A stretch of 64,000 bases of DNA from Eledone cirrhosa (taxonomy: Eukaryota). Made by a program: the position numbers and the translations under genes. Of the stretch, positions 1 through 64,000 are shown one piece after another. The notes under the pieces were generated by a model, which was not told where the DNA came from, searched no databases, and worked only from the letters and a program-made list of their open reading frames with translations. The stretch covers positions 201,872,001 through 201,936,000 of the forward strand of contig OZ024743.1 of the NCBI GenBank assembly GCA_964016885.1. The letters are read 5' to 3'. Numbering within the stretch: position 1 is the first letter of the stretch; each line of letters begins with the position of its first letter.

Positions 1-474
1 TTTAAGTAACAGCCGTACTAAGAGTGGGAAATGAAATTTCGTTTCATTTTTTCCGCTTATCGTTTTCGGTGCACCCGGCCGATTAACCCACTCGATATGC
101 AAATTGGGCTACTTAGCCGTTAATATGTATGAGGTAAGTATATACGTTCAACAATCTGGCAGGAAGGTATACGTTGCTGACGATAGCTAATAAGCTTGAA
201 ACTAGTACAGCGTTCCTTTGTCAGTGTTGAACAAACGAGCAACGATGGTTGCTAGACACTACGGCTTAATACAGGATGTTTGTTTACAAACACACCGAGC
301 ATTATAATAAATGTTCGGTGAATCCATACGTACACATATATATGTGTGCATGTATGTATATATATATACATACTACTGTACGTCTGTATAGATATATGTA
401 TGTACGTGTACATACTTATATTTAAGTAACAGCCGTACTAAGAGTGGGAAATGAAATTTCGTTTCATTTTTCCG

Positions 475-477
<3 letters not shown>
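1..477 (+). repeat. ~420-bp non-coding tandem repeat unit with hammerhead ribozyme (retrozyme-like family A); starts before the window
   Basis: 1-55 recurs at 421-476 (period 420); contains an HHR; ends against (TA)n; related copies at 27.9-29.2, 39.3-39.6, 57.4-57.8 and 59.1-59.4 kb. Confidence 0.85.
171..213 (+). ncRNA. Minimal type I hammerhead ribozyme
   Basis: ACGTTG CTGACGA t-AGCT-aata-AGCT-t GAAA CTAG TA CAGCGT: stem I ACGTTG/CAGCGT, palindromic stem III ACTAGT, GUA triplet. Confidence 0.85.
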
Positions 478-518
<41 letters not shown>

Positions 519-596
519 CGGAAAAAATGAAACGAAATTTCATTTCCCACTCTTAGTACGGCTGTTACTTAAATATAAGTATGTACACGTACATGT

Positions 597-681
<85 letters not shown>

Positions 682-805
682 GTAGGAGGTGAGTTTTATT
701 GTAGCACAATAAAGTAATTCAAATATCGAATAAGTAGCACTTTACAGTTTGTAGGACTGGAGTATAAATAATATAAGATCGAAAGATGGTTAAAAGAGTT
801 CCAAG

Positions 806-876
806 TATTTTATTATGCGCATTTCAAAAACAAATATCATCATGAGATGATATCTGCGTTTTCATCAGATAAAATA
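806..876 (-). ncRNA. Type I hammerhead ribozyme in inverted pLTR
   Basis: Reverse complement of the HHR at 4705-4775. Confidence 0.85.
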
Positions 877-1917
877 GGGATACAAGATATGAAGCTTAAA
901 AAACACTTGTGAATAGTGAAGTTTTAAATCAACATATGAAAAATAATTTAAGATTGATGTGTGATATTGGGAAAAAGTGAGTGGGGTGTTGGAAAAGGTA
1001 AGGAATAGGAGGAGATGAGAGTAAAGAATGGTGGGGTAGGAGTATAAGAAGGAAGGATGAGAGAGGAGGAGAGATGGGTAATAGAGAGAGAGAGAGAGAT
1101 AGCCTTTACAACTGAGAAAAATATATATTGTCTCACAGAGAGAAGTTAAAAAGCCGTTGGAAGATAATAGATAATTTAAAAGAATTTGAAATTAAAAGTT
1201 AATGAGGTTTATGCATAAAGAGAAAAAGGGATTAAGAATAATATTAAATTAAGGTTTGTATATTGAAGGGTTTAATACTACGTGCGAGGAAAAAGAAATT
1301 ATTAATATGTATTATTAAAATAAAAATATTAATGTTATTAAGGATATAATGTGAAAAGAAGTAAAAGAATGAATGAGTTGTGAATTTAGAGGAATTAGTT
1401 AGTGTTTAAGTTTGTTTTTATGTAATCTAATATATGTGCGTAATATATGTACGTAAATAGTTTGTTTAAAAATGAGCGTAGAAAGCAAAGATGAAAAGAA
1501 TGTTTAAGGAAGAAAAATATCTAACATCAAAAAATATATATGTTTACGAAATATTTTCTAATGGTAATAATATAATATATTAAAGGAATTAGTTAGGGTT
1601 TAAGTTTGTTTTTATGTAAAAGTCAAACGAGCATGAAAGGAAGAAATAAGGAATTTAAGGAAGAAAAATCTAACGTAAAAAAAAGGTTTATGTTTACGAA
1701 GGACTATTAAAGGTAATACTATAATGTATTTAAAAAAAAAAATTTATGGCCAATGATATGAAGAAAGATGGAAGAATGGATAATGTTGTGGTGAGTAATA
1801 ATAAGAATTGAGAAGTAGTTAGGAAGAAAAAGTTCAGATTAGAGGTTAGAAATTAGAAAGAAAAGAGGAAGAAAGGAAAGTGATAAAGATGAATGATATA
1901 GAATGAGTAACATCTGA

Positions 1918-2699
1918 AGTAATTGGCTGGTTCAACAACCTGAATAAGAAAAACAAACAAAAATTTATTCAATTTGATATTGCCAGCTACTATTCTTCTA
2001 TTTCGCCTTCACTTCTCAACAATTCTCTATCTTTCGCATTTATATATTCTGACACCACCACAGATGAACTTCACCTCATTCTCACCGCAAGAAAAATCAT
2101 CTTAGAATTCAACAATGAATACTTCCAACAACTTTGATATCACAATGGCTGCTTCCGATTCATCGCAATTGACTGATTTGATTGGTATTTTTATTTTGAA
2201 TTCTTTAAATCGGAAAATTCCTCAACTTCGCGGTGGAATTTATCGTGACGATGGACTCTTTACTATCTTAAATTGCAATTTAGTTAACCTTAATATTATT
2301 AAGAACAATATACGTGATCTCTTTGAGCAACATAACCTTAAAATCGAATTTGATAACAACGTCAAACTAGCTAACTTCTTGGATATATCCCTTAATCTTG
2401 ATACTGTCCTATATTACCCTTACCATAAAAACAATGAGAATCTAAATTATGTTAATTTTAAATCTAACCACCCCACTAACATTAAAAATGCTACACTCAG
2501 TAATATTGGAAAAAGAATATCAAACCTATCCTCTAATAAAAATATCTTTGATGCTAACGCTAATTACTATAATAATGCGCTTTCTAAAGCCGGTTATCCT
2601 GATAAAATTAAATACAGTAAAGAAACCAATCCTAGAAGGTCTTACAGTAAAATAATTAATTATGATCATTCCAAAAACTTAAATAAAAGACCTAGATAA
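1918..2699 (+). pseudogene. PLE reverse transcriptase remnant (frameshifted)
   Basis: FIQFDIASYYSSIS (motif A), FDITMAASDS (motif B), IYRDDG (motif C), NFLDI, SNHP thumb motif. Confidence 0.9.
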
Positions 2700-2980
2700 A
2701 AAAAAATAATATTCCTAAACTATTCTTTAGGGCTTTAGATAAATGCTTCCCTCCCTCACATATCTATAGTAAAATCTTTAACAAACATACAATAAAATTT
2801 TCCTATTCCACCTCCTCCAACATCTCTAACATTATCTCTAAACACAACAATGAAATATTAAATATTAAATCACATCCTTCCAACACTGAGCGTCATAATA
2901 ATAGCAGTAGTACTCCCCACGTCATTGTTAACTCTAGGCTAGATTCTGCAAACTCAAATACGACGTAAAACGTAACTTCG

Positions 2981-3541
2981 TTGAATATTCATAATACCAA
3001 TCTAGATCAGGAAACTATTATTCCTATCGTAAATAATTTCTCCAATCCAATTCCTCCTATAAATAACACTAGGTCACTTGTTAATAACTCTGTTAATCTC
3101 TCTAATCGCAATTGTAATTGCCCTGTTAGAACTAAATGTCCTCTCAATAACCATTGTCTTGATAAAAACTTAGTCTATGAATGTAAGGTTATAACTGATA
3201 CCAATTCCTTTACCTATTTCGGTTCCACTTCCACCTCCTTCAAAAATAGATTTTATAATCACAATTTATCTTTTAGATACCAACTTAAAAGAACTAACAC
3301 GGCACTCTCAGAACTCATATGGTCCTTGAAAGACATAAATATTAACTATAACATCTCTTGGAGAAAAATTTGTTATGCCTCTCCCTACTTGAATGCCTCC
3401 CTATCCAGAACATGTAATCTTTGCCTATCTGAAAAATTTACCATTATATCTAATCTCAATTCCATAATAAATAGGAGCACTCATTTATTTTCTCTCTGCT
3501 TGCATAAATTCCACAAAACATTCCATAAAGTATACAGCTAA
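2981..3541 (+). pseudogene. Naiad-type GIY-YIG endonuclease with upstream Cys cluster
   Basis: CNCPVRTKCPLNNHCL..LVYEC..YFGST..FKNRFYNH..CNLCLSEK..CLHK. Confidence 0.88.
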
Positions 3542-4704
3542 TATCTAAAACCTTACTAGTTTAAAATCCTTTTTCTCAAAGGATTATATATCTTATAAAA
3601 ATATACCCATCTTTCTACCTTATTTCAATATTATTTATTATATATTATATAATACAAGTTACTCATTCTATATCATTCCTCTTTATCACTTTCCTTTCTT
3701 CCTCTTTTCTTTCTAATTTCTAACCTCTAATCTGAACTTTTTCTTCCTAACTACTTCTCAATTTTTATTATTACTCACCACAACATTATCCATTCTTCCA
3801 TCTTTCTTCATATCATTGGATATAACATTTAAAAAAAAACAAAAACATTATAGTATTACGTTTAATAGTCCTTCGTAAACATAAACCTTTTTTTTACGTT
3901 AGATTTTTCTTCCTTAAATTCCTTATTTCTTCCTTTCATGCTCGTTTGACTTTTACATATTACAATACATAAAAACAAACTTAAACCCTAACTAATTCCT
4001 ATAATATATTATATTACCATTAGAAAATATTTCGTAAACATATATATTTTTTGATGTTAGATATTTTTCTTCCTTAAACATTCTTTTCATCTTTGCTTTC
4101 TGCGCTCATTTTTAAACAAACTATTTACGTACATGTATTACGCACACATATTACATTACATAAAAACAAACTTAAACACTAACTAATTCCTCTAAATTCA
4201 CAACTCATTCATTCTTTTACTTCTTTTCACATTATATCCTAAATAACATTAATATTTTTATTTTAATAATACCTATTAATAATTTCTTTTTCCTCGCACG
4301 TATTATTAAACCCTTCAATATACAAACCTTAATTTAATATTATTCTTAATCCCTTTTTCTCTTCATGCATAAACCTCATTAACTTTTAATTTCAAATTCT
4401 TTAAAATTATCTATTATCTTCCAACGGCTTTTTAACTTCTCTCTGTGAGACAATATATATTTTTCTCAGTTGTAAATGCTATGTCTCTCTCTCTTTCTAT
4501 CACCCATCTCTCCTCCTCTCTCATCCTTCCTTTTTATACTCCTACCCCACCATTCTTTACTCTCATCTCCTCCTATTCCTTACCTTTTCCAACACCCCCC
4601 TCACTTTTTCCCAATATCACACATCAATCTTAAATTATTTTTCATATGTTGATTTAAAACTTCACTATTCACAAGTGTTTTTTAAGCTTCATATCATGTA
4701 TCCC

Positions 4705-4775
4705 TATTTTATCTGATGAAAACGCAGATATCATCTCATGATGATATTTGTTTTTGAAATGCGCATAATAAAATA
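4705..4775 (+). ncRNA. Type I hammerhead ribozyme with long stem II in PLE 3' pLTR
   Basis: TATTTTAT CTGATGA [CAGATATCAT/ATGATATTTG stem] GAAA TGCGCA TA ATAAAATA; palindromic stem III. Confidence 0.87.
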
Positions 4776-4805
4776 CTTGGAACTCTTTTAACCATCTTTC
4801 GATCT

Positions 4806-4877
<72 letters not shown>

Positions 4878-4906
4878 ATATATATAATATATATATACAT
4901 ACATCT

Positions 4907-4970
<64 letters not shown>

Positions 4971-5092
4971 CCTATAAATAACATTTAAATGCCAATTGAT
5001 CTTTAATAATTGGTGGTTGTTTTTAAATAAACTCTGAAATTTCAACAGATTGTCACAGGAAAACAGCATATTGTCATTTTTGTTTGACGTAA

Positions 5093-5280
5093 TAATTGTT
5101 TCTACTTTTGCCACAAGGCCAGCAATTATACCAGTGAAATACTGGTACCTTATTTTATCGACCCCATAGGGATGAAAGGCAAAGTTAACCTCGGTGGGAT
5201 TTGAACTGAGACCGTTAAGGGCCGTAACTCTATGCTGCAAAGCATAGCGTCTGACCCTCTACCGATACTGCCAATCGACG
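5093..5280 (-). mobile_element. tRNA-derived SINE with Nin/Deu-like central domain
   Basis: Minus strand shows A box TGGCAGTATCGG, B box GTTCAAATCC and core GCCTTTCATCC..GGGGTCGATAAAATAAGGTACCAG; multiple copies in the window. Confidence 0.85.
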
Positions 5281-5454
5281 CATACAAATAAATATTATTG
5301 GACACATGGACACACACGCACATTCTTATATATATATAATACCTATATTATACATATTGAGTATTATATATATAATCCTCATGCATACACCCCCACATAC
5401 ATAGAATGCTATATATATGAAAGATGACACAGACACATACGCATACATGCATGC

Positions 5455-5815
5455 ATACGTACATACATACATGATGGCTGCCTCCTCGTTATCGAGTATG
5501 GCCATTGCACAATATACCATTATTAATAATTATTAATTAATTCTATCGTGCAATGCCTGTGCGTGAAGATATTTTTTAAAGTGAGGAAAGACTGCACTGA
5601 GCCAATCCCACTCTCTGAGCGACAGTAGCTATAACCCGAAAAGAAGAAAAGATTAACATCATCGGTAACTACTGAGCCGCAGGTCTTATATCGGAGTTAT
5701 CCCAGTTTCCCGAGTTGCCTTCCAGAAGAATACCCTGAGAAAGGTTAGGAGCCCTTCACTCCCAGTGGTTTAACCGCGCGATAGGGTGTCTAGCCCGACT
5801 ATTTCTATGTCCCCG
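5455..5815 (-). mobile_element. Non-autonomous RTE derivative (5' UTR fused to 3' tail)
   Basis: 5525-5815 matches the reverse complement of 12927-13225; 5460-5512 matches the reverse complement of the RTE 3' end at 16764-16810. Confidence 0.8.
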
Positions 5816-6130
5816 CACACATACATACACATGCACCCATGTATATACACATATACATATATATACATATGTACATGTGTATATTCATATTTACACACTT
5901 TTGGATTGCCGTTGAGCCTTATGAGTTCTCCCGCCCTTTGTCAGGTTTTGTTTTTTGTCCAAAATCACCCTCCTCACGAAGTAAATTTTGTGGGGTTGCC
6001 GGTTTAATCGCCGACGTCCGACCATGCGACAGGTTGAACTGGGTTACATGTTATCAAGAGTGACCCGACATACATACATACATATATACATACATACATA
6101 CAAACATACATACATACATATATACATACA

Positions 6131-6290
6131 TAATTCATAGTCTACAAATGGCTGCGATAGCTGGCACCTTCAAAATTTGCAAAACATTCTTGCGATTCAA
6201 GGGATGACAATTTCTTTTCTTTTACAACCTTGCCACCAGGAAGGTGGCCGGTCAAAAAAATATACTCGAAATTAAGAGAAAGAGAAAACA
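6131..6290 (+). mobile_element. 5'-truncated 3' end of the R4/Dong-like element
   Basis: Near-identical to 10342-10499; flanked by (CATA)n on both sides. Confidence 0.9.
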
Positions 6291-6320
6291 TACATACAAA
6301 CATACATACATACATACATA

Positions 6321-9300
6321 AATGGCGACCGTTGTGGTCAGTGTCCGATAATCGGACGTGTGTAATTACGGCTTACATGAAGGCAACATACCATATATTG
6401 GAAAAAGTTGAGCTACATTACGCGGTAAGATTACATACCATAATTCTACATAAGCGTTTGAACTGTAAGTGTGTTGTAAAACACCTATTTATATGAACGA
6501 TACATACACTTATGATATATGAACGATACATACACTTTAACATATAAATGCAACGTTGTTATATTACATTTATAAAGAAATATACAAGTAACGTTTTCGA
6601 TTCAGAAACAAAAACATAAGTGTTTGAACTGTGAATATGTTGTGAATAAGTTGTAGAACACCTATTTATATGAATGATACATAAACTTTAACATATAAAT
6701 ACAGCGTTGTTATATTGTATTACATTCATAAAGAAATATACTAAGTAACGGTTCTTTTCGTTCTCGATTCAAACGATTCAAGAACAACGTTTAAAACACA
6801 GTTGTAGAATTAAAAACTAACTGAAAAGAAATATTACCCAAGCTGTGAATAACTTTAAATTTGATTCTGACAGAACTTTGTCGAAACTTTTAAAGAAGAT
6901 CATCGACTATTTTGAAAAATAAATACGAAATATTAGTGAATAGACGAACTCATCATGGCAAAAAGTACAAGTCTCCTTCGACCAAATCGCAACTACAACC
7001 GTTGTATACACTAGAGCTACGAGCTTAACAAAGTATTATATGAAGCATACAAACAATCTGAACCCCAAAAGTTCGGTTTTATGCAAAAGCTAAAAACTTT
7101 ATGGAACTCCAAACACCCAGAATTAGACTTTTCTCCAAAGCATTTAAATGAACAGGCAAAACGTATCATTAGATGTAAATTGATACATCTAACGGAATTG
7201 AGTGATACTACAAATGCAGCCCTTGTAGACAACCACCCCACCTCCACTGACAGACAAAGAGAATGGCCAGCTAAATCTAACAGTGAACAGCTCACCAACA
7301 ATTTTGCTGAAATCCATCCCACTTCCACTGAAGAACAGCGATAAAGGTCAGCTAAATCTAGTAGTAATTGTCACCACATCAACAACGAGGCTGAAATTCA
7401 TGACTCTACTGAACAAACAGAGCACCAAAAACTTGTGGACACCCTACAAGTGATATGGAACGATATGTTTCAAGAGATACACAGCCTTAATGTGAGTGAC
7501 AGACACTAGAATCAGTAAAGAACCCACTAAATTGGAATTGGAAGAGGTGAACGAAATAGCTGGCAATTATCTGAAGGCTATACGAACTAAAGGTGTAGAA
7601 ACGACATTTGAAACGCTTAATGTTTTGTTATATGTTTCAGCTGTCACATTGCTATCATATAACACACATCTAAAATCACGCAATCAAGATACAAACAGAA
7701 AGCCTGAACCAGCGTGGATGCGAAATTTAAAAACCAAAATTTTGTCCCTGAGACGAAGTATCTCACACATCGCAGTCGTTATGAAATGCAACATAGAGAG
7801 CAACTTCACACGACACCAGGAAGACCTAAAGAAAAAGTTAGAGAGACGATTTGGAGATACAAAATTTAAAACTTTGAACTCCAAATTACACCAGTTGAAA
7901 CAACAACTCACAGCTACAACAGAAAGATTAAAATATAAGTCATCAGCACATAAACGACAAGTGCTAAATAGATTGTTTGCCAGAGATCCTAAATCAGGTG
8001 GCTTCGGTGGCAAAAGCTCAATCCCTGTAAACGACACCCCTTCAAAAGAACAGGTTGAGAGCTACTGGAGATCTGTATGGGAAACGGATGACGGATTCAA
8101 CAGACAAGCTAATTGGCTAAAATAATTGGAACAAGACTACTGCCAACATGTCCAGACAAAACAATATGACATAGATGGGTCAATACTGGAAACAGCTCTA
8201 CAGAAAATGTCGAATAGGAAATCGCCAGGCCCAGACCTCATTACAGGATACTAGTTGAAGAATTTCACTTTCTATCGGCAAGATCTCATACGGCTGTTTA
8301 CAGAAACCATTAAAGGCACACAAGAACTGCCCAGATGGTTATCAACTGCCACTACTCTCCTCATTCCCCAAAATAGCCAAACCACCCTTGCTAAAAATTA
8401 CCGCCCAATTGCCTGCCAAAACATCATGTATAAATTATATACTGGGTGCCTTAACCTGTTCTTACAGGATCACTGTGCTACCAACAACATCATAACACCT
8501 GAGCAAGCTGGTGGGAAGAGGGAGGTGCGGGGTTGCATAGATCACCTACTAACTAACAAAATGATTCAGGAAAAAACAACAAAGAATCGCAGAAACATGA
8601 CTGTGGTGTGGCTGGACTATCAAAAAGCATTTGATAGTGTACCTCATGGGTGGATTATTAAGGCTTTACAGTTAGCTAAAGTCCCACAACCATTGGTAGC
8701 TGCTGTTGAACGCCTGACCAAGAACTGGTACACCAATTTGATCCTTAGAGGTGAGAAGGAGCAGGTTAAGACTGATAAGATACATTACCAGAAGGGCATC
8801 TTTCAGGGTGATAGCTTGTCAGTGCTACTCTTCGTTCTCTCACTGAATCCACTATCTTACCTACTCAGGAAACAAGGTGGACAAAGAAGTGGGCCCAGAA
8901 GTATCTCCCATCTTTTCTTTGTTGATGACCTGAAGTTGTATGGGCCAAATATCAATGACATCAAGAAACAATTGGACCTCATTACACAATTTTCAACCGA
9001 CATCAAAATGAAATTTGGTGAGTCCAAGTGTGCATATTTGGCAGTAAAACGTGGAAGAGCTGAGCCCTCCTCTAGAAATCTAGAGATGAACGGCCTGACA
9101 ATACAACCTCTATAGTAAGGTGACAACTACAGATATCTTGGACAGGATGAGAATGTCAGATATGATGGACCCATAAATAAGGAGAGTACCAGAACTGAAT
9201 ACCTCAGAAGAGTAAAGAAAATATGGTCATCATACAACAAATACATTGCCCACAATACTTAAGCTGTGCCAATTCTAACGCCAACATTTGACCTGCTGAA

Positions 9301-10499
9301 CTGGTCATTGCAAGAACTAAGTGAGATGGATGTTAGAACTCGAAAACTTCTGTGTTACTGGGAATTTTAACATCAATGGTGATGTGGATAGGCTATACTT
9401 CTCACGCAAGGAAGGTGACCGGGGTCTAAAATCAATATTAACAACATATGAGACCCGGATAGTAACACTGAAGCAACACCTTCAACAGAGGAAAAAGGTT
9501 GGCAACCATCTTGCCCAGGTTTATGAGCATGAAAAAAAAATATCATTAGAATAGCGACTGATCTGGAGGAGAGATATGGAATAAAGCCTGATATAAATCT
9601 CTCACCCAGAGAAATCGGAAGATCCTATTCAATGTTCAAACAAGATAAAAAAATTGACCAATTTACAGAAAAAGTTCTGCATGGATACTTGAGACGTAAA
9701 ACACAGACCATAGAGGGGATAAACCACTCAAAAAGCCTGGCATGGAGTTCCGACAAGTTTATGACATCACACCTTGAGGGATATCTCTATGCAACACAGG
9801 AACAAGAACTCCCTACAAAATATCTGCTGCACAAAAGAGGAGGGCCAGCAGCTGACAATAAATGTAGGCTATGTAAAAGAAAGATCGAGGATGTAAGCCA
9901 CATTGTTGCCAGCTGCGAAAGAATCTCATCTCGCTACTACCTCCCCATAAGACACGATGGGATAGCTAGAACCATCTGGAACGCACTTCGGAAAACAAAA
10001 TTAACAACAAACGAGGAAGAATATATTGAGACAGATGGCACTAAGGAATACTGGTGGAACCTGAAAATAAAAACTGCCACCAAATTAAAGCACAACCGGC
10101 CTGATATTGTTGTTTGGGACCACACATTGAAAACGTGTTCTGTTGTGGAGATCAGCTGCCCACTTGTGTAAACGTTGTCAGAAAAATACAGGAAAAGGAG
10201 GACATCTACGGACCATTGATGAGGAGTTTACAAATCCAGTATCCAAGATACCCATCATTATTGGAGCTACGGGTTATATACCAACCCGCTTGGACCAAAG
10301 TATGACTGAACTTGGATTTGCGGACAAAAAGCGCAGCTCCCTAATTCATAGTCTACAAATGGCTGCGATAGCTGGCACCTTCAAAATTTGCAAAACATTC
10401 TTGCGATTCAAGGGATGACAATTTCTTTTCTTTTACAACCTTGCCACCAGGAAGGTGGCCGGTCAAAAAAATATACTCGAAATTAAGAGAAAGAAATAA
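6321..10499 (+). mobile_element. Near full-length R4/Dong-clade non-LTR retrotransposon (RT + CCHC + restriction-like endonuclease), inactivated
   Basis: RT motifs NYRPIAC, WLDYQKAFDSV, GIFQGDSLS, FVDDLK; CRLC..H..C knuckle; RPDIVV..VEISCP; stops and frameshifts; embedded in (CATA)n. Confidence 0.88.
6955..10418 (+). pseudogene. Disrupted single ORF of the R4/Dong-like element
   Basis: Collinear ORF pieces 7081-7344, 7496-8125, 8255-9115, 9321-9554, 9632-10171, 10143-10418. Confidence 0.85.
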
Positions 10500-10569
10500 C
10501 ATACATACATACATACATACATACATACATACATACATACATACATACATACATACATTCATATATATA

Positions 10570-10910
10570 TCTATATATATAAAGTTATATCCCTGTTTGT
10601 TTGTTTGTTTGTTCACGAACTACTCCTATGGTTTTGGAGATAGACTCCCATAACCATATATAGTCTGAAACTACATTGCCCAGGGTACTTGGATACGTAT
10701 AACTCATTTTAATCAAATATTTCACCGGGGCACGAAAACCCCGCTGAAAACTTTTTTCCCTTCGAATTATATGAAGTTTAAACCTTAGGTAAATGACAAG
10801 ATATAATGCCTATTCACAAAAGTTTTCAATTGATATTTTGAAAAAATTTATTTACAAAAAACAAAATAAGCATAATATTTAATAACGTAATTTTGATTTG
10901 ATATATTACA
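10570..10910 (+). mobile_element. Probable non-autonomous Helitron 5' part
   Basis: A|TCTATATATATAAAG start followed by (GTTT)n, typical of invertebrate non-autonomous Helitrons; no 3' CTRR end found. Confidence 0.45.
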
Positions 10911-10915
10911 AAAAA

Positions 10916-11094
10916 TAATTGTTTCTACTTTTAGCACAAGGCCAGCAATTATCCTAGTGTATTACTGGTACTTTATTTTATCGACCCGTAAGGATGAAAG
11001 GCAAAGTTAACCTCGACGGGATTTGAACTCAGACCGTAAAGGGACGTAACTATGCTAGAAAGCATGGTCTCCAACCCTCTATCGATACTGTCAA
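10916..11094 (-). mobile_element. tRNA/Nin-domain SINE
   Basis: Homologous to 5093-5280. Confidence 0.85.
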
Positions 11095-11378
11095 TTTAAA
11101 AATAATGTTTTCCAATTGTTCATGCATTACATTTTACATTGAGTAATATTGAAATGCAGAGTTTTTCTACATAAATTATATCACTGATTTAAAATCAATC
11201 ATCATTTTCTTAAAAAAAAAAAAAAATGTGTGCGACGGAGCAAGGTGCGGGTAATTCGGCTAGTATATATATATAATGAACAAAGACAATATTGGAAGTT
11301 ACTCTCTTTAGTGCAGACATATAATATTTCCGATAAATATTTAATTACATATACGCAAACACACTTGTGCTGATAGCC

Positions 11379-11411
<33 letters not shown>

Positions 11412-11417
11412 TGTATG

Positions 11418-11450
<33 letters not shown>

Positions 11451-11567
11451 GTTCATTTCAGTTCATTCTGAAGCTGTTGTTGCTGTAAACATTAGTGCCG
11501 GTGTTGTTGTTGTAGATGTTGGGATTGACTGAGTGATGTATATACACACATATACATACATATATAT

Positions 11568-11994
11568 AATATATAAGATCAAAAGATGGTTAAAAGAGTT
11601 CCATGTATTTTATTATGCGCATTTCAAAAACAAATATCATCATGCAATAACATTTGTGTTTTCATCAGATAAAATAGGAAGACATGATATGAAGGTTAAA
11701 AAACACTTGTGGATAGTGCAGTTTTAAATCAACATATGTTGATTTAAAACTGCACTATCCACAAGTGTTTTTTAACCTTCATATCATGTCTTCCTATTTT
11801 ATCTGATGAAAACACAAATGTTATTGCATGATGATATTTGTTTTTGAAATGCGCATAATAAAATACATGGAACTCTTTTTACCATCTTTTGATCTTATAT
11901 ATTATGTATACTCCAGTCCTACAAATTGTAGAGTGCTTCTTATCCGATATCTGCATTGCTTTATTGTACTACAATAAAACTCACCTCCTGCATA
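11568..11994. mobile_element. Palindromic solo pLTR pair of the 679-4812 PLE family; HHRs at 11606-11676 (-) and 11795-11865 (+)
   Basis: Near-perfect palindrome centred on AACATATGTT (~11735); homologous to 679-940; right arm has an extra ~90-nt tail. Confidence 0.88.
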
Positions 11995-12491
11995 CATATA
12001 TATAAATATGTATACAGATTCAACAGAGAGTAGAGAGTTTGACAACAGGTCGATGACTTTAGTCTAGATAGGGTAATGACATGTGATGGTGGGGAGAGAG
12101 TGTAGCCGTTATTGTGGTGGCGGAGAACAGTGAGATGTATCTAGTTCAATTGTCCGTTTTCTTCTCTTTGCAAAATTTGAATTTTAGCCATGTTATATTG
12201 AGATGTAAGTAAATGTAAAATGTAAAATATAAATAAGGATTGCTCTGCTAAAATATACTAAAATATTTGTGTAACTTCCACAAACTTTTCCAACAACAAA
12301 CTTTTACAACAACAACGGCGGCATCAAAAGATTAAAAAAAAAAAAAAAAAAATCAGAAACAAACAAAAAAACTCAAAATAACAAAACACACACACACACG
12401 CACAACACAACAACAACATCAACTGCCACCACCACCACCGCCGCCGCCATCACCATCACCAGCGACCGGGCCTTCAGAAAACAACTTTAAT

Positions 12492-12643
12492 AATAATTTT
12501 TCTGCTTTTGGCACGGATCCAGCGACTGGCCCAGCGCATCACTGGTACTCTCTTTTGTTGACTCCGTGGGGATGAGGGGCGGGGTTGACCTCGGCCGGAT
12601 TTGAGCTCAGAGCGTGGAGAGCCATAACTCTATGCTGTAAAGC
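12492..12643 (-). mobile_element. tRNA/Nin-domain SINE (diverged)
   Basis: Homologous to 5093-5280, many A>G differences. Confidence 0.75.
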
Positions 12644-12926
12644 AATTATAATAATACTGGACTGTAATACGATCAGCTTCAACTATACAAACTCTTGAAA
12701 GTCAACAGTTGAAATAATCTTGTAATCTTGTATCAGTAATGACGGTAATATATATATATATGTGTGTGTGTGTGTAAGTGAGTAGCGTGTGTGTGTTTGT
12801 TTGTATGTATGAGTGTTGCTGTGTGCGCGCGTATGTATGCGTGTGTGTGCGCGCATATATATGCGCGTGTGTGTATGTCGTACGTATAAGTGTCAATAAG
12901 TGAGTTTTTTTTTTTTTTTTTTTTTT

Positions 12927-13231
12927 GCGCGGGGACATAGAAATAATCGGTCTGGATGTCCGATCGCGCAGTTAAACCACTGGGAGTGAAGAACCCCTAG
13001 CCCTTGTCAGGGCATTCTTCTAGGAGAAGGCATCTCAGGAAACTGGGTTAACTCCGACATAAAACCTGCGGCTCAGTAGTTACCGATAATGTTGATCTTT
13101 TCTTCTTTTCGGGTTATAGCTACTGTCGCTCAAAGAGTGGGATTGGCTCAGTGCACAGTCTTTCCTAACTTTAAAAATATTCGTCACGCACAGGCATTGC
13201 ACGAGTGCATTAATAATTATTAATAGTGTAC

Positions 13232-13270
<39 letters not shown>

Positions 13271-16200
13271 TATTATTACTTTTTTTTTTTTTTTTTTTCC
13301 AATTCAATGATGTTCCAGAACAATATAAAAGAGATAATTGGCAATTTAGGTTCTGGAACAAAAAAGATAATTGGCAATAAGGGCAGGGGCCCCAGGTTAT
13401 CACAGCCTGGGCCCGCTCGTCATCGTGCCATTGTAACAGAGCCAAACAAGGCATTTAGTCTTGGCTGCTGGAACGTACGGACGCTGCTTGACAGGGGTTC
13501 TTTGGAGCGTCCTGAACGAAGGACCGCTCTTGTTGCAAAGGAGCTTCGACGTTACGATCTTGACATCGTGGCTTTATCTGAGACGAGGTTAGCTGGAGAT
13601 GGTCATCTTACAGAATTTTGTGGAGAATATACATTCTTCTGGAAAGGAAGAGATGAAGGAACCAGAAGAGAGGCTGGGGTAGGATTTGCTGTTAAGACTC
13701 TACTTGTGAATAAATTAGAAGAATTCCCAGTAGGGATTAGTGAGCGTCTTATGTCCATGAGAGTTCCGCTGGACAAAGAAAGATATGCTACCCTGGTGAG
13801 TGTGTATGCTCCAACTTTCTGTCGATGAAGAAAAAGTGTCCTTTTACCATGCCTTGAAAGGTGTTTTAAGAAATATCCCTCAGGCAGACAAAGTCATCGT
13901 GCTTGGTGACTTTAATGCTAGAGTGAGTAGGGATTTTAACACATGGAATGTAATCGGAAGGCATGGGGTGTGAAAGTGTAACAGCAATGGTATGCTCCTG
14001 CTGCAGATGTGTGAGGAGCTGGATCTGTGTGTTACCAACACCATGTTCCAACAAAAGAACAAATTCAAGACCACATGGATGCATCCTGCATCTAAGGAAT
14101 GGCATCTTTTGGACTACGTCCTAGTCAAGATGCGTGACAGACAGGATGTGCAGTGTGTTCGTGCTCTTCGTGGAGCTGAGTGCTGGACGGACCACCGCCT
14201 GGTACGCGCAAAAGTGAAACTAATCACTAAACGTAAAATCCGGGCTCCTGGTGTTGCCCTGCCCAAAAGATTGAATGCTGCTCGTCTTAAGGATAAAAAT
14301 GTGAAGAGGACATTGGAAGAAGAGATGCAGGCTGCAGATCTTGGTGAGGATTGGCCGACCCTTAAAAGGTCGGTTTATGATGTAGGCAGGCGTGTTCTGG
14401 GATTGGTGCAGAGAAAACATCAGGACTGGTTTAATGAGAATGATGTACATATAGAAGACTTGGTGGCTGATAAGAGGCGTGCTCTGTCACGCTACTTGAC
14501 GGCAAAACCACAGGAGAGGAGTACGTTGCATGAGGAACTCATGGATGTAAAATCACGTGTTAGCTGGAGTCTTTCTCAGATGAAGGATCAGTGGTGGAGT
14601 GAGAAGGCTAATGAGATACAAACTGCGTCAGATTCCAATAACACAAAGCTGTTATACAGTCTCTTACGTGAGGGTTATGGACCGTCTTCTTCTTTGGTGA
14701 CACCACTTCGCAGCAAGGATGGCAAAGAACTTCTTCGTGACTCACAAGGAATTCTACGAAGGTGGTGAGAGCACTTTGATGATCTTTTGAATCAGCCGTC
14801 TGTCGTCAGTGAAGATTTCCTCAATCTCATTCCAGAAAGTCCTGTGAAAGTAGCTCTCGCAGAACCTCCGACGCTTGTGGAGGTTGCAGTGGCTATTTCG
14901 AAGCTGAACAGTGGAAGATCTCCAAGTATGGATGGCATGCATGCTGAGCTCCTACAATATGGTGGTGAGAGACTCCTGTAACATGTCGGAGCCTATCTCA
15001 ATAAAAAATGGAGTGAAACAGGGGGATATTCCAGCACCGACCCTGTTTGCCATATACTTTGCAATGGTTTTCTGTATTGCATTCAGGAATTGCGAGCATG
15101 GTGTTTACATCCGATATCTAACCTCAGGCAGCATATTTAACATCAAGCGCTTTGCTGCGAAGACAAAAGTATTTACATCAATCATAAGAGACCTCTTGTA
15201 TGCAGATGATTGCGATCTTGTAGCGCACACAGAGAGTGATATGCAGCACATTTTGAATGCATTTTCTGACGCTTGCACTGCCCTAGGATTGACTGTCAGT
15301 CTCAAGAAAACCGTCGTCATGTACCACCCTGCCCCTGGTAAGCAGTACACTGAACCAAACATCTATGTGTATGGCAAACGACTTGGAGTGGTTGATCAGT
15401 TTGTCTACCTGGGAAGCACTGTCAATCGATACAGCAACCTTGACAGTGAAATCTCACTTAGGATTAGGAAAGCAAGTGATGCTTTCGGAAAGCTAGAAAG
15501 GCGACTCTGGGGTCGGCGAGACATATGCAGGAGGACAAAGGTAAAGGTGTACAGGGCATGTGTGCTCTCTTGTCTTCCTTATGCCTGCGAGACCTGGGTC
15601 ACATATCGACACCACCTTAAGCAATTGGAGCGTTTCCATCAGATGTGTCTCAGACGGATCCATGGCGTTCACTGGAGGGACCACATCAGTGATGTCGAGA
15701 TTTTGGAAAGCTCTATGTGTGACAGTATAGAAGCTCTTGTGCTTAAGCAACGACTCCGTTGGAGTGGTCACCTTGCCAGGATGAAGGATTCTAGAATACC
15801 AAAACAACGCTTTTATGGAGAGTTGGTTAAAGGAAAACGACCGCCACATAAACTAAAAAAGAGGTATAAGGATTCCTTGAAAGCCTCTCTGAAAGACGCT
15901 AACATCTCTGCTGATACATGGGAAAATAATGCTGCTGATCGTAATAAATGGAGAAAGACTGTATATGAGGGAAAAGTTGCCTTTGAGGCATCTCGAATCG
16001 CATACGAGAAAGTAAAGAGGGATGTGAGGAAGGGCATTGCTGTTGCATTTCCAGACGGCGTGGGTCCTCCTATGGTGCTGACATGTGCGAGACTCTGCCT
16101 AAGCAAAGCTGGACTCGAAAGTCATCTTCGCAGTCATAAAGTAAGACCAGTGGTTGACTACCAGGCTGATGTTGGAGATGCTACTCATCATGCTTGCCAA

Positions 16201-16377
16201 ACATGTGGTAGAGAATGTAAATCAGCAGGAGGGCTCAAGCGACATCCAAAAGTACACGAACTCCAACCACAGCCGACTATTCCCAGTGAATGTTTTGGTT
16301 GCCGACTCTGTGCAAGACATTTTAGATCATTGGCTGGGCTAAAAAGCCACATTCGATCGCAGCGCTGTTAGTTGCTA

Positions 16378-16410
<33 letters not shown>

Positions 16411-16482
16411 TGTGTGTGTGTGTGTGTATATATATATGAATATGTATATTATTATTGTTGTTGTCGTTATTATTATTATTGC

Positions 16483-16519
<37 letters not shown>

Positions 16520-16585
16520 GTTATTAATGTGTGTGTATATATGTGTGAGTGTATGTGTATGTATGTGTGTATGTATATATGTATG

Positions 16586-16653
<68 letters not shown>

Positions 16654-16685
16654 TTTCTCTTTATCTTTTTTTTTTTTTTTTTTAA

Positions 16686-16717
<32 letters not shown>

Positions 16718-16873
16718 TTTTTATTTTTTATTTTTTTATTTTTCTTATTTCATTTTTTTTTTCTTGTGCAATGGCCATACTCGATAACGAGGGGGCAGCG
16801 ATCATGTATGTATGTATGTATGTTTGTATGTATGTATGTATGTATGTATGTATGTATGTATGTATGTATGTAT
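12927..16873 (+). mobile_element. RTE-clade LINE (APE endonuclease + RT + C2H2 fingers), inactivated, (TATG)n tail
   Basis: GCWNVRTL, LSETR, GDFNARV, LDYVLV, WTDHRLV (APE); GVKQGD, LYADD, RLRWSGH (RT/thumb); three C2H2-like fingers; 3' end at 16764-16803 then (TATG)n. Confidence 0.9.
13440..16371 (+). pseudogene. Disrupted RTE ORF with internal RT deletion near 14978
   Basis: ORF pieces 13226-13828, 13992-14768, 14787-14981, 14911-16371; RT motifs between GGERLL and NGVKQGD are missing. Confidence 0.87.
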
Positions 16874-16874
16874 G

Positions 16875-17250
16875 TTGACTTGTTCTTCTTTTTGGTAAAT
16901 ATCATCTTGGTTAAGAGAGTGGGACTGGCTCTGTGCAGTGCCTTTGCTCACTATAAAAGCTTCACGGCACAGGCATTGCTTTATATCTGGAGATCTCTCT
17001 ACACTTGTCGTCACATGGTACCATGGGCCTAGCACTTTGTGTCAATAATTGTCACAAGTGTAGTGTTTGTACCAGAGTTTTCAAGTCGCTGGCTGGTCTA
17101 AAAAGTCACACTCGTTCAGCTCATCGGTAGCGGTTCTCCTACATGGGTATAAAGTAGTGGCCGTACTCGAAAACGAGTTGGCAGCCATCATGTATGTATG
17201 TATGTATGTATGTATGTATGTATGTATGTATGTATGCATGTATGTATGTA
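16875..17250 (+). mobile_element. 5'-truncated 3' fragment of a related RTE subfamily
   Basis: Encodes KCSVCTRVFKSLAGLKSHTRS*; ends GGCCGTACTCGAAAACGAGTTGGCAGCCATCA + (TGTA)n. Confidence 0.75.
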
Positions 17251-17367
17251 TACATGTTCAAATTTATATATGTATTTGACAGTTAGTAACATATCCAAGA
17301 GCCCGAATGGTTACAGGTGAAAATATAATCAGCATTGAGCTTCTGCAGATTCTTCATTAGTTCAACA

Positions 17368-17727
17368 CTAGCTGACGTACCCAGCTTCGCCTGGGTAAAT
17401 AGATGATAAGAGAAGACAGGTAAAAGAGAAAATGACTGTATTGGTTGTTTGTCTGGTTACAGTATGAGGCAAGTCGCTGGTGTCTGTGTGATACAGAAAA
17501 CAGTAAAAATAAATCTTCCAGATATACCAGATTCTTCGTTGTACCGTTTGTGCATAGTATATGAACAATTCTAGGTGCTCCCACCTAGAATAGTGACCCC
17601 TAGGAGATGGTTCATCTTCTGCCTGACTGGAAAACGTGTATCATTGCATAGACGTGGTTGTTTCACGTTTCTCAAAAGGATGATGGAAGTTCCAATCTTT
17701 TATAATATATGTAGATATAGATATAGA
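17368..17727 (-). mobile_element. Non-autonomous Helitron
   Basis: Minus strand starts A|TCTATATC.. and ends in hairpin ACCCAGGCGAAGCTGGGT + CTAG|T. Confidence 0.75.
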
Positions 17728-17739
17728 TAATTAATGTAA

Positions 17740-18440
17740 AAGATGATGCTCAGCCAGTTCGTCTTCAACCATCGCAGCACGCCGTCGCTACTTGGCTCCA
17801 GTGTTTCGTTGGCGTTGTTCAGCCAGCTCCTCTTCATTCATGGCGGCACGTCTTCGCCTCTGAAATACGGCGTTCCGATGGCGCTCTTCGGCCCGTTTTT
17901 CTTTATTCCTGGCTGCACGCTGTCGCCGCTGTAGTTCACTGTTTGATAAAGTCGAATTGCTTTTATTATCAGTATTCATTTCGAGCACTTGTCAAACAAT
18001 GACTCAATAATAAATATAAAAGATGTAAAAAAAGGTCCCTATTTACTCCCTTCACAACTCTGTGTATGTTAGACTAACAGACAGGCACACAGACAGATAA
18101 ACTGCGTGGCGATTGTGGAACGCCCCACGTACACACACATACACGCATGGAAACGCGCACACGCACGCAAACTTACACACGCACCTGTGCACTTACACAC
18201 ACTTACACACTCACACATGTTGATAGTTTTTACTTTCTGTGGAACACTGCACGCATCACACACACATAAATATACGCGCACGTACATACACACGCACACA
18301 TGGTAATAGTTACAGCGTTCACTTTGCCTCTCTGTTTCTTACTCTCCCCTCTCACTCTCTCATTGGCATTATGCGTATTAATTGATGTTTGGCGTCGTTG
18401 AGGTGGGCGGAGTCATTTGAAACCTATGAACCAATGATAA
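17740..18440 (-). mobile_element. Possible Helitron 5' fragment with charged N-terminal ORF start
   Basis: ORF 17788-17988 (QRRQRAARNKEKRAEERHRNAVFQRRRRAAM) resembles R/E/Q-rich RepHel N-termini. Confidence 0.35.
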
Positions 18441-18459
18441 TCGAGAATTATGACTCACA

Positions 18460-20941
18460 GAATACTGACGTTCTTGAAATTAATATATAGATAAATGTTA
18501 AACTTTTCAATAATATTTAGCACTATATTGACATCTGCTTGGTATTTAATTTCCACGAATTCATCTTTCATTGCTCCCATATGTTTACATTTTATTGGAG
18601 GTTTGACTGGAACATTCCACCAGTACTTGTTTATATTATGTATGCATATGCCCTTCACACCCCTGTAACAACTTATGTATATTCGCCGGAATGTCGTTTC
18701 TAGGGATTGTTTTGTGTAGTGTTTTGACCACTACATTATGCCTTATAATTAGATAGTATCGTGTTGTTATCTTTGGATAGCTACTTATGATGTGGGTTAT
18801 ATCCCCGATGTTTATTCCACAGAGTCTGAATCTGTTGTCACATTTGGTGTTCTGGTTTGCATTACTATCTCTTTTGCATTACTAATTGAATTAAGTATTT
18901 TGTTGTTACATCGAATTCTTGAAATGCAAAAGCATATCTTTCAAAGTGAGAGTCAATATACCAGTTGTTTGTCCCAAATAAACTACTTTGCTTAACTATA
19001 TGAGTTTCAAGTTGAGTGTTTCTGACAACATAGCCATGCTGTAATTTTTACAGATTAGCATGCACATTTTCATCCACGGATTCTATGCGGTATTGCTGTA
19101 CAGTTGTCCTTGGTCTGTGGTTTTGTTTATCCTGCAAGGGGTATTTCTGAAGGAGCCTTTTCCCAACTCTCTTGATGCTATCTGCCTTATGTAGACAGTC
19201 TTGTTCTATAGATGGGCCGCTAACGCTTTATGGTACGTAGATGTCGAAGGGATATGATGCGACACTCATATGTGATTTGTATTGATGTTAAACATCTACC
19301 TTCCTGCTTATGTTTCAGTCTATGTCTCGAATTTCATCTAGCGTCTCATCAAGTAGAGTCAGTCTATGTCTCGAATGTTATCTAGTGTCTCGTCAAATAC
19401 TTGAAATGTTGGTGTCAGTCCAGACGCACCAAGCACATTGTAGGCAATTGGCTAGTGTGCAGACAGTTCCGAAGACCATATATTTCTTATTCGGGTGTTA
19501 TATTCCCTGGATTCTCTTTCTCTGTTACAAATTCCCTCACAGTATATATTTTCATCTATCCCTAAATATCTGTAACAGTCCTTGTCAGATACCGCTGAAA
19601 CAGACAGGCCATTGATAGAGATGCTGCTAGATGAGCTTGTAATTTTTCCTCGCTTTGCAATCTTATAGTAACATTTATCCTGACCAAAATCCATTCCTGT
19701 CTCCTTCGAGAACGTCGTAAACAGGTAAAGGTTTTTCTTCATACAATTTGTATTTTGGCATAGAGTTTCATGTATTAGATTTGTTTCTCGTCTCCCGTGA
19801 ACCAATTATATATCCTTCATATTTCCTCAACATAACGGACAAGGGTTTTACTGACAGTACAGCTAGTATTGTAGATATTTTCTTTCTTTCAATGACAATA
19901 CTGTCCCTCTTCTCTATTTAACTTCGAGAGAGTGGACCATGAAAACCATAGGTTCTTTATAGTTTTGGTTATGGTATCTTGGTCTCTGTGAGTCGAAACG
20001 CCTTCAGCATTCAATGATGGAGAACAGAATTAAATGCTTGTTCATCTGAGATGTTATTGTTATTGTCACAGTGATGCTGGAGGAATAAATTCAGACATGC
20101 TTTATACATTTTTAACATTAGATTTTGGCATGCAATAGTTCGGTAGGTTTTATTTCCAAAATGTGTTCTTTTCTGCTAATGTCAGCCAGCATGGTATATG
20201 TGTATCGCTCTTGAGAACCAGTTAGATATTAATAAGATAATAAGATATATACGATAGATTGTCAATTCTTTTGTACAAGTAACCAAAGTGAAATCTCTTC
20301 CTGGTGCTTTCTTATCTTGTATTGTTTTAACTATCACAGTTTCAAGGGTATCATCATCGATGATGTACGTTTTTGGTGTAATGAAGAGCCAGTAGTTAGT
20401 TTGGATCTCTTTCAAACTCTTTCTGGGACGAGATATAAGTAAAATTTATTGATTTCCCCCTCACACCTCTATAGACTAATAATTGGTTTCGATTGAATCT
20501 TTTATAAATCATTTTCCTTTCAGTCACTCTTTTCTGATATTGGAGCATCTCACTGACAGCCCTCAATTCTTGTTTGAGGGTGATCAACTTGTATTGAAGA
20601 ATTCTGTTTGTGCTGTTTCTAAACAACAATTCTATTTTATTTTTCATTCTTTGTTGGTGAGGAGGGTAGTTGTTTTTGTTTTCGTTTACACGTGATAAAT
20701 ATTGTCATATGGCCGATAGTTTTTCGGATGTCAGTGGTCTTCTTTCTTATTTTGAAATACACGATGGCATTTTTGGTGTTGTTTTGTGTCTATTATCTTC
20801 TCTATTGTCACCAAGAAAATGTTTTACTGTCATCGCTAGGACATATAGACAGGCATTAATTTGTATGTACGATGTATGTACGATGTATGTATGTATGTAT
20901 GTATGTATGTATGTATGTATGTATGTATGTATGTATGTATG

Positions 20942-20973
<32 letters not shown>

Positions 20974-21190
20974 GTCCTGAGATCTGTTCCTGTATCGGGC
21001 AGTGTGTTGAGATCTCTGGCAATAATTTATATCCTGTTACTCCCGTCCACATATAGAACTCGATGTAGCAACGACTCCAAACATCATCTTCTAATAACTA
21101 AATAGATTCTACTGTTTGTAGTTTGTACATCCAAACTGATAGAGACACTTTAAAAATGCAAACGTAAAGTATTTATGTTATAAATTGCTG
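18460..21190 (-). pseudogene. Heavily decayed second R4/Dong-like retrotransposon
   Basis: Fragments GMDFGQDKC..YRYLGIDEN, KKAPGRD, LKQELRAVSEMLQYQK and KYWWNVPVK align in order to the 6.3-10.5 kb element. Confidence 0.75.
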
Positions 21191-21710
21191 TCCTCACGTT
21201 CACAACTTGTTCATTGAAATGTTGCATAATGATACATCATCTCAAGAAGGTCACAGACTGTAGGCTTTTTTGAAATTTGTTCTTTTTAGCTCCTGAGATA
21301 AAAAAAAGTAAGTGTTGTTGTGAATCGCAATACACGTTGGAAAACGTTATTGATTAGAAAAAATGATTAATTTAGAATAATTTTGTTAGTACAATATTTA
21401 GCGAAAAAATAAACATTTCTGAGAAAATTATAAAAAATGTATTTATTGTGGTGTAATAATAATTTTTATTTTTTTAAATTTTAATGAAGCTCAATCTAAA
21501 GCATCTTACCGATGACATAATAGTTGAGATTCCATAGTTTTGGGTGAATCAATATTCCGTGACCAACTGAAGAACACGAGAAACTTTCTAGAGCAATTTA
21601 ACCAAAGATTAGTAAATTCATGTTATAATATTTATTTTAGGAATTAATGAACCCACACAAGGCCGGAAAAGGCAGACATCATATATATATATACATACAC
21701 ACACATCACA

Positions 21711-21812
<102 letters not shown>

Positions 21813-21905
21813 CAAATATATTTATATATATATATATATACACATACGCACACATCACACGCAAAAACACATACACTCACATACGCACATATATATATGT
21901 ATATA

Positions 21906-22771
21906 AGAGGTGTGTAAGAAAAGTTCCAGGACTGATGTCACAAAAGATTTATTTCAAACCCAAACTTCACACTAAAAGTTTTCTCCTTCAAATAATCCCC
22001 CTGGAGTCTAATGTACTTTTCCATCTTTTTCTGCCACGCTTGCATCCACTCCTGGAAGGATTCTTCCGGCATCCTCCGCAGTTCCGTCGTCACAGCCTTT
22101 TTGATGTCGTCTACATCTTCAAAACGGGTCCCCTCCGGGTCGTACTCGAAGATCCATGACTCATCACCGGTGATGACTGTCCCTAGCATGTCTGGTTCGG
22201 TTTCAAGACGCTCGAGGATGTCCTGGCACACTTGCATGCGTCGACCCTTCTGGTCATCGTTCAGCAGTTTTGGCACCATCTTCTCGCAGACTTTCCGCAT
22301 GTCCAAATCTTCAGTGAGAATCTTCCAGACGCTGTCCCGATTCATGCCCAGCTCATTTGCCATCAGTCGAACAGTCAGCCGACGATCACTACACACCATC
22401 TGCCTGACGCGCTCAACGTTGACCTCAGTCCTGGTTGTTGAGGGCCTTCCGCTCCTGGGGTCATCTTGCAACTCTCAAAAACACGTGAGCGTGACATCGT
22501 CTCATCTCCATACACTTGCTGCAGCAATCCCAGTGCTTATGTGCCAGAAACTTCAAGTTTGTTCGTTGCTCTGTGCGCAATGCTTGACGACCTGAAACAG
22601 AGGACATGTATATAAAATTATGAAGAAAAAAGTTTGATCTCTTCAGAGAGCTAAGATTACAGTTACATACTCCAGGGGGATTACTTTGAAGGAGAAAACT
22701 CTTAGTGTGAAGTTTGGATTTGAAATAAATCTTTTGTGACATCAGTCCTGGAACTTTTCTGACACACCTCG
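21906..22771 (-). mobile_element. Internally deleted mariner transposon, ~100-bp TIRs, TA target duplication
   Basis: TA|aGAGGTGTGTAAGAAAAGTTCCAGGACTGATG...CATCAGTCCTGGAACTTTTCTGACACACCTCG|TA; ORF has DDPRSGRP, MVPKLL, ITGDESWIFEYDPE joined directly to GTRFEDVDDIK. Confidence 0.92.
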
Positions 22772-23087
22772 TATATAAACATATATATTTTTATGTGTGT
22801 GTGTCTGTGTTTGTAAGTGTGATGTGTGCGTACGAGTGTGTGTATGGTTATCACGCATTTAACGCGCTCTTAGATATTACGTTGTGAAAATATTTCTTAT
22901 TACTAATGTGAGGAAAAAAACTCAAATCGCCTCCGCTATGATTCTTTTCCGATAATTCTTTTCCTGGGGTTCTTCGAAATATAATTATGTCCAAGAGACA
23001 TAATTATATTTCGCTTTCATTTTGCATTTGAAAGTTTGTTGCACTTAACATACTATTGCTTCAGTGTAAAAAATACAATTGTGAACA

Positions 23088-23177
<90 letters not shown>

Positions 23178-23796
23178 TGAAAAGTATGTATATATATATA
23201 AATAAATTGACGGAGTAGCCCGTCATTGCCAGGCAATTTTCTCAATAGAATGCCTTTGTTCCACTTTTCTTTTTATTCCATGTCTTCCCCGTGCCTCATC
23301 TCCCTTTACATATTCCCCGTGGACCGTCCTCGTGAATCGTCAATCGTCCCCACTATGATTTCCCTGGAAATATACTAAATGTTGACGTAGTATCAATGAC
23401 ATGTTGTGTACTTTAGTGTGAACGTCTTCACCTAAACATGGGGTGACCTCAGTGAGGATAACTCTCTGCCACATAGCAACAACAATTCCCTCTGCTGACG
23501 GCATAGATGGACGGAATATTATGGCAAGGTTGTAGAAATGCATCAAAGTATCAATAAAAAACAGTCTACATAATTTGTCACTGTAACAGTGATTGATAAT
23601 ATTGCTATTTTTTTTCTTTTATTCTTTTCAGAATAAAAAAAAATCCATGTACCCAGAAACCTTCTTCGGACGCAGATTCTGAAAATTAAATCAGTTTGTC
23701 TCTAGATTGCAACCTTCGGACCCTTTCGGTGACATACACACATAAATACCATAAATACATACAAACATATACTTACACACACACGCTCTCAAATGT

Positions 23797-23952
23797 GTAG
23801 TATCGGTAGAGTGTCAGCTACCATGCTTTCCAGCAAAGAGTTATGTCCCTTTCCGGTCTGAGTTCAAATCCCGCTGAGATTAACTTTGCCTTTCATCCTT
23901 ACGGGGTCGATAAAATAAAGTTGCTGGCCTTATGCCAAATGTAGAAACAATT
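23797..23952 (+). mobile_element. tRNA/Nin-domain SINE
   Basis: GAGTTCAAATCCCGCTGAGATTAACTTTGCCTTTCATCCTTACGGGGTCGATAAAAT. Confidence 0.8.
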
Positions 23953-24667
23953 ATATATATATGTGTGTGTGTGTGTGGGGGGGGGGGGGTATCTGCGTAA
24001 ATGTGTATTAGTGTTTGCGCGTGTATAAATTTCGGCAGCAGCGTTAATCTAAAGCCATAGAAGCTAAAATAAAATAACATTTAATCTACCCTAGAAGTAA
24101 ATTAAAATCAATTTCATTCTACTGTTCGGTACTCCAAGGTCGTAATAAACCTTGAGCGGTTGCCGAGCATCTCCAGTTTAGTCAACCTCATGAATAATAC
24201 AGTCCGATAACTATTTCAGATTTCCAGTGCAATGTGAAACAGAGAAATCTAAAATCGTGTCATCATTTATGTTGATAGCTATAGTACTGGAGATGATGAT
24301 GGTATTGGTATTTGTAGCTTGTTTTTGAAGAAGGTTCATTGGTGGTAATAATTACAAAGTGAGATCAAATAATAATTACATTAAATGGTGTCTTATCAAG
24401 AGCGTATGTGTGTTGATCTTGTCTCTCTTTTCCTCACTGTCTCCGTCTTTCCCTCTCTCTCCATCACTCACTATATGCAAACGGTGGACAGAATAGAGAA
24501 GGCGAATGGAGGATGGCGAATGAGACGCAACAACAAGAACTGCAGCAATAACAGAGGCCGTAGTAGTAGCAACAATGAAATTAAGATCAGCAGCAATAGC
24601 AGCAGCAACAATAAAAGTAGTAAAAACGGGTGTAGTAGCAATTATGGTGATATTATAGTTGAGTTGT

Positions 24668-24851
24668 GGCGGTGGATTGGCAGTATCGGTAGAGGGTCGG
24701 ACGCCATGCTTTCCAGCTTAGTTACGTCCCTTTACGATCTGAGTTCAAATCCAGCCGAGGTTGACTTTGCCTTTCATCCTTACGGGGTCGATAAAATAAA
24801 GTACCAGTAATGTACTGGGTAATTGCTGGCCTTGTGCCAAAAGTAGAAACA
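24668..24851 (+). mobile_element. Full-length tRNA/Nin-domain SINE with 16-bp TSD
   Basis: ATTATAGTTGAGTTGT at 24652-24667 and 24852-24867; A and B boxes present. Confidence 0.92.
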
Positions 24852-24939
24852 ATTATAGTTGAGTTGTTATATCATCTAGAAATATTAGTGTCACATTGAC
24901 CACAACCACCAAAATCACCACAAGCACCAGAGCCACCAT

Positions 24940-25008
<69 letters not shown>

Positions 25009-26934
25009 AAGAGCAATTGTTGACTGATTAATCAACCATTCATAGGCATAATTACTAATTCAGAAGTTGATTAATAGAAGTCGAAGTCTTTTCAATGAAT
25101 CAATTTACTAAAAGAATTATCACTTTGGATTTTCATAGTAGTTATTGCTCTTATCATTGTTGCGGCTCTCGTCATTGTCGTTGTTGTTGTTATTGTTGTT
25201 GATATGTTTGCTGTTGTTAATATTGTTGTTGTTGTTACTGGTGATATTATTATCGTCGTTGTGGATATTGTGGTTATTCAGCACCAGATCGTATTTAATT
25301 AGGAAAAAAAAAAGAAAACCTTCCATACTGTCTTATTAAGGGTTAGGGTATTTCAATGTATCGCCTTAAGCCAGTAGGATATGATTTAAGAGAGCTTTTA
25401 ATGCTAGTTGTATCTAACGATGACATAAAATTCTCCTTGTTCCTCGTGTTTGATGTTGTAATTTGACATTCAAAAGGTTTCCGGAATAAAAGAAAATTAC
25501 AAACAACAAGGAATACAAAGCAATTGATTTACGCTGTAAGAAAGACACAAATGCGAGTTCACAGTTTTGGGTTGTCATACTTCACCAAGAAGAAACAATA
25601 AGAGAAAGATGCCAGAGGAACATGATATACCGTGGAAATTATGTTTTTTATAATGAACGCAACAATTGTTGTAATCGTCACCAATGCAATATGTTTAGTA
25701 ATAAAAGCCTCAAACCTTCCCCCATACGCCCCCATATGTATTTTAGTTATAAGAAGGGAATTAGGAAATATATGATTATCATAATATAGCATTCATAGTT
25801 GTGATATTGGTGAGTCCCCTTTACTGGTGGCATCAGTGATGTTGTAGTTCGTGAATTCGGTTCCATGTAGCTCGTTGTGTCTTTGGGTTTAGCACTTTAT
25901 ATTGGTGATATAGTGGTTGTAATTGAGATTTTGGGGAAAAGCTGTAGTTGTGAAGATGCGGTTCTAAACACCAGGTAAAAAGTCACGTAGATCTTACTGC
26001 GTTGAATAGCAAATATTTCTCTCCGAACACCATACAGTGTGTTTTTAAGGAGAGCGTATCAAGATGCATGACTATTTTCTTTGTCATTTCTTTGGTATGC
26101 ACATCAGGTAAGAGGATACAGTCTCGCTTTACATAATTTTGTCAGGCTACTTTCTTTTAAGAGAGTTTAGTGACATTAAACTTTTCTGTCGTATGTGCAA
26201 CACAGAAAAACTGCTGATCTCAAAAATATTATTTTACTTGGTGATTTATGTATATGTGGGCTAATATTGTTGGTGTAGTTATTGCTTCTCCCCTTCACCC
26301 CTCAAAATAGCTAGAATTGTTCATACTAATGGTATTGTCAATATAAATGTCATTAATGTTCTATTTCTCGTTTGTAACTTTTATTTACTTTGCTGTAGAA
26401 TATTTTTCTTATTTGGTTTAATTTGGTTTCTTATGCGAGTGGTAGACACTGACGTCATTATTTCTGTCTGTGTATATGGGTTGTGGTGGTGGCGTGGAGG
26501 ACATAGATGTTATTTCTCGAAACCAATTTATTTATAGATTATTTATGTATCTATGTATGTAGACAAATAAGTAAAAATAAATAGTTTGTATAAATATAAA
26601 CATTCTGATCGATGAACCCTGTAAAGGCATATTCAAAAATCAATGAAAATAGGTCATATTCTAATATATTTCTTTAATGTTGATATTACATAATTCGTAA
26701 TTTTATGGCTGCCTTTGACATAAGAAAACGACGCAAGACAATCAGTGAAGTCATCAAATGTAGTGAACATAATTGATTTAAAATATTTAGTTCATTAATT
26801 CGTACTGGCTTACAGTAAAATATAAACAAAGATCACACACGGGGGGGGGGGGGAGTGGCCCGGCCAGCGATTCGACCACTACGACGCCATCTTCGTATCA
26901 AGTCTTTACTGTAAACCAGTAAGGATGCCACAAT

Positions 26935-27205
26935 AATTATTTATTTACAATAGTTTATAACTTTGCCTATTAATCTGTATGGTGAGCAAATAGTGTCCCA
27001 CGTGCTGGCCTTCCCACAGCCCCGACGGACAGGATAGAGAAGGCGTTTCTCCGGAGGAGGGTAAGGGAGATGCGTTGGAAGAGCCATTCCAACTCGCGAG
27101 GGTCACACCTGCGGCTGGCCAGCTCAGCGCTTATGGAGGTGAATGGGGAGGTAGCCCTAGGGCCAGGGACACCAGAAGTCTCTAAGGGCACGACCGCGAA
27201 CCTGT
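26935..27205 (-). pseudogene. 3' fragment of a CRE-clade RLE retrotransposon
   Basis: FAVVPLETSGVPGPRA..WLFQRISLTLLRRNAFSILS matches the CRE-type C-terminus; (TAAA)n-like tail. Confidence 0.7.
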
Positions 27206-27823
27206 CAAATCCTTTAAATATTTTATGTTTATTACATCTGATAACGTCGCCAATTGCATTGCTTCATCGCTTGATGACTTAAGCCGGCCTTAGAAATATA
27301 TATTTTGTAATTGTGCAATACAAAATGAATATATAGGAAACCGGTTTTCTATTTTCATTGAAGTATTTACCTCTGTTCCTGCACCAAGCACGAGAAACCA
27401 CATCTATGATGGACAATACATATAATGTCATATGCCTGTATTATTACATCACGTTCTGTAAATCGTATTGACTAGTTTTACCCATTAGTTAAACTATCTA
27501 ATATAAACAATTGAAAACATGTCTGAGCAGGTAAAAATATATTATTTGCGTTTATGCCTGATTAGTGTCTCGTAATTTAGTGGTTTGACAAAGAAGAGAT
27601 CGATAAATTTCTTGTAAGGATTGAAAAAATAATTACTGGAGTCGGTATAATTGACATGAAGGCGGCGTTCTCGCAGAAACACTGTCTAATGACAGAAATC
27701 ATTATAACTGTGAATCGATAAAAGGAATGCTTAAATGCATATATATATATAACATCTTATTTCTCGCCCTAACACAGCTGATACATGAATGTAAGTATGC
27801 ATACGTACACATATATATCTATA

Positions 27824-27884
<61 letters not shown>

Positions 27885-27885
27885 T

Positions 27886-28689
27886 GAAAAAATGAAATTT
27901 CATTTCTCACTCTTAGTACGGCCGATACTTAAATATAAGTATGTATACGTACATACATGTATGTATACAGACGTACAGTAGTATGTATATATATACATAT
28001 ATGCACACACACACACATATATATATGTACGTATGGGTTTACCGAACATTTATATTCATTTATTATAATGTTCGGTTTGTTTGTAAACAAACAGCCCGAA
28101 TTAAGCCGTACAGTGTTCGGCAACCATCGTTGCCCTTTTGTTCAACACTGACAAAGGAACGATGAACTAGTTTCAAGCTTATTAGCTATCCTCAGCACGG
28201 TATACCTCCTGTCAGATGATTGAACGTTTGAAAGTATATACTTTCCTTATGCATATTAACGGCTGAGCAGCCTAATTTGCTTATCGAGTGAGTTAGTCGG
28301 CCGGGCGTACTGAAAACGATAATTGGAAAAAATGAAATTTCATTTCTCACTCTTAGTACGACTGATACTTAAATATAAGTATGTATACGTACATACATAT
28401 ATGTATACAGACGTACAGTAGTATGTATATATATATTCATACATGCACACACATATATATATGTACGTATGGGTTTACCAAACATTTATTATAATGTTCG
28501 GTTTGTTTGTAAACAAACAGCTCGAATTAAGCCGTACAGTGTTCGGCAACCATTTTTGCCCTTTTGTTCAACACTGACAAAGGAACGATATACTAGTTTC
28601 AAGCTTATTAGCTATCGTCAGCACCGTATACCTTCCTGTCAGATGATTGAACGATGATTATAATAAATGTTCGGTAATCCCATACGTAC

Positions 28690-28720
<31 letters not shown>

Positions 28721-29216
28721 CATGTATGTATATATATTCATACTACTGTACGTCTGTATACATATATGTATGTACGTATACATACTTATATTTAAGTAAC
28801 AGCCGTACTAAGAGTGAGAAATGAAATTTCATTTTTTCCATTTAGCATTTTCGGTACGCCCGGCGCACTAACACACACGATATGCAAATTAGGTTGCTCA
28901 CCCGTTAATATGCATAAGGAAAGTATATACTTTCAAACGTTCGATCATCTGACAGCAAGATGTACGGTGCTGATGATAGCTAATAAGCTTGAAACTAGTT
29001 CATCGTTCCTTTGTCAGTGTTGAACAAAAGGGCAACGATCGTTGCCGAACACTGTACGGTTTAAATCGGGTTGTTTGTTTACAAACAAACCGAACATTAT
29101 AATAAATGTTTGGTAAACCCATACGTACATATATATATGTGTGTGCATGTATGAATATATATATACATAATACTGTACGTCTGTATACATATATGTATGT
29201 ACGTATACATACTTAA
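27886..29216. repeat. Divergent pair of family-A retrozyme-like repeats; HHRs at 28159-28201 (-), 28585-28627 (-), 28964-29006 (+)
   Basis: Homologous to 1-477; strand switch at ~28655; ACGGTG CTGATGA TAGCTAATAAGCTT GAAA CTAG TT CATCGT. Confidence 0.87.
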
Positions 29217-29389
29217 TTTTATCGTACGGCGTTGTTTGACCCAACAAGAGGTTTCCATAGTCAGGTAGCGAGTTCGCGAGAATTCTCATGCAGGTTATTC
29301 TTGGAGTAGTAAAAGAGTGAAGAATAACATGGTCACAGCCGACCATGTTATTCTCCACTCTAAACTAAAATTTGATCGTTTCAACACTT

Positions 29390-29458
<69 letters not shown>

Positions 29459-29526
29459 AAAGTAAATAAGAACAACAAGGAGTACAGAGTTACGAAAGTT
29501 GTTAGGTAATAGGTTCACGCTTGAGA

Positions 29527-29567
<41 letters not shown>

Positions 29568-29573
<6 letters not shown>

Positions 29574-29959
29574 AGAAGCAGAAAATTGCTTATTGTGTTC
29601 CAGTTTCATGGACGGTTTCAACGTACGGTTAGGGGTAACTCCACAAGTTTGTAAGAATTCCGTTCAATCTTGGAGTATAAAGTATAAAAGAGAAAACAGA
29701 GGTAAGCATTAAGAGAAGGATTTTATCCAGGTATTTACGACCGTTTCATTGGTAAGTGCAACCTTATATTGCTATATTGCAAATAGGAGCCACTCATTTA
29801 TAATTGTTTTTCACGTCCAAATTTTCAAAATTTTGGACGTGAACAACAATTATCATTGAGTGGCTGCTATTTGCAATATAGCAACATAAGGTTGCACTTA
29901 CCAATGAAACGGTCATAAATACCTGGATAAAATCCTTCTCTTAATGCTTACCTGTGTTT

Positions 29960-29966
<7 letters not shown>
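29568..29966. mobile_element. Palindromic pLTR-like insertion with degenerate HHR between (TA)n tracts
   Basis: Imperfect palindrome 29689-29965 plus ~120-nt left tail; right arm has TTAT..TGA[stem]GAAA CGG TC ATAA. Confidence 0.6.
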
Positions 29967-30041
<75 letters not shown>

Positions 30042-30046
<5 letters not shown>

Positions 30047-33000
30047 TAAGTTAAAGATGTACATCCATATATGTATACTGAAATACTAGTATGTATATGA
30101 ATACACACACGTATACATATGTAGATGTACCAAGTTTTTTCACTGGTCACTTTACTGTGAGTGGCCAGCTATTCTGTATGTAAACACACAGACAAACCGG
30201 TTTTTAGAGTCATACTGGTTTTTGAGGAAACACCTTTCCTCTATTCTCTAGAAAGCCAGACAAGGAATATTGAACTAGTTTCGTTGTTGTTACAACTCAT
30301 CAGCAATATTTACCTATCTTCCGGCCTCTCTAGAGAATCGTAAAAGCACATATCGTTATATGCTTTTTCTATGAAAATTAGTAGTGGGCATACTAATTTG
30401 CATAGAGTGTGAGTAAGTACCGGTTCAACGGAGACGATAAAAACAAATAACGAAACGAAATTAAATTTTGTTTCATTTGTAACTCACTTTTGTATGACTG
30501 ACGCTTAAACAATTAAGTTAAAGATGTACATCCATATATGTATACTGAAATACTAGTATGTATATGAATACACACACGTATACATATGTAGATGTACCAA
30601 GTTTTTTCACTGGTCACTTTACTGTGAGTGGCCAGCTATTCTGTATGTAAACACACAGACAAACCGGTTTTTAGAGTCATACTGGTTTTTGAGGAAACAC
30701 CTTTCCTCTATTCTCTAGAAAGCCAGACAAGGAATATTGAACTAGTTTCGTTGTTGTTACAACTCATCAGCAATATTTACCTATCTTCCGGCCTCTCTAG
30801 AGAATCGTAAAAGCACATATCGTTATATGCTTTTTCTATGAAAATTAGTAGTGGGCATACTAATTTGCATAGAGTGTGAGTAAGTACCGGTTCAACGGAG
30901 ACGATAAAAACAAATAACGAAACGAAATTAAATTTTGTTTCATTTGTAACTCACTTTTGTATGACTGACGCTTAAACAATTAAGTTAAAGATGTACATCC
31001 ATATATGTATACTGAAATACTAGTATGTATATGAATACACACACGTATACATATGTAGATGTACCAAGTTTTTTCACTGGTCACTTTACTGTGAGTGGCC
31101 AGCTATTCTGTATGTAAACACACAGACAAACCGGTTTTTAGAGTCATACTGGTTTTTGAGGAAACACCTTTCCTCTATTCTCTAGAAAGCCAGACAAGGA
31201 ATATTGAACTAGTTTCGTTGTTGTTACAACTCATCAGCAATATTTACCTATCTTCCGGCCTCTCTAGAGAATCGTAAAAGCACATATCGTTATATGCTTT
31301 TTCTATGAAAATTAGTAGTGGGCATACTAATTTGCATAGAGTGTGAGTAAGTACCGGTTCAACGGAGACGATAAAAACAAATAACGAAACGAAATTAAAT
31401 TTTGTTTCATTTGTAACTCACTTTTGTATGACTGACGCTTAAACAATTAAGTTAAAGATGTACATCCATATATGTATACTGAAATACTAGTATGTATATG
31501 AATACACACACGTATACATATGTAGATGTACCAAGTTTTTTCACTGGTCACTTTACTGTGAGTGGCCAGCTATTCTGTATGTAAACACACAGACAAACCG
31601 GTTTTTAGAGTCATACTGGTTTTTGAGGAAACACCTTTCCTCTATTCTCTAGAAAGCCAGACAAGGAATATTGAACTAGTTTCGTTGTTGTTACAACTCA
31701 TCAGCAATATTTACCTATCTTCCGGCCTCTCTAGAGAATCGTAAAAGCACATATCGTTATATGCTTTTTCTATGAAAATTAGTAGTGGGCATACTAATTT
31801 GCATAGAGTGTGAGTAAGTACCGGTTCAACGGAGACGATAAAAACAAATAACGAAACGAAATTAAATTTTGTTTCATTTGTAACTCACTTTTGTATGACT
31901 GACGCTTAAACAATTAAGTTAAAGATGTACATCCATATATGTATACTGAAATACTAGTATGTATATGAATACACACACGTATACATATGTAGATGTACCA
32001 AGTTTTTTCACTGGTCACTTTACTGTGAGTGGCCAGCTATTCTGTATGTAAACACACAGACAAACCGGTTTTTAGAGTCATACTGGTTTTTGAGGAAACA
32101 CCTTTCCTCTATTCTCTAGAAAGCCAGACAAGGAATATTGAACTAGTTTCGTTGTTGTTACAACTCATCAGCAATATTTACCTATCTTCCGGCCTCTCTA
32201 GAGAATCGTAAAAGCACATATCGTTATATGCTTTTTCTATGAAAATTAGTAGTGGGCATACTAATTTGCATAGAGTGTGAGTAAGTACCGGTTCAACGGA
32301 GACGATAAAAACAAATAACGAAACGAAATTAAATTTTGTTTCATTTGTAACTCACTTTTGTATGACTGACGCTTAAACAATTAAGTTAAAGATGTACATC
32401 CATATATGTATACTGAAATACTAGTATGTATATGAATACACACACGTATACATATGTAGATGTACCAAGTTTTTTCACTGGTCACTTTACTGTGAGTGGC
32501 CAGCTATTCTGTATGTAAACACACAGACAAACCGGTTTTTAGAGTCATACTGGTTTTTGAGGAAACACCTTTCCTCTATTCTCTAGAAAGCCAGACAAGG
32601 AATATTGAACTAGTTTCGTTGTTGTTACAACTCATCAGCAATATTTACCTATCTTCCGGCCTCTCTAGAGAATCGTAAAAGCACATATCGTTATATGCTT
32701 TTTCTATGAAAATTAGTAGTGGGCATACTAATTTGCATAGAGTGTGAGTAAGTACCGGTTCAACGGAGACGATAAAAACAAATAACGAAACGAAATTAAA
32801 TTTTGTTTCATTTGTAACTCACTTTTGTATGACTGACGCTTAAACAATTAAGTTAAAGATGTACATCCATATATGTATACTGAAATACTAGTATGTATAT
32901 GAATACACACACGTATACATATGTAGATGTACCAAGTTTTTTCACTGGTCACTTTACTGTGAGTGGCCAGCTATTCTGTATGTAAACACACAGACAAACC

Positions 33001-33425
33001 GGTTTTTAGAGTCATACTGGTTTTTGAGGAAACACCTTTCCTCTATTCTCTAGAAAGCCAGACAAGGAATATTGAACTAGTTTCGTTGTTGTTACAACTC
33101 ATCAGCAATATTTACCTATCTTCCGGCCTCTCTAGAGAATCGTAAAAGCACATATCGTTATATGCTTTTTCTATGAAAATTAGTAGTGGGCATACTAATT
33201 TGCATAGAGTGTGAGTAAGTACCGGTTCAACGGAGACGATAAAAACAAATAACGAAACGAAATTAAATTTTGTTTCATTTGTAACTCACTTTTGTATGAC
33301 TGACGCTTAAACAATTAAGTTAAAGATGTACATCCATATATGTATACTGAAATACTAGTATGTATATGAATACACACACGTATACATATGTAGATGTACC
33401 AAGTTTTTTCACTGGTCACTTTACT
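30042..33425 (-). repeat. 467-bp retrozyme-like tandem array, block 1 (~7.2 units, 7 HHRs on minus strand)
   Basis: Exact 467-bp period; HHR at 30266-30310 + n*467. Confidence 0.95.
30266..30310 (-). ncRNA. Minimal type I hammerhead ribozyme (first of 7 minus-strand copies)
   Basis: Reverse complement of 33832-33876. Confidence 0.9.
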
Positions 33426-36400
33426 AGAGAATAGAGGAAAGGTGTTTCCTCAAAAACCAGTATGACTCTAAAAACCGGTTTGTCTGTGTGTTTACATACA
33501 GAATAGCTGGCCACTCACAGTAAAGTGACCAGTGAAAAAACTTGGTACATCTACATATGTATACGTGTGTGTATTCATATACATACTAGTATTTCAGTAT
33601 ACATATATGGATGTACATCTTTAACTTAATTGTTTAAGCGTCAGTCATACAAAAGTGAGTTACAAATGAAACAAAATTTAATTTCGTTTCGTTATTTGTT
33701 TTTATCGTCTCCGTTGAACCGGTACTTACTCACACTCTATGCAAATTAGTATGCCCACTACTAATTTTCATAGAAAAAGCATATAACGATATGTGCTTTT
33801 ACGATTCTCTAGAGAGGCCGGAAGATAGGTAAATATTGCTGATGAGTTGTAACAACAACGAAACTAGTTCAATATTCCTTGTCTGGCTTTCTAGAGAATA
33901 GAGGAAAGGTGTTTCCTCAAAAACCAGTATGACTCTAAAAACCGGTTTGTCTGTGTGTTTACATACAGAATAGCTGGCCACTCACAGTAAAGTGACCAGT
34001 GAAAAAACTTGGTACATCTACATATGTATACGTGTGTGTATTCATATACATACTAGTATTTCAGTATACATATATGGATGTACATCTTTAACTTAATTGT
34101 TTAAGCGTCAGTCATACAAAAGTGAGTTACAAATGAAACAAAATTTAATTTCGTTTCGTTATTTGTTTTTATCGTCTCCGTTGAACCGGTACTTACTCAC
34201 ACTCTATGCAAATTAGTATGCCCACTACTAATTTTCATAGAAAAAGCATATAACGATATGTGCTTTTACGATTCTCTAGAGAGGCCGGAAGATAGGTAAA
34301 TATTGCTGATGAGTTGTAACAACAACGAAACTAGTTCAATATTCCTTGTCTGGCTTTCTAGAGAATAGAGGAAAGGTGTTTCCTCAAAAACCAGTATGAC
34401 TCTAAAAACCGGTTTGTCTGTGTGTTTACATACAGAATAGCTGGCCACTCACAGTAAAGTGACCAGTGAAAAAACTTGGTACATCTACATATGTATACGT
34501 GTGTGTATTCATATACATACTAGTATTTCAGTATACATATATGGATGTACATCTTTAACTTAATTGTTTAAGCGTCAGTCATACAAAAGTGAGTTACAAA
34601 TGAAACAAAATTTAATTTCGTTTCGTTATTTGTTTTTATCGTCTCCGTTGAACCGGTACTTACTCACACTCTATGCAAATTAGTATGCCCACTACTAATT
34701 TTCATAGAAAAAGCATATAACGATATGTGCTTTTACGATTCTCTAGAGAGGCCGGAAGATAGGTAAATATTGCTGATGAGTTGTAACAACAACGAAACTA
34801 GTTCAATATTCCTTGTCTGGCTTTCTAGAGAATAGAGGAAAGGTGTTTCCTCAAAAACCAGTATGACTCTAAAAACCGGTTTGTCTGTGTGTTTACATAC
34901 AGAATAGCTGGCCACTCACAGTAAAGTGACCAGTGAAAAAACTTGGTACATCTACATATGTATACGTGTGTGTATTCATATACATACTAGTATTTCAGTA
35001 TACATATATGGATGTACATCTTTAACTTAATTGTTTAAGCGTCAGTCATACAAAAGTGAGTTACAAATGAAACAAAATTTAATTTCGTTTCGTTATTTGT
35101 TTTTATCGTCTCCGTTGAACCGGTACTTACTCACACTCTATGCAAATTAGTATGCCCACTACTAATTTTCATAGAAAAAGCATATAACGATATGTGCTTT
35201 TACGATTCTCTAGAGAGGCCGGAAGATAGGTAAATATTGCTGATGAGTTGTAACAACAACGAAACTAGTTCAATATTCCTTGTCTGGCTTTCTAGAGAAT
35301 AGAGGAAAGGTGTTTCCTCAAAAACCAGTATGACTCTAAAAACCGGTTTGTCTGTGTGTTTACATACAGAATAGCTGGCCACTCACAGTAAAGTGACCAG
35401 TGAAAAAACTTGGTACATCTACATATGTATACGTGTGTGTATTCATATACATACTAGTATTTCAGTATACATATATGGATGTACATCTTTAACTTAATTG
35501 TTTAAGCGTCAGTCATACAAAAGTGAGTTACAAATGAAACAAAATTTAATTTCGTTTCGTTATTTGTTTTTATCGTCTCCGTTGAACCGGTACTTACTCA
35601 CACTCTATGCAAATTAGTATGCCCACTACTAATTTTCATAGAAAAAGCATATAACGATATGTGCTTTTACGATTCTCTAGAGAGGCCGGAAGATAGGTAA
35701 ATATTGCTGATGAGTTGTAACAACAACGAAACTAGTTCAATATTCCTTGTCTGGCTTTCTAGAGAATAGAGGAAAGGTGTTTCCTCAAAAACCAGTATGA
35801 CTCTAAAAACCGGTTTGTCTGTGTGTTTACATACAGAATAGCTGGCCACTCACAGTAAAGTGACCAGTGAAAAAACTTGGTACATCTACATATGTATACG
35901 TGTGTGTATTCATATACATACTAGTATTTCAGTATACATATATGGATGTACATCTTTAACTTAATTGTTTAAGCGTCAGTCATACAAAAGTGAGTTACAA
36001 ATGAAACAAAATTTAATTTCGTTTCGTTATTTGTTTTTATCGTCTCCGTTGAACCGGTACTTACTCACACTCTATGCAAATTAGTATGCCCACTACTAAT
36101 TTTCATAGAAAAAGCATATAACGATATGTGCTTTTACGATTCTCTAGAGAGGCCGGAAGATAGGTAAATATTGCTGATGAGTTGTAACAACAACGAAACT
36201 AGTTCAATATTCCTTGTCTGGCTTTCTAGAGAATAGAGGAAAGGTGTTTCCTCAAAAACCAGTATGACTCTAAAAACCGGTTTGTCTGTGTGTTTACATA
36301 CAGAATAGCTGGCCACTCACAGTAAAGTGACCAGTGAAAAAACTTGGTACATCTACACATGTATACGTGTGTGTATTCATATACATACTAGTATTTCAGT

Positions 36401-38835
36401 ATACATATATGGATGTACATCTTTAACTTAATTGTTTAAGCGTCAGTCATACAAAAGTGAGTTACAAATGAAACAAAATTTAATTTCGTTTCGTTATTTG
36501 TTTTTATCGTCTCCGTTGAACCGGTACTTACTCACACTCTATGCAAATTAGTATGCCCACTACTAATTTTCATAGAAAAAGCATATAACGATATGTGCTT
36601 TTACGATTCTCTAGAGAGGCCGGAAGATAGGTAAATATTGCTGATGAGTTGTAACAACAACGAAACTAGTTCAATATTCCTTGTCTGGCTTTCTAGAGAA
36701 TAGAGGAAAGGTGTTTCCTCAAAAACCAGTATGACTCTAAAAACCGGTTTGTCTGTGTGTTTACATACAGAATAGCTGGCCACTCACAGTAAAGTGACCA
36801 GTGAAAAAACTTGGTACATCTACATATGTATACGTGTGTGTATTCATATACATACTAGTATTTCAGTATACATATATGGATGTACATCTTTAACTTAATT
36901 GTTTAAGCGTCAGTCATACAAAAGTGAGTTACAAATGAAACAAAATTTAATTTCGTTTCGTTATTTGTTTTTATCGTCTCCGTTGAACCGGTACTTACTC
37001 ACACTCTATGCAAATTAGTATGCCCACTACTAATTTTCATAGAAAAAGCATATAACGATATGTGCTTTTACGATTCTCTAGAGAGGCCGGAAGATAGGTA
37101 AATATTGCTGATGAGTTGTAACAACAACGAAACTAGTTCAATATTCCTTGTCTGGCTTTCTAGAGAATAGAGGAAAGGTGTTTCCTCAAAAACCAGTATG
37201 ACTCTAAAAACCGGTTTGTCTGTGTGTTTACATACAGAATAGCTGGCCACTCACAGTAAAGTGACCAGTGAAAAAACTTGGTACATCTACATATGTATAC
37301 GTGTGTGTATTCATATACATACTAGTATTTCCGTATACATATATGGATGTACATCTTTAACTTAATTGTTTAAGCGTCAGTCATACAAAAGTGAGTTACA
37401 AATGAAACAAAATTTAATTTCGTTTCGTTATTTGTTTTTATCGTCTCCGTTGAACCGGTACTTACTCACACTCTATGCAAATTAGTATGCCCACTACTAA
37501 TTTTCATAGAAAAAGCATATAACGATATGTGCTTTTACGATTCTCTAGAGAGGCCGGAAGATAGGTAAATATTGCTGATGAGTTGTAACAACAACGAAAC
37601 TAGTTCAATATTCCTTGTCTGGCTTTCTAGAGAATAGAGGAAAGGTGTTTCCTCAAAAACCAGTATGACTCTAAAAACCGGTTTGTCTGTGTGTTTACAT
37701 ACAGAATAGCTGGCCACTCACAGTAAAGTGACCAGTGAAAAAACTTGGTACATCTACATATGTATACGTGTGTGTATTCATATACATACTAGTATTTCAG
37801 TATACATATATGGATGTACATCTTTAACTTAATTGTTTAAGCGTCAGTCATACAAAAGTGAGTTACAAATGAAACAAAATTTAATTTCGTTTCGTTATTT
37901 GTTTTTATCGTCTCCGTTGAACCGGTACTTACTCACACTCTATGCAAATTAGTATGCCCACTACTAATTTTCATAGAAAAAGCATATAACGATATGTGCT
38001 TTTACGATTCTCTAGAGAGGCCGGAAGATAGGTAAATATTGCTGATGAGTTGTAACAACAACGAAACTAGTTCAATATTCCTTGTCTGGCTTTCTAGAGA
38101 ATAGAGGAAAGGTGTTTCCTCAAAAACCAGTATGACTCTAAAAACCGGTTTGTCTGTGTGTTTACATACAGAATAGCTGGCCACTCACAGTAAAGTGACC
38201 AGTGAAAAAACTTGGTACATCTACATATGTATACGTGTGTGTATTCATATACATACTAGTATTTCAGTATACATATATGGATGTACATCTTTAACTTAAT
38301 TGTTTAAGCGTCAGTCATACAAAAGTGAGTTACAAATGAAACAAAATTTAATTTCGTTTCGTTATTTGTTTTTATCGTCTCCGTTGAACCGGTACTTACT
38401 CACACTCTATGCAAATTAGTATGCCCACTACTAATTTTCATAGAAAAAGCATATAACGATATGTGCTTTTACGATTCTCTAGAGAGGCCGGAAGATAGGT
38501 AAATATTGCTGATGAGTTGTAACAACAACGAAACTAGTTCAATATTCCTTGTCTGGCTTTCTAGAGAATAGAGGAAAGGTGTTTCCTCAAAAACCAGTAT
38601 GACTCTAAAAACCGGTTTGTCTGTGTGTTTACATACAGAATAGCTGGCCACTCACAGTAAAGTGACCAGTGAAAAAACTTGGTACATCTACATATGTATA
38701 CGTGTGTGTATTCATATACATACTAGTATTTCAGTATACATATATGGATGTACATCTTTAACTTAATTGTTTAAGCGTCAGTCATACAAAAGTGAGTTAC
38801 AAATGAAACAAAATTTAATTTCGTTTCGTTATTTG

Positions 38836-38842
<7 letters not shown>
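33424..38842 (+). repeat. 467-bp retrozyme-like tandem array, block 2 (~11.6 units, 11 HHRs on plus strand)
   Basis: Exact 467-bp period, inverted relative to block 1; HHR at 33832-33876 + n*467. Confidence 0.95.
33832..33876 (+). ncRNA. Minimal type I hammerhead ribozyme (first of 11 plus-strand copies)
   Basis: AATATTG CTGATGA GTTGT-aaca-ACAAC GAAA CTAG TT CAATATT: 7-bp stem I, 5-bp stem II, palindromic stem III, GUU triplet. Confidence 0.92.
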
Positions 38843-38880
<38 letters not shown>

Positions 38881-38944
38881 AAATATGTATATATATATAT
38901 ATATATATATAAATATGTATATATATATATATATATATAAATAT

Positions 38945-39042
<98 letters not shown>

Positions 39043-39254
39043 ATGTATGTATATGTGTATGAATTTGTTTCTCATGAGTCAGTTCTTTCGTTGCTACGGA
39101 CCCCGGCTGAATTACCAGTCGCTGTCTTCATTTTGCAAAGCCCTTTAAACTGTATGTTATTATTCTGAGGTCCTAGACATTGTCGAGTGCTTGGCTGCAC
39201 TGCTGAAAGCATTCCTCGGCTTAGCAAGGGCTCTGGTTTCGAATATGCTGTACT

Positions 39255-39600
39255 TCCATTTTTATATATATATATATATGTGTATATATATACATACATT
39301 TATATACATATGTACGTATGGGTTATATCGAATATTAATAATAATGTTCGATCCATTTGTAAAGAGACGGTCCGATTTGAAGCTGTGCCGTGCAGGAGAG
39401 CGATCGTCACTTGTTTGTTCAACATTGGCTTTGAGGAACAATCATCATGTTTCTGGGTCAATCCCTTTCACCAAGACTGCATACCTCTGCCAGGCTGTTG
39501 AACGAATGAAAATACATAGTATTTTCTTAAGTACACATCGGCTGAATAGCCTCATATGCATAACGAGCGAGTTACGGTTGCCATTGCCGAATATTAAAAA
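39255..39600 (-). repeat. Old diverged copy of retrozyme-like family A with degenerate HHR
   Basis: Collinear with 28020-28320; minus strand GCAGTC TTGGTGA AAGGG..CCCA GAAA CATG AT GATTGT. Confidence 0.6.
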
Positions 39601-39718
39601 TATTTTATTTCTCGCCCTAGCACAGCTGATACATAAATGTATATGTATATATGTGTGTCTATGTATACATATATATGTCTATACATATATATATGTGTGT
39701 GTACGTGTGCATATTTAC

Positions 39719-39805
<87 letters not shown>

Positions 39806-40348
39806 CTCAGGTTAATAGGAGTTAGGTATTGTACACCCGTGTCCCATTAAGGTATTGTACACCCGTGTCCCATTAAGGTATTGGCAGCATAATAATTAGC
39901 TCTATGCTTTGGAGCAGAGCCGTATATATGATAAAGAACACAAGACCGTCTACAACATCAAAAGATTTTTATTGGCTTACAATGTTTCTTCCTTACGTAA
40001 CCGTAGGATTCGTCAGAGCTATAAAAGGGGTTTGATTAGTGTTATGGACTCTACCAACCAAACATTCAAGAACAAAGAGTAAAGAGAGTAAAGAGCAAAA
40101 GCAGGGGACGATAAGTCTAATTTTGGTACGGGATGGTGGGGTGTGGGTCCTTGTTTACTAGCGGTGGTCATACTCATTCCCGGGAGTCGAGTGGTTAGTG
40201 GAGCCATAGATGGGGTGGCGTCGATAGTAGGGTGCAGAGGGTGTGCAGAGGCTACACACACACAAAGGGCATACAATATATATATAACGGAGGAGAAAGT
40301 ACATGAGGTAATTAGAAATGGAATAAGAGTAATAATAATAATCTATAA

Positions 40349-40437
40349 TTAATTGTTTCTACTTTAGGCACAAGGCCAGCAATTACCCAGTACATTACTG
40401 GTACTTTATTTTATCGACCCCGTAAGGATGAAAGGCA
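40349..40437 (-). mobile_element. SINE 3' half
   Basis: Reverse complement of 24768-24853. Confidence 0.8.
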
Positions 40438-42039
40438 ATAATTAATAATGTATAATAAGGCATGGGGAAGATTACACTATAATAAGGTATAAAAGTAAGA
40501 ATAAGGTAAAATATAAAGGAGGATAAGAGTGAAAATAAGAATAAAGATTAAAAAATATATATATAAAAAATATATAGAGAATATATAAAAAAATGTAGGC
40601 AAGTATTAGAAGGGAAAAACACAATGTAAAAAAACCGATTTTGTCAAATAAAAATATCATAAATATGGGGGGAGAAAACGGGATAGAGAAATATAATCAA
40701 ATGTTATTAGTTGAGAGAATATAAGATGATAATAGTTATGTCAAGTTTATACATCTTAATAATAAATAATCTGTATATCAGAGTTACACATCCTTCAATT
40801 CACTTGCAAGTTCAACCCACGTGGCATAGTCCATTGCTCATCTGTGCGGTCGTGTGCGTTTGTTTTTGACACCACAGCAGATGCACAAGTTCGTAAATTT
40901 CAATGCAGATATAAATTTATTTTTGCTCACCCAGACATTGACGGAGGATCCAATATTCCTAGTTCATTGCCGACCCAATATGTGTGTGGTGTTATTTTGG
41001 TCGCACAAATCAATCACTTGCTTCAATATTGTGGAGTATGGTTTTCTGGTCTTCGTTACACTATCAGTGGTTGTATATCTCGAAATCACAAGGATCACAG
41101 TACTCCGGTTTGGTGTGATTATCGGTCATCCAACTATGTTGTCGGTGGTTGGATTCAATTCTATTTCCCAGAACGTAGAACTTTGGTGTTGATTGAACAT
41201 TAACGAGGCAGAGTGAGATTGCATCTGTGGTACAAAACGGTACGCAAGGAAATTCTTCGTCTTCGTTTCATCCGGGTCTAGCAGTCACGTGCAAGAACCG
41301 TACGTAGTAATTGTGAGGGTAAGCGGTCAAGATAGTAACTGACCGAAAATTTTCTTGGGAATTCATACAGGCATGACAGGTACATTTAGGTCAGCAGTTT
41401 CTTCATGTGTACGTGTGTCCGATACACACATACACATATTTATATGTATTTCAACTAAAAAAATTCAATTGATTCGCTTATTGATATTATATCTCTGTTG
41501 CTCCGATGTGCATGTTGTGATGTTCTGGTCGTGTTTACCATTGACTGTGTTTTGCCATTACCTTGGAATGTGATGTTTTGGTCATCAATAGTCCGGCAAG
41601 CGCATTCCTCTCTTATATTGTGGAGAATGGTGTTCTGGTCCTCAGTAAACATTTGGGTCAGCAGGAGGGGTGGTGGTTCTCAGTTTCAACTGCGACAATA
41701 CATATGTGTTACTCTACATATCATGCTCCTCTCAAAGAAGAGTATTATAGGAGGAATTCATGCCAAACATCACATATAGAGAAGACTTCTACAGAAAAAA
41801 TATATATACATACACACATATATACATATCATACACACACATACACATATATACACATATACATACACACATATATACATATCATATATACACACACATA
41901 CAATATATATGTATATAATATACATATATATATATAATATATATATGTATACAATATACATACACATGCATGTATGCATGTACACATGCACACCTATATA
42001 CATATGTGTGTGTGTATGTATGTGTGAGAGAAAAGGAGA

Positions 42040-42077
<38 letters not shown>

Positions 42078-42229
42078 AAACACAAACCTTGTAGGGGACT
42101 GTTCCACCCATAGGCTACCTATCTATCTGGTTTATGGGTTGGGGGAGTTATAGTCAAGGAGGGGTATGTCTAGGTGGGGGTTGCGTAATATATGTTACGT
42201 CTATGTGCTACGTTTAAAATAGAAGAAGG

Positions 42230-43290
42230 AACTCAGGATTTTGTGTTGGCAAGAGGAGAAAATATCCGATTTCCTGTTAAGCAGGTTCAGTTTAGAGTGT
42301 ATTATGGCATGGCATTCTAGTAAACACAGGTCACAACTCCCGCTCTGCGGTCGGTATGGTGTGTAGTATGCTTCCTCCAAAAAAGTTTGTATGGGGTATT
42401 ATTATTTTTTAAAAAGGAGATGTATCCCGCCAGTGAGGTGGCATTCTTATGTCTATCGTGTCTAAATGTGCACATATGCGCGTTATAACTAGTTTTAAAT
42501 GTATTGGACGTTGATACTATATATGTTTTGGTAGTGTTGTGTGTGGTTACGTCACATGCATATACGATGTTTTTCATGAGGCAAGCCCCCCTTAGGGGAC
42601 AGTTATTACTCTGCATACAATTGCAACTGCGGGTTCGATCAGTTAGCGTACCTCCCGAACTTTGGTTACTAGCATTATCACTAGGTGCCTCTATATCATT
42701 AGATGGCTCAGTGATGCTATTATGTTGCCTATTTTCCAGTGTAGTCGGTTGCTGGTGGTTAACTGCCATTTTAATTGTTTCGAAACCTTCCCTAGTTTTC
42801 CTAATGTTCGTGCATGCTAGGTGTGATGCGAGGTTAGGAGTGGTCGAATAGGATAATTTAATCACGTTTTTGTTAATTATGTTGCGACATCTATTGCCTG
42901 GTGGGAAGTTTTTTTCTAATAATGAGAAGAATACTCTGGGGAGGTTAGTGAGGACCTCAGAATTAAAAGGTGGGTTAAAATACATGTTTTTCCTTCTTCT
43001 ATTTGTCTTATCTGTGGGGTGAGTCTCATTACTGTGCGTACTATTTTGTAGGGTTCCGTTATTAACGTTAGTGGCGTTGTCTGTTTTGCTTATGCCCGGA
43101 TGGTTTATATTCATGGCATGATCATTTGCTGCTTTAGAGTTGTGGTGAGGGACTCTAGTATTGTCTCTACGTGGTTTACATTTAGCTGGGTTAGCGCCAT
43201 TAGGGTTCTAACTATTATTCTTGCCTCTACGTTGGTTAGGCTTTGTGGCCATACTATGTGTGATTATGTTGGTAGGTTTCACACTCATGG
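42230..43290 (-). pseudogene. Naiad linker + GIY-YIG endonuclease remnant
   Basis: YFNPPFNSEVLTN, IKLSYSTTPNL, CNCMQSNNCPLRGACL..IVYAC..YIVST..FKTSYNAH. Confidence 0.87.
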
Positions 43291-43805
43291 TTTGGGAGTC
43301 CTTTACTCTTTTTACTCTTTGTTCTTGAATGTTTGGTTGGTAGAGTCCATAACACCAATCAAACCCCTTTTATAGCTCTGAAGAATCCTACGGTTACGTA
43401 AGGAAGAAACATTGTAAGCCAATAAAAATCTTTTGATGTTGTAGACGCTCTTGTGTTCTTTATCATATACATATATATGTATGTATATATGTATATATAT
43501 ATATATGTATGTGTGTGACGGTCTATCTGTGTGTGTGGATACAGAGTGATAGCTTCAAGTGAAACAAAGGAATAATTCACACATAACATGGAAATTGGGA
43601 ATATATATATATCACAGGAATGACTTATTTCTGCAATTCCAAACAATCCCGTGGGCGTAAATAGTTCAACCCGTTCATAAGCCATTAAACGAAATGTTTT
43701 ATTTAAAAGCATCTGAGAGATTTGGACATATCTACGCCAACGAAACCGTTTGGTAATGCATAAATACCATAAAAAATTTAAAACACTAATATATAAATAA
43801 ATAAC

Positions 43806-43873
<68 letters not shown>

Positions 43874-44892
43874 CTTGCGTGCGTGGGTGCGTGTGTTTGT
43901 ACTTCATGCTTGCTTGAATAAGTATATAAATAAAGTGATGATATCATATTTTACTCTTCCATTAATGTGACATTTTTTCTTGTTAATAACAAGAATCTAA
44001 GTGTTTTTCCATGGTGCTTTCTAAATAATGAAACAATTTCTATCAAACACAACAAAAGAAACTTCCGGAAAAAAGCTATAACTGAAAGCAATTTGCTAGG
44101 AGAAATAGAAGATATACATTAAAATACGCTGACTATGTTGAGGACTGTATACTTTTGTCTCTTAATTTGAAAATTCAGTTTATGAATAATAAATTGATTG
44201 GTAGGTAGAGAAATGAAACATATCAGAGTCTGCATGGAAGTAATGTTTTATTTCATACGTATCTGTCATATTCTAAGTTCTATTCAATTGAGTATACAGC
44301 ACTTCCCGCAACCACCAAAAATACAATTACATGAACAAAACAAAATATTTAGAGAAACAATGCCGGTATCCAAGCAAGGGCACACTTGTGGAGTCAGTAG
44401 GTAAAAGTATAAAAGACTAAACAAAACAAACCAATAACAACCATGGTGATGTCTATGTTTTTGTTTATATGCATATATATATTTGTAATGGAAGTAATAA
44501 TCAAAGTGTGTTTAATCTTTCAGACATATAATATCTAACGATCGTTTTATCCTTGCACTAGGCAGATTTATTCGGAATTATGACAAAAGTTAAAGAGAAA
44601 TATGGGATCAAAACTTTGTTTCAGGAACATTTGGTGGATACATATTTTGAGAGGTTAGATAAGAGCAAGCATTTATATTTATATAAGGAAACCAAGCAAC
44701 TGAGACGGAAAACATATGAAAAGTAGAAAATGAAATGTGATAAAATAAAGTAAAATAAAATTACATACATATGGTTACAGATAAATGAAGTACAGTAAAA
44801 GTCATATATAGTTGTGGAAAAAATTGATGCTGAAAAAGCTAGCAATAGGACTGTGATTGAACCCGGGACTCACAAACACACACACACACACA

Positions 44893-44991
<99 letters not shown>

Positions 44992-45059
44992 TTTTGGCCC
45001 TCCAATGTATTGATTTTTTTTGTTTAAGATTTTCTGTTTATATTTTCACTTGATTATGA

Positions 45060-46860
45060 TAATTTTGTATTGGTTTTCCGTACCCTTTCCTCACTCGTCT
45101 TGTTTATCCTTTTGCATTCACCCCTTTTGTTCCACTTCCCCCTCGTACCACACACTTCTCCTCTCTTCCACCGTCCCCCTTGCTTTTTGACCACCCTTCC
45201 TCTTAGACACTCCGCACCCACCATGCCTAGCCTGAAATCCTTTCTCCACCAACTCCACACACGCCTTAAACACTTCCTCACCCCTCCTCCCACCCTTCTA
45301 TCTCCCTAAGGCCCTCCAACTCGCCAAGAGTCGGCATTCCAACCACATCCCTTTCCTCAGTCGCTGCCTCCACCCCCACCTCATCCCCCATGGCTTCTGA
45401 TTTCACTCCACCCCCTTCGCTTCCGTCACCACCCAACGTATCCTCACCAGCTCCTCGCGTCTCATCATGTGCAACTCCCTTCGCTCCGCACTCTCCACCA
45501 TCCGCAACCTCGACCACAAACTCCCGACCACCCTCCTCCACCTCCACTCCGCGTGCGACCCACACCTAGTGCACTCCTCCTCCTCTTCATCAACTCAACC
45601 ACGACCTCTTTCACTTCCTCACCTCCACCAGAGCCCACAAGCTCCACTCACTCCTCCATCTACTTCCTCCCCAAGATCCACAAACCCGACAACCCAGGCC
45701 GCCCCATCGTCTCCTCCTGCAACTAACCCACAGAATTCATCTCCGCCTTTCTCTACTCCATCCTCTCCCCCCTCGTCACCACCATCCCCTCCCACATCTC
45801 CGACACCAACCATGCCCTTCACCTGTTTGACACCCTCACTTTCCCACTTGGTCCACATCCCGTTCTCTTCACACTAAGTCACTTTACACCGTCATCCCCC
45901 ACACCGACGGCCTACGCACCCTCCAGCACTACCTCGACCTTCACCCCTGCCAACTCCCCCGTCCCCTCCACCCCATCCTCCTTCGCCTGGCCGAGCTGAT
46001 CCTCACCCTTAACTGCTTCTCCGTCTCGTGTCAGTTTTACCAGCAGGTCACTGGGGTAGCCATGTACACAAGAATGGGCCCCAACTATTTCAAACCTTTT
46101 CGTTGTCCATGTTGAGGCCCAAATCTTTGACCAATACACCGGCCCCATGGTACATCGACGACTGCATCGGAACCACGACCCTCACCCGAGAACTTTCTCT
46201 CCTTCTTCTGCTCCTTCCACCCCTCCCTCCACTTCACCACCTCTATCTCCACTACGCACGTCCACTTCTTGGACATCTCCGTCGCCTCCCACCGACTACC
46301 ACTCCTTCCCAGACTTCACCTCCTCCTACCTCACATACACCAAACACTCCATTCCCTACTCCCAACTCCGGATCCACCGCCACTGCAGCGGAGATGCTGA
46401 CTTCGAGACTCAGGCTCTGTCTCTGGTCAGCCATTTCATCTGGAGAGGTTAACGTCCACGCCGCCATCACTCGCGGCCGCGCCACCCCACTCATCCACCG
46501 TATCCCACTCCCCCACACCTACTACTGCTCCACAGCACCATCCGACGCCTCTTCGGACGCCTCAAGTCCGACCTCTCCACTTCCCCCATCTTCCCATCCC
46601 CACCCCCTCCTTCAAACGCGCACGCAAACTCTGCAACCTCCTCGCCCGCAGCACCCTACCCCAACCCACGTTCCGCCCGGTTCCCTTCCCCGCTTCAGAT
46701 CTGGCTACCCCACTTTCCCCCACATCACCAACACCACCATATTCCAGGGTACCAACGGCCACTCTCACTCTCTGTCCGTCTTGCCTTCAAATGCACCTAC
46801 TCCAACCTCGTCTACGGACTTCGCTGCACGGAGTGCACGGCAACCTACGTCGGACAGACA
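45060..46860 (+). pseudogene. Decayed C-rich Neptune-like PLE (RT + GIY-YIG)
   Basis: YFLPKIHKPDNPGRPIVSSC, LYTVIPHTDGL, QQVTGVA, WYIDD, SIPYSQ, NLVYGLRCTECTATYVGQT across frames. Confidence 0.82.
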
Positions 46861-49040
46861 TAGAAGCGTTCAAAACGAACGCAGAAACGCGCGCACAGAA
46901 GCACAGAACAACGTGCACACCAAAAACACGCACATAATATTGCACAAAAGGCGCAAAACGCACGAAAAGTGCACATGAAAGCGCACAAAAATACGCACAT
47001 AGAAGCACACAAAACAAACGCAGAAACGCGCACACAAAGCCAAACGAACCAGGCGCACATAAAACGCACAAACAGTGCACACGAAAGCGCACAGAGACGC
47101 GCATATAAAGTCGCAAAAAACGCGCACAAAAAACGCACAAAAATGCACATGAAAGCACACAAAAACGCGCACATAAAATTTCACAAATCGTGCACATGAA
47201 ATCACAACACAGAAGCGCACACAAAAGCGAACATAAAACGACAAAATATGCACATGAAAGCGCAGAAAGGCGCGCACATAAAATCTATACAAAAGCGCAC
47301 ATAAAACGCACCAAAAGTGCACATGACTGCGCACAAAAACGCACAGATAAAAGCCCACAACAATGCTCACATAGAAGCGCACAAAACGACCGCAGAAACG
47401 CACACACAGGAGCACACAACAAGGTACAAAGAAAAACGCGCCCATAAAACAAAACGCACAAAAAATGCACATGAAAACTCACAAAAACGCGCACATAAAA
47501 TCGCAAACAAAAGCGCACATGAAACGCACAAAAAGCGCACAAAAGTGCACAAAAATGAGCATATAGAAGCGCACAAAACGAACACAGAAACGCGCACACA
47601 GAACCACACAACAAACCCACACAAAAAACGCACAAAGAGTGCACATGAAAGCGCACATATAGTCGCACAAAACGCGCATATAAAACGCACAAAAAATGCA
47701 CATGAGAGCACACAAAAACGCGCCATGAAATTGCACAAAACGTGCACATAAAATCGCACACAAAAGCGCACACAAAACGCACATGAAATCGCACAATAAC
47801 GCGCAACTAGAAGCGCACAAAAACGCGCACATAGAAGAAGAACGCACAAAAAGTGAACATGGAAGCGCACAAAACTTGTACATAAACTCGCACACAAAAG
47901 CGCACACAAAACGCACATGAAATCGCACAATAACGCGCACCTAGAAGCGCACAAAAACGCGCACATAGAAGAAGAACGCACAAAAAGTGCACATGGAAGC
48001 GCACATAAAGGCGTCGAAAAATGTGCTCATAGAAGCGCACAAAACGAGCGCAAAACGCGCACATAAAATCGCAGAACACGCGCACATAAAACGCATACAA
48101 ATGCACATGAAAGCACACAAAGACGCGCACGTAATATCACACAAAAATGCGCACATAGAAACGCACAAAAAACGCAAAAACGCACAGACACATACAAAAA
48201 GGCGCACAAAAAATATACATGAAAGCAAACGAAAACGTGCAAATCAAAATGCACGAAATCACACATAAAATGCACAAGAAGTGCACACGAACGGAGAAAC
48301 GCGCATATAAAAGCGGAAATAAAACGCACAACAATGCACATAAAAGCGCTCAAAATGCGCACATAAAATCGCACAAAAAGCGCAGAGAAAACGCACAAAC
48401 AATGAACATGAAAGCCCAGAAAAAGGCGCAAATAAAAGCCCACATAGAAGTCCACAAATCGCGCACAAAAAATGCGCATGAAAGCGCACAAAAACGCACA
48501 GATAGAAGCGCACAAAAAGTGCATATAGAAGCGCACAAAAACGCGCACATAAAAGCGCACATAATCCACACCAAATGCACATGAAAGCGCACAAATACGC
48601 GCACATAAAATCGCACAGCACGCGCACATAAAACGCACAAAAATGCATATGAAATCACAAAAAAACGCGCACATAAAATTGCAAAAATGCGCACATAAAA
48701 TCATACACAAAAGCGCACATATAACGCACAAAACGTGCCCATGAAAGCGCACAAAAACACGCACATATAAGCGCACAAAATGAACGCGGAAACTCGCCCA
48801 CGGAAGCAAACAAAAAAACTTGCCCATAAAACCCACCAACAGTGCACATGAAAGCGCACAAAGACGGGCACATAAAGTCACACAAAATGCGCACATAAAA
48901 CGCACAAAAAATGTCCGCCCATGAAAGCACACAAAAACGCGCACATAAATTCCCACAGAACGCGCACATAAAACGCAAAAAAAAAAACTGCACATGAAAG
49001 CGCACAAAGACGCGCACAAAACGAACGCAAAAACGCGCAT
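46860..49040. repeat. Degenerate minisatellite of ~11-12-bp GCGCACA(T)AAAA-type units
   Basis: 2.2 kb of GCACA/GCGCAC motifs alternating with A-tracts; strongly T-depleted plus strand. Confidence 0.9.
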
Positions 49041-52000
49041 ACAGAAGTGCGGCCACAGAAAGAGTATGACCCTGGCACTTGTTGATGGACATAACAAAAC
49101 TGACAGGAAGCGGAAATTGAAGTCTTCGGAAGGTGAAAGGAATTTCTGCTCACGAGGTGATGAGAGGAATTCTCGGAATGAAGACATCATCACCTTTTCC
49201 GCATCCAGGAAGGATTGTTGCCTCGATTACATGTGCCATCAATTCTTTTACAGCTAGGTGTCTCCCGTACACAGTCTTGGTGGTTCCAAATTCCCCAGCA
49301 GAATACAGGGTTGCCAACTTTAAGGAGAAGCATGTGAATTGTGGAACTCCGGCGGAAAGTTCACCACTTCATTGGGATCTGGCATCGTGTCAACAGATTT
49401 GTAAGTGTGAAGAACACCAGGAAGGGAGTGCAGTAGTTGATAGTTGGTTTTGTTAACAGCGACGTTCTTTGGAGCTAGCACTGCTCTTTCACCCAACCAT
49501 GTGGTTCTGGTAATTGTCTCTCAAATCTAGAAACACTTTGTCTTTCAGCTCCCCGCAGAATTAACTAAGGTCGAAAATGGCCACACTTCCAGCTCTCCTG
49601 CAGCGTCCAGAAGTATTTTGCCGTTGCCAAGTTTCAAAATGTCGTGTGCAAATTCCGCGGACATTTGGTCGCCGTGTAATTGAGCTCTCATGTTGGTGGT
49701 AAGAATCAGTGTCCTGACATGGCGCCACAGAGGCGAGGACTTTAGGCATGCTTGGACCTCTTCTGCTCTTGTGTTTTTGGGAATGACGGGAAGTGTCTGC
49801 CTGAAGTCACCCGAAAGCAGAAGCGTAACACCTCCCATGGGAGCCTGGCAGCCTCTGATGTCCTTTAGAGCTCTGTTTAATGCGTCCAGAGTTCTCTTAT
49901 GGGCTATGGTGCACTCATCCCAATCAATGAGCTGACATCGTTTTAGGACTTGGCCCTGGTCGGAGGTCTTGCTGATGCTGCAAGTAGGCGTTTCTGACGT
50001 TGTTAAATGGAGAGGCAATTTAAAACTGGAGTGGGCGGTCCTGCCACAGGGCAACAAAGTGGCAGCAATTCCAGAAGAGGCAACAGCAACCGCAATGTCC
50101 TTGTGCATCCTGACTTTTGCAAGGAGGAGTCTCGTTAAAAATGTTTTGTCCGTCCCTGCAGGATCATCCCGAAAGAACATCCCCCTTTTCTGTGGCGCAC
50201 ATGGTCGGCAACGATGGTGTAAGCACGACGTTGGTCCGGAAGAAGTTGTGGTTCAGTTTCAAGGATGTACTTGGTAAGAGCATCGACGTCGTAGGACGTT
50301 TCTCGGATAAGAGCTGTAGGAAGTACGTTTGACCCTGTACGGATCGTTTGGGGCAGACAATATGAGGGCAAATAATTTCCGCCGAGTGATGCAACTCTAT
50401 CCTCTATGTCAATCAATGCTAGATTGAAGACCTCGTCGCTGGTATGTTCCATCTCAGGGTTCTGCACTTGCGCCTGACGTTTGTAGTCCCCGGATAAGTC
50501 ATCTTTATACTTGAGCCACAAAGAGATAGGATTACTCAGTTCGCAAGTTTGCAGCAGTACTGATGAGATGCAGCACTTCGAATAAAGTGGCATCCCACTG
50601 CGCACCGTCTTCTAGTAGGCCGCGCTTGAAGCAAGCTTCCCTGTAAGTGCTGCACATGGAACCGTCGGCAGTTCTAAGGTCATGAAAGGACTGGCGTCCT
50701 CTTACCTCATGTAGCAGAAGACGGAAGTAGAAGCACTCTTGCTGGTTCGGGTGCACTGTGTAATCTCTCCCTAGACAAATGTCAAACTTTATGCCAGGAT
50801 GTCCATCAATAGGCTGACCTGCCTTTCTGCGAGCCCATTGTTGTTTATTCCATGTGTAATAGGCCGACACCTGAGGATACAGCAGGGTTTGAGCAAATGA
50901 ATCGGCCTGATAAAATTTGAAGAATGCAGTGAGGGTGGTTTCCCGTGGTTCCTCGACCATTTGAGCAACATTAACGTCAGTGAATTACACCCTTTGACCG
51001 TTCTGATGGTGGACTGCGAGCTGTTCAATTGCAGGGTGCCTTTGGTGTATAGAGAAGCCAAAAATACGCCAGAAAGCCTCGTTGCTGCTGATGCAACGGC
51101 CAACTTGGTATTGCGTGACTTCATCACGGCTGTTGTCCTGTTGAAGACCGAACATAGCAGCCTCGGAATCCTTATTCACATATTTACATATGTACTTGAT
51201 TGACTTGACGGAATTACAGAACTCGACATTGATGTGAGCACCGAAGGTCTTAGAAATAAATGGGCAGTATGGCACTCTCCACCTGTTGTCGACCTCGTGC
51301 TGTTCAACTATTGCTGTAAAACCACCGTCTCCGGGATGACGTCGGCTGTACAGTGGGTATTCGTCAACGCCAGTCTGGGTTTCTTGGAGGAACTTTCGGG
51401 GAAATCTTTTGCTTCAGACATTGTTGTTCAAGTAGGGTGAGCTTAAATTGAAACCCCGCCCACATGGACTATGGACAATGTTTCTCTCAACTATATCATA
51501 GAGCTCTTTGTCTATAGACGGATCTGGAAACTCTGCGGAGATGATGCTGTCAATGTCATTTGAAGATATTTTTGTTGACAGCCAAATGAGGATGTCGGCG
51601 TGCGGTTGGCCCCTCTTCTGCCACTCTACGGTGTACATGTCGCACTTTACTGGGCCAAAGACTTTCCCTCTCTTGATGAGCTCCATAAGATTGATAAGCT
51701 TCGGCCGAAAGATTCCGGCCAGGAGGTCATGCCTGTCTTTGGCCTGTTGCCCTTGGAACATTTCTGCCCCGATCTCCTTCCACTTTGGATTGCAAGTGAA
51801 TGTGATGAACAGATCGGGCCTGCCGTAATACCGTACGTAGGTCATAGCATCCTGCGTTCTCTCGTGTATGTAGCGCGGACTTCCATGAAGGTGGAGAGGA
51901 GAATGCAGACTTTTACTACGCTGCTGGGAGCTGCGTCATTGTTGATGGCATCTCGGAGATGGATGTAGCTCTCGGACTGCAGTTGCCTTTGGTTTGACCG

Positions 52001-53613
52001 TATGAAACACAGTCTCTCCAATTCCATTTTTGCGCACATATCAACGGCGAATTGCTGAAGTAGATCTCTTGACTGGTGCAGGTGATTGAAGGAATCGTGG
52101 CGAACCATGACGGGTAGGAGTAGAAATACATTCATGAAACTGGTTTTTTGACGGAGTGTTGAGGGTTTACTGGATTATGCTGGGGAATTCCGTACTGATA
52201 GCGGTCCTCACCATTTACAAAGAGAAGTGGATACTGGAGCGCATCGTAAGACCTATGTGTTTTGCTGATTCGCTGAAGAGTGCTATCTCGATACTTGAGG
52301 AAAATGTCTCGTGGGGTATGCTGACCCCCATGCATAAGTACAGCGATTTCATTGCATGCAGGATAATTATACCGACCCGGATGTTCCCCAGATGGCATTT
52401 TCGAGGCATCAATTACCAAATGAAAATTGGCTGTGGTATCTGCTTCCAAGGCATACTTGAAGCTAATGACATAGCTATTTTTTGGCGTGCAGAATGTCTT
52501 TCGGTTTCCTTATAAGCTCGACGTTGGTAGCAGGTGAAATGGAGTTCCTCATGGCTGCCTGCTCGTTCACATTCCCAACAAAGTACAGCTGAAGAAATTG
52601 AGGTTCTTGATTGGCGGCAGGTTGGAGGGATCCGATTCTATGGTACACCTGACCTTGCACCTTAAATGTGGGCATAAATCCGCCTTCCTTGACAATGTTC
52701 GCCCCGAAAGATATCATTTGGCAAGCACAGTTATACCTCCGGATGTAAGTCAGGAAATGCCGTGACTCCGCAGTACTGCCTGAATATAGGAGCTTCAACG
52801 GTTGTGATGGATCCTCCAGGGGACGTAATTTTACTTTTCCATTTGCACAACACAAACCAGGTGTTTCTTCGGGCCACTTTTTTGCATTGCAGAAAGAGCA
52901 CGTCTTTGACATACTCCCAATTCGCATGTCTGAATGGCCACTGTAATCAAAGTCAGGGTTGTACTCGAATGCTTTTAAGGACCATCGTGAGCAACATGGC
53001 CTTGAAATACCCTGCCCAATGGCCCTTCGTTGAGCATTACATTGTAGTGGAATGTCTCGTTCTTGCGAGGTCTGTGTAGCTCGCGCAGCAGCAGTATTCG
53101 CAGCATCCGTACTCCGACGTCTTTTACGCTGGTCTTCCGTATCGGCAACTCGTGTAACAGAAGTTGATGTGGCATTAGCAGTTGGGCGAATGGTTCGTCT
53201 GTTTCAAGTGCTCTTCTGGTGGCAGCACGTTTAGCATTTAGCATCTTGGGACAGTCGAATAGCAGACTCCACTGACGATTCGTTTGCCCGCCCTGTTCTT
53301 GTTGTTGCTGCTTTCGCAGTTTTTCGGCCAATGGAGTATCTCTCCCTTCGAGGTATGACCTAAAGTACACTGAAACTCACTGGTAGAGTAAGGAGTAAAC
53401 TTGTCAGTGAATTAAAAACCGATGCATGTGATTTCCGAACGGTTGACTATGTAATTTCTAAGCCATGAGTGCCGTCTTAAACGGGGTAAATAATTTGAAT
53501 ATTTCTTTTGCTCAAAACACTTACAGGGATATACGTTTTACATGTGTAATGTTTGAAAAAAAATGGTTGGGTACTTCTCGAGTTTTAGGGAAACAGTTAC
53601 ACAGACATTCTTT

Positions 53614-53630
<17 letters not shown>
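49040..53630 (-). mobile_element. Decayed autonomous Helitron (Rep + Pif1-like helicase)
   Basis: Rep motifs YGRPDLFITFTCNPKW, VEWQKRGQPHADIL, SIKYICKYVNK; Zn motif CSFC..CCANG; helicase PAGTDKTF, DECT, GDFRQTLPV; 5' end TATATATAAACAAAGAATGTCTGT; many frameshifts. Confidence 0.92.
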
Positions 53631-53675
<45 letters not shown>

Positions 53676-54659
53676 TTATTAAAATAACAGATTAAAGTTT
53701 AAGCAAAGAATCGCTGCTTTCACCCTTAACGGGTTCTTCTGAAACTAACAAAGTCAATCTGTATACGCAGAACTGGATATTTCAAAAAACGTTGCAACCG
53801 GAGGAAGACAGGAAGACGATATTTGGTTCGTGGAAACATTCGCTGGCTAAGAACGGGAAAAAACGAATATAATACGTCATTAAAGTGAAAAACAATTACG
53901 CGCAAAGACAGAACCACGTTTATGGTATAAAAGAGGTCGTAGACTAATGTTCTCTTAGGTGGTGCATAGAGACGTTCTCTGGCAATGAACGAAAAAAACG
54001 AAGAATATACGTCATATGTGGAGCGTGGAGAACAATAGCACGCAAAGACAAAACCACGTAAATGGTATAGCAGAAGTCGTAGAGTATATTCTAACTAGGA
54101 GACCGAATGAATCTCCGCTACAGAGTTAAGAACAAAGTAAATAAATACAATACAGAAGTAATAGAAATAAATAAATACATACACGCAAACAAATACGTAC
54201 ATACACTAGCATACGCAAAAACTTACCATAGGTAACAAAACCACGCACATATAAATATGTGTGTGTGTGTAAGCGTATATACAAATAAATAAATAATTAT
54301 ATAAACGTATATAAATAAATAAATACGTATATAACAAGCGCACACACATACCTACATGTAAATACACGAATGTTCGGAGACGAAAGTCAACCAAAACATG
54401 AAGTACACATAACACACGCCCTACATACGTACGAACCTGCATACTCACACAGACGCAAAACTCCCGTATACACAAAGCCGAGCCATATGTACCAGAATAT
54501 ATAAAAAAATTATACGCCATAACAATCAAATATACGTACGAGAAGGTATACTTACTTCACAAAACATACGGATAATATATACTTACCTATGCAAATAAGT
54601 AAAGGTATAAACAAAACATATACTTAGCTCCCACATCGAGACGTAAAATATCCACGTAT

Positions 54660-55140
54660 AGATCGTACTATCCGTTAGGGTATAACGTGGGGCTGTAATA
54701 CAGGAAAGTTTTGTGCAACTTATGTTTACGAGCCGAAATTGCCTCAGATTTTTTGTTTAAGATGTGGTCTGTGGCGTAAATTATTTCCAGGGCCTCAGCG
54801 GCGCAGAGGTCACATGGTCTTTTATTTCCGTTATACGATCTAGCCCTAGATAGGATCTCCCAGTGTGACTTATATTGGGTGTGGTTGTCTTTTAGACTCC
54901 AGATATAAGCTGAAAGTGACGTCATATTCCTTCTTAGAGGGTAACGAAAAGAATGGGTATGCATGTAAAGACGCTGCTTGAATCTATTGGCAGTTAACCC
55001 TATGTAGGCCCTACGGGACGTGGGTGTTACAACCTTACATTTGTAGACAATGTTACTAGATAGGCATTTCCCAGATAGGGGGCAATCAACCCGATTCCTA
55101 TAATTACAGTTAGTACTAACTACAGGGTTGCACGTGTTCC
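54660..55140 (-). pseudogene. Third Naiad GIY-YIG fragment
   Basis: DCPLSGKCLSSNIVYKC..AYIGLTANRFKQRLYMH..TSLSAYIWSLK..CDLC. Confidence 0.85.
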
Positions 55141-55182
55141 TACGAGCCCTCTTTGGATTTTAGTCTTCAAATTTATTATTAT

Positions 55183-55220
<38 letters not shown>

Positions 55221-55223
<3 letters not shown>

Positions 55224-55687
55224 AAAGTTTTATTTAAAATTGTTGGGTCACAACGAGTAAATATATTATAACTGATATAAAAGCACTCAACAAGTTTTGG
55301 AGTATATTTACGATATTAAACAAATGGAAACTACATTTATAAAACCATATTTATTTCATTATATATATTTCAGGGATATCATATTAAAAATATGGTATGC
55401 CCTCTTCAGACAAAATACAATATATAAACAGTTTTATAAATAAATTTGACATACCTTAAACTTTACAACTTCCATTTAAAAAGTTGTTTTGGTAGTATAT
55501 CTACCAAAACAACTTTTTAAATGGAAGTTGTAAAGTTTAAGGTATGTCAAGTTTATTTATAAAACTGTTTATATATTGTATTTTGTCTGAAGAGGGCATA
55601 CAATATTTTTAATATGATATCCCTGAAATATATATAATGAAATAAATATGGTTTTATAAATATAGTTTCCATTTGTTTAATATCGTA
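55221..55687. mobile_element. Palindromic solo pLTR pair; HHRs at 55352-55417 (-) and 55579-55644 (+)
   Basis: Palindrome 55309-55687 centred ~55498 plus ~88-nt left tail; TATTTTGT CTGAAGA GGG..CCCT GAAA TATATA TA ATGAAATA; (TA)n both sides. Confidence 0.85.
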
Positions 55688-56384
55688 TATATATATATAT
55701 ATATATATATGTCATTAACACTTTTTTCCTATAACTCCCCCAACTTTATGTCATCCAACTGTTTATCAGGGGAGTGACTGGTAATAGGAACAGACGAAAG
55801 CATTTTCAAACCGGAGATGTGAGTTGAAAGCTTGCAACAAACTGGACTTCGCTAATACACCAATGACTCGGGTAACAGAGTAAGTTGAATTTAAGCAAAT
55901 GACTTTTAAACGAACGCGTCATCAAACGAAAATCATGTATCACACATTTCATATATACTACGTACATTTCTTTGAATTTAAAAGAAAACTTTAAACCAAA
56001 TAAAAACAGAGCAGCAAAATTCGTTAGTTTTGTTTTTCATTAGTTTTGTTTCTTACAGTATGTATGAATGTCTGCCTTGTTATTTATTCGTTGTTTGGTT
56101 TTTATTGAGAGTTCTTCGACTTTCGTTTGATATATAAACAGTGAACACTTTAAAAACATTACTTTAAAATTGAAGAAGACTTTAAAATGGTTAGAAATAA
56201 TATTAGTTAGACATTAGATTTAAAATACCTAAAATAAACACTGAAAACCCGTTCATGATGTCAAATGATGTGATTTAAGTGTAAAGAATTTTTAGAACTA
56301 GCAATCACTTTCAATCACATTTCAGATGTTACTTTTTTGTTTTGTAGCATTTTGCGTTTATTATATTGAAAGCAATCTTCGCGG

Positions 56385-56555
56385 AATAGAGTTAAGGTCC
56401 ATTACGGTCTGATTTCAAAACTTTCCAGGGTAAGCTTTGCCTTCCATCCCCCCGAGTTCGATAAAATAAAGCACCAATAATGCACTGGGGTTGATATAAG
56501 CGACGTTACTCCCACCAAAGAATTGTTGGCCTATTGTCTAAATCAGAAACCATTA
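56385..56555 (+). mobile_element. Diverged Nin-domain SINE
   Basis: CTTTGCCTTCCATCCCCCGAGTTCGATAAAATAAAGCACCA core. Confidence 0.65.
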
Positions 56556-56850
56556 TATTAAAAACAGCGCACAAACTGTAATGTTGACATGACTTCTTCA
56601 CTTAAATTATATGGCTATGGGGTTAAAGAGTTTGTTTCAAAACCACGTGGTTCTCAGTTCAGTCTCATTTAGGAAAGTAGCTTTAACAATAGCAGCGGGC
56701 TGACGAGTGAGTTTTAAGTGTAATTTTGTAGACGGAGGCTGCAGACTCCCAACCTGTATATATATATATATAACGAAGGAAATGTGGTAAGGAACCAGGT
56801 GGACCATAACGCACCAAAGTACTCAATACTTGGGGTAGTAGAGTGGGTAA

Positions 56851-56930
56851 TAGGAACCAGTAAGACCCCGACGGCTGAGCTCAAGCCGTTTCGAAACGGC
56901 TTGAGCTCAGCCGTCGGGGTCTTACTGGTT

Positions 56931-56934
<4 letters not shown>
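56851..56934. repeat. Perfect 84-bp palindrome containing the 3' half of an HHR
   Basis: TAGGAACCAG..GTTTC|GAAAC..CTGGTTCCTA. Confidence 0.85.
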
Positions 56935-59135
<2,201 letters not shown>

Positions 59136-59136
59136 T

Positions 59137-59375
59137 AGTTTCAAGTTTATTAGCTATCATCAGCAACCTATACCTACCTGCCAGATTGTTGAACGTATAT
59201 ACTTACCTAATGTATATTAACGGTTGAGAAGCCCAATTTGCATATCGAGTGGGTTAATCGGCCGGGTGCACCTAAAACGATAAACGAAAAAAATGAAACG
59301 AAATTTCATTTCCCACTCTTAGTACGGCTGTTACTAAGAGTGGGAAATGAAATTTCGTTTCATTTTTTCCGTTTA
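59137..59375. repeat. Family-A fragment in divergent fold-back arrangement
   Basis: Minus arm 59137-59330, short plus arm 59331-59375; (TA)n on both sides. Confidence 0.8.
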
Positions 59376-59407
59376 TATATATATATGTATATATATGTAT
59401 ATATATT

Positions 59408-59499
<92 letters not shown>

Positions 59500-59504
<5 letters not shown>

Positions 59505-60945
59505 TCAGGTTATCAATAATGTAGTGATAATATATCGTTACGTTAGAGATGAACAGCGTACGTGCAGGTTTGCTCAACGAGTATAAATTATATTCAGGAG
59601 AAAATGTAGAAAGGATGAATATAAAATGAAAGTGCTTTTGTTAAAAAAGGAATCTATTAGGTATTGACATATGTTTCTGTAACAGACCGAATACCTATGT
59701 ATCGCTGCTTGCGTAATCATATAATGTTAGCAAGTATTCGATAGCAAATGTATAATCAGTTGTCACTTCTTCAGAGATTTTGGATAAACTGGATAAAATC
59801 AGAAAAATTGAAGTATTTATATTAGTAAAAGAGGAAGGAACAGAGGGGATAGTATATGACAGATGGTAAAATAATTTACTGCTAAACAAATATATAATGG
59901 GTTTCAAATGAGAATCCCATGAGTAAATCTAAATAAGAATTTTGGGAGTGCCAATTTTAATCTCTACTTGACCAACTGGACAGTGGACAGGGCTGGTCAT
60001 TTGGTGCAGTAGTATTAATTATAAAGTGTCAATTGGGGAAGGGGTAGATTTCGATTGCTACTAAATAACATCAATGCTAGTAGCCAGCTGGTATATGCAT
60101 TAGGGAATTGAATCAAGAAATCAGAAATCTCATTTTATCTATAGCAGTTTGTATTAAAAGGTAAATAATAGAAGAGTTGATAGAATTAAGACTAATAAAG
60201 AATGTTCATATCTATTTTGACAATTAAACGAGGATAAAGACAGGCGTTCAATCCTGGTAGTATTTATAATATGAAAATGTAGATTTTAAGCGATGGTTAC
60301 AGTATAACGATCGCTCTATTCTGTTATTTAATAAAATGTTTTTGGATTTCATAATACAAAATAATTCTACATTACATAATTTACAAAATTCCTGTCCATG
60401 GCGAGATTGGGGGGCAACCGCTATTATATCCCATTTTAGGTGAAATTGTTGGTTATTTTCACGCAGCTGCCAAGCCTTGTCTGCGAGTGTTGTTACATAA
60501 CGCTGGTTTTCATGTTTTATCGAGTAACGATGTCTATAAAGGCGTGACTGCACCAAATGACCAGCCCTGTCCACTGTCCAGTTGGTCAAGTAGAGATTAA
60601 AATTGGCACTCCCAAAATTCTTATTTAGATTTACTCATGGGATTCTCATTTGAAACCCATTATATACTTGTTTAGCAGTAAATTATTTTACCATCTGTCA
60701 TATACTATCCCCTCTGTTCCTTCCTCTTTTACTAATATAAATACTTCAATTTTTCTGATTTTATCCAGTTTATCCAAAATCTCTGAAGAAGTGACAACTG
60801 ATTATACATTTGCTATCGAATACTTGCTAACATTATATGATTACGCAAGCAGCGATACATAGGTATTCGGTCTGTTACAGAAACATATGTCAATACCTAA
60901 TAGATTCCTTTTTTAACAAAAGCACTTTCATTTTATATTCATCCT

Positions 60946-60950
<5 letters not shown>
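59500..60950 (-). mobile_element. Fourth Naiad-type PLE fragment (EN C-terminus 60248-60546) with inverted pLTR
   Basis: SRLYRHRYS..TTLADKAWQL..CKLCNVE..CNHR; 59607-60009 is inverted at 60547-60950; (TA)n flanks. Confidence 0.83.
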
Positions 60951-61028
<78 letters not shown>

Positions 61029-61030
<2 letters not shown>

Positions 61031-62581
61031 ATACAATAACAGAGATAGCTTAACGCTAAACTCCGACTGGTAACCATCTCACTCAACAAACATTAGGTTA
61101 TATGTTAGTATAATCCAATTTAAGTGTTTGGGGCGCTAACTATATGTATTTTGTGGAAAGCCAGTTGTATTATTTTATGAGATATAATTAAAGTTAAAAT
61201 ATATATCTCTTTCCAAACAATTGTTTCATTATATGTTTTCTACAAATTGGGAGAATGTTTCCAGTTTATGTAGAAGCCTAACATATATTCATGTAAGAAT
61301 ATATTTAGGTGGGCACTTATAAATCTTCAGTGGAAGCCCATTAAACTTTGAAATTAGAAAAAAATTCTTACCGCAGTTAAAAATCGTGTCCGCTAAGCTG
61401 CTCCTTCACGCATCGAATGACCGCCAAATTTGAAATTCCAGCAGTCTTTCAACTGAGGAAGTTTCATAGCGTCACGAAGCGGGAAAGGGAGACAACCACG
61501 ACACGAGAAAAGAAAAAAATAATAATATACACTCGGGTTAATTAGTTTTTTCAAAAACATTATCCATCCAACGTGTTAAGAACTCAATTGAAATTTAAAA
61601 AATAAATGTATGCGTGTATTAATTACACACTCATATAGATATTTTCTTAGGCTAAAAACAGAGGTGAGGTGATACCAAAATAACAAACCACATCACATCA
61701 CCGCAGCAAATACTGAAGGTTACGCTTTAAAGGCAATTGGGAATGTAAATCTCTGGACAAATTAATAGTAAAATATTTAATACACGCGGGTTAATTAGTT
61801 ATTTAAAACTATTATCTATTCCACGTGTTAAGAACTCAATTAATTAAAAAAAATAAATGTATGCATGTAATTATTTACACACGCATATATATATTTTCCT
61901 AGGCTAAAAGCAGAGAAGTGACAACCAAAAAACCTCCATATCTCACAACAGTAACAAATACAGAAAGTCATGTTTATAAGGTACCTGGAAATAAGTACCT
62001 CTGGCCAAATCAAGAATAACATAATTAATACAATAACAGAGATAGCTTAACGCTAAACTCCGACTGGTAACCATCTCACTCAACAAACATTAGGTTATAT
62101 GTTAGTATAACCCAATTTAAGTGTTTGGGTGCTAACTATATGTATTTTGTGGAAGCCAGTTGTATTATTTTATGAGATATAATTAAAGTTAAAATATATC
62201 TCTCTTTCCAAACAATTGTTTCATTATAAGTTTTCTACAAATTAGGAGAATGTTTCCAGTTTATGTAGAAGCCTAACATATATTCATGTAAGAATATATT
62301 TAGGTGGGCACTTATAAATCTTCAGTGGAAGCCCATTAAACTTTGAAATAAGAAAAAAATCTTACCGCAGTTAAAAATCGTGTCCGCTAAGCTGCTCCTT
62401 CACGCATCGAATGACCGCCAAATTTGAAATTCCAGCAGTCTTTTGACTGAGGAAGTTTCATAACGTCACGAAGCGGGAAAGGGAGACAACCACGACACGA
62501 GAAAAGGAAAAAATAATAATATACACTCGGGTTAATTAGTTTTTTCAAAAACATTATCAATCCAACGTGTTAAGAACTCAA
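61029..62581. repeat. Direct duplication with ~997-bp period and an older ~255-bp internal subrepeat
   Basis: 61029-61587 recurs at 62026-62581; 61525-61780 resembles 61780-62025. Confidence 0.88.
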
Positions 62582-62758
62582 CACGGACGCTCTATCTCAA
62601 AATTATTTTTGAAAAGCATTTAGAAATGCGCATCCGGTAAACACTTAAAACCACAACTGAATACTAACCAATACAATTACTAATACTCTTTTATTCCTAA
62701 TTAAAGTATTTTTCAACTGTGAACAATTTGTCAATATATATATATATATACATATATG

Positions 62759-62869
<111 letters not shown>

Positions 62870-62874
62870 GTATA

Positions 62875-62923
<49 letters not shown>

Positions 62924-63032
62924 GAATATATATATGTATATATATGTATATATATATATATATGTATATATATATGTGTATATATATGTATATATATATA
63001 TATGTATATATATGTATATATATATATGTATA

Positions 63033-63115
<83 letters not shown>

Positions 63116-64000
63116 AAATATACACACATATACATGGTGGGTGTGGGTGTTTGTATGTGTGAGAGAGTATGGCCCGTTACTGTGAGGTTGGAGGAACAAG
63201 ATGACAAGATGTATATATAGTTAACAATAGTTAAAGTTTCTGACCAAAGACTAATAATAGTAGTGGTATTAATAATGGTAAGCAGACAGTTTGTTGGGAG
63301 TGTGAAGAAATGTGGGCAAAAGTGGGGGATATATGTTGGATGCCGTTGCGAGTAGTTAAAATGAAATGTAAACAATAGATTGAGAATAAATGCAATTGTT
63401 TCTAATTTAGGAATAAGGGCAAGCATTTTTCGCAGAGGGGAAACTCAATTAAATCGATTCAAGGGTTCGTGTTCCTTTTTTGCTTGACTCCGGAAACAAG
63501 ACCTCGGAGGGAATTGAAGAGTTTAGGCAAATAACTGTAACTAAATAAAGGTTTCTGATTGAGGCACTAGACTAAGAATTTTGAGGTAGGGGAAAGTTAG
63601 TTAAATCGACTCCACCCTTACGAGTAGTTTATTTTATCGACTCTGGATGACTTTTGGCAACATTTGATTAGGGAATGTAAAGTATGTTTCTGAAAAATAT
63701 ATATAATGAAGAAAATAAACAGAAGCCCGTAAAGATTAGATGATATTAATGTCAAATTAAAATCACCAATAGTAATAAATAAAAATATAATAATAGAGAA
63801 ATTTATTACCAAAAATTCTAAATTTTGAAAAGTGGAATATTAATTTTAATTCCGTTATAAGATTCTGAAGTTTAAATTTTTTAATATTGAGTTCCACGCT
63901 TATTACATACTAATTTTATTTATTTATATAATAATAGAAGAATTTATTAGCAAAAATTCTAAATTTTGTAAACTGGAATGTTAATTCTAATTCTGTTATA

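Follow-up and report, generated by a model that had tools for sequence, protein, structure and literature searches.

An 8.8-kb array in the Eledone cirrhosa genome, in which a 467-bp unit is repeated in two opposed blocks between two (TA)n tracts with a single strand flip, is a young retrozyme array, its unit carrying a hammerhead ribozyme, and was probably inserted in one event by the reverse transcriptase-endonuclease of a Penelope-like element (PLE) priming from both cut strands of the (TA)n target. The array lies in a window of 64,000 nucleotides (contig OZ024743.1 of assembly GCA_964016885.1, positions 201,872,001 to 201,936,000 of the forward strand; coordinates below count from the first letter of this window), across which ribozyme-bearing insertions in (TA)n are abundant. 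Its flip is the head-to-head 5' inversion already published for PLEs, and not a new phenomenon. The identity of the enzyme that moves animal retrozymes has been argued from co-occurrence and pLTR similarity; an array that bears the PLE insertion footprint in full speaks for PLEs more directly, and also for the insertion of ready-made multi-unit copies. No description of such a footprint on a retrozyme multimer was found in searches of the openly accessible literature and in the main texts of the two retrozyme papers cited below.

Structure of the array and of its unit

The array opens at a (TA)n target tract (29966..30041), continues as block 1 (30042..33425, minus strand, 3384 bp, 7.25 units) and block 2 (33424..38842, plus strand, 5419 bp, 11.60 units), and closes at a (TA)n-rich target tract (38843..39054), neither tract being assigned a strand. 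Tandem Repeats Finder reports the 467-bp period at 30042-33425 and 33419-38842. In a unit-by-unit comparison the total of 18.85 units shows 2 differences over 8.8 kb: the units of block 1 are identical (0 differences between them), and the variants of block 2, at 36358 and 37332, are each confined to one unit. By exact comparison, block 1 is the reverse complement of the block-2 unit.

Numbered so that u1 is 33424, block 2 has its 5' end at u1 and its 3' end, the long one, at u282; in block 1 the 5' end is at u96 (33425) and the 3' end, the short one, at u210 (30042). The two 5' ends meet head to head at 33424..33425, where exact block comparison gives a CT overlap; the strand switch with CT microhomology that the earlier note placed at about 33424 is confirmed and falls at these two positions, and it links non-equivalent points of the unit (u1 and u96), as that note had also stated. 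A gapped 6-of-7 match (CTTT[A]CT against CTTTCT) widens the overlap leftward to 33419, and there is no TA at the junction. Both outer 3' ends abut (TA)n, and the leftward reading of block 1 and rightward reading of block 2, with 3' ends directed into (TA)n, are borne out by the ribozymes, 7 of which lie on the minus strand (block 1) and 11 on the plus strand (block 2). The inequality of the two 3' ends, u210 on the left and u282 on the right, is a feature beyond those noticed before. Between the inverted arms lies a 93-bp spacer (33426..33518, plus strand, u3-u95), and a 3384-bp arm with a spacer of this length is a geometry that would allow a hairpin or cruciform.

The CT microhomology is not diagnostic, because 18% of 200,000 simulated random head-to-head joins of the unit show an overlap of 2 nt or more; at this chance level it was dropped as evidence for the mechanism of the junction. 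A TSD is unreadable within the (TA)n flanks of the array. Directly to the left, in the same (TA)n tract, a palindromic insertion (29689-29964) carries decayed ribozyme-like sequence with no canonical core.

The unit has a GC content of 0.33-0.35 (34%), and there is no frame of at least 100 aa within 30042-38770. No ORF for a reverse transcriptase or GIY-YIG endonuclease, by which an autonomous PLE would be recognized, was found in the array, and no tRNA gene was found in the unit. A hammerhead occurs 18 times in the 18.85 units (0 matches in 100 shuffles). In the first unit of block 2 it is a type I hammerhead with a short palindromic helix III (33832..33876, plus strand), whose predicted cut falls between 33869 and 33870 (u446/447), and in the junction-proximal unit of block 1 the ribozyme pattern lies at 33068..33112 (minus strand). 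The Rfam model HH9 matches the unit with 37.7 bits (E 9e-8), below its gathering threshold of 52, and at gathering thresholds Rfam gives 0 matches across the window; microRNA matches at loose Rfam thresholds were rejected as TA/CA-rich noise far under the cut-offs.

When the ribozyme is compared with 5 related copies in the window, 6 of its 12 pairs are changed on both sides (0 of 500 shuffles are as high); these compensatory changes fall in helices I and II, and they mostly separate two families and hence represent few independent events. The monomer is predicted to fold at -149.9 kcal/mol (z -9.95), a value reached by none of 100 shuffles. Hammerheads with a short palindromic helix III are of a type reported to act as a dimer in tandem repeats (PMC4209133).

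The 467-bp unit is a non-LTR retrozyme, a further member of that group. It is like the animal non-LTR retrozymes (Cervera and de la Pena 2020, PMC7229834; Li et al. 2026, bioRxiv 10.64898/2026.07.22.740005) in being non-coding, low in GC and tandem, in having one type I hammerhead per unit with a short palindromic helix III and strong self-pairing, and in forming dimers to large multimers beside PLE-type elements. At 467 bp the unit is just above the range of 150-450 bp given in PMC7229834 and within the 51-972 bp given in bioRxiv 10.64898/2026.07.22.740005. The likeness is one of DNA, the circular RNA and the cleavage of the animal retrozymes being predictions here. Neither of the two main texts contains an analysis of orientation, tails or junctions; the mover of retrozymes is named as LINEs or PLEs in the former (PMC7229834), and the mechanism of their mobilisation is described as still to be worked out in the latter (bioRxiv 10.64898/2026.07.22.740005).

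The unit family is dispersed and multi-copy, with diverged relatives within the window and 959 matching records in the public run X1, and part of the unit is contained in 20 of the 24 listed public runs, with no RNA run listed among those that contain it. Runs X1-X20, which contain part of the unit, bear 17 different organism labels (shares 0.17-0.68), and run X4 has it in just one contig, of 497 bases and one unit. Scans for the ribozyme pattern found 0 loci in metagenome contigs and 0 in viral contigs.

Inverted pairs, one-sided tails and family copies elsewhere

Eleven other inverted pairs from a self-BLAST of the window were examined, and in six of them each arm contains a ribozyme core: A (775-4806), B (11575-11896), C (28370-29221), E (39925-43469), F (55311-55685) and H (59609-60948). 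In all six the left core lies on the minus strand and the right core on the plus strand, that is, the 3' ends point outward as in the array; with the array included, the polarity is the same in 7/7 (p 0.008 at even odds). The remaining pairs (D, G, T1, M and N) stand outside this count because no ribozyme core lies within their arms. Pair N (5546-13204) is coreless, as is pair M (21845-22832), which we take to be a mariner-like element. Pair G (59125-59373), of a related retrozyme family, is head-to-head by homology, and one of its arms stops just past the ribozyme, at neither start site. Pair T1 (400-594), also of a related retrozyme family, is a tail-to-tail palindrome across (TA)16, so that two 3' ends meet in one target.

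Insertion A (680..4806, plus strand) is a broken PLE-type element with an inverted copy of its 3' end. RT-like and C-terminal GIY-YIG-like frames lie on its plus strand, and a 95-bp tail is present on the inverted arm only; since the tail is on the arm without an ORF and the ORF is on the arm without a tail, the arms are not DNA copies of one another. By their motifs, the frames in A, E and H read as a putative reverse transcriptase of PLE type or as C-terminal GIY-YIG. One 696-aa protein is matched by two frames of A, and among the Atlas neighbours of the PLE-type frames are clusters in which 19% of members carry RVT_1; Pfam gave no match for the PLE-type frames of the window nor for 4 homologues. 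A search restricted to longer proteins gave no match to the endonuclease-like frame, and an exhaustive search gave 4510 relatives. Self-comparison within the window found no sequence match between the 467-bp unit and the ORF-bearing elements.

Insertion C (27886..29217, unstranded) belongs to an older related retrozyme family with a unit of about 440 bp, arranged head-to-head with the long end on the left and the short end on the right. A mixed pair (57424..58160, likewise unstranded) places two different ribozyme families head-to-head between TA tracts: an antisense relative of the 467-bp unit and a sense element with a hammerhead of full-length helix III (57938), joined at about 57779 by a 30-bp hairpin and a GCA overlap; this is a single case and may represent two events.

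Extra sequence is found at exactly one end in all seven insertions measured, with lengths of 72-120 bp (A 95, B 97, D 120, E 115, F 90, H 109 and the array 72 bp). In the array this one-sided tail (38771..38842, plus strand, u211-u282) is at the right end only. The tails of A and B are homologous to each other and are thus element sequence; from a shared TACTCC-like motif we infer the same for those of D, E, F and H. This motif stands 7-13 nt past the short end in all six other tails (680-775, 11896-11993, 29569-29689, 39810-39925, 55221-55311 and 59500-59609; 90-120 bp, from five PLE-type families) and is absent from the tail of the 467-bp unit; it is possibly a conserved RT-start signal. A similar tail is seen at 29222-29330. 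Measured from the predicted ribozyme cut, the 3' ends of the array are 231 and 303 nt downstream, and related copies in the window end, in aligned positions, at about u205-214 (29217, 57424) or about u275 (480, 27886).

Four of the 24 listed public runs (X1, X4, X5 and X22) were compared with 33058-33519. The matching records of run X1 range in likeness from under 90 to 100%, and the Hi-C run X22 gave 0 matching reads with about 1 in 100 sampled. Among the nine joints listed in X1, four are normal unit continuity and five are antisense-to-sense inversions elsewhere in the unit; each inversion joint is one contig of depth 4-19 whose shorter side has 24-29 letters at a likeness of 88, from a library of unrecorded type. 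None of the nine is of opposite polarity. The orientation at other loci, which the earlier note proposed as a check, is accordingly non-random: the six pairs of the window and the five listed joints of X1 share one polarity, and 0 have the other. Four of the five inversion joints hold 3-7 extra letters, as end joining leaves. A run of TA stands immediately at u282 in 11 X1 records, which is the same long end as in block 2, and the short end u210 is absent among the loose ends listed in X1 (7 listed, 37 more).

One arm starts within u4-u59 (window 33427-33482) in all five listed inversion joints, and block 2 similarly starts from u1. These 5' ends lie just downstream of the predicted cut, around the long helix of the ribozyme. 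Uniformly placed 5' ends predict that about 63% of joints have both arms in the rest of the 33058-33519 layout, and 0 of those listed do (p ~0.004); the clustering may be due to reverse-transcriptase stalling or to a bias in what was listed.

The earlier note had also asked for reads across the junction. The junction is present in the assembly, from which alone it is known, but no record in X1, X4, X5 or X22 spans 33424-33425; the copies in X1, X4 and X5 depart from the array at three sites (33193, 33271 and 33277) and so need not represent its allele. An artefact of assembly or library, namely a fold-back chimeric read or a mis-join in a collapsed repeat, would account both for the lack of a spanning record in the public runs and for units that are near-identical, as in collapsed repeats. 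We nevertheless consider it very improbable, as the flanks of the array are not mirror images (their best match to each other is an old relative at 66-78%, which rules out a mirror-flank chimera), there is an offset of 95 nt between the arms, whose end phases differ, one of them being the family's recurrent end in another sample, and the older pairs of the window, with an arm identity of 88-98%, share the anatomy of the array.

Origin of the strand flip

PLE insertions are described as frequently bearing an inverted 5'-truncated copy and a tail of 30-40 bp at one end, with (TA)n as target, the origin of the inverted ends being called unresolved (PMC8557442). Head-to-head is given as the commonest arrangement of PLEs (PMC3846280), and in 2014 these elements were noted to have pairs of ribozymes on opposite strands (PMC4209133). 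A purified PLE protein, predicted to be a dimer, cuts AT-rich DNA on both strands and extends each of them; its two start sites are internal to the RNA and delimit the tail, and it acts in vitro without any need for ribozyme cleavage (PMC11167929). Because the protein cuts and extends both strands from two RNA start sites, priming on both strands followed by end joining is the likely origin of the flip.

The array is like EN+ PLEs (PMC8557442, PMC3846280, PMC11167929 and PMC4209133) in having an inverted 5'-truncated copy head-to-head, extra sequence at one end, a TA-microsatellite target, microhomology or a palindrome at the junction, and a type I hammerhead. Unlike them, it has no RT/endonuclease ORF, and its arms are multimers of 7 and 12 units instead of being pLTR-sized. 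The tail is also unlike that described for PLEs, at 72 bp in the array and 72-120 bp in the window as against 30-40 bp (PMC8557442).

The earlier note had attributed the flip to twin priming from a cut (TA)n site. Of this proposal, priming on two strands with a 5'-to-5' join is retained as the best reading, in view of the activity of the PLE protein, the polarity and the tail; twin priming of the L1 type is rejected. In L1 twin priming the second primer binds at an internal site, an upstream stretch of the same RNA forms the inverted piece, and the insertion has a poly(A) end and a TSD. On the reading favoured here, the array would share with it the use of two target 3' ends to prime two cDNAs, a 5'-to-5' join with microhomology and one inversion. 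It differs in that both of its arms begin at 3' start sites belonging to the element itself and there is no poly(A) end, and in A, E and H it is the 3' end, not an upstream segment, that the inverted arm repeats.

On the two-strand reading, the unit would be transcribed as a concatemer, or be cleaved by its ribozyme and circularised. A PLE protein, probably a dimer, would nick both strands of the (TA)n tract, and each 3' end would prime cDNA at one of the two internal sites, u282 and u210, leaving a tail on one side only. Each cDNA would then pass through several units of the concatemer or go round the circle, and the two cDNA ends would be joined via a few complementary bases, with host repair filling the gaps. 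Unit numbers may drift later by unequal exchange.

An unlikely alternative, also mediated by a PLE, needs a single priming: the first cDNA, or else an antisense RNA serving as template, would fold back at the CT/CTTT match and copy itself, and the endonuclease would resolve the far end. Self-priming on an antisense template has been proposed for head-to-head PLE repeats with junction palindromes (PMC3846280), and near-perfect palindromes are present at the junctions of B, D, F and G; block 1, which is shorter, identical in sequence and displaced by a loop of 93 bp, could have been copied from block 2. However, a fold-back copy would be expected to end at the same 3' end or anywhere, and block 1 stops at u210, as related copies do. 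Fold-back of cDNA is, moreover, impossible in either direction for insertion A, and the arms of 57424-58160 are non-homologous. These objections concern cDNA fold-back, and self-priming on antisense RNA is compatible with them.

That the array grew in place, from a small head-to-head seed or from two successive insertions in one (TA)n tract, by later unequal exchange or replication slippage, is quite improbable. Tandem amplification in place, starting from a PLE end, is discussed in bioRxiv 10.64898/2026.07.22.740005, and (TA)n tracts in the window have been hit repeatedly, the tail-to-tail pair across (TA)16 being an example. Against such growth, the junction is without TA, the phases at which the blocks start and end need a template of more than one unit before exchange can act, and the 18.85 units are of one haplotype with 2 unspread variants, whereas the X1 records vary from under 90 to 100% in likeness. 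The single haplotype and the two unspread variants favour the writing of all 19 units at once. As the earlier note held, unequal crossing-over is insufficient for the flip, which is beyond its reach, although it could have altered the number of units afterwards.

Within the favoured scheme of PLE-mediated priming on both strands, we tentatively entertain a more specific possibility, less probable than the scheme itself. An asymmetric PLE dimer may make two rolling-circle cDNAs on a ribozyme-made RNA circle of 467 nt, one per strand and always one per start site, and so produce the whole 8.8-kb inverted satellite in one event; its halves would be able to load different RNAs (57424-58160), and one cDNA would tend to stop at the long helix of the ribozyme. 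If this is true, a single process would explain why PLEs are inverted and tailed on one side and how satellite arrays with built-in hairpin RNA are born. With many young insertions in the genome, each with one long and one short end, both retrozyme mobilisation and the formation of PLE ends are testable.

Other repeats in the window

The transposon content of the window is that of an animal, and its repeats appear similar to those of octopus genomes. Broken LINE-type elements with RVT_1 matches occupy 7000-10200 and 13200-16400. At 46900-49100 and 49500-53200, a degenerate 2-kb repeat of the AAAAGCGCAC type adjoins broken frames that presumably resemble Helitron Rep/helicase. At 61028-62581, beginning at a (TA)n tract, there is a direct duplication of about 1 kb, the copies of which (61028-61587 and 62025-62581) are 97.5% identical.

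Follow-up and report, generated by a model that had tools for sequence, protein, structure and literature searches.

The locus under study raises the question of whether its tandem 467-bp repeats, and the 420-bp repeats in their neighbourhood, are neutral satellite DNA or copies of a structured RNA, and, in the latter case, by which route such copies entered the genome. The region considered, hereafter the window, is the whole analysed stretch of 64,000 nucleotides, and the genome searched is a 3.0-Gb animal assembly. A sequence-only reading of positions 33630–34100, which correspond to one 467-bp unit of the + strand array, had proposed that the two repeats are diverged homologues with covarying helices beyond a hammerhead ribozyme, and that selection acts on a whole RNA replicon, in place of neutral satellite drift. 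Our analysis makes it highly probable that the repeats are a retrozyme under RNA-structure selection, and very likely that the mobilisation of this element is driven by Penelope-like elements (PLEs). The superfamily is new, but of a kind already known, namely non-LTR retrozymes.

Organization and homology of the repeats

The 467-bp units form an insertion of two arms, which are joined head-to-head at positions 33421–33425 (Table 1). Units are AT-rich (420–494 bp, about 34% GC) and devoid of LTRs, and within 30042–38842 no ORF reaches 120 aa. Every motif quoted in the sequence-only reading was located, and the homology it had proposed is borne out: the local alignment of the 467-bp and 420-bp units scores 175 versus 30.5±4.7 for shuffled sequences (z=31; 0/500 shuffles reach 175), with identity in 288 of the 480 columns. 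Homology is evident 5' of the ribozyme, a region which by itself yields z=13.7, whereas from the 3' side of the ribozyme to the last hairpin the alignment (z=2.4; 16/500 shuffles) is similar to its reverse-complement control (z=3.0; 7/500). For this reason, the register of the two hairpins that had been quoted is taken from position and from intermediate families, and not from sequence.

Searches with the window copies and with variant core patterns gathered seven families, A (467), B1 (420), B2, B3 (about 490), C, D and E, to which no fewer than 40,000 genomic hammerhead cores belong; a hammerhead-core pattern with palindromic stem III gave 40,324 genome matches versus 8 for the control pattern. 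The family A unit retrieved 218 matches over many contigs, with 99–100% identity among the 150 matches listed; since the best copies are this similar across many contigs, family A is very young. Family C copies are about 7–18% diverged and mostly solitary. An A-subfamily arm at G000:C1:5738327-5752443 comprises about 31 units of 466 bp and carries a compensatory change in stem II.

Table 1. Positions of the repeats, of their predicted RNA and promoter-like features and of other elements within the window.
Feature	Position	Strand	Remarks
Left arm of insertion, 7.2 tandem 467-bp units	30042–33425	−	3' end of the 'short' class, unit position 2–8
Right arm of insertion, 11.6 tandem units	33419–38842	+	3' end of the 'long' class, unit position 75–76
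(TA)n target, left flank of 467-bp insertion	29966–30042		
(TA)n target, right flank of 467-bp insertion	38840–39054		
Long-range helix P3, 3' strand	33643–33650	+	next copy 34110–34117; inside tail, between both ends
Hairpin H7 in tail	33668–33690	+	predicted fold; followed by the unit's only T≥5 run and the long end (~33704)
Octamer ATGCAAAT (33739–33746) and TATA-like box (33780–33787)	33739–33787	+	likely internal snRNA-type promoter, putative function
Extended stem I closing over ribozyme	33805–33898	+	inner part within HH9 model, outer helix beyond HH9
Type I hammerhead	33832–33876	+	core 33839–33845; palindromic stem III 33863–33868; predicted cut after 33869 (GUU)
Hairpin H2	33901–33918	+	first hairpin of the sequence-only reading
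Long-range helix P3, 5' strand	33927–33934	+	
Hairpin H3	33948–33969	+	
Hairpin H4	33974–33999	+	second hairpin of the sequence-only reading
Self-complementary TA-rich segment and short end	34010–34104	+	short end at ~34098–34104
420-bp family B1	1–480	+	one full unit and tail ending in (TA)n
420 family, inverted tail fragment	496–573	−	
420-type family B2, left arm	27885–28709	−	one full (27885–28373) and one partial (28466–28709) unit, with tail
420-type family B2, right-hand unit	28791–29215	+	
Family C, old copy	39316–39637	−	decayed core
B-type copy	57542–57783	−	truncated
B1 copy	59128–59339	−	truncated, with inverted tail
Neptune-like Penelope element	680–4818		inverted arms; a long end and a short end, both in (TA)n
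PLE-like ORF fragments	42317–43207, 45310–46978, 54668–55159, 60248–60634		
Two broken non-LTR retrotransposons	7496–10171, 13217–16371	+	RVT_1 matches
Fragment which we take to be transposase-like	21938–22474	−	
12-bp-period purine-skewed repeat	46955–49040		adjoins Helitron-like element
Broken Helitron-like element	49545–53376	−	PIF1 helicase match

Insertion anatomy and probable relation to Penelope-like elements

Sixty arm ends were classified in family A, after removal of a duplicate, a cross-family match and two ends cut by an edge, and 56 of these fall at unit position 1–8 or 75–77, nearly all of them running into TA repeats; none of the 60 falls at the predicted ribozyme cut (position 240). 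Two-armed insertions combine one long and one short end in 19 of 20 cases (p=4e-5), a count which omits five two-armed loci where one end belongs to neither class or is truncated by the edge of the locus, and the 5' joints of the arms are scattered. The same two end positions, judged by eye to be homologous, recur in B1, B3, C and D, and the (TA)n or AT-rich flanks match in family A as well as in the loci of other families. The two 3' ends, about 70 nt apart in family A, bracket the 3' strand of the long-range helix P3 and hairpin H7; the tail, i.e. the stretch between them, measures about 55–75 nt. The insertions bear a Penelope-like 'tail' signature. For PLEs, tandems are described in which one copy is inverted and truncated at its 5' side and a tail is present at a single end, and some PLEs prefer (TA)n (PMC8557442); in vitro the PLE tail corresponds to the stretch between two internal RT starts (PMC11167929).

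A Neptune-like PLE in the same window displays the same two-ended, head-to-head and TA-flanked anatomy, its tail being about 85 nt long; it contains RT and GIY-YIG fragments at 2106–3541, and at 4713(+) and 868(−) a minimal hammerhead whose stem III is palindromic. The family is abundant, with frames up to 760 aa. An RT plus GIY-YIG ORF is absent from the retrozyme units. In the 30 loci of this one PLE family, the one tested, neither pLTR homology nor any homology to the retrozyme profile was detected, apart from TA-rich matches and separate insertions. The ORF fragments have no Pfam match as PLEs, and those in the window are presumably PLE-derived, judging from their motifs.

Further hammerhead-like cores are seen at 11668/11803, 40016/43378 and 57938, as inverted pairs or alone. 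Near-perfect palindromes adjoin TA tracts at 29755–29965, 56858–56932 and 57778–57810, and are probably the inversion joints of very short two-armed insertions. At locus L304 (G000:C19:7531380-7531510) a family D retrozyme arm lies head-to-head with a U6atac copy, and two other U6atac copies directly follow TA-rich tracts; these arrangements suggest that the same machinery retroposes snRNAs, and that the two arms can derive from different RNAs.

The hammerhead ribozyme

Every unit carries CUGANGA...GAAA together with stems I and II. At the gathering threshold Rfam returned 0 matches: the Hammerhead_HH9 model aligns to 33821–33892 with E=4.5e-8 and 37.7 bits, under its cut-off of 52, and the 420-bp unit has no hammerhead match in Rfam at E≤10. 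Rfam matches of miRNA families to the TA-rich hairpin, with scores far under the cut-off, were taken as chance. Stem I had been listed among the helices beyond the ribozyme; this assignment was mistaken, as it belongs to the ribozyme itself.

The sequence of stem III varies but its palindrome is kept in families A/B, C and E, that of family C being a different one, and in family D stem III is a normal short stem. A U·U is found at the base of stem II in the B families, and the predicted cleavage sites across families are GUU, GUA and GUC. The palindromic stem III predicts cleavage as dimers, the behaviour described for hammerheads with a weak helix III (PMC7761336). On the antisense strand of a unit no hammerhead core was found, other ribozyme classes having been looked for through Rfam only.

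RNA structure outside the ribozyme

Folding of single families results in a shared order of elements, namely extended stem I, H2, P3, H3 and H4, with family E as the exception. Covariation was analysed by projecting the predicted pairs of one family onto another via a sequence-only alignment, excluding the ribozyme core and the TA-rich segment, and the null was obtained by permuting the letters of the second family among paired sites of the same base. When A is projected onto B1, 46 of 64 non-ribozyme pairs are kept versus 37.2±2.4 expected (p=4e-4), with 9 double changes versus 3.3 expected; once the stem I extension is left aside, 36 of 48 pairs are kept versus 29 expected (p=0.001). Covariation is significant in 8 of the 13 directed family comparisons, and on the sequence-only alignment is not significant in any comparison with family E, from D to C or from B2 to C. 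Covarying helices are indeed present outside the ribozyme, as had been claimed. In the 467-bp version of the last of the quoted hairpins 8 of the 9 positions pair, the remaining one being a C·A mismatch.

The strongest covarying helix is P3, one strand of which had been noted as a collinear block, but its partner strand had been missed. The two strands are about 170–280 nt apart, and RNAalifold recovered the helix unaided from a sequence-only alignment of 24 real copies, in which 96.8% of its cells are paired, versus 16–38% in slid controls, with double changes in 6 of its 8 pairs. A tree-aware test at the level of these 24 copies is weak, the best helix having 6 events and the maximum of the null (n=200) being also 6, with a total of 12 events versus 5.1±3.0. 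The clear result depended on family-majority letters and not on this copy-level test: across the six families other than E, the 8 bp are Watson-Crick in 47/47 cells, and their changes comprise 7 double and no single ones, a number of double changes that none of 1200 column permutations attains.

The variation among loci, analysed in five families, points in the same direction. Of 29 paired-site variants common to at least three loci, 23 preserve the pair, versus 69 of 224 singletons (p=7e-7), and the ratio of G·U to A·C is 15:2 among shared variants versus 54:44 among singletons (p=0.014); the equivalent counts from between-family projections are uninformative. Also, in 6 of the 7 families folding is better for the sense than for the antisense strand. 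Because shared variants keep pairing and favour G·U over A·C, selection on the structure of the sense RNA outside the ribozyme is supported. The part of the earlier proposal that concerned RNA-structure selection is thus retained, but not the notion of an RNA replicon, as the RNA would serve only as a template for retrotransposition.

A promoter-like block

The octamer ATGCAAAT is the most conserved block of the units. With 68% paired cells and no double change, it is probably not structural. In three U6 promoters of the genome the octamer is located at −76 to −78 and the TATA at −30, and the best U6atac match has a one-mismatch form of the octamer at −77, three of the four U6atac upstream stretches having been dropped as pseudogene flanks. 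Since the block matches these host promoters, the conservation of ATGCAAAT is likely to operate at the DNA level. A matrix built from these three U6 promoters only has its top score at the octamer block in 7/7 families, with p≤0.015 in six of them; a U1/U2 matrix is not significant in any of the seven, and the octamer is absent within 330 nt upstream of the U1/U2 genes.

The spacing of the elements is distinct: octamer and TATA are separated by 41–43 nt in the retrozymes versus 46–48 nt in U6/U6atac, so the U6-type spacing is not reproduced, and the gap of 25–27 nt from TCAG to TATA is similar to that in U1/U2 (23–28 nt). In insect snRNA promoters a spacing rule of 8 versus 12 bp applies. The predicted transcription start lies 8–29 nt upstream of the hammerhead core. 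On this resemblance we lean, by a small degree, towards a working internal promoter. In family D (L187, L191, L196) the octamer-plus-TCAG block occurs three times in tandem, some copies resembling the host U2 proximal element. A distal motif about 255–270 nt upstream is common to the U1 genes and two U6 genes (L141-L152, L167, L168).

Formation of the arrays and alternative explanations

The arrays look born as arrays. Variants of a given locus are fixed in every unit of both arms at L228 (17/17), L233 (14/14), L223 (5/5) and in the window (17/17), as well as in the single arm of L229 (11/11), and unit-specific changes are almost all singletons. A bottleneck of a single monomer followed by many-fold copying fits a circular template, as proposed for retrozymes (PMC7229834), and we consider circularity of the template moderately probable. 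Two exceptions, L238, whose two units are distinct at 4 sites, and L232, with 5 unit-specific changes in 3 units, count against a single circle, since one circle gives no such differences at birth. Contigs from four sequencing runs of unknown kind display both ends followed by TA repeats, and one is a 497-nt single-unit contig; as this is equally expected from tandem DNA or from a circle, and one run may be the source sample, the runs are excluded as support.

A rather unlikely competitor is a linear read-through multimer as template, the long end being a Pol III 3' end at a T-run and the arrays growing by unequal crossover. The sole T≥5 run of each of five monomers lies just before the long end, which agrees with this Pol III model, but the short end has no T-run and an autonomous PLE has the same two-end pattern. 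The promoter resembles that of U6, yet this promoter region is present in the arrays, although it would be missing from a terminated Pol III transcript. Unprocessed RNA was used by a PLE in vitro (PMC11167929), and local amplification by unequal crossover has been modelled (bioRxiv 2026.07.22.740005); the mosaic locus L238 would also agree with it, whereas the fixation of private variants throughout the units of the two inverted arms, and the rarity of unit-specific variants other than singletons, speak against it.

The remaining alternatives concern the nature of the constraint itself. The covariation of the hairpins might stem from template switching at the DNA level, by which palindromes are repaired, and RNA outside the ribozyme would then be free of selection; perfect palindromes do occur at many insertion junctions in the window, and folding of the antisense strands is good as well (z −1.9 to −5.9). 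However, P3 covaries fully in spite of the distance between its strands, which largely refutes this explanation for that helix, and the preference for G·U over A·C in shared variants is a strand-specific RNA signature, so we judge it improbable. A viroid-like RNA replicating from RNA to RNA, with occasional capture as DNA, is more improbable still: the fold is highly paired, compatible with a circle and provided with a hammerhead, but there is no antisense hammerhead core within the unit, the promoter-like DNA block is kept in all families, and more than 40,000 genomic cores occur with retrotransposon-type ends. As to neutral satellite DNA, the tandem arrays of near-identical units are what it would produce, but the compensatory evolution and the dispersal of copies among many contigs, where their fixed ends lie in (TA)n, leave it a negligible probability; in this respect the sequence-only reading was right to deny neutral drift.

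Proposed mechanism

The explanation that we favour, and consider likely as a whole, combines a retrozyme, an internal promoter, a hammerhead-cut multimer and PLE priming at one start per strand of (TA)n. The course that we infer covers how the RNA would be transcribed, cut and made circular, how a PLE would act on it and what part P3 would play. An internal snRNA-type promoter (octamer, TCAG/CCCA and TATA-like box) would start transcription 8–29 nt before the core, sometimes reading through into later units, and the hammerheads with palindromic stem III would cut the resulting multimer as dimers. Extended stem I may keep the monomer ends together for ligation. A PLE protein would then bind a domain formed by P3 and its neighbours, nick both (TA)n strands and prime cDNA at one start site per strand. 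The observed product has two arms arranged head-to-head, with 3' ends that are fixed and 5' joints that are random, and nearly all units of a locus are identical; rolling around a circle would account for arms of more than 10 units.

A bolder version is tentative and, taken jointly, falls short of even probability. It regards the element as a self-contained retro-RNA circle with its own hybrid snRNA promoter, in which a U6-type octamer and a U1/U2-type spacing would permit read-through, and with a dimer-cleaving hammerhead. A covarying P3 domain would recruit the PLE RT to two starts without sequence homology between element and partner, both (TA)n strands being copied in one event to give two rolling-circle arms.

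Comparison with known systems

The elements resemble the metazoan non-LTR retrozymes (Cervera and de la Pena 2020, PMC7229834) in the type I hammerhead, the AT-rich tandem units without ORF and the proposed circular intermediate and PLE partner, and share with those of axolotl the palindromic weak helix III and the U·U at the base of helix II; the units are slightly longer here (420–494 bp versus 150–450 bp). In the accessible text of that work structure is derived from single-sequence folding, without covariation, whereas here covariation is observed across families. Retrozymes are described as seemingly without promoters and without a motif pointing to a partner (PMC7761336), whereas a promoter-like block and PLE-type ends are found here. 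Those of Xenopus and other vertebrates (bioRxiv 10.64898/2026.07.22.740005) are likewise non-autonomous, PLE-linked and range from monomers to multimers, but are linked by pLTR homology, absent here in the one PLE family tested, and local array growth is proposed for them, whereas our arrays look born as such; the terms 'tail' and 'promoter' are absent from the text of that report.

The EN+ PLEs Neptune, Naiad and Poseidon (PMC8557442; PMC11167929) are alike in their tandem plus inverted 5'-truncated copies with a tail at one end, their (TA)n preference and two internal RT start sites, and so are putative non-autonomous head-to-tail relatives such as MRC1 of Chlamys. However, these PLEs have an RT/GIY-YIG ORF, a tail of 30–40 bp and a minimal hammerhead, whereas the retrozymes have no such ORF, a tail of ~55–75 nt and a full hammerhead with extended stem I. 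Newt satellite 2 is also reported to combine a hammerhead with an internal snRNA promoter (PMC2220036, citing Coats et al. 1994), reported as Pol II; the candidate promoter here best matches the host U6/U6atac element, with a spacing 4–5 nt shorter. The Dolichopoda pDo500 satellite (PMC2837043) has compensatory changes in hammerhead stems, and constraint was demonstrated there for the ribozyme region versus the rest, whereas here it reaches outside the ribozyme. In the accessible portions of the open literature, supplements excluded, neither covariation nor head-to-head two-ended insertions nor these families are reported for animal retrozymes.

By which route animal retrozymes come to be transcribed and mobilised, and which RNA feature is recognised by the PLE RT, are questions that this literature leaves open (PMC7761336, PMC7229834, PMC8557442, as far as their accessible text goes). 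The present superfamily offers a very young and abundant example in which the start sites are mapped, a covarying helix coincides with them and a candidate promoter is available, and therefore each of these questions becomes a direct experiment.
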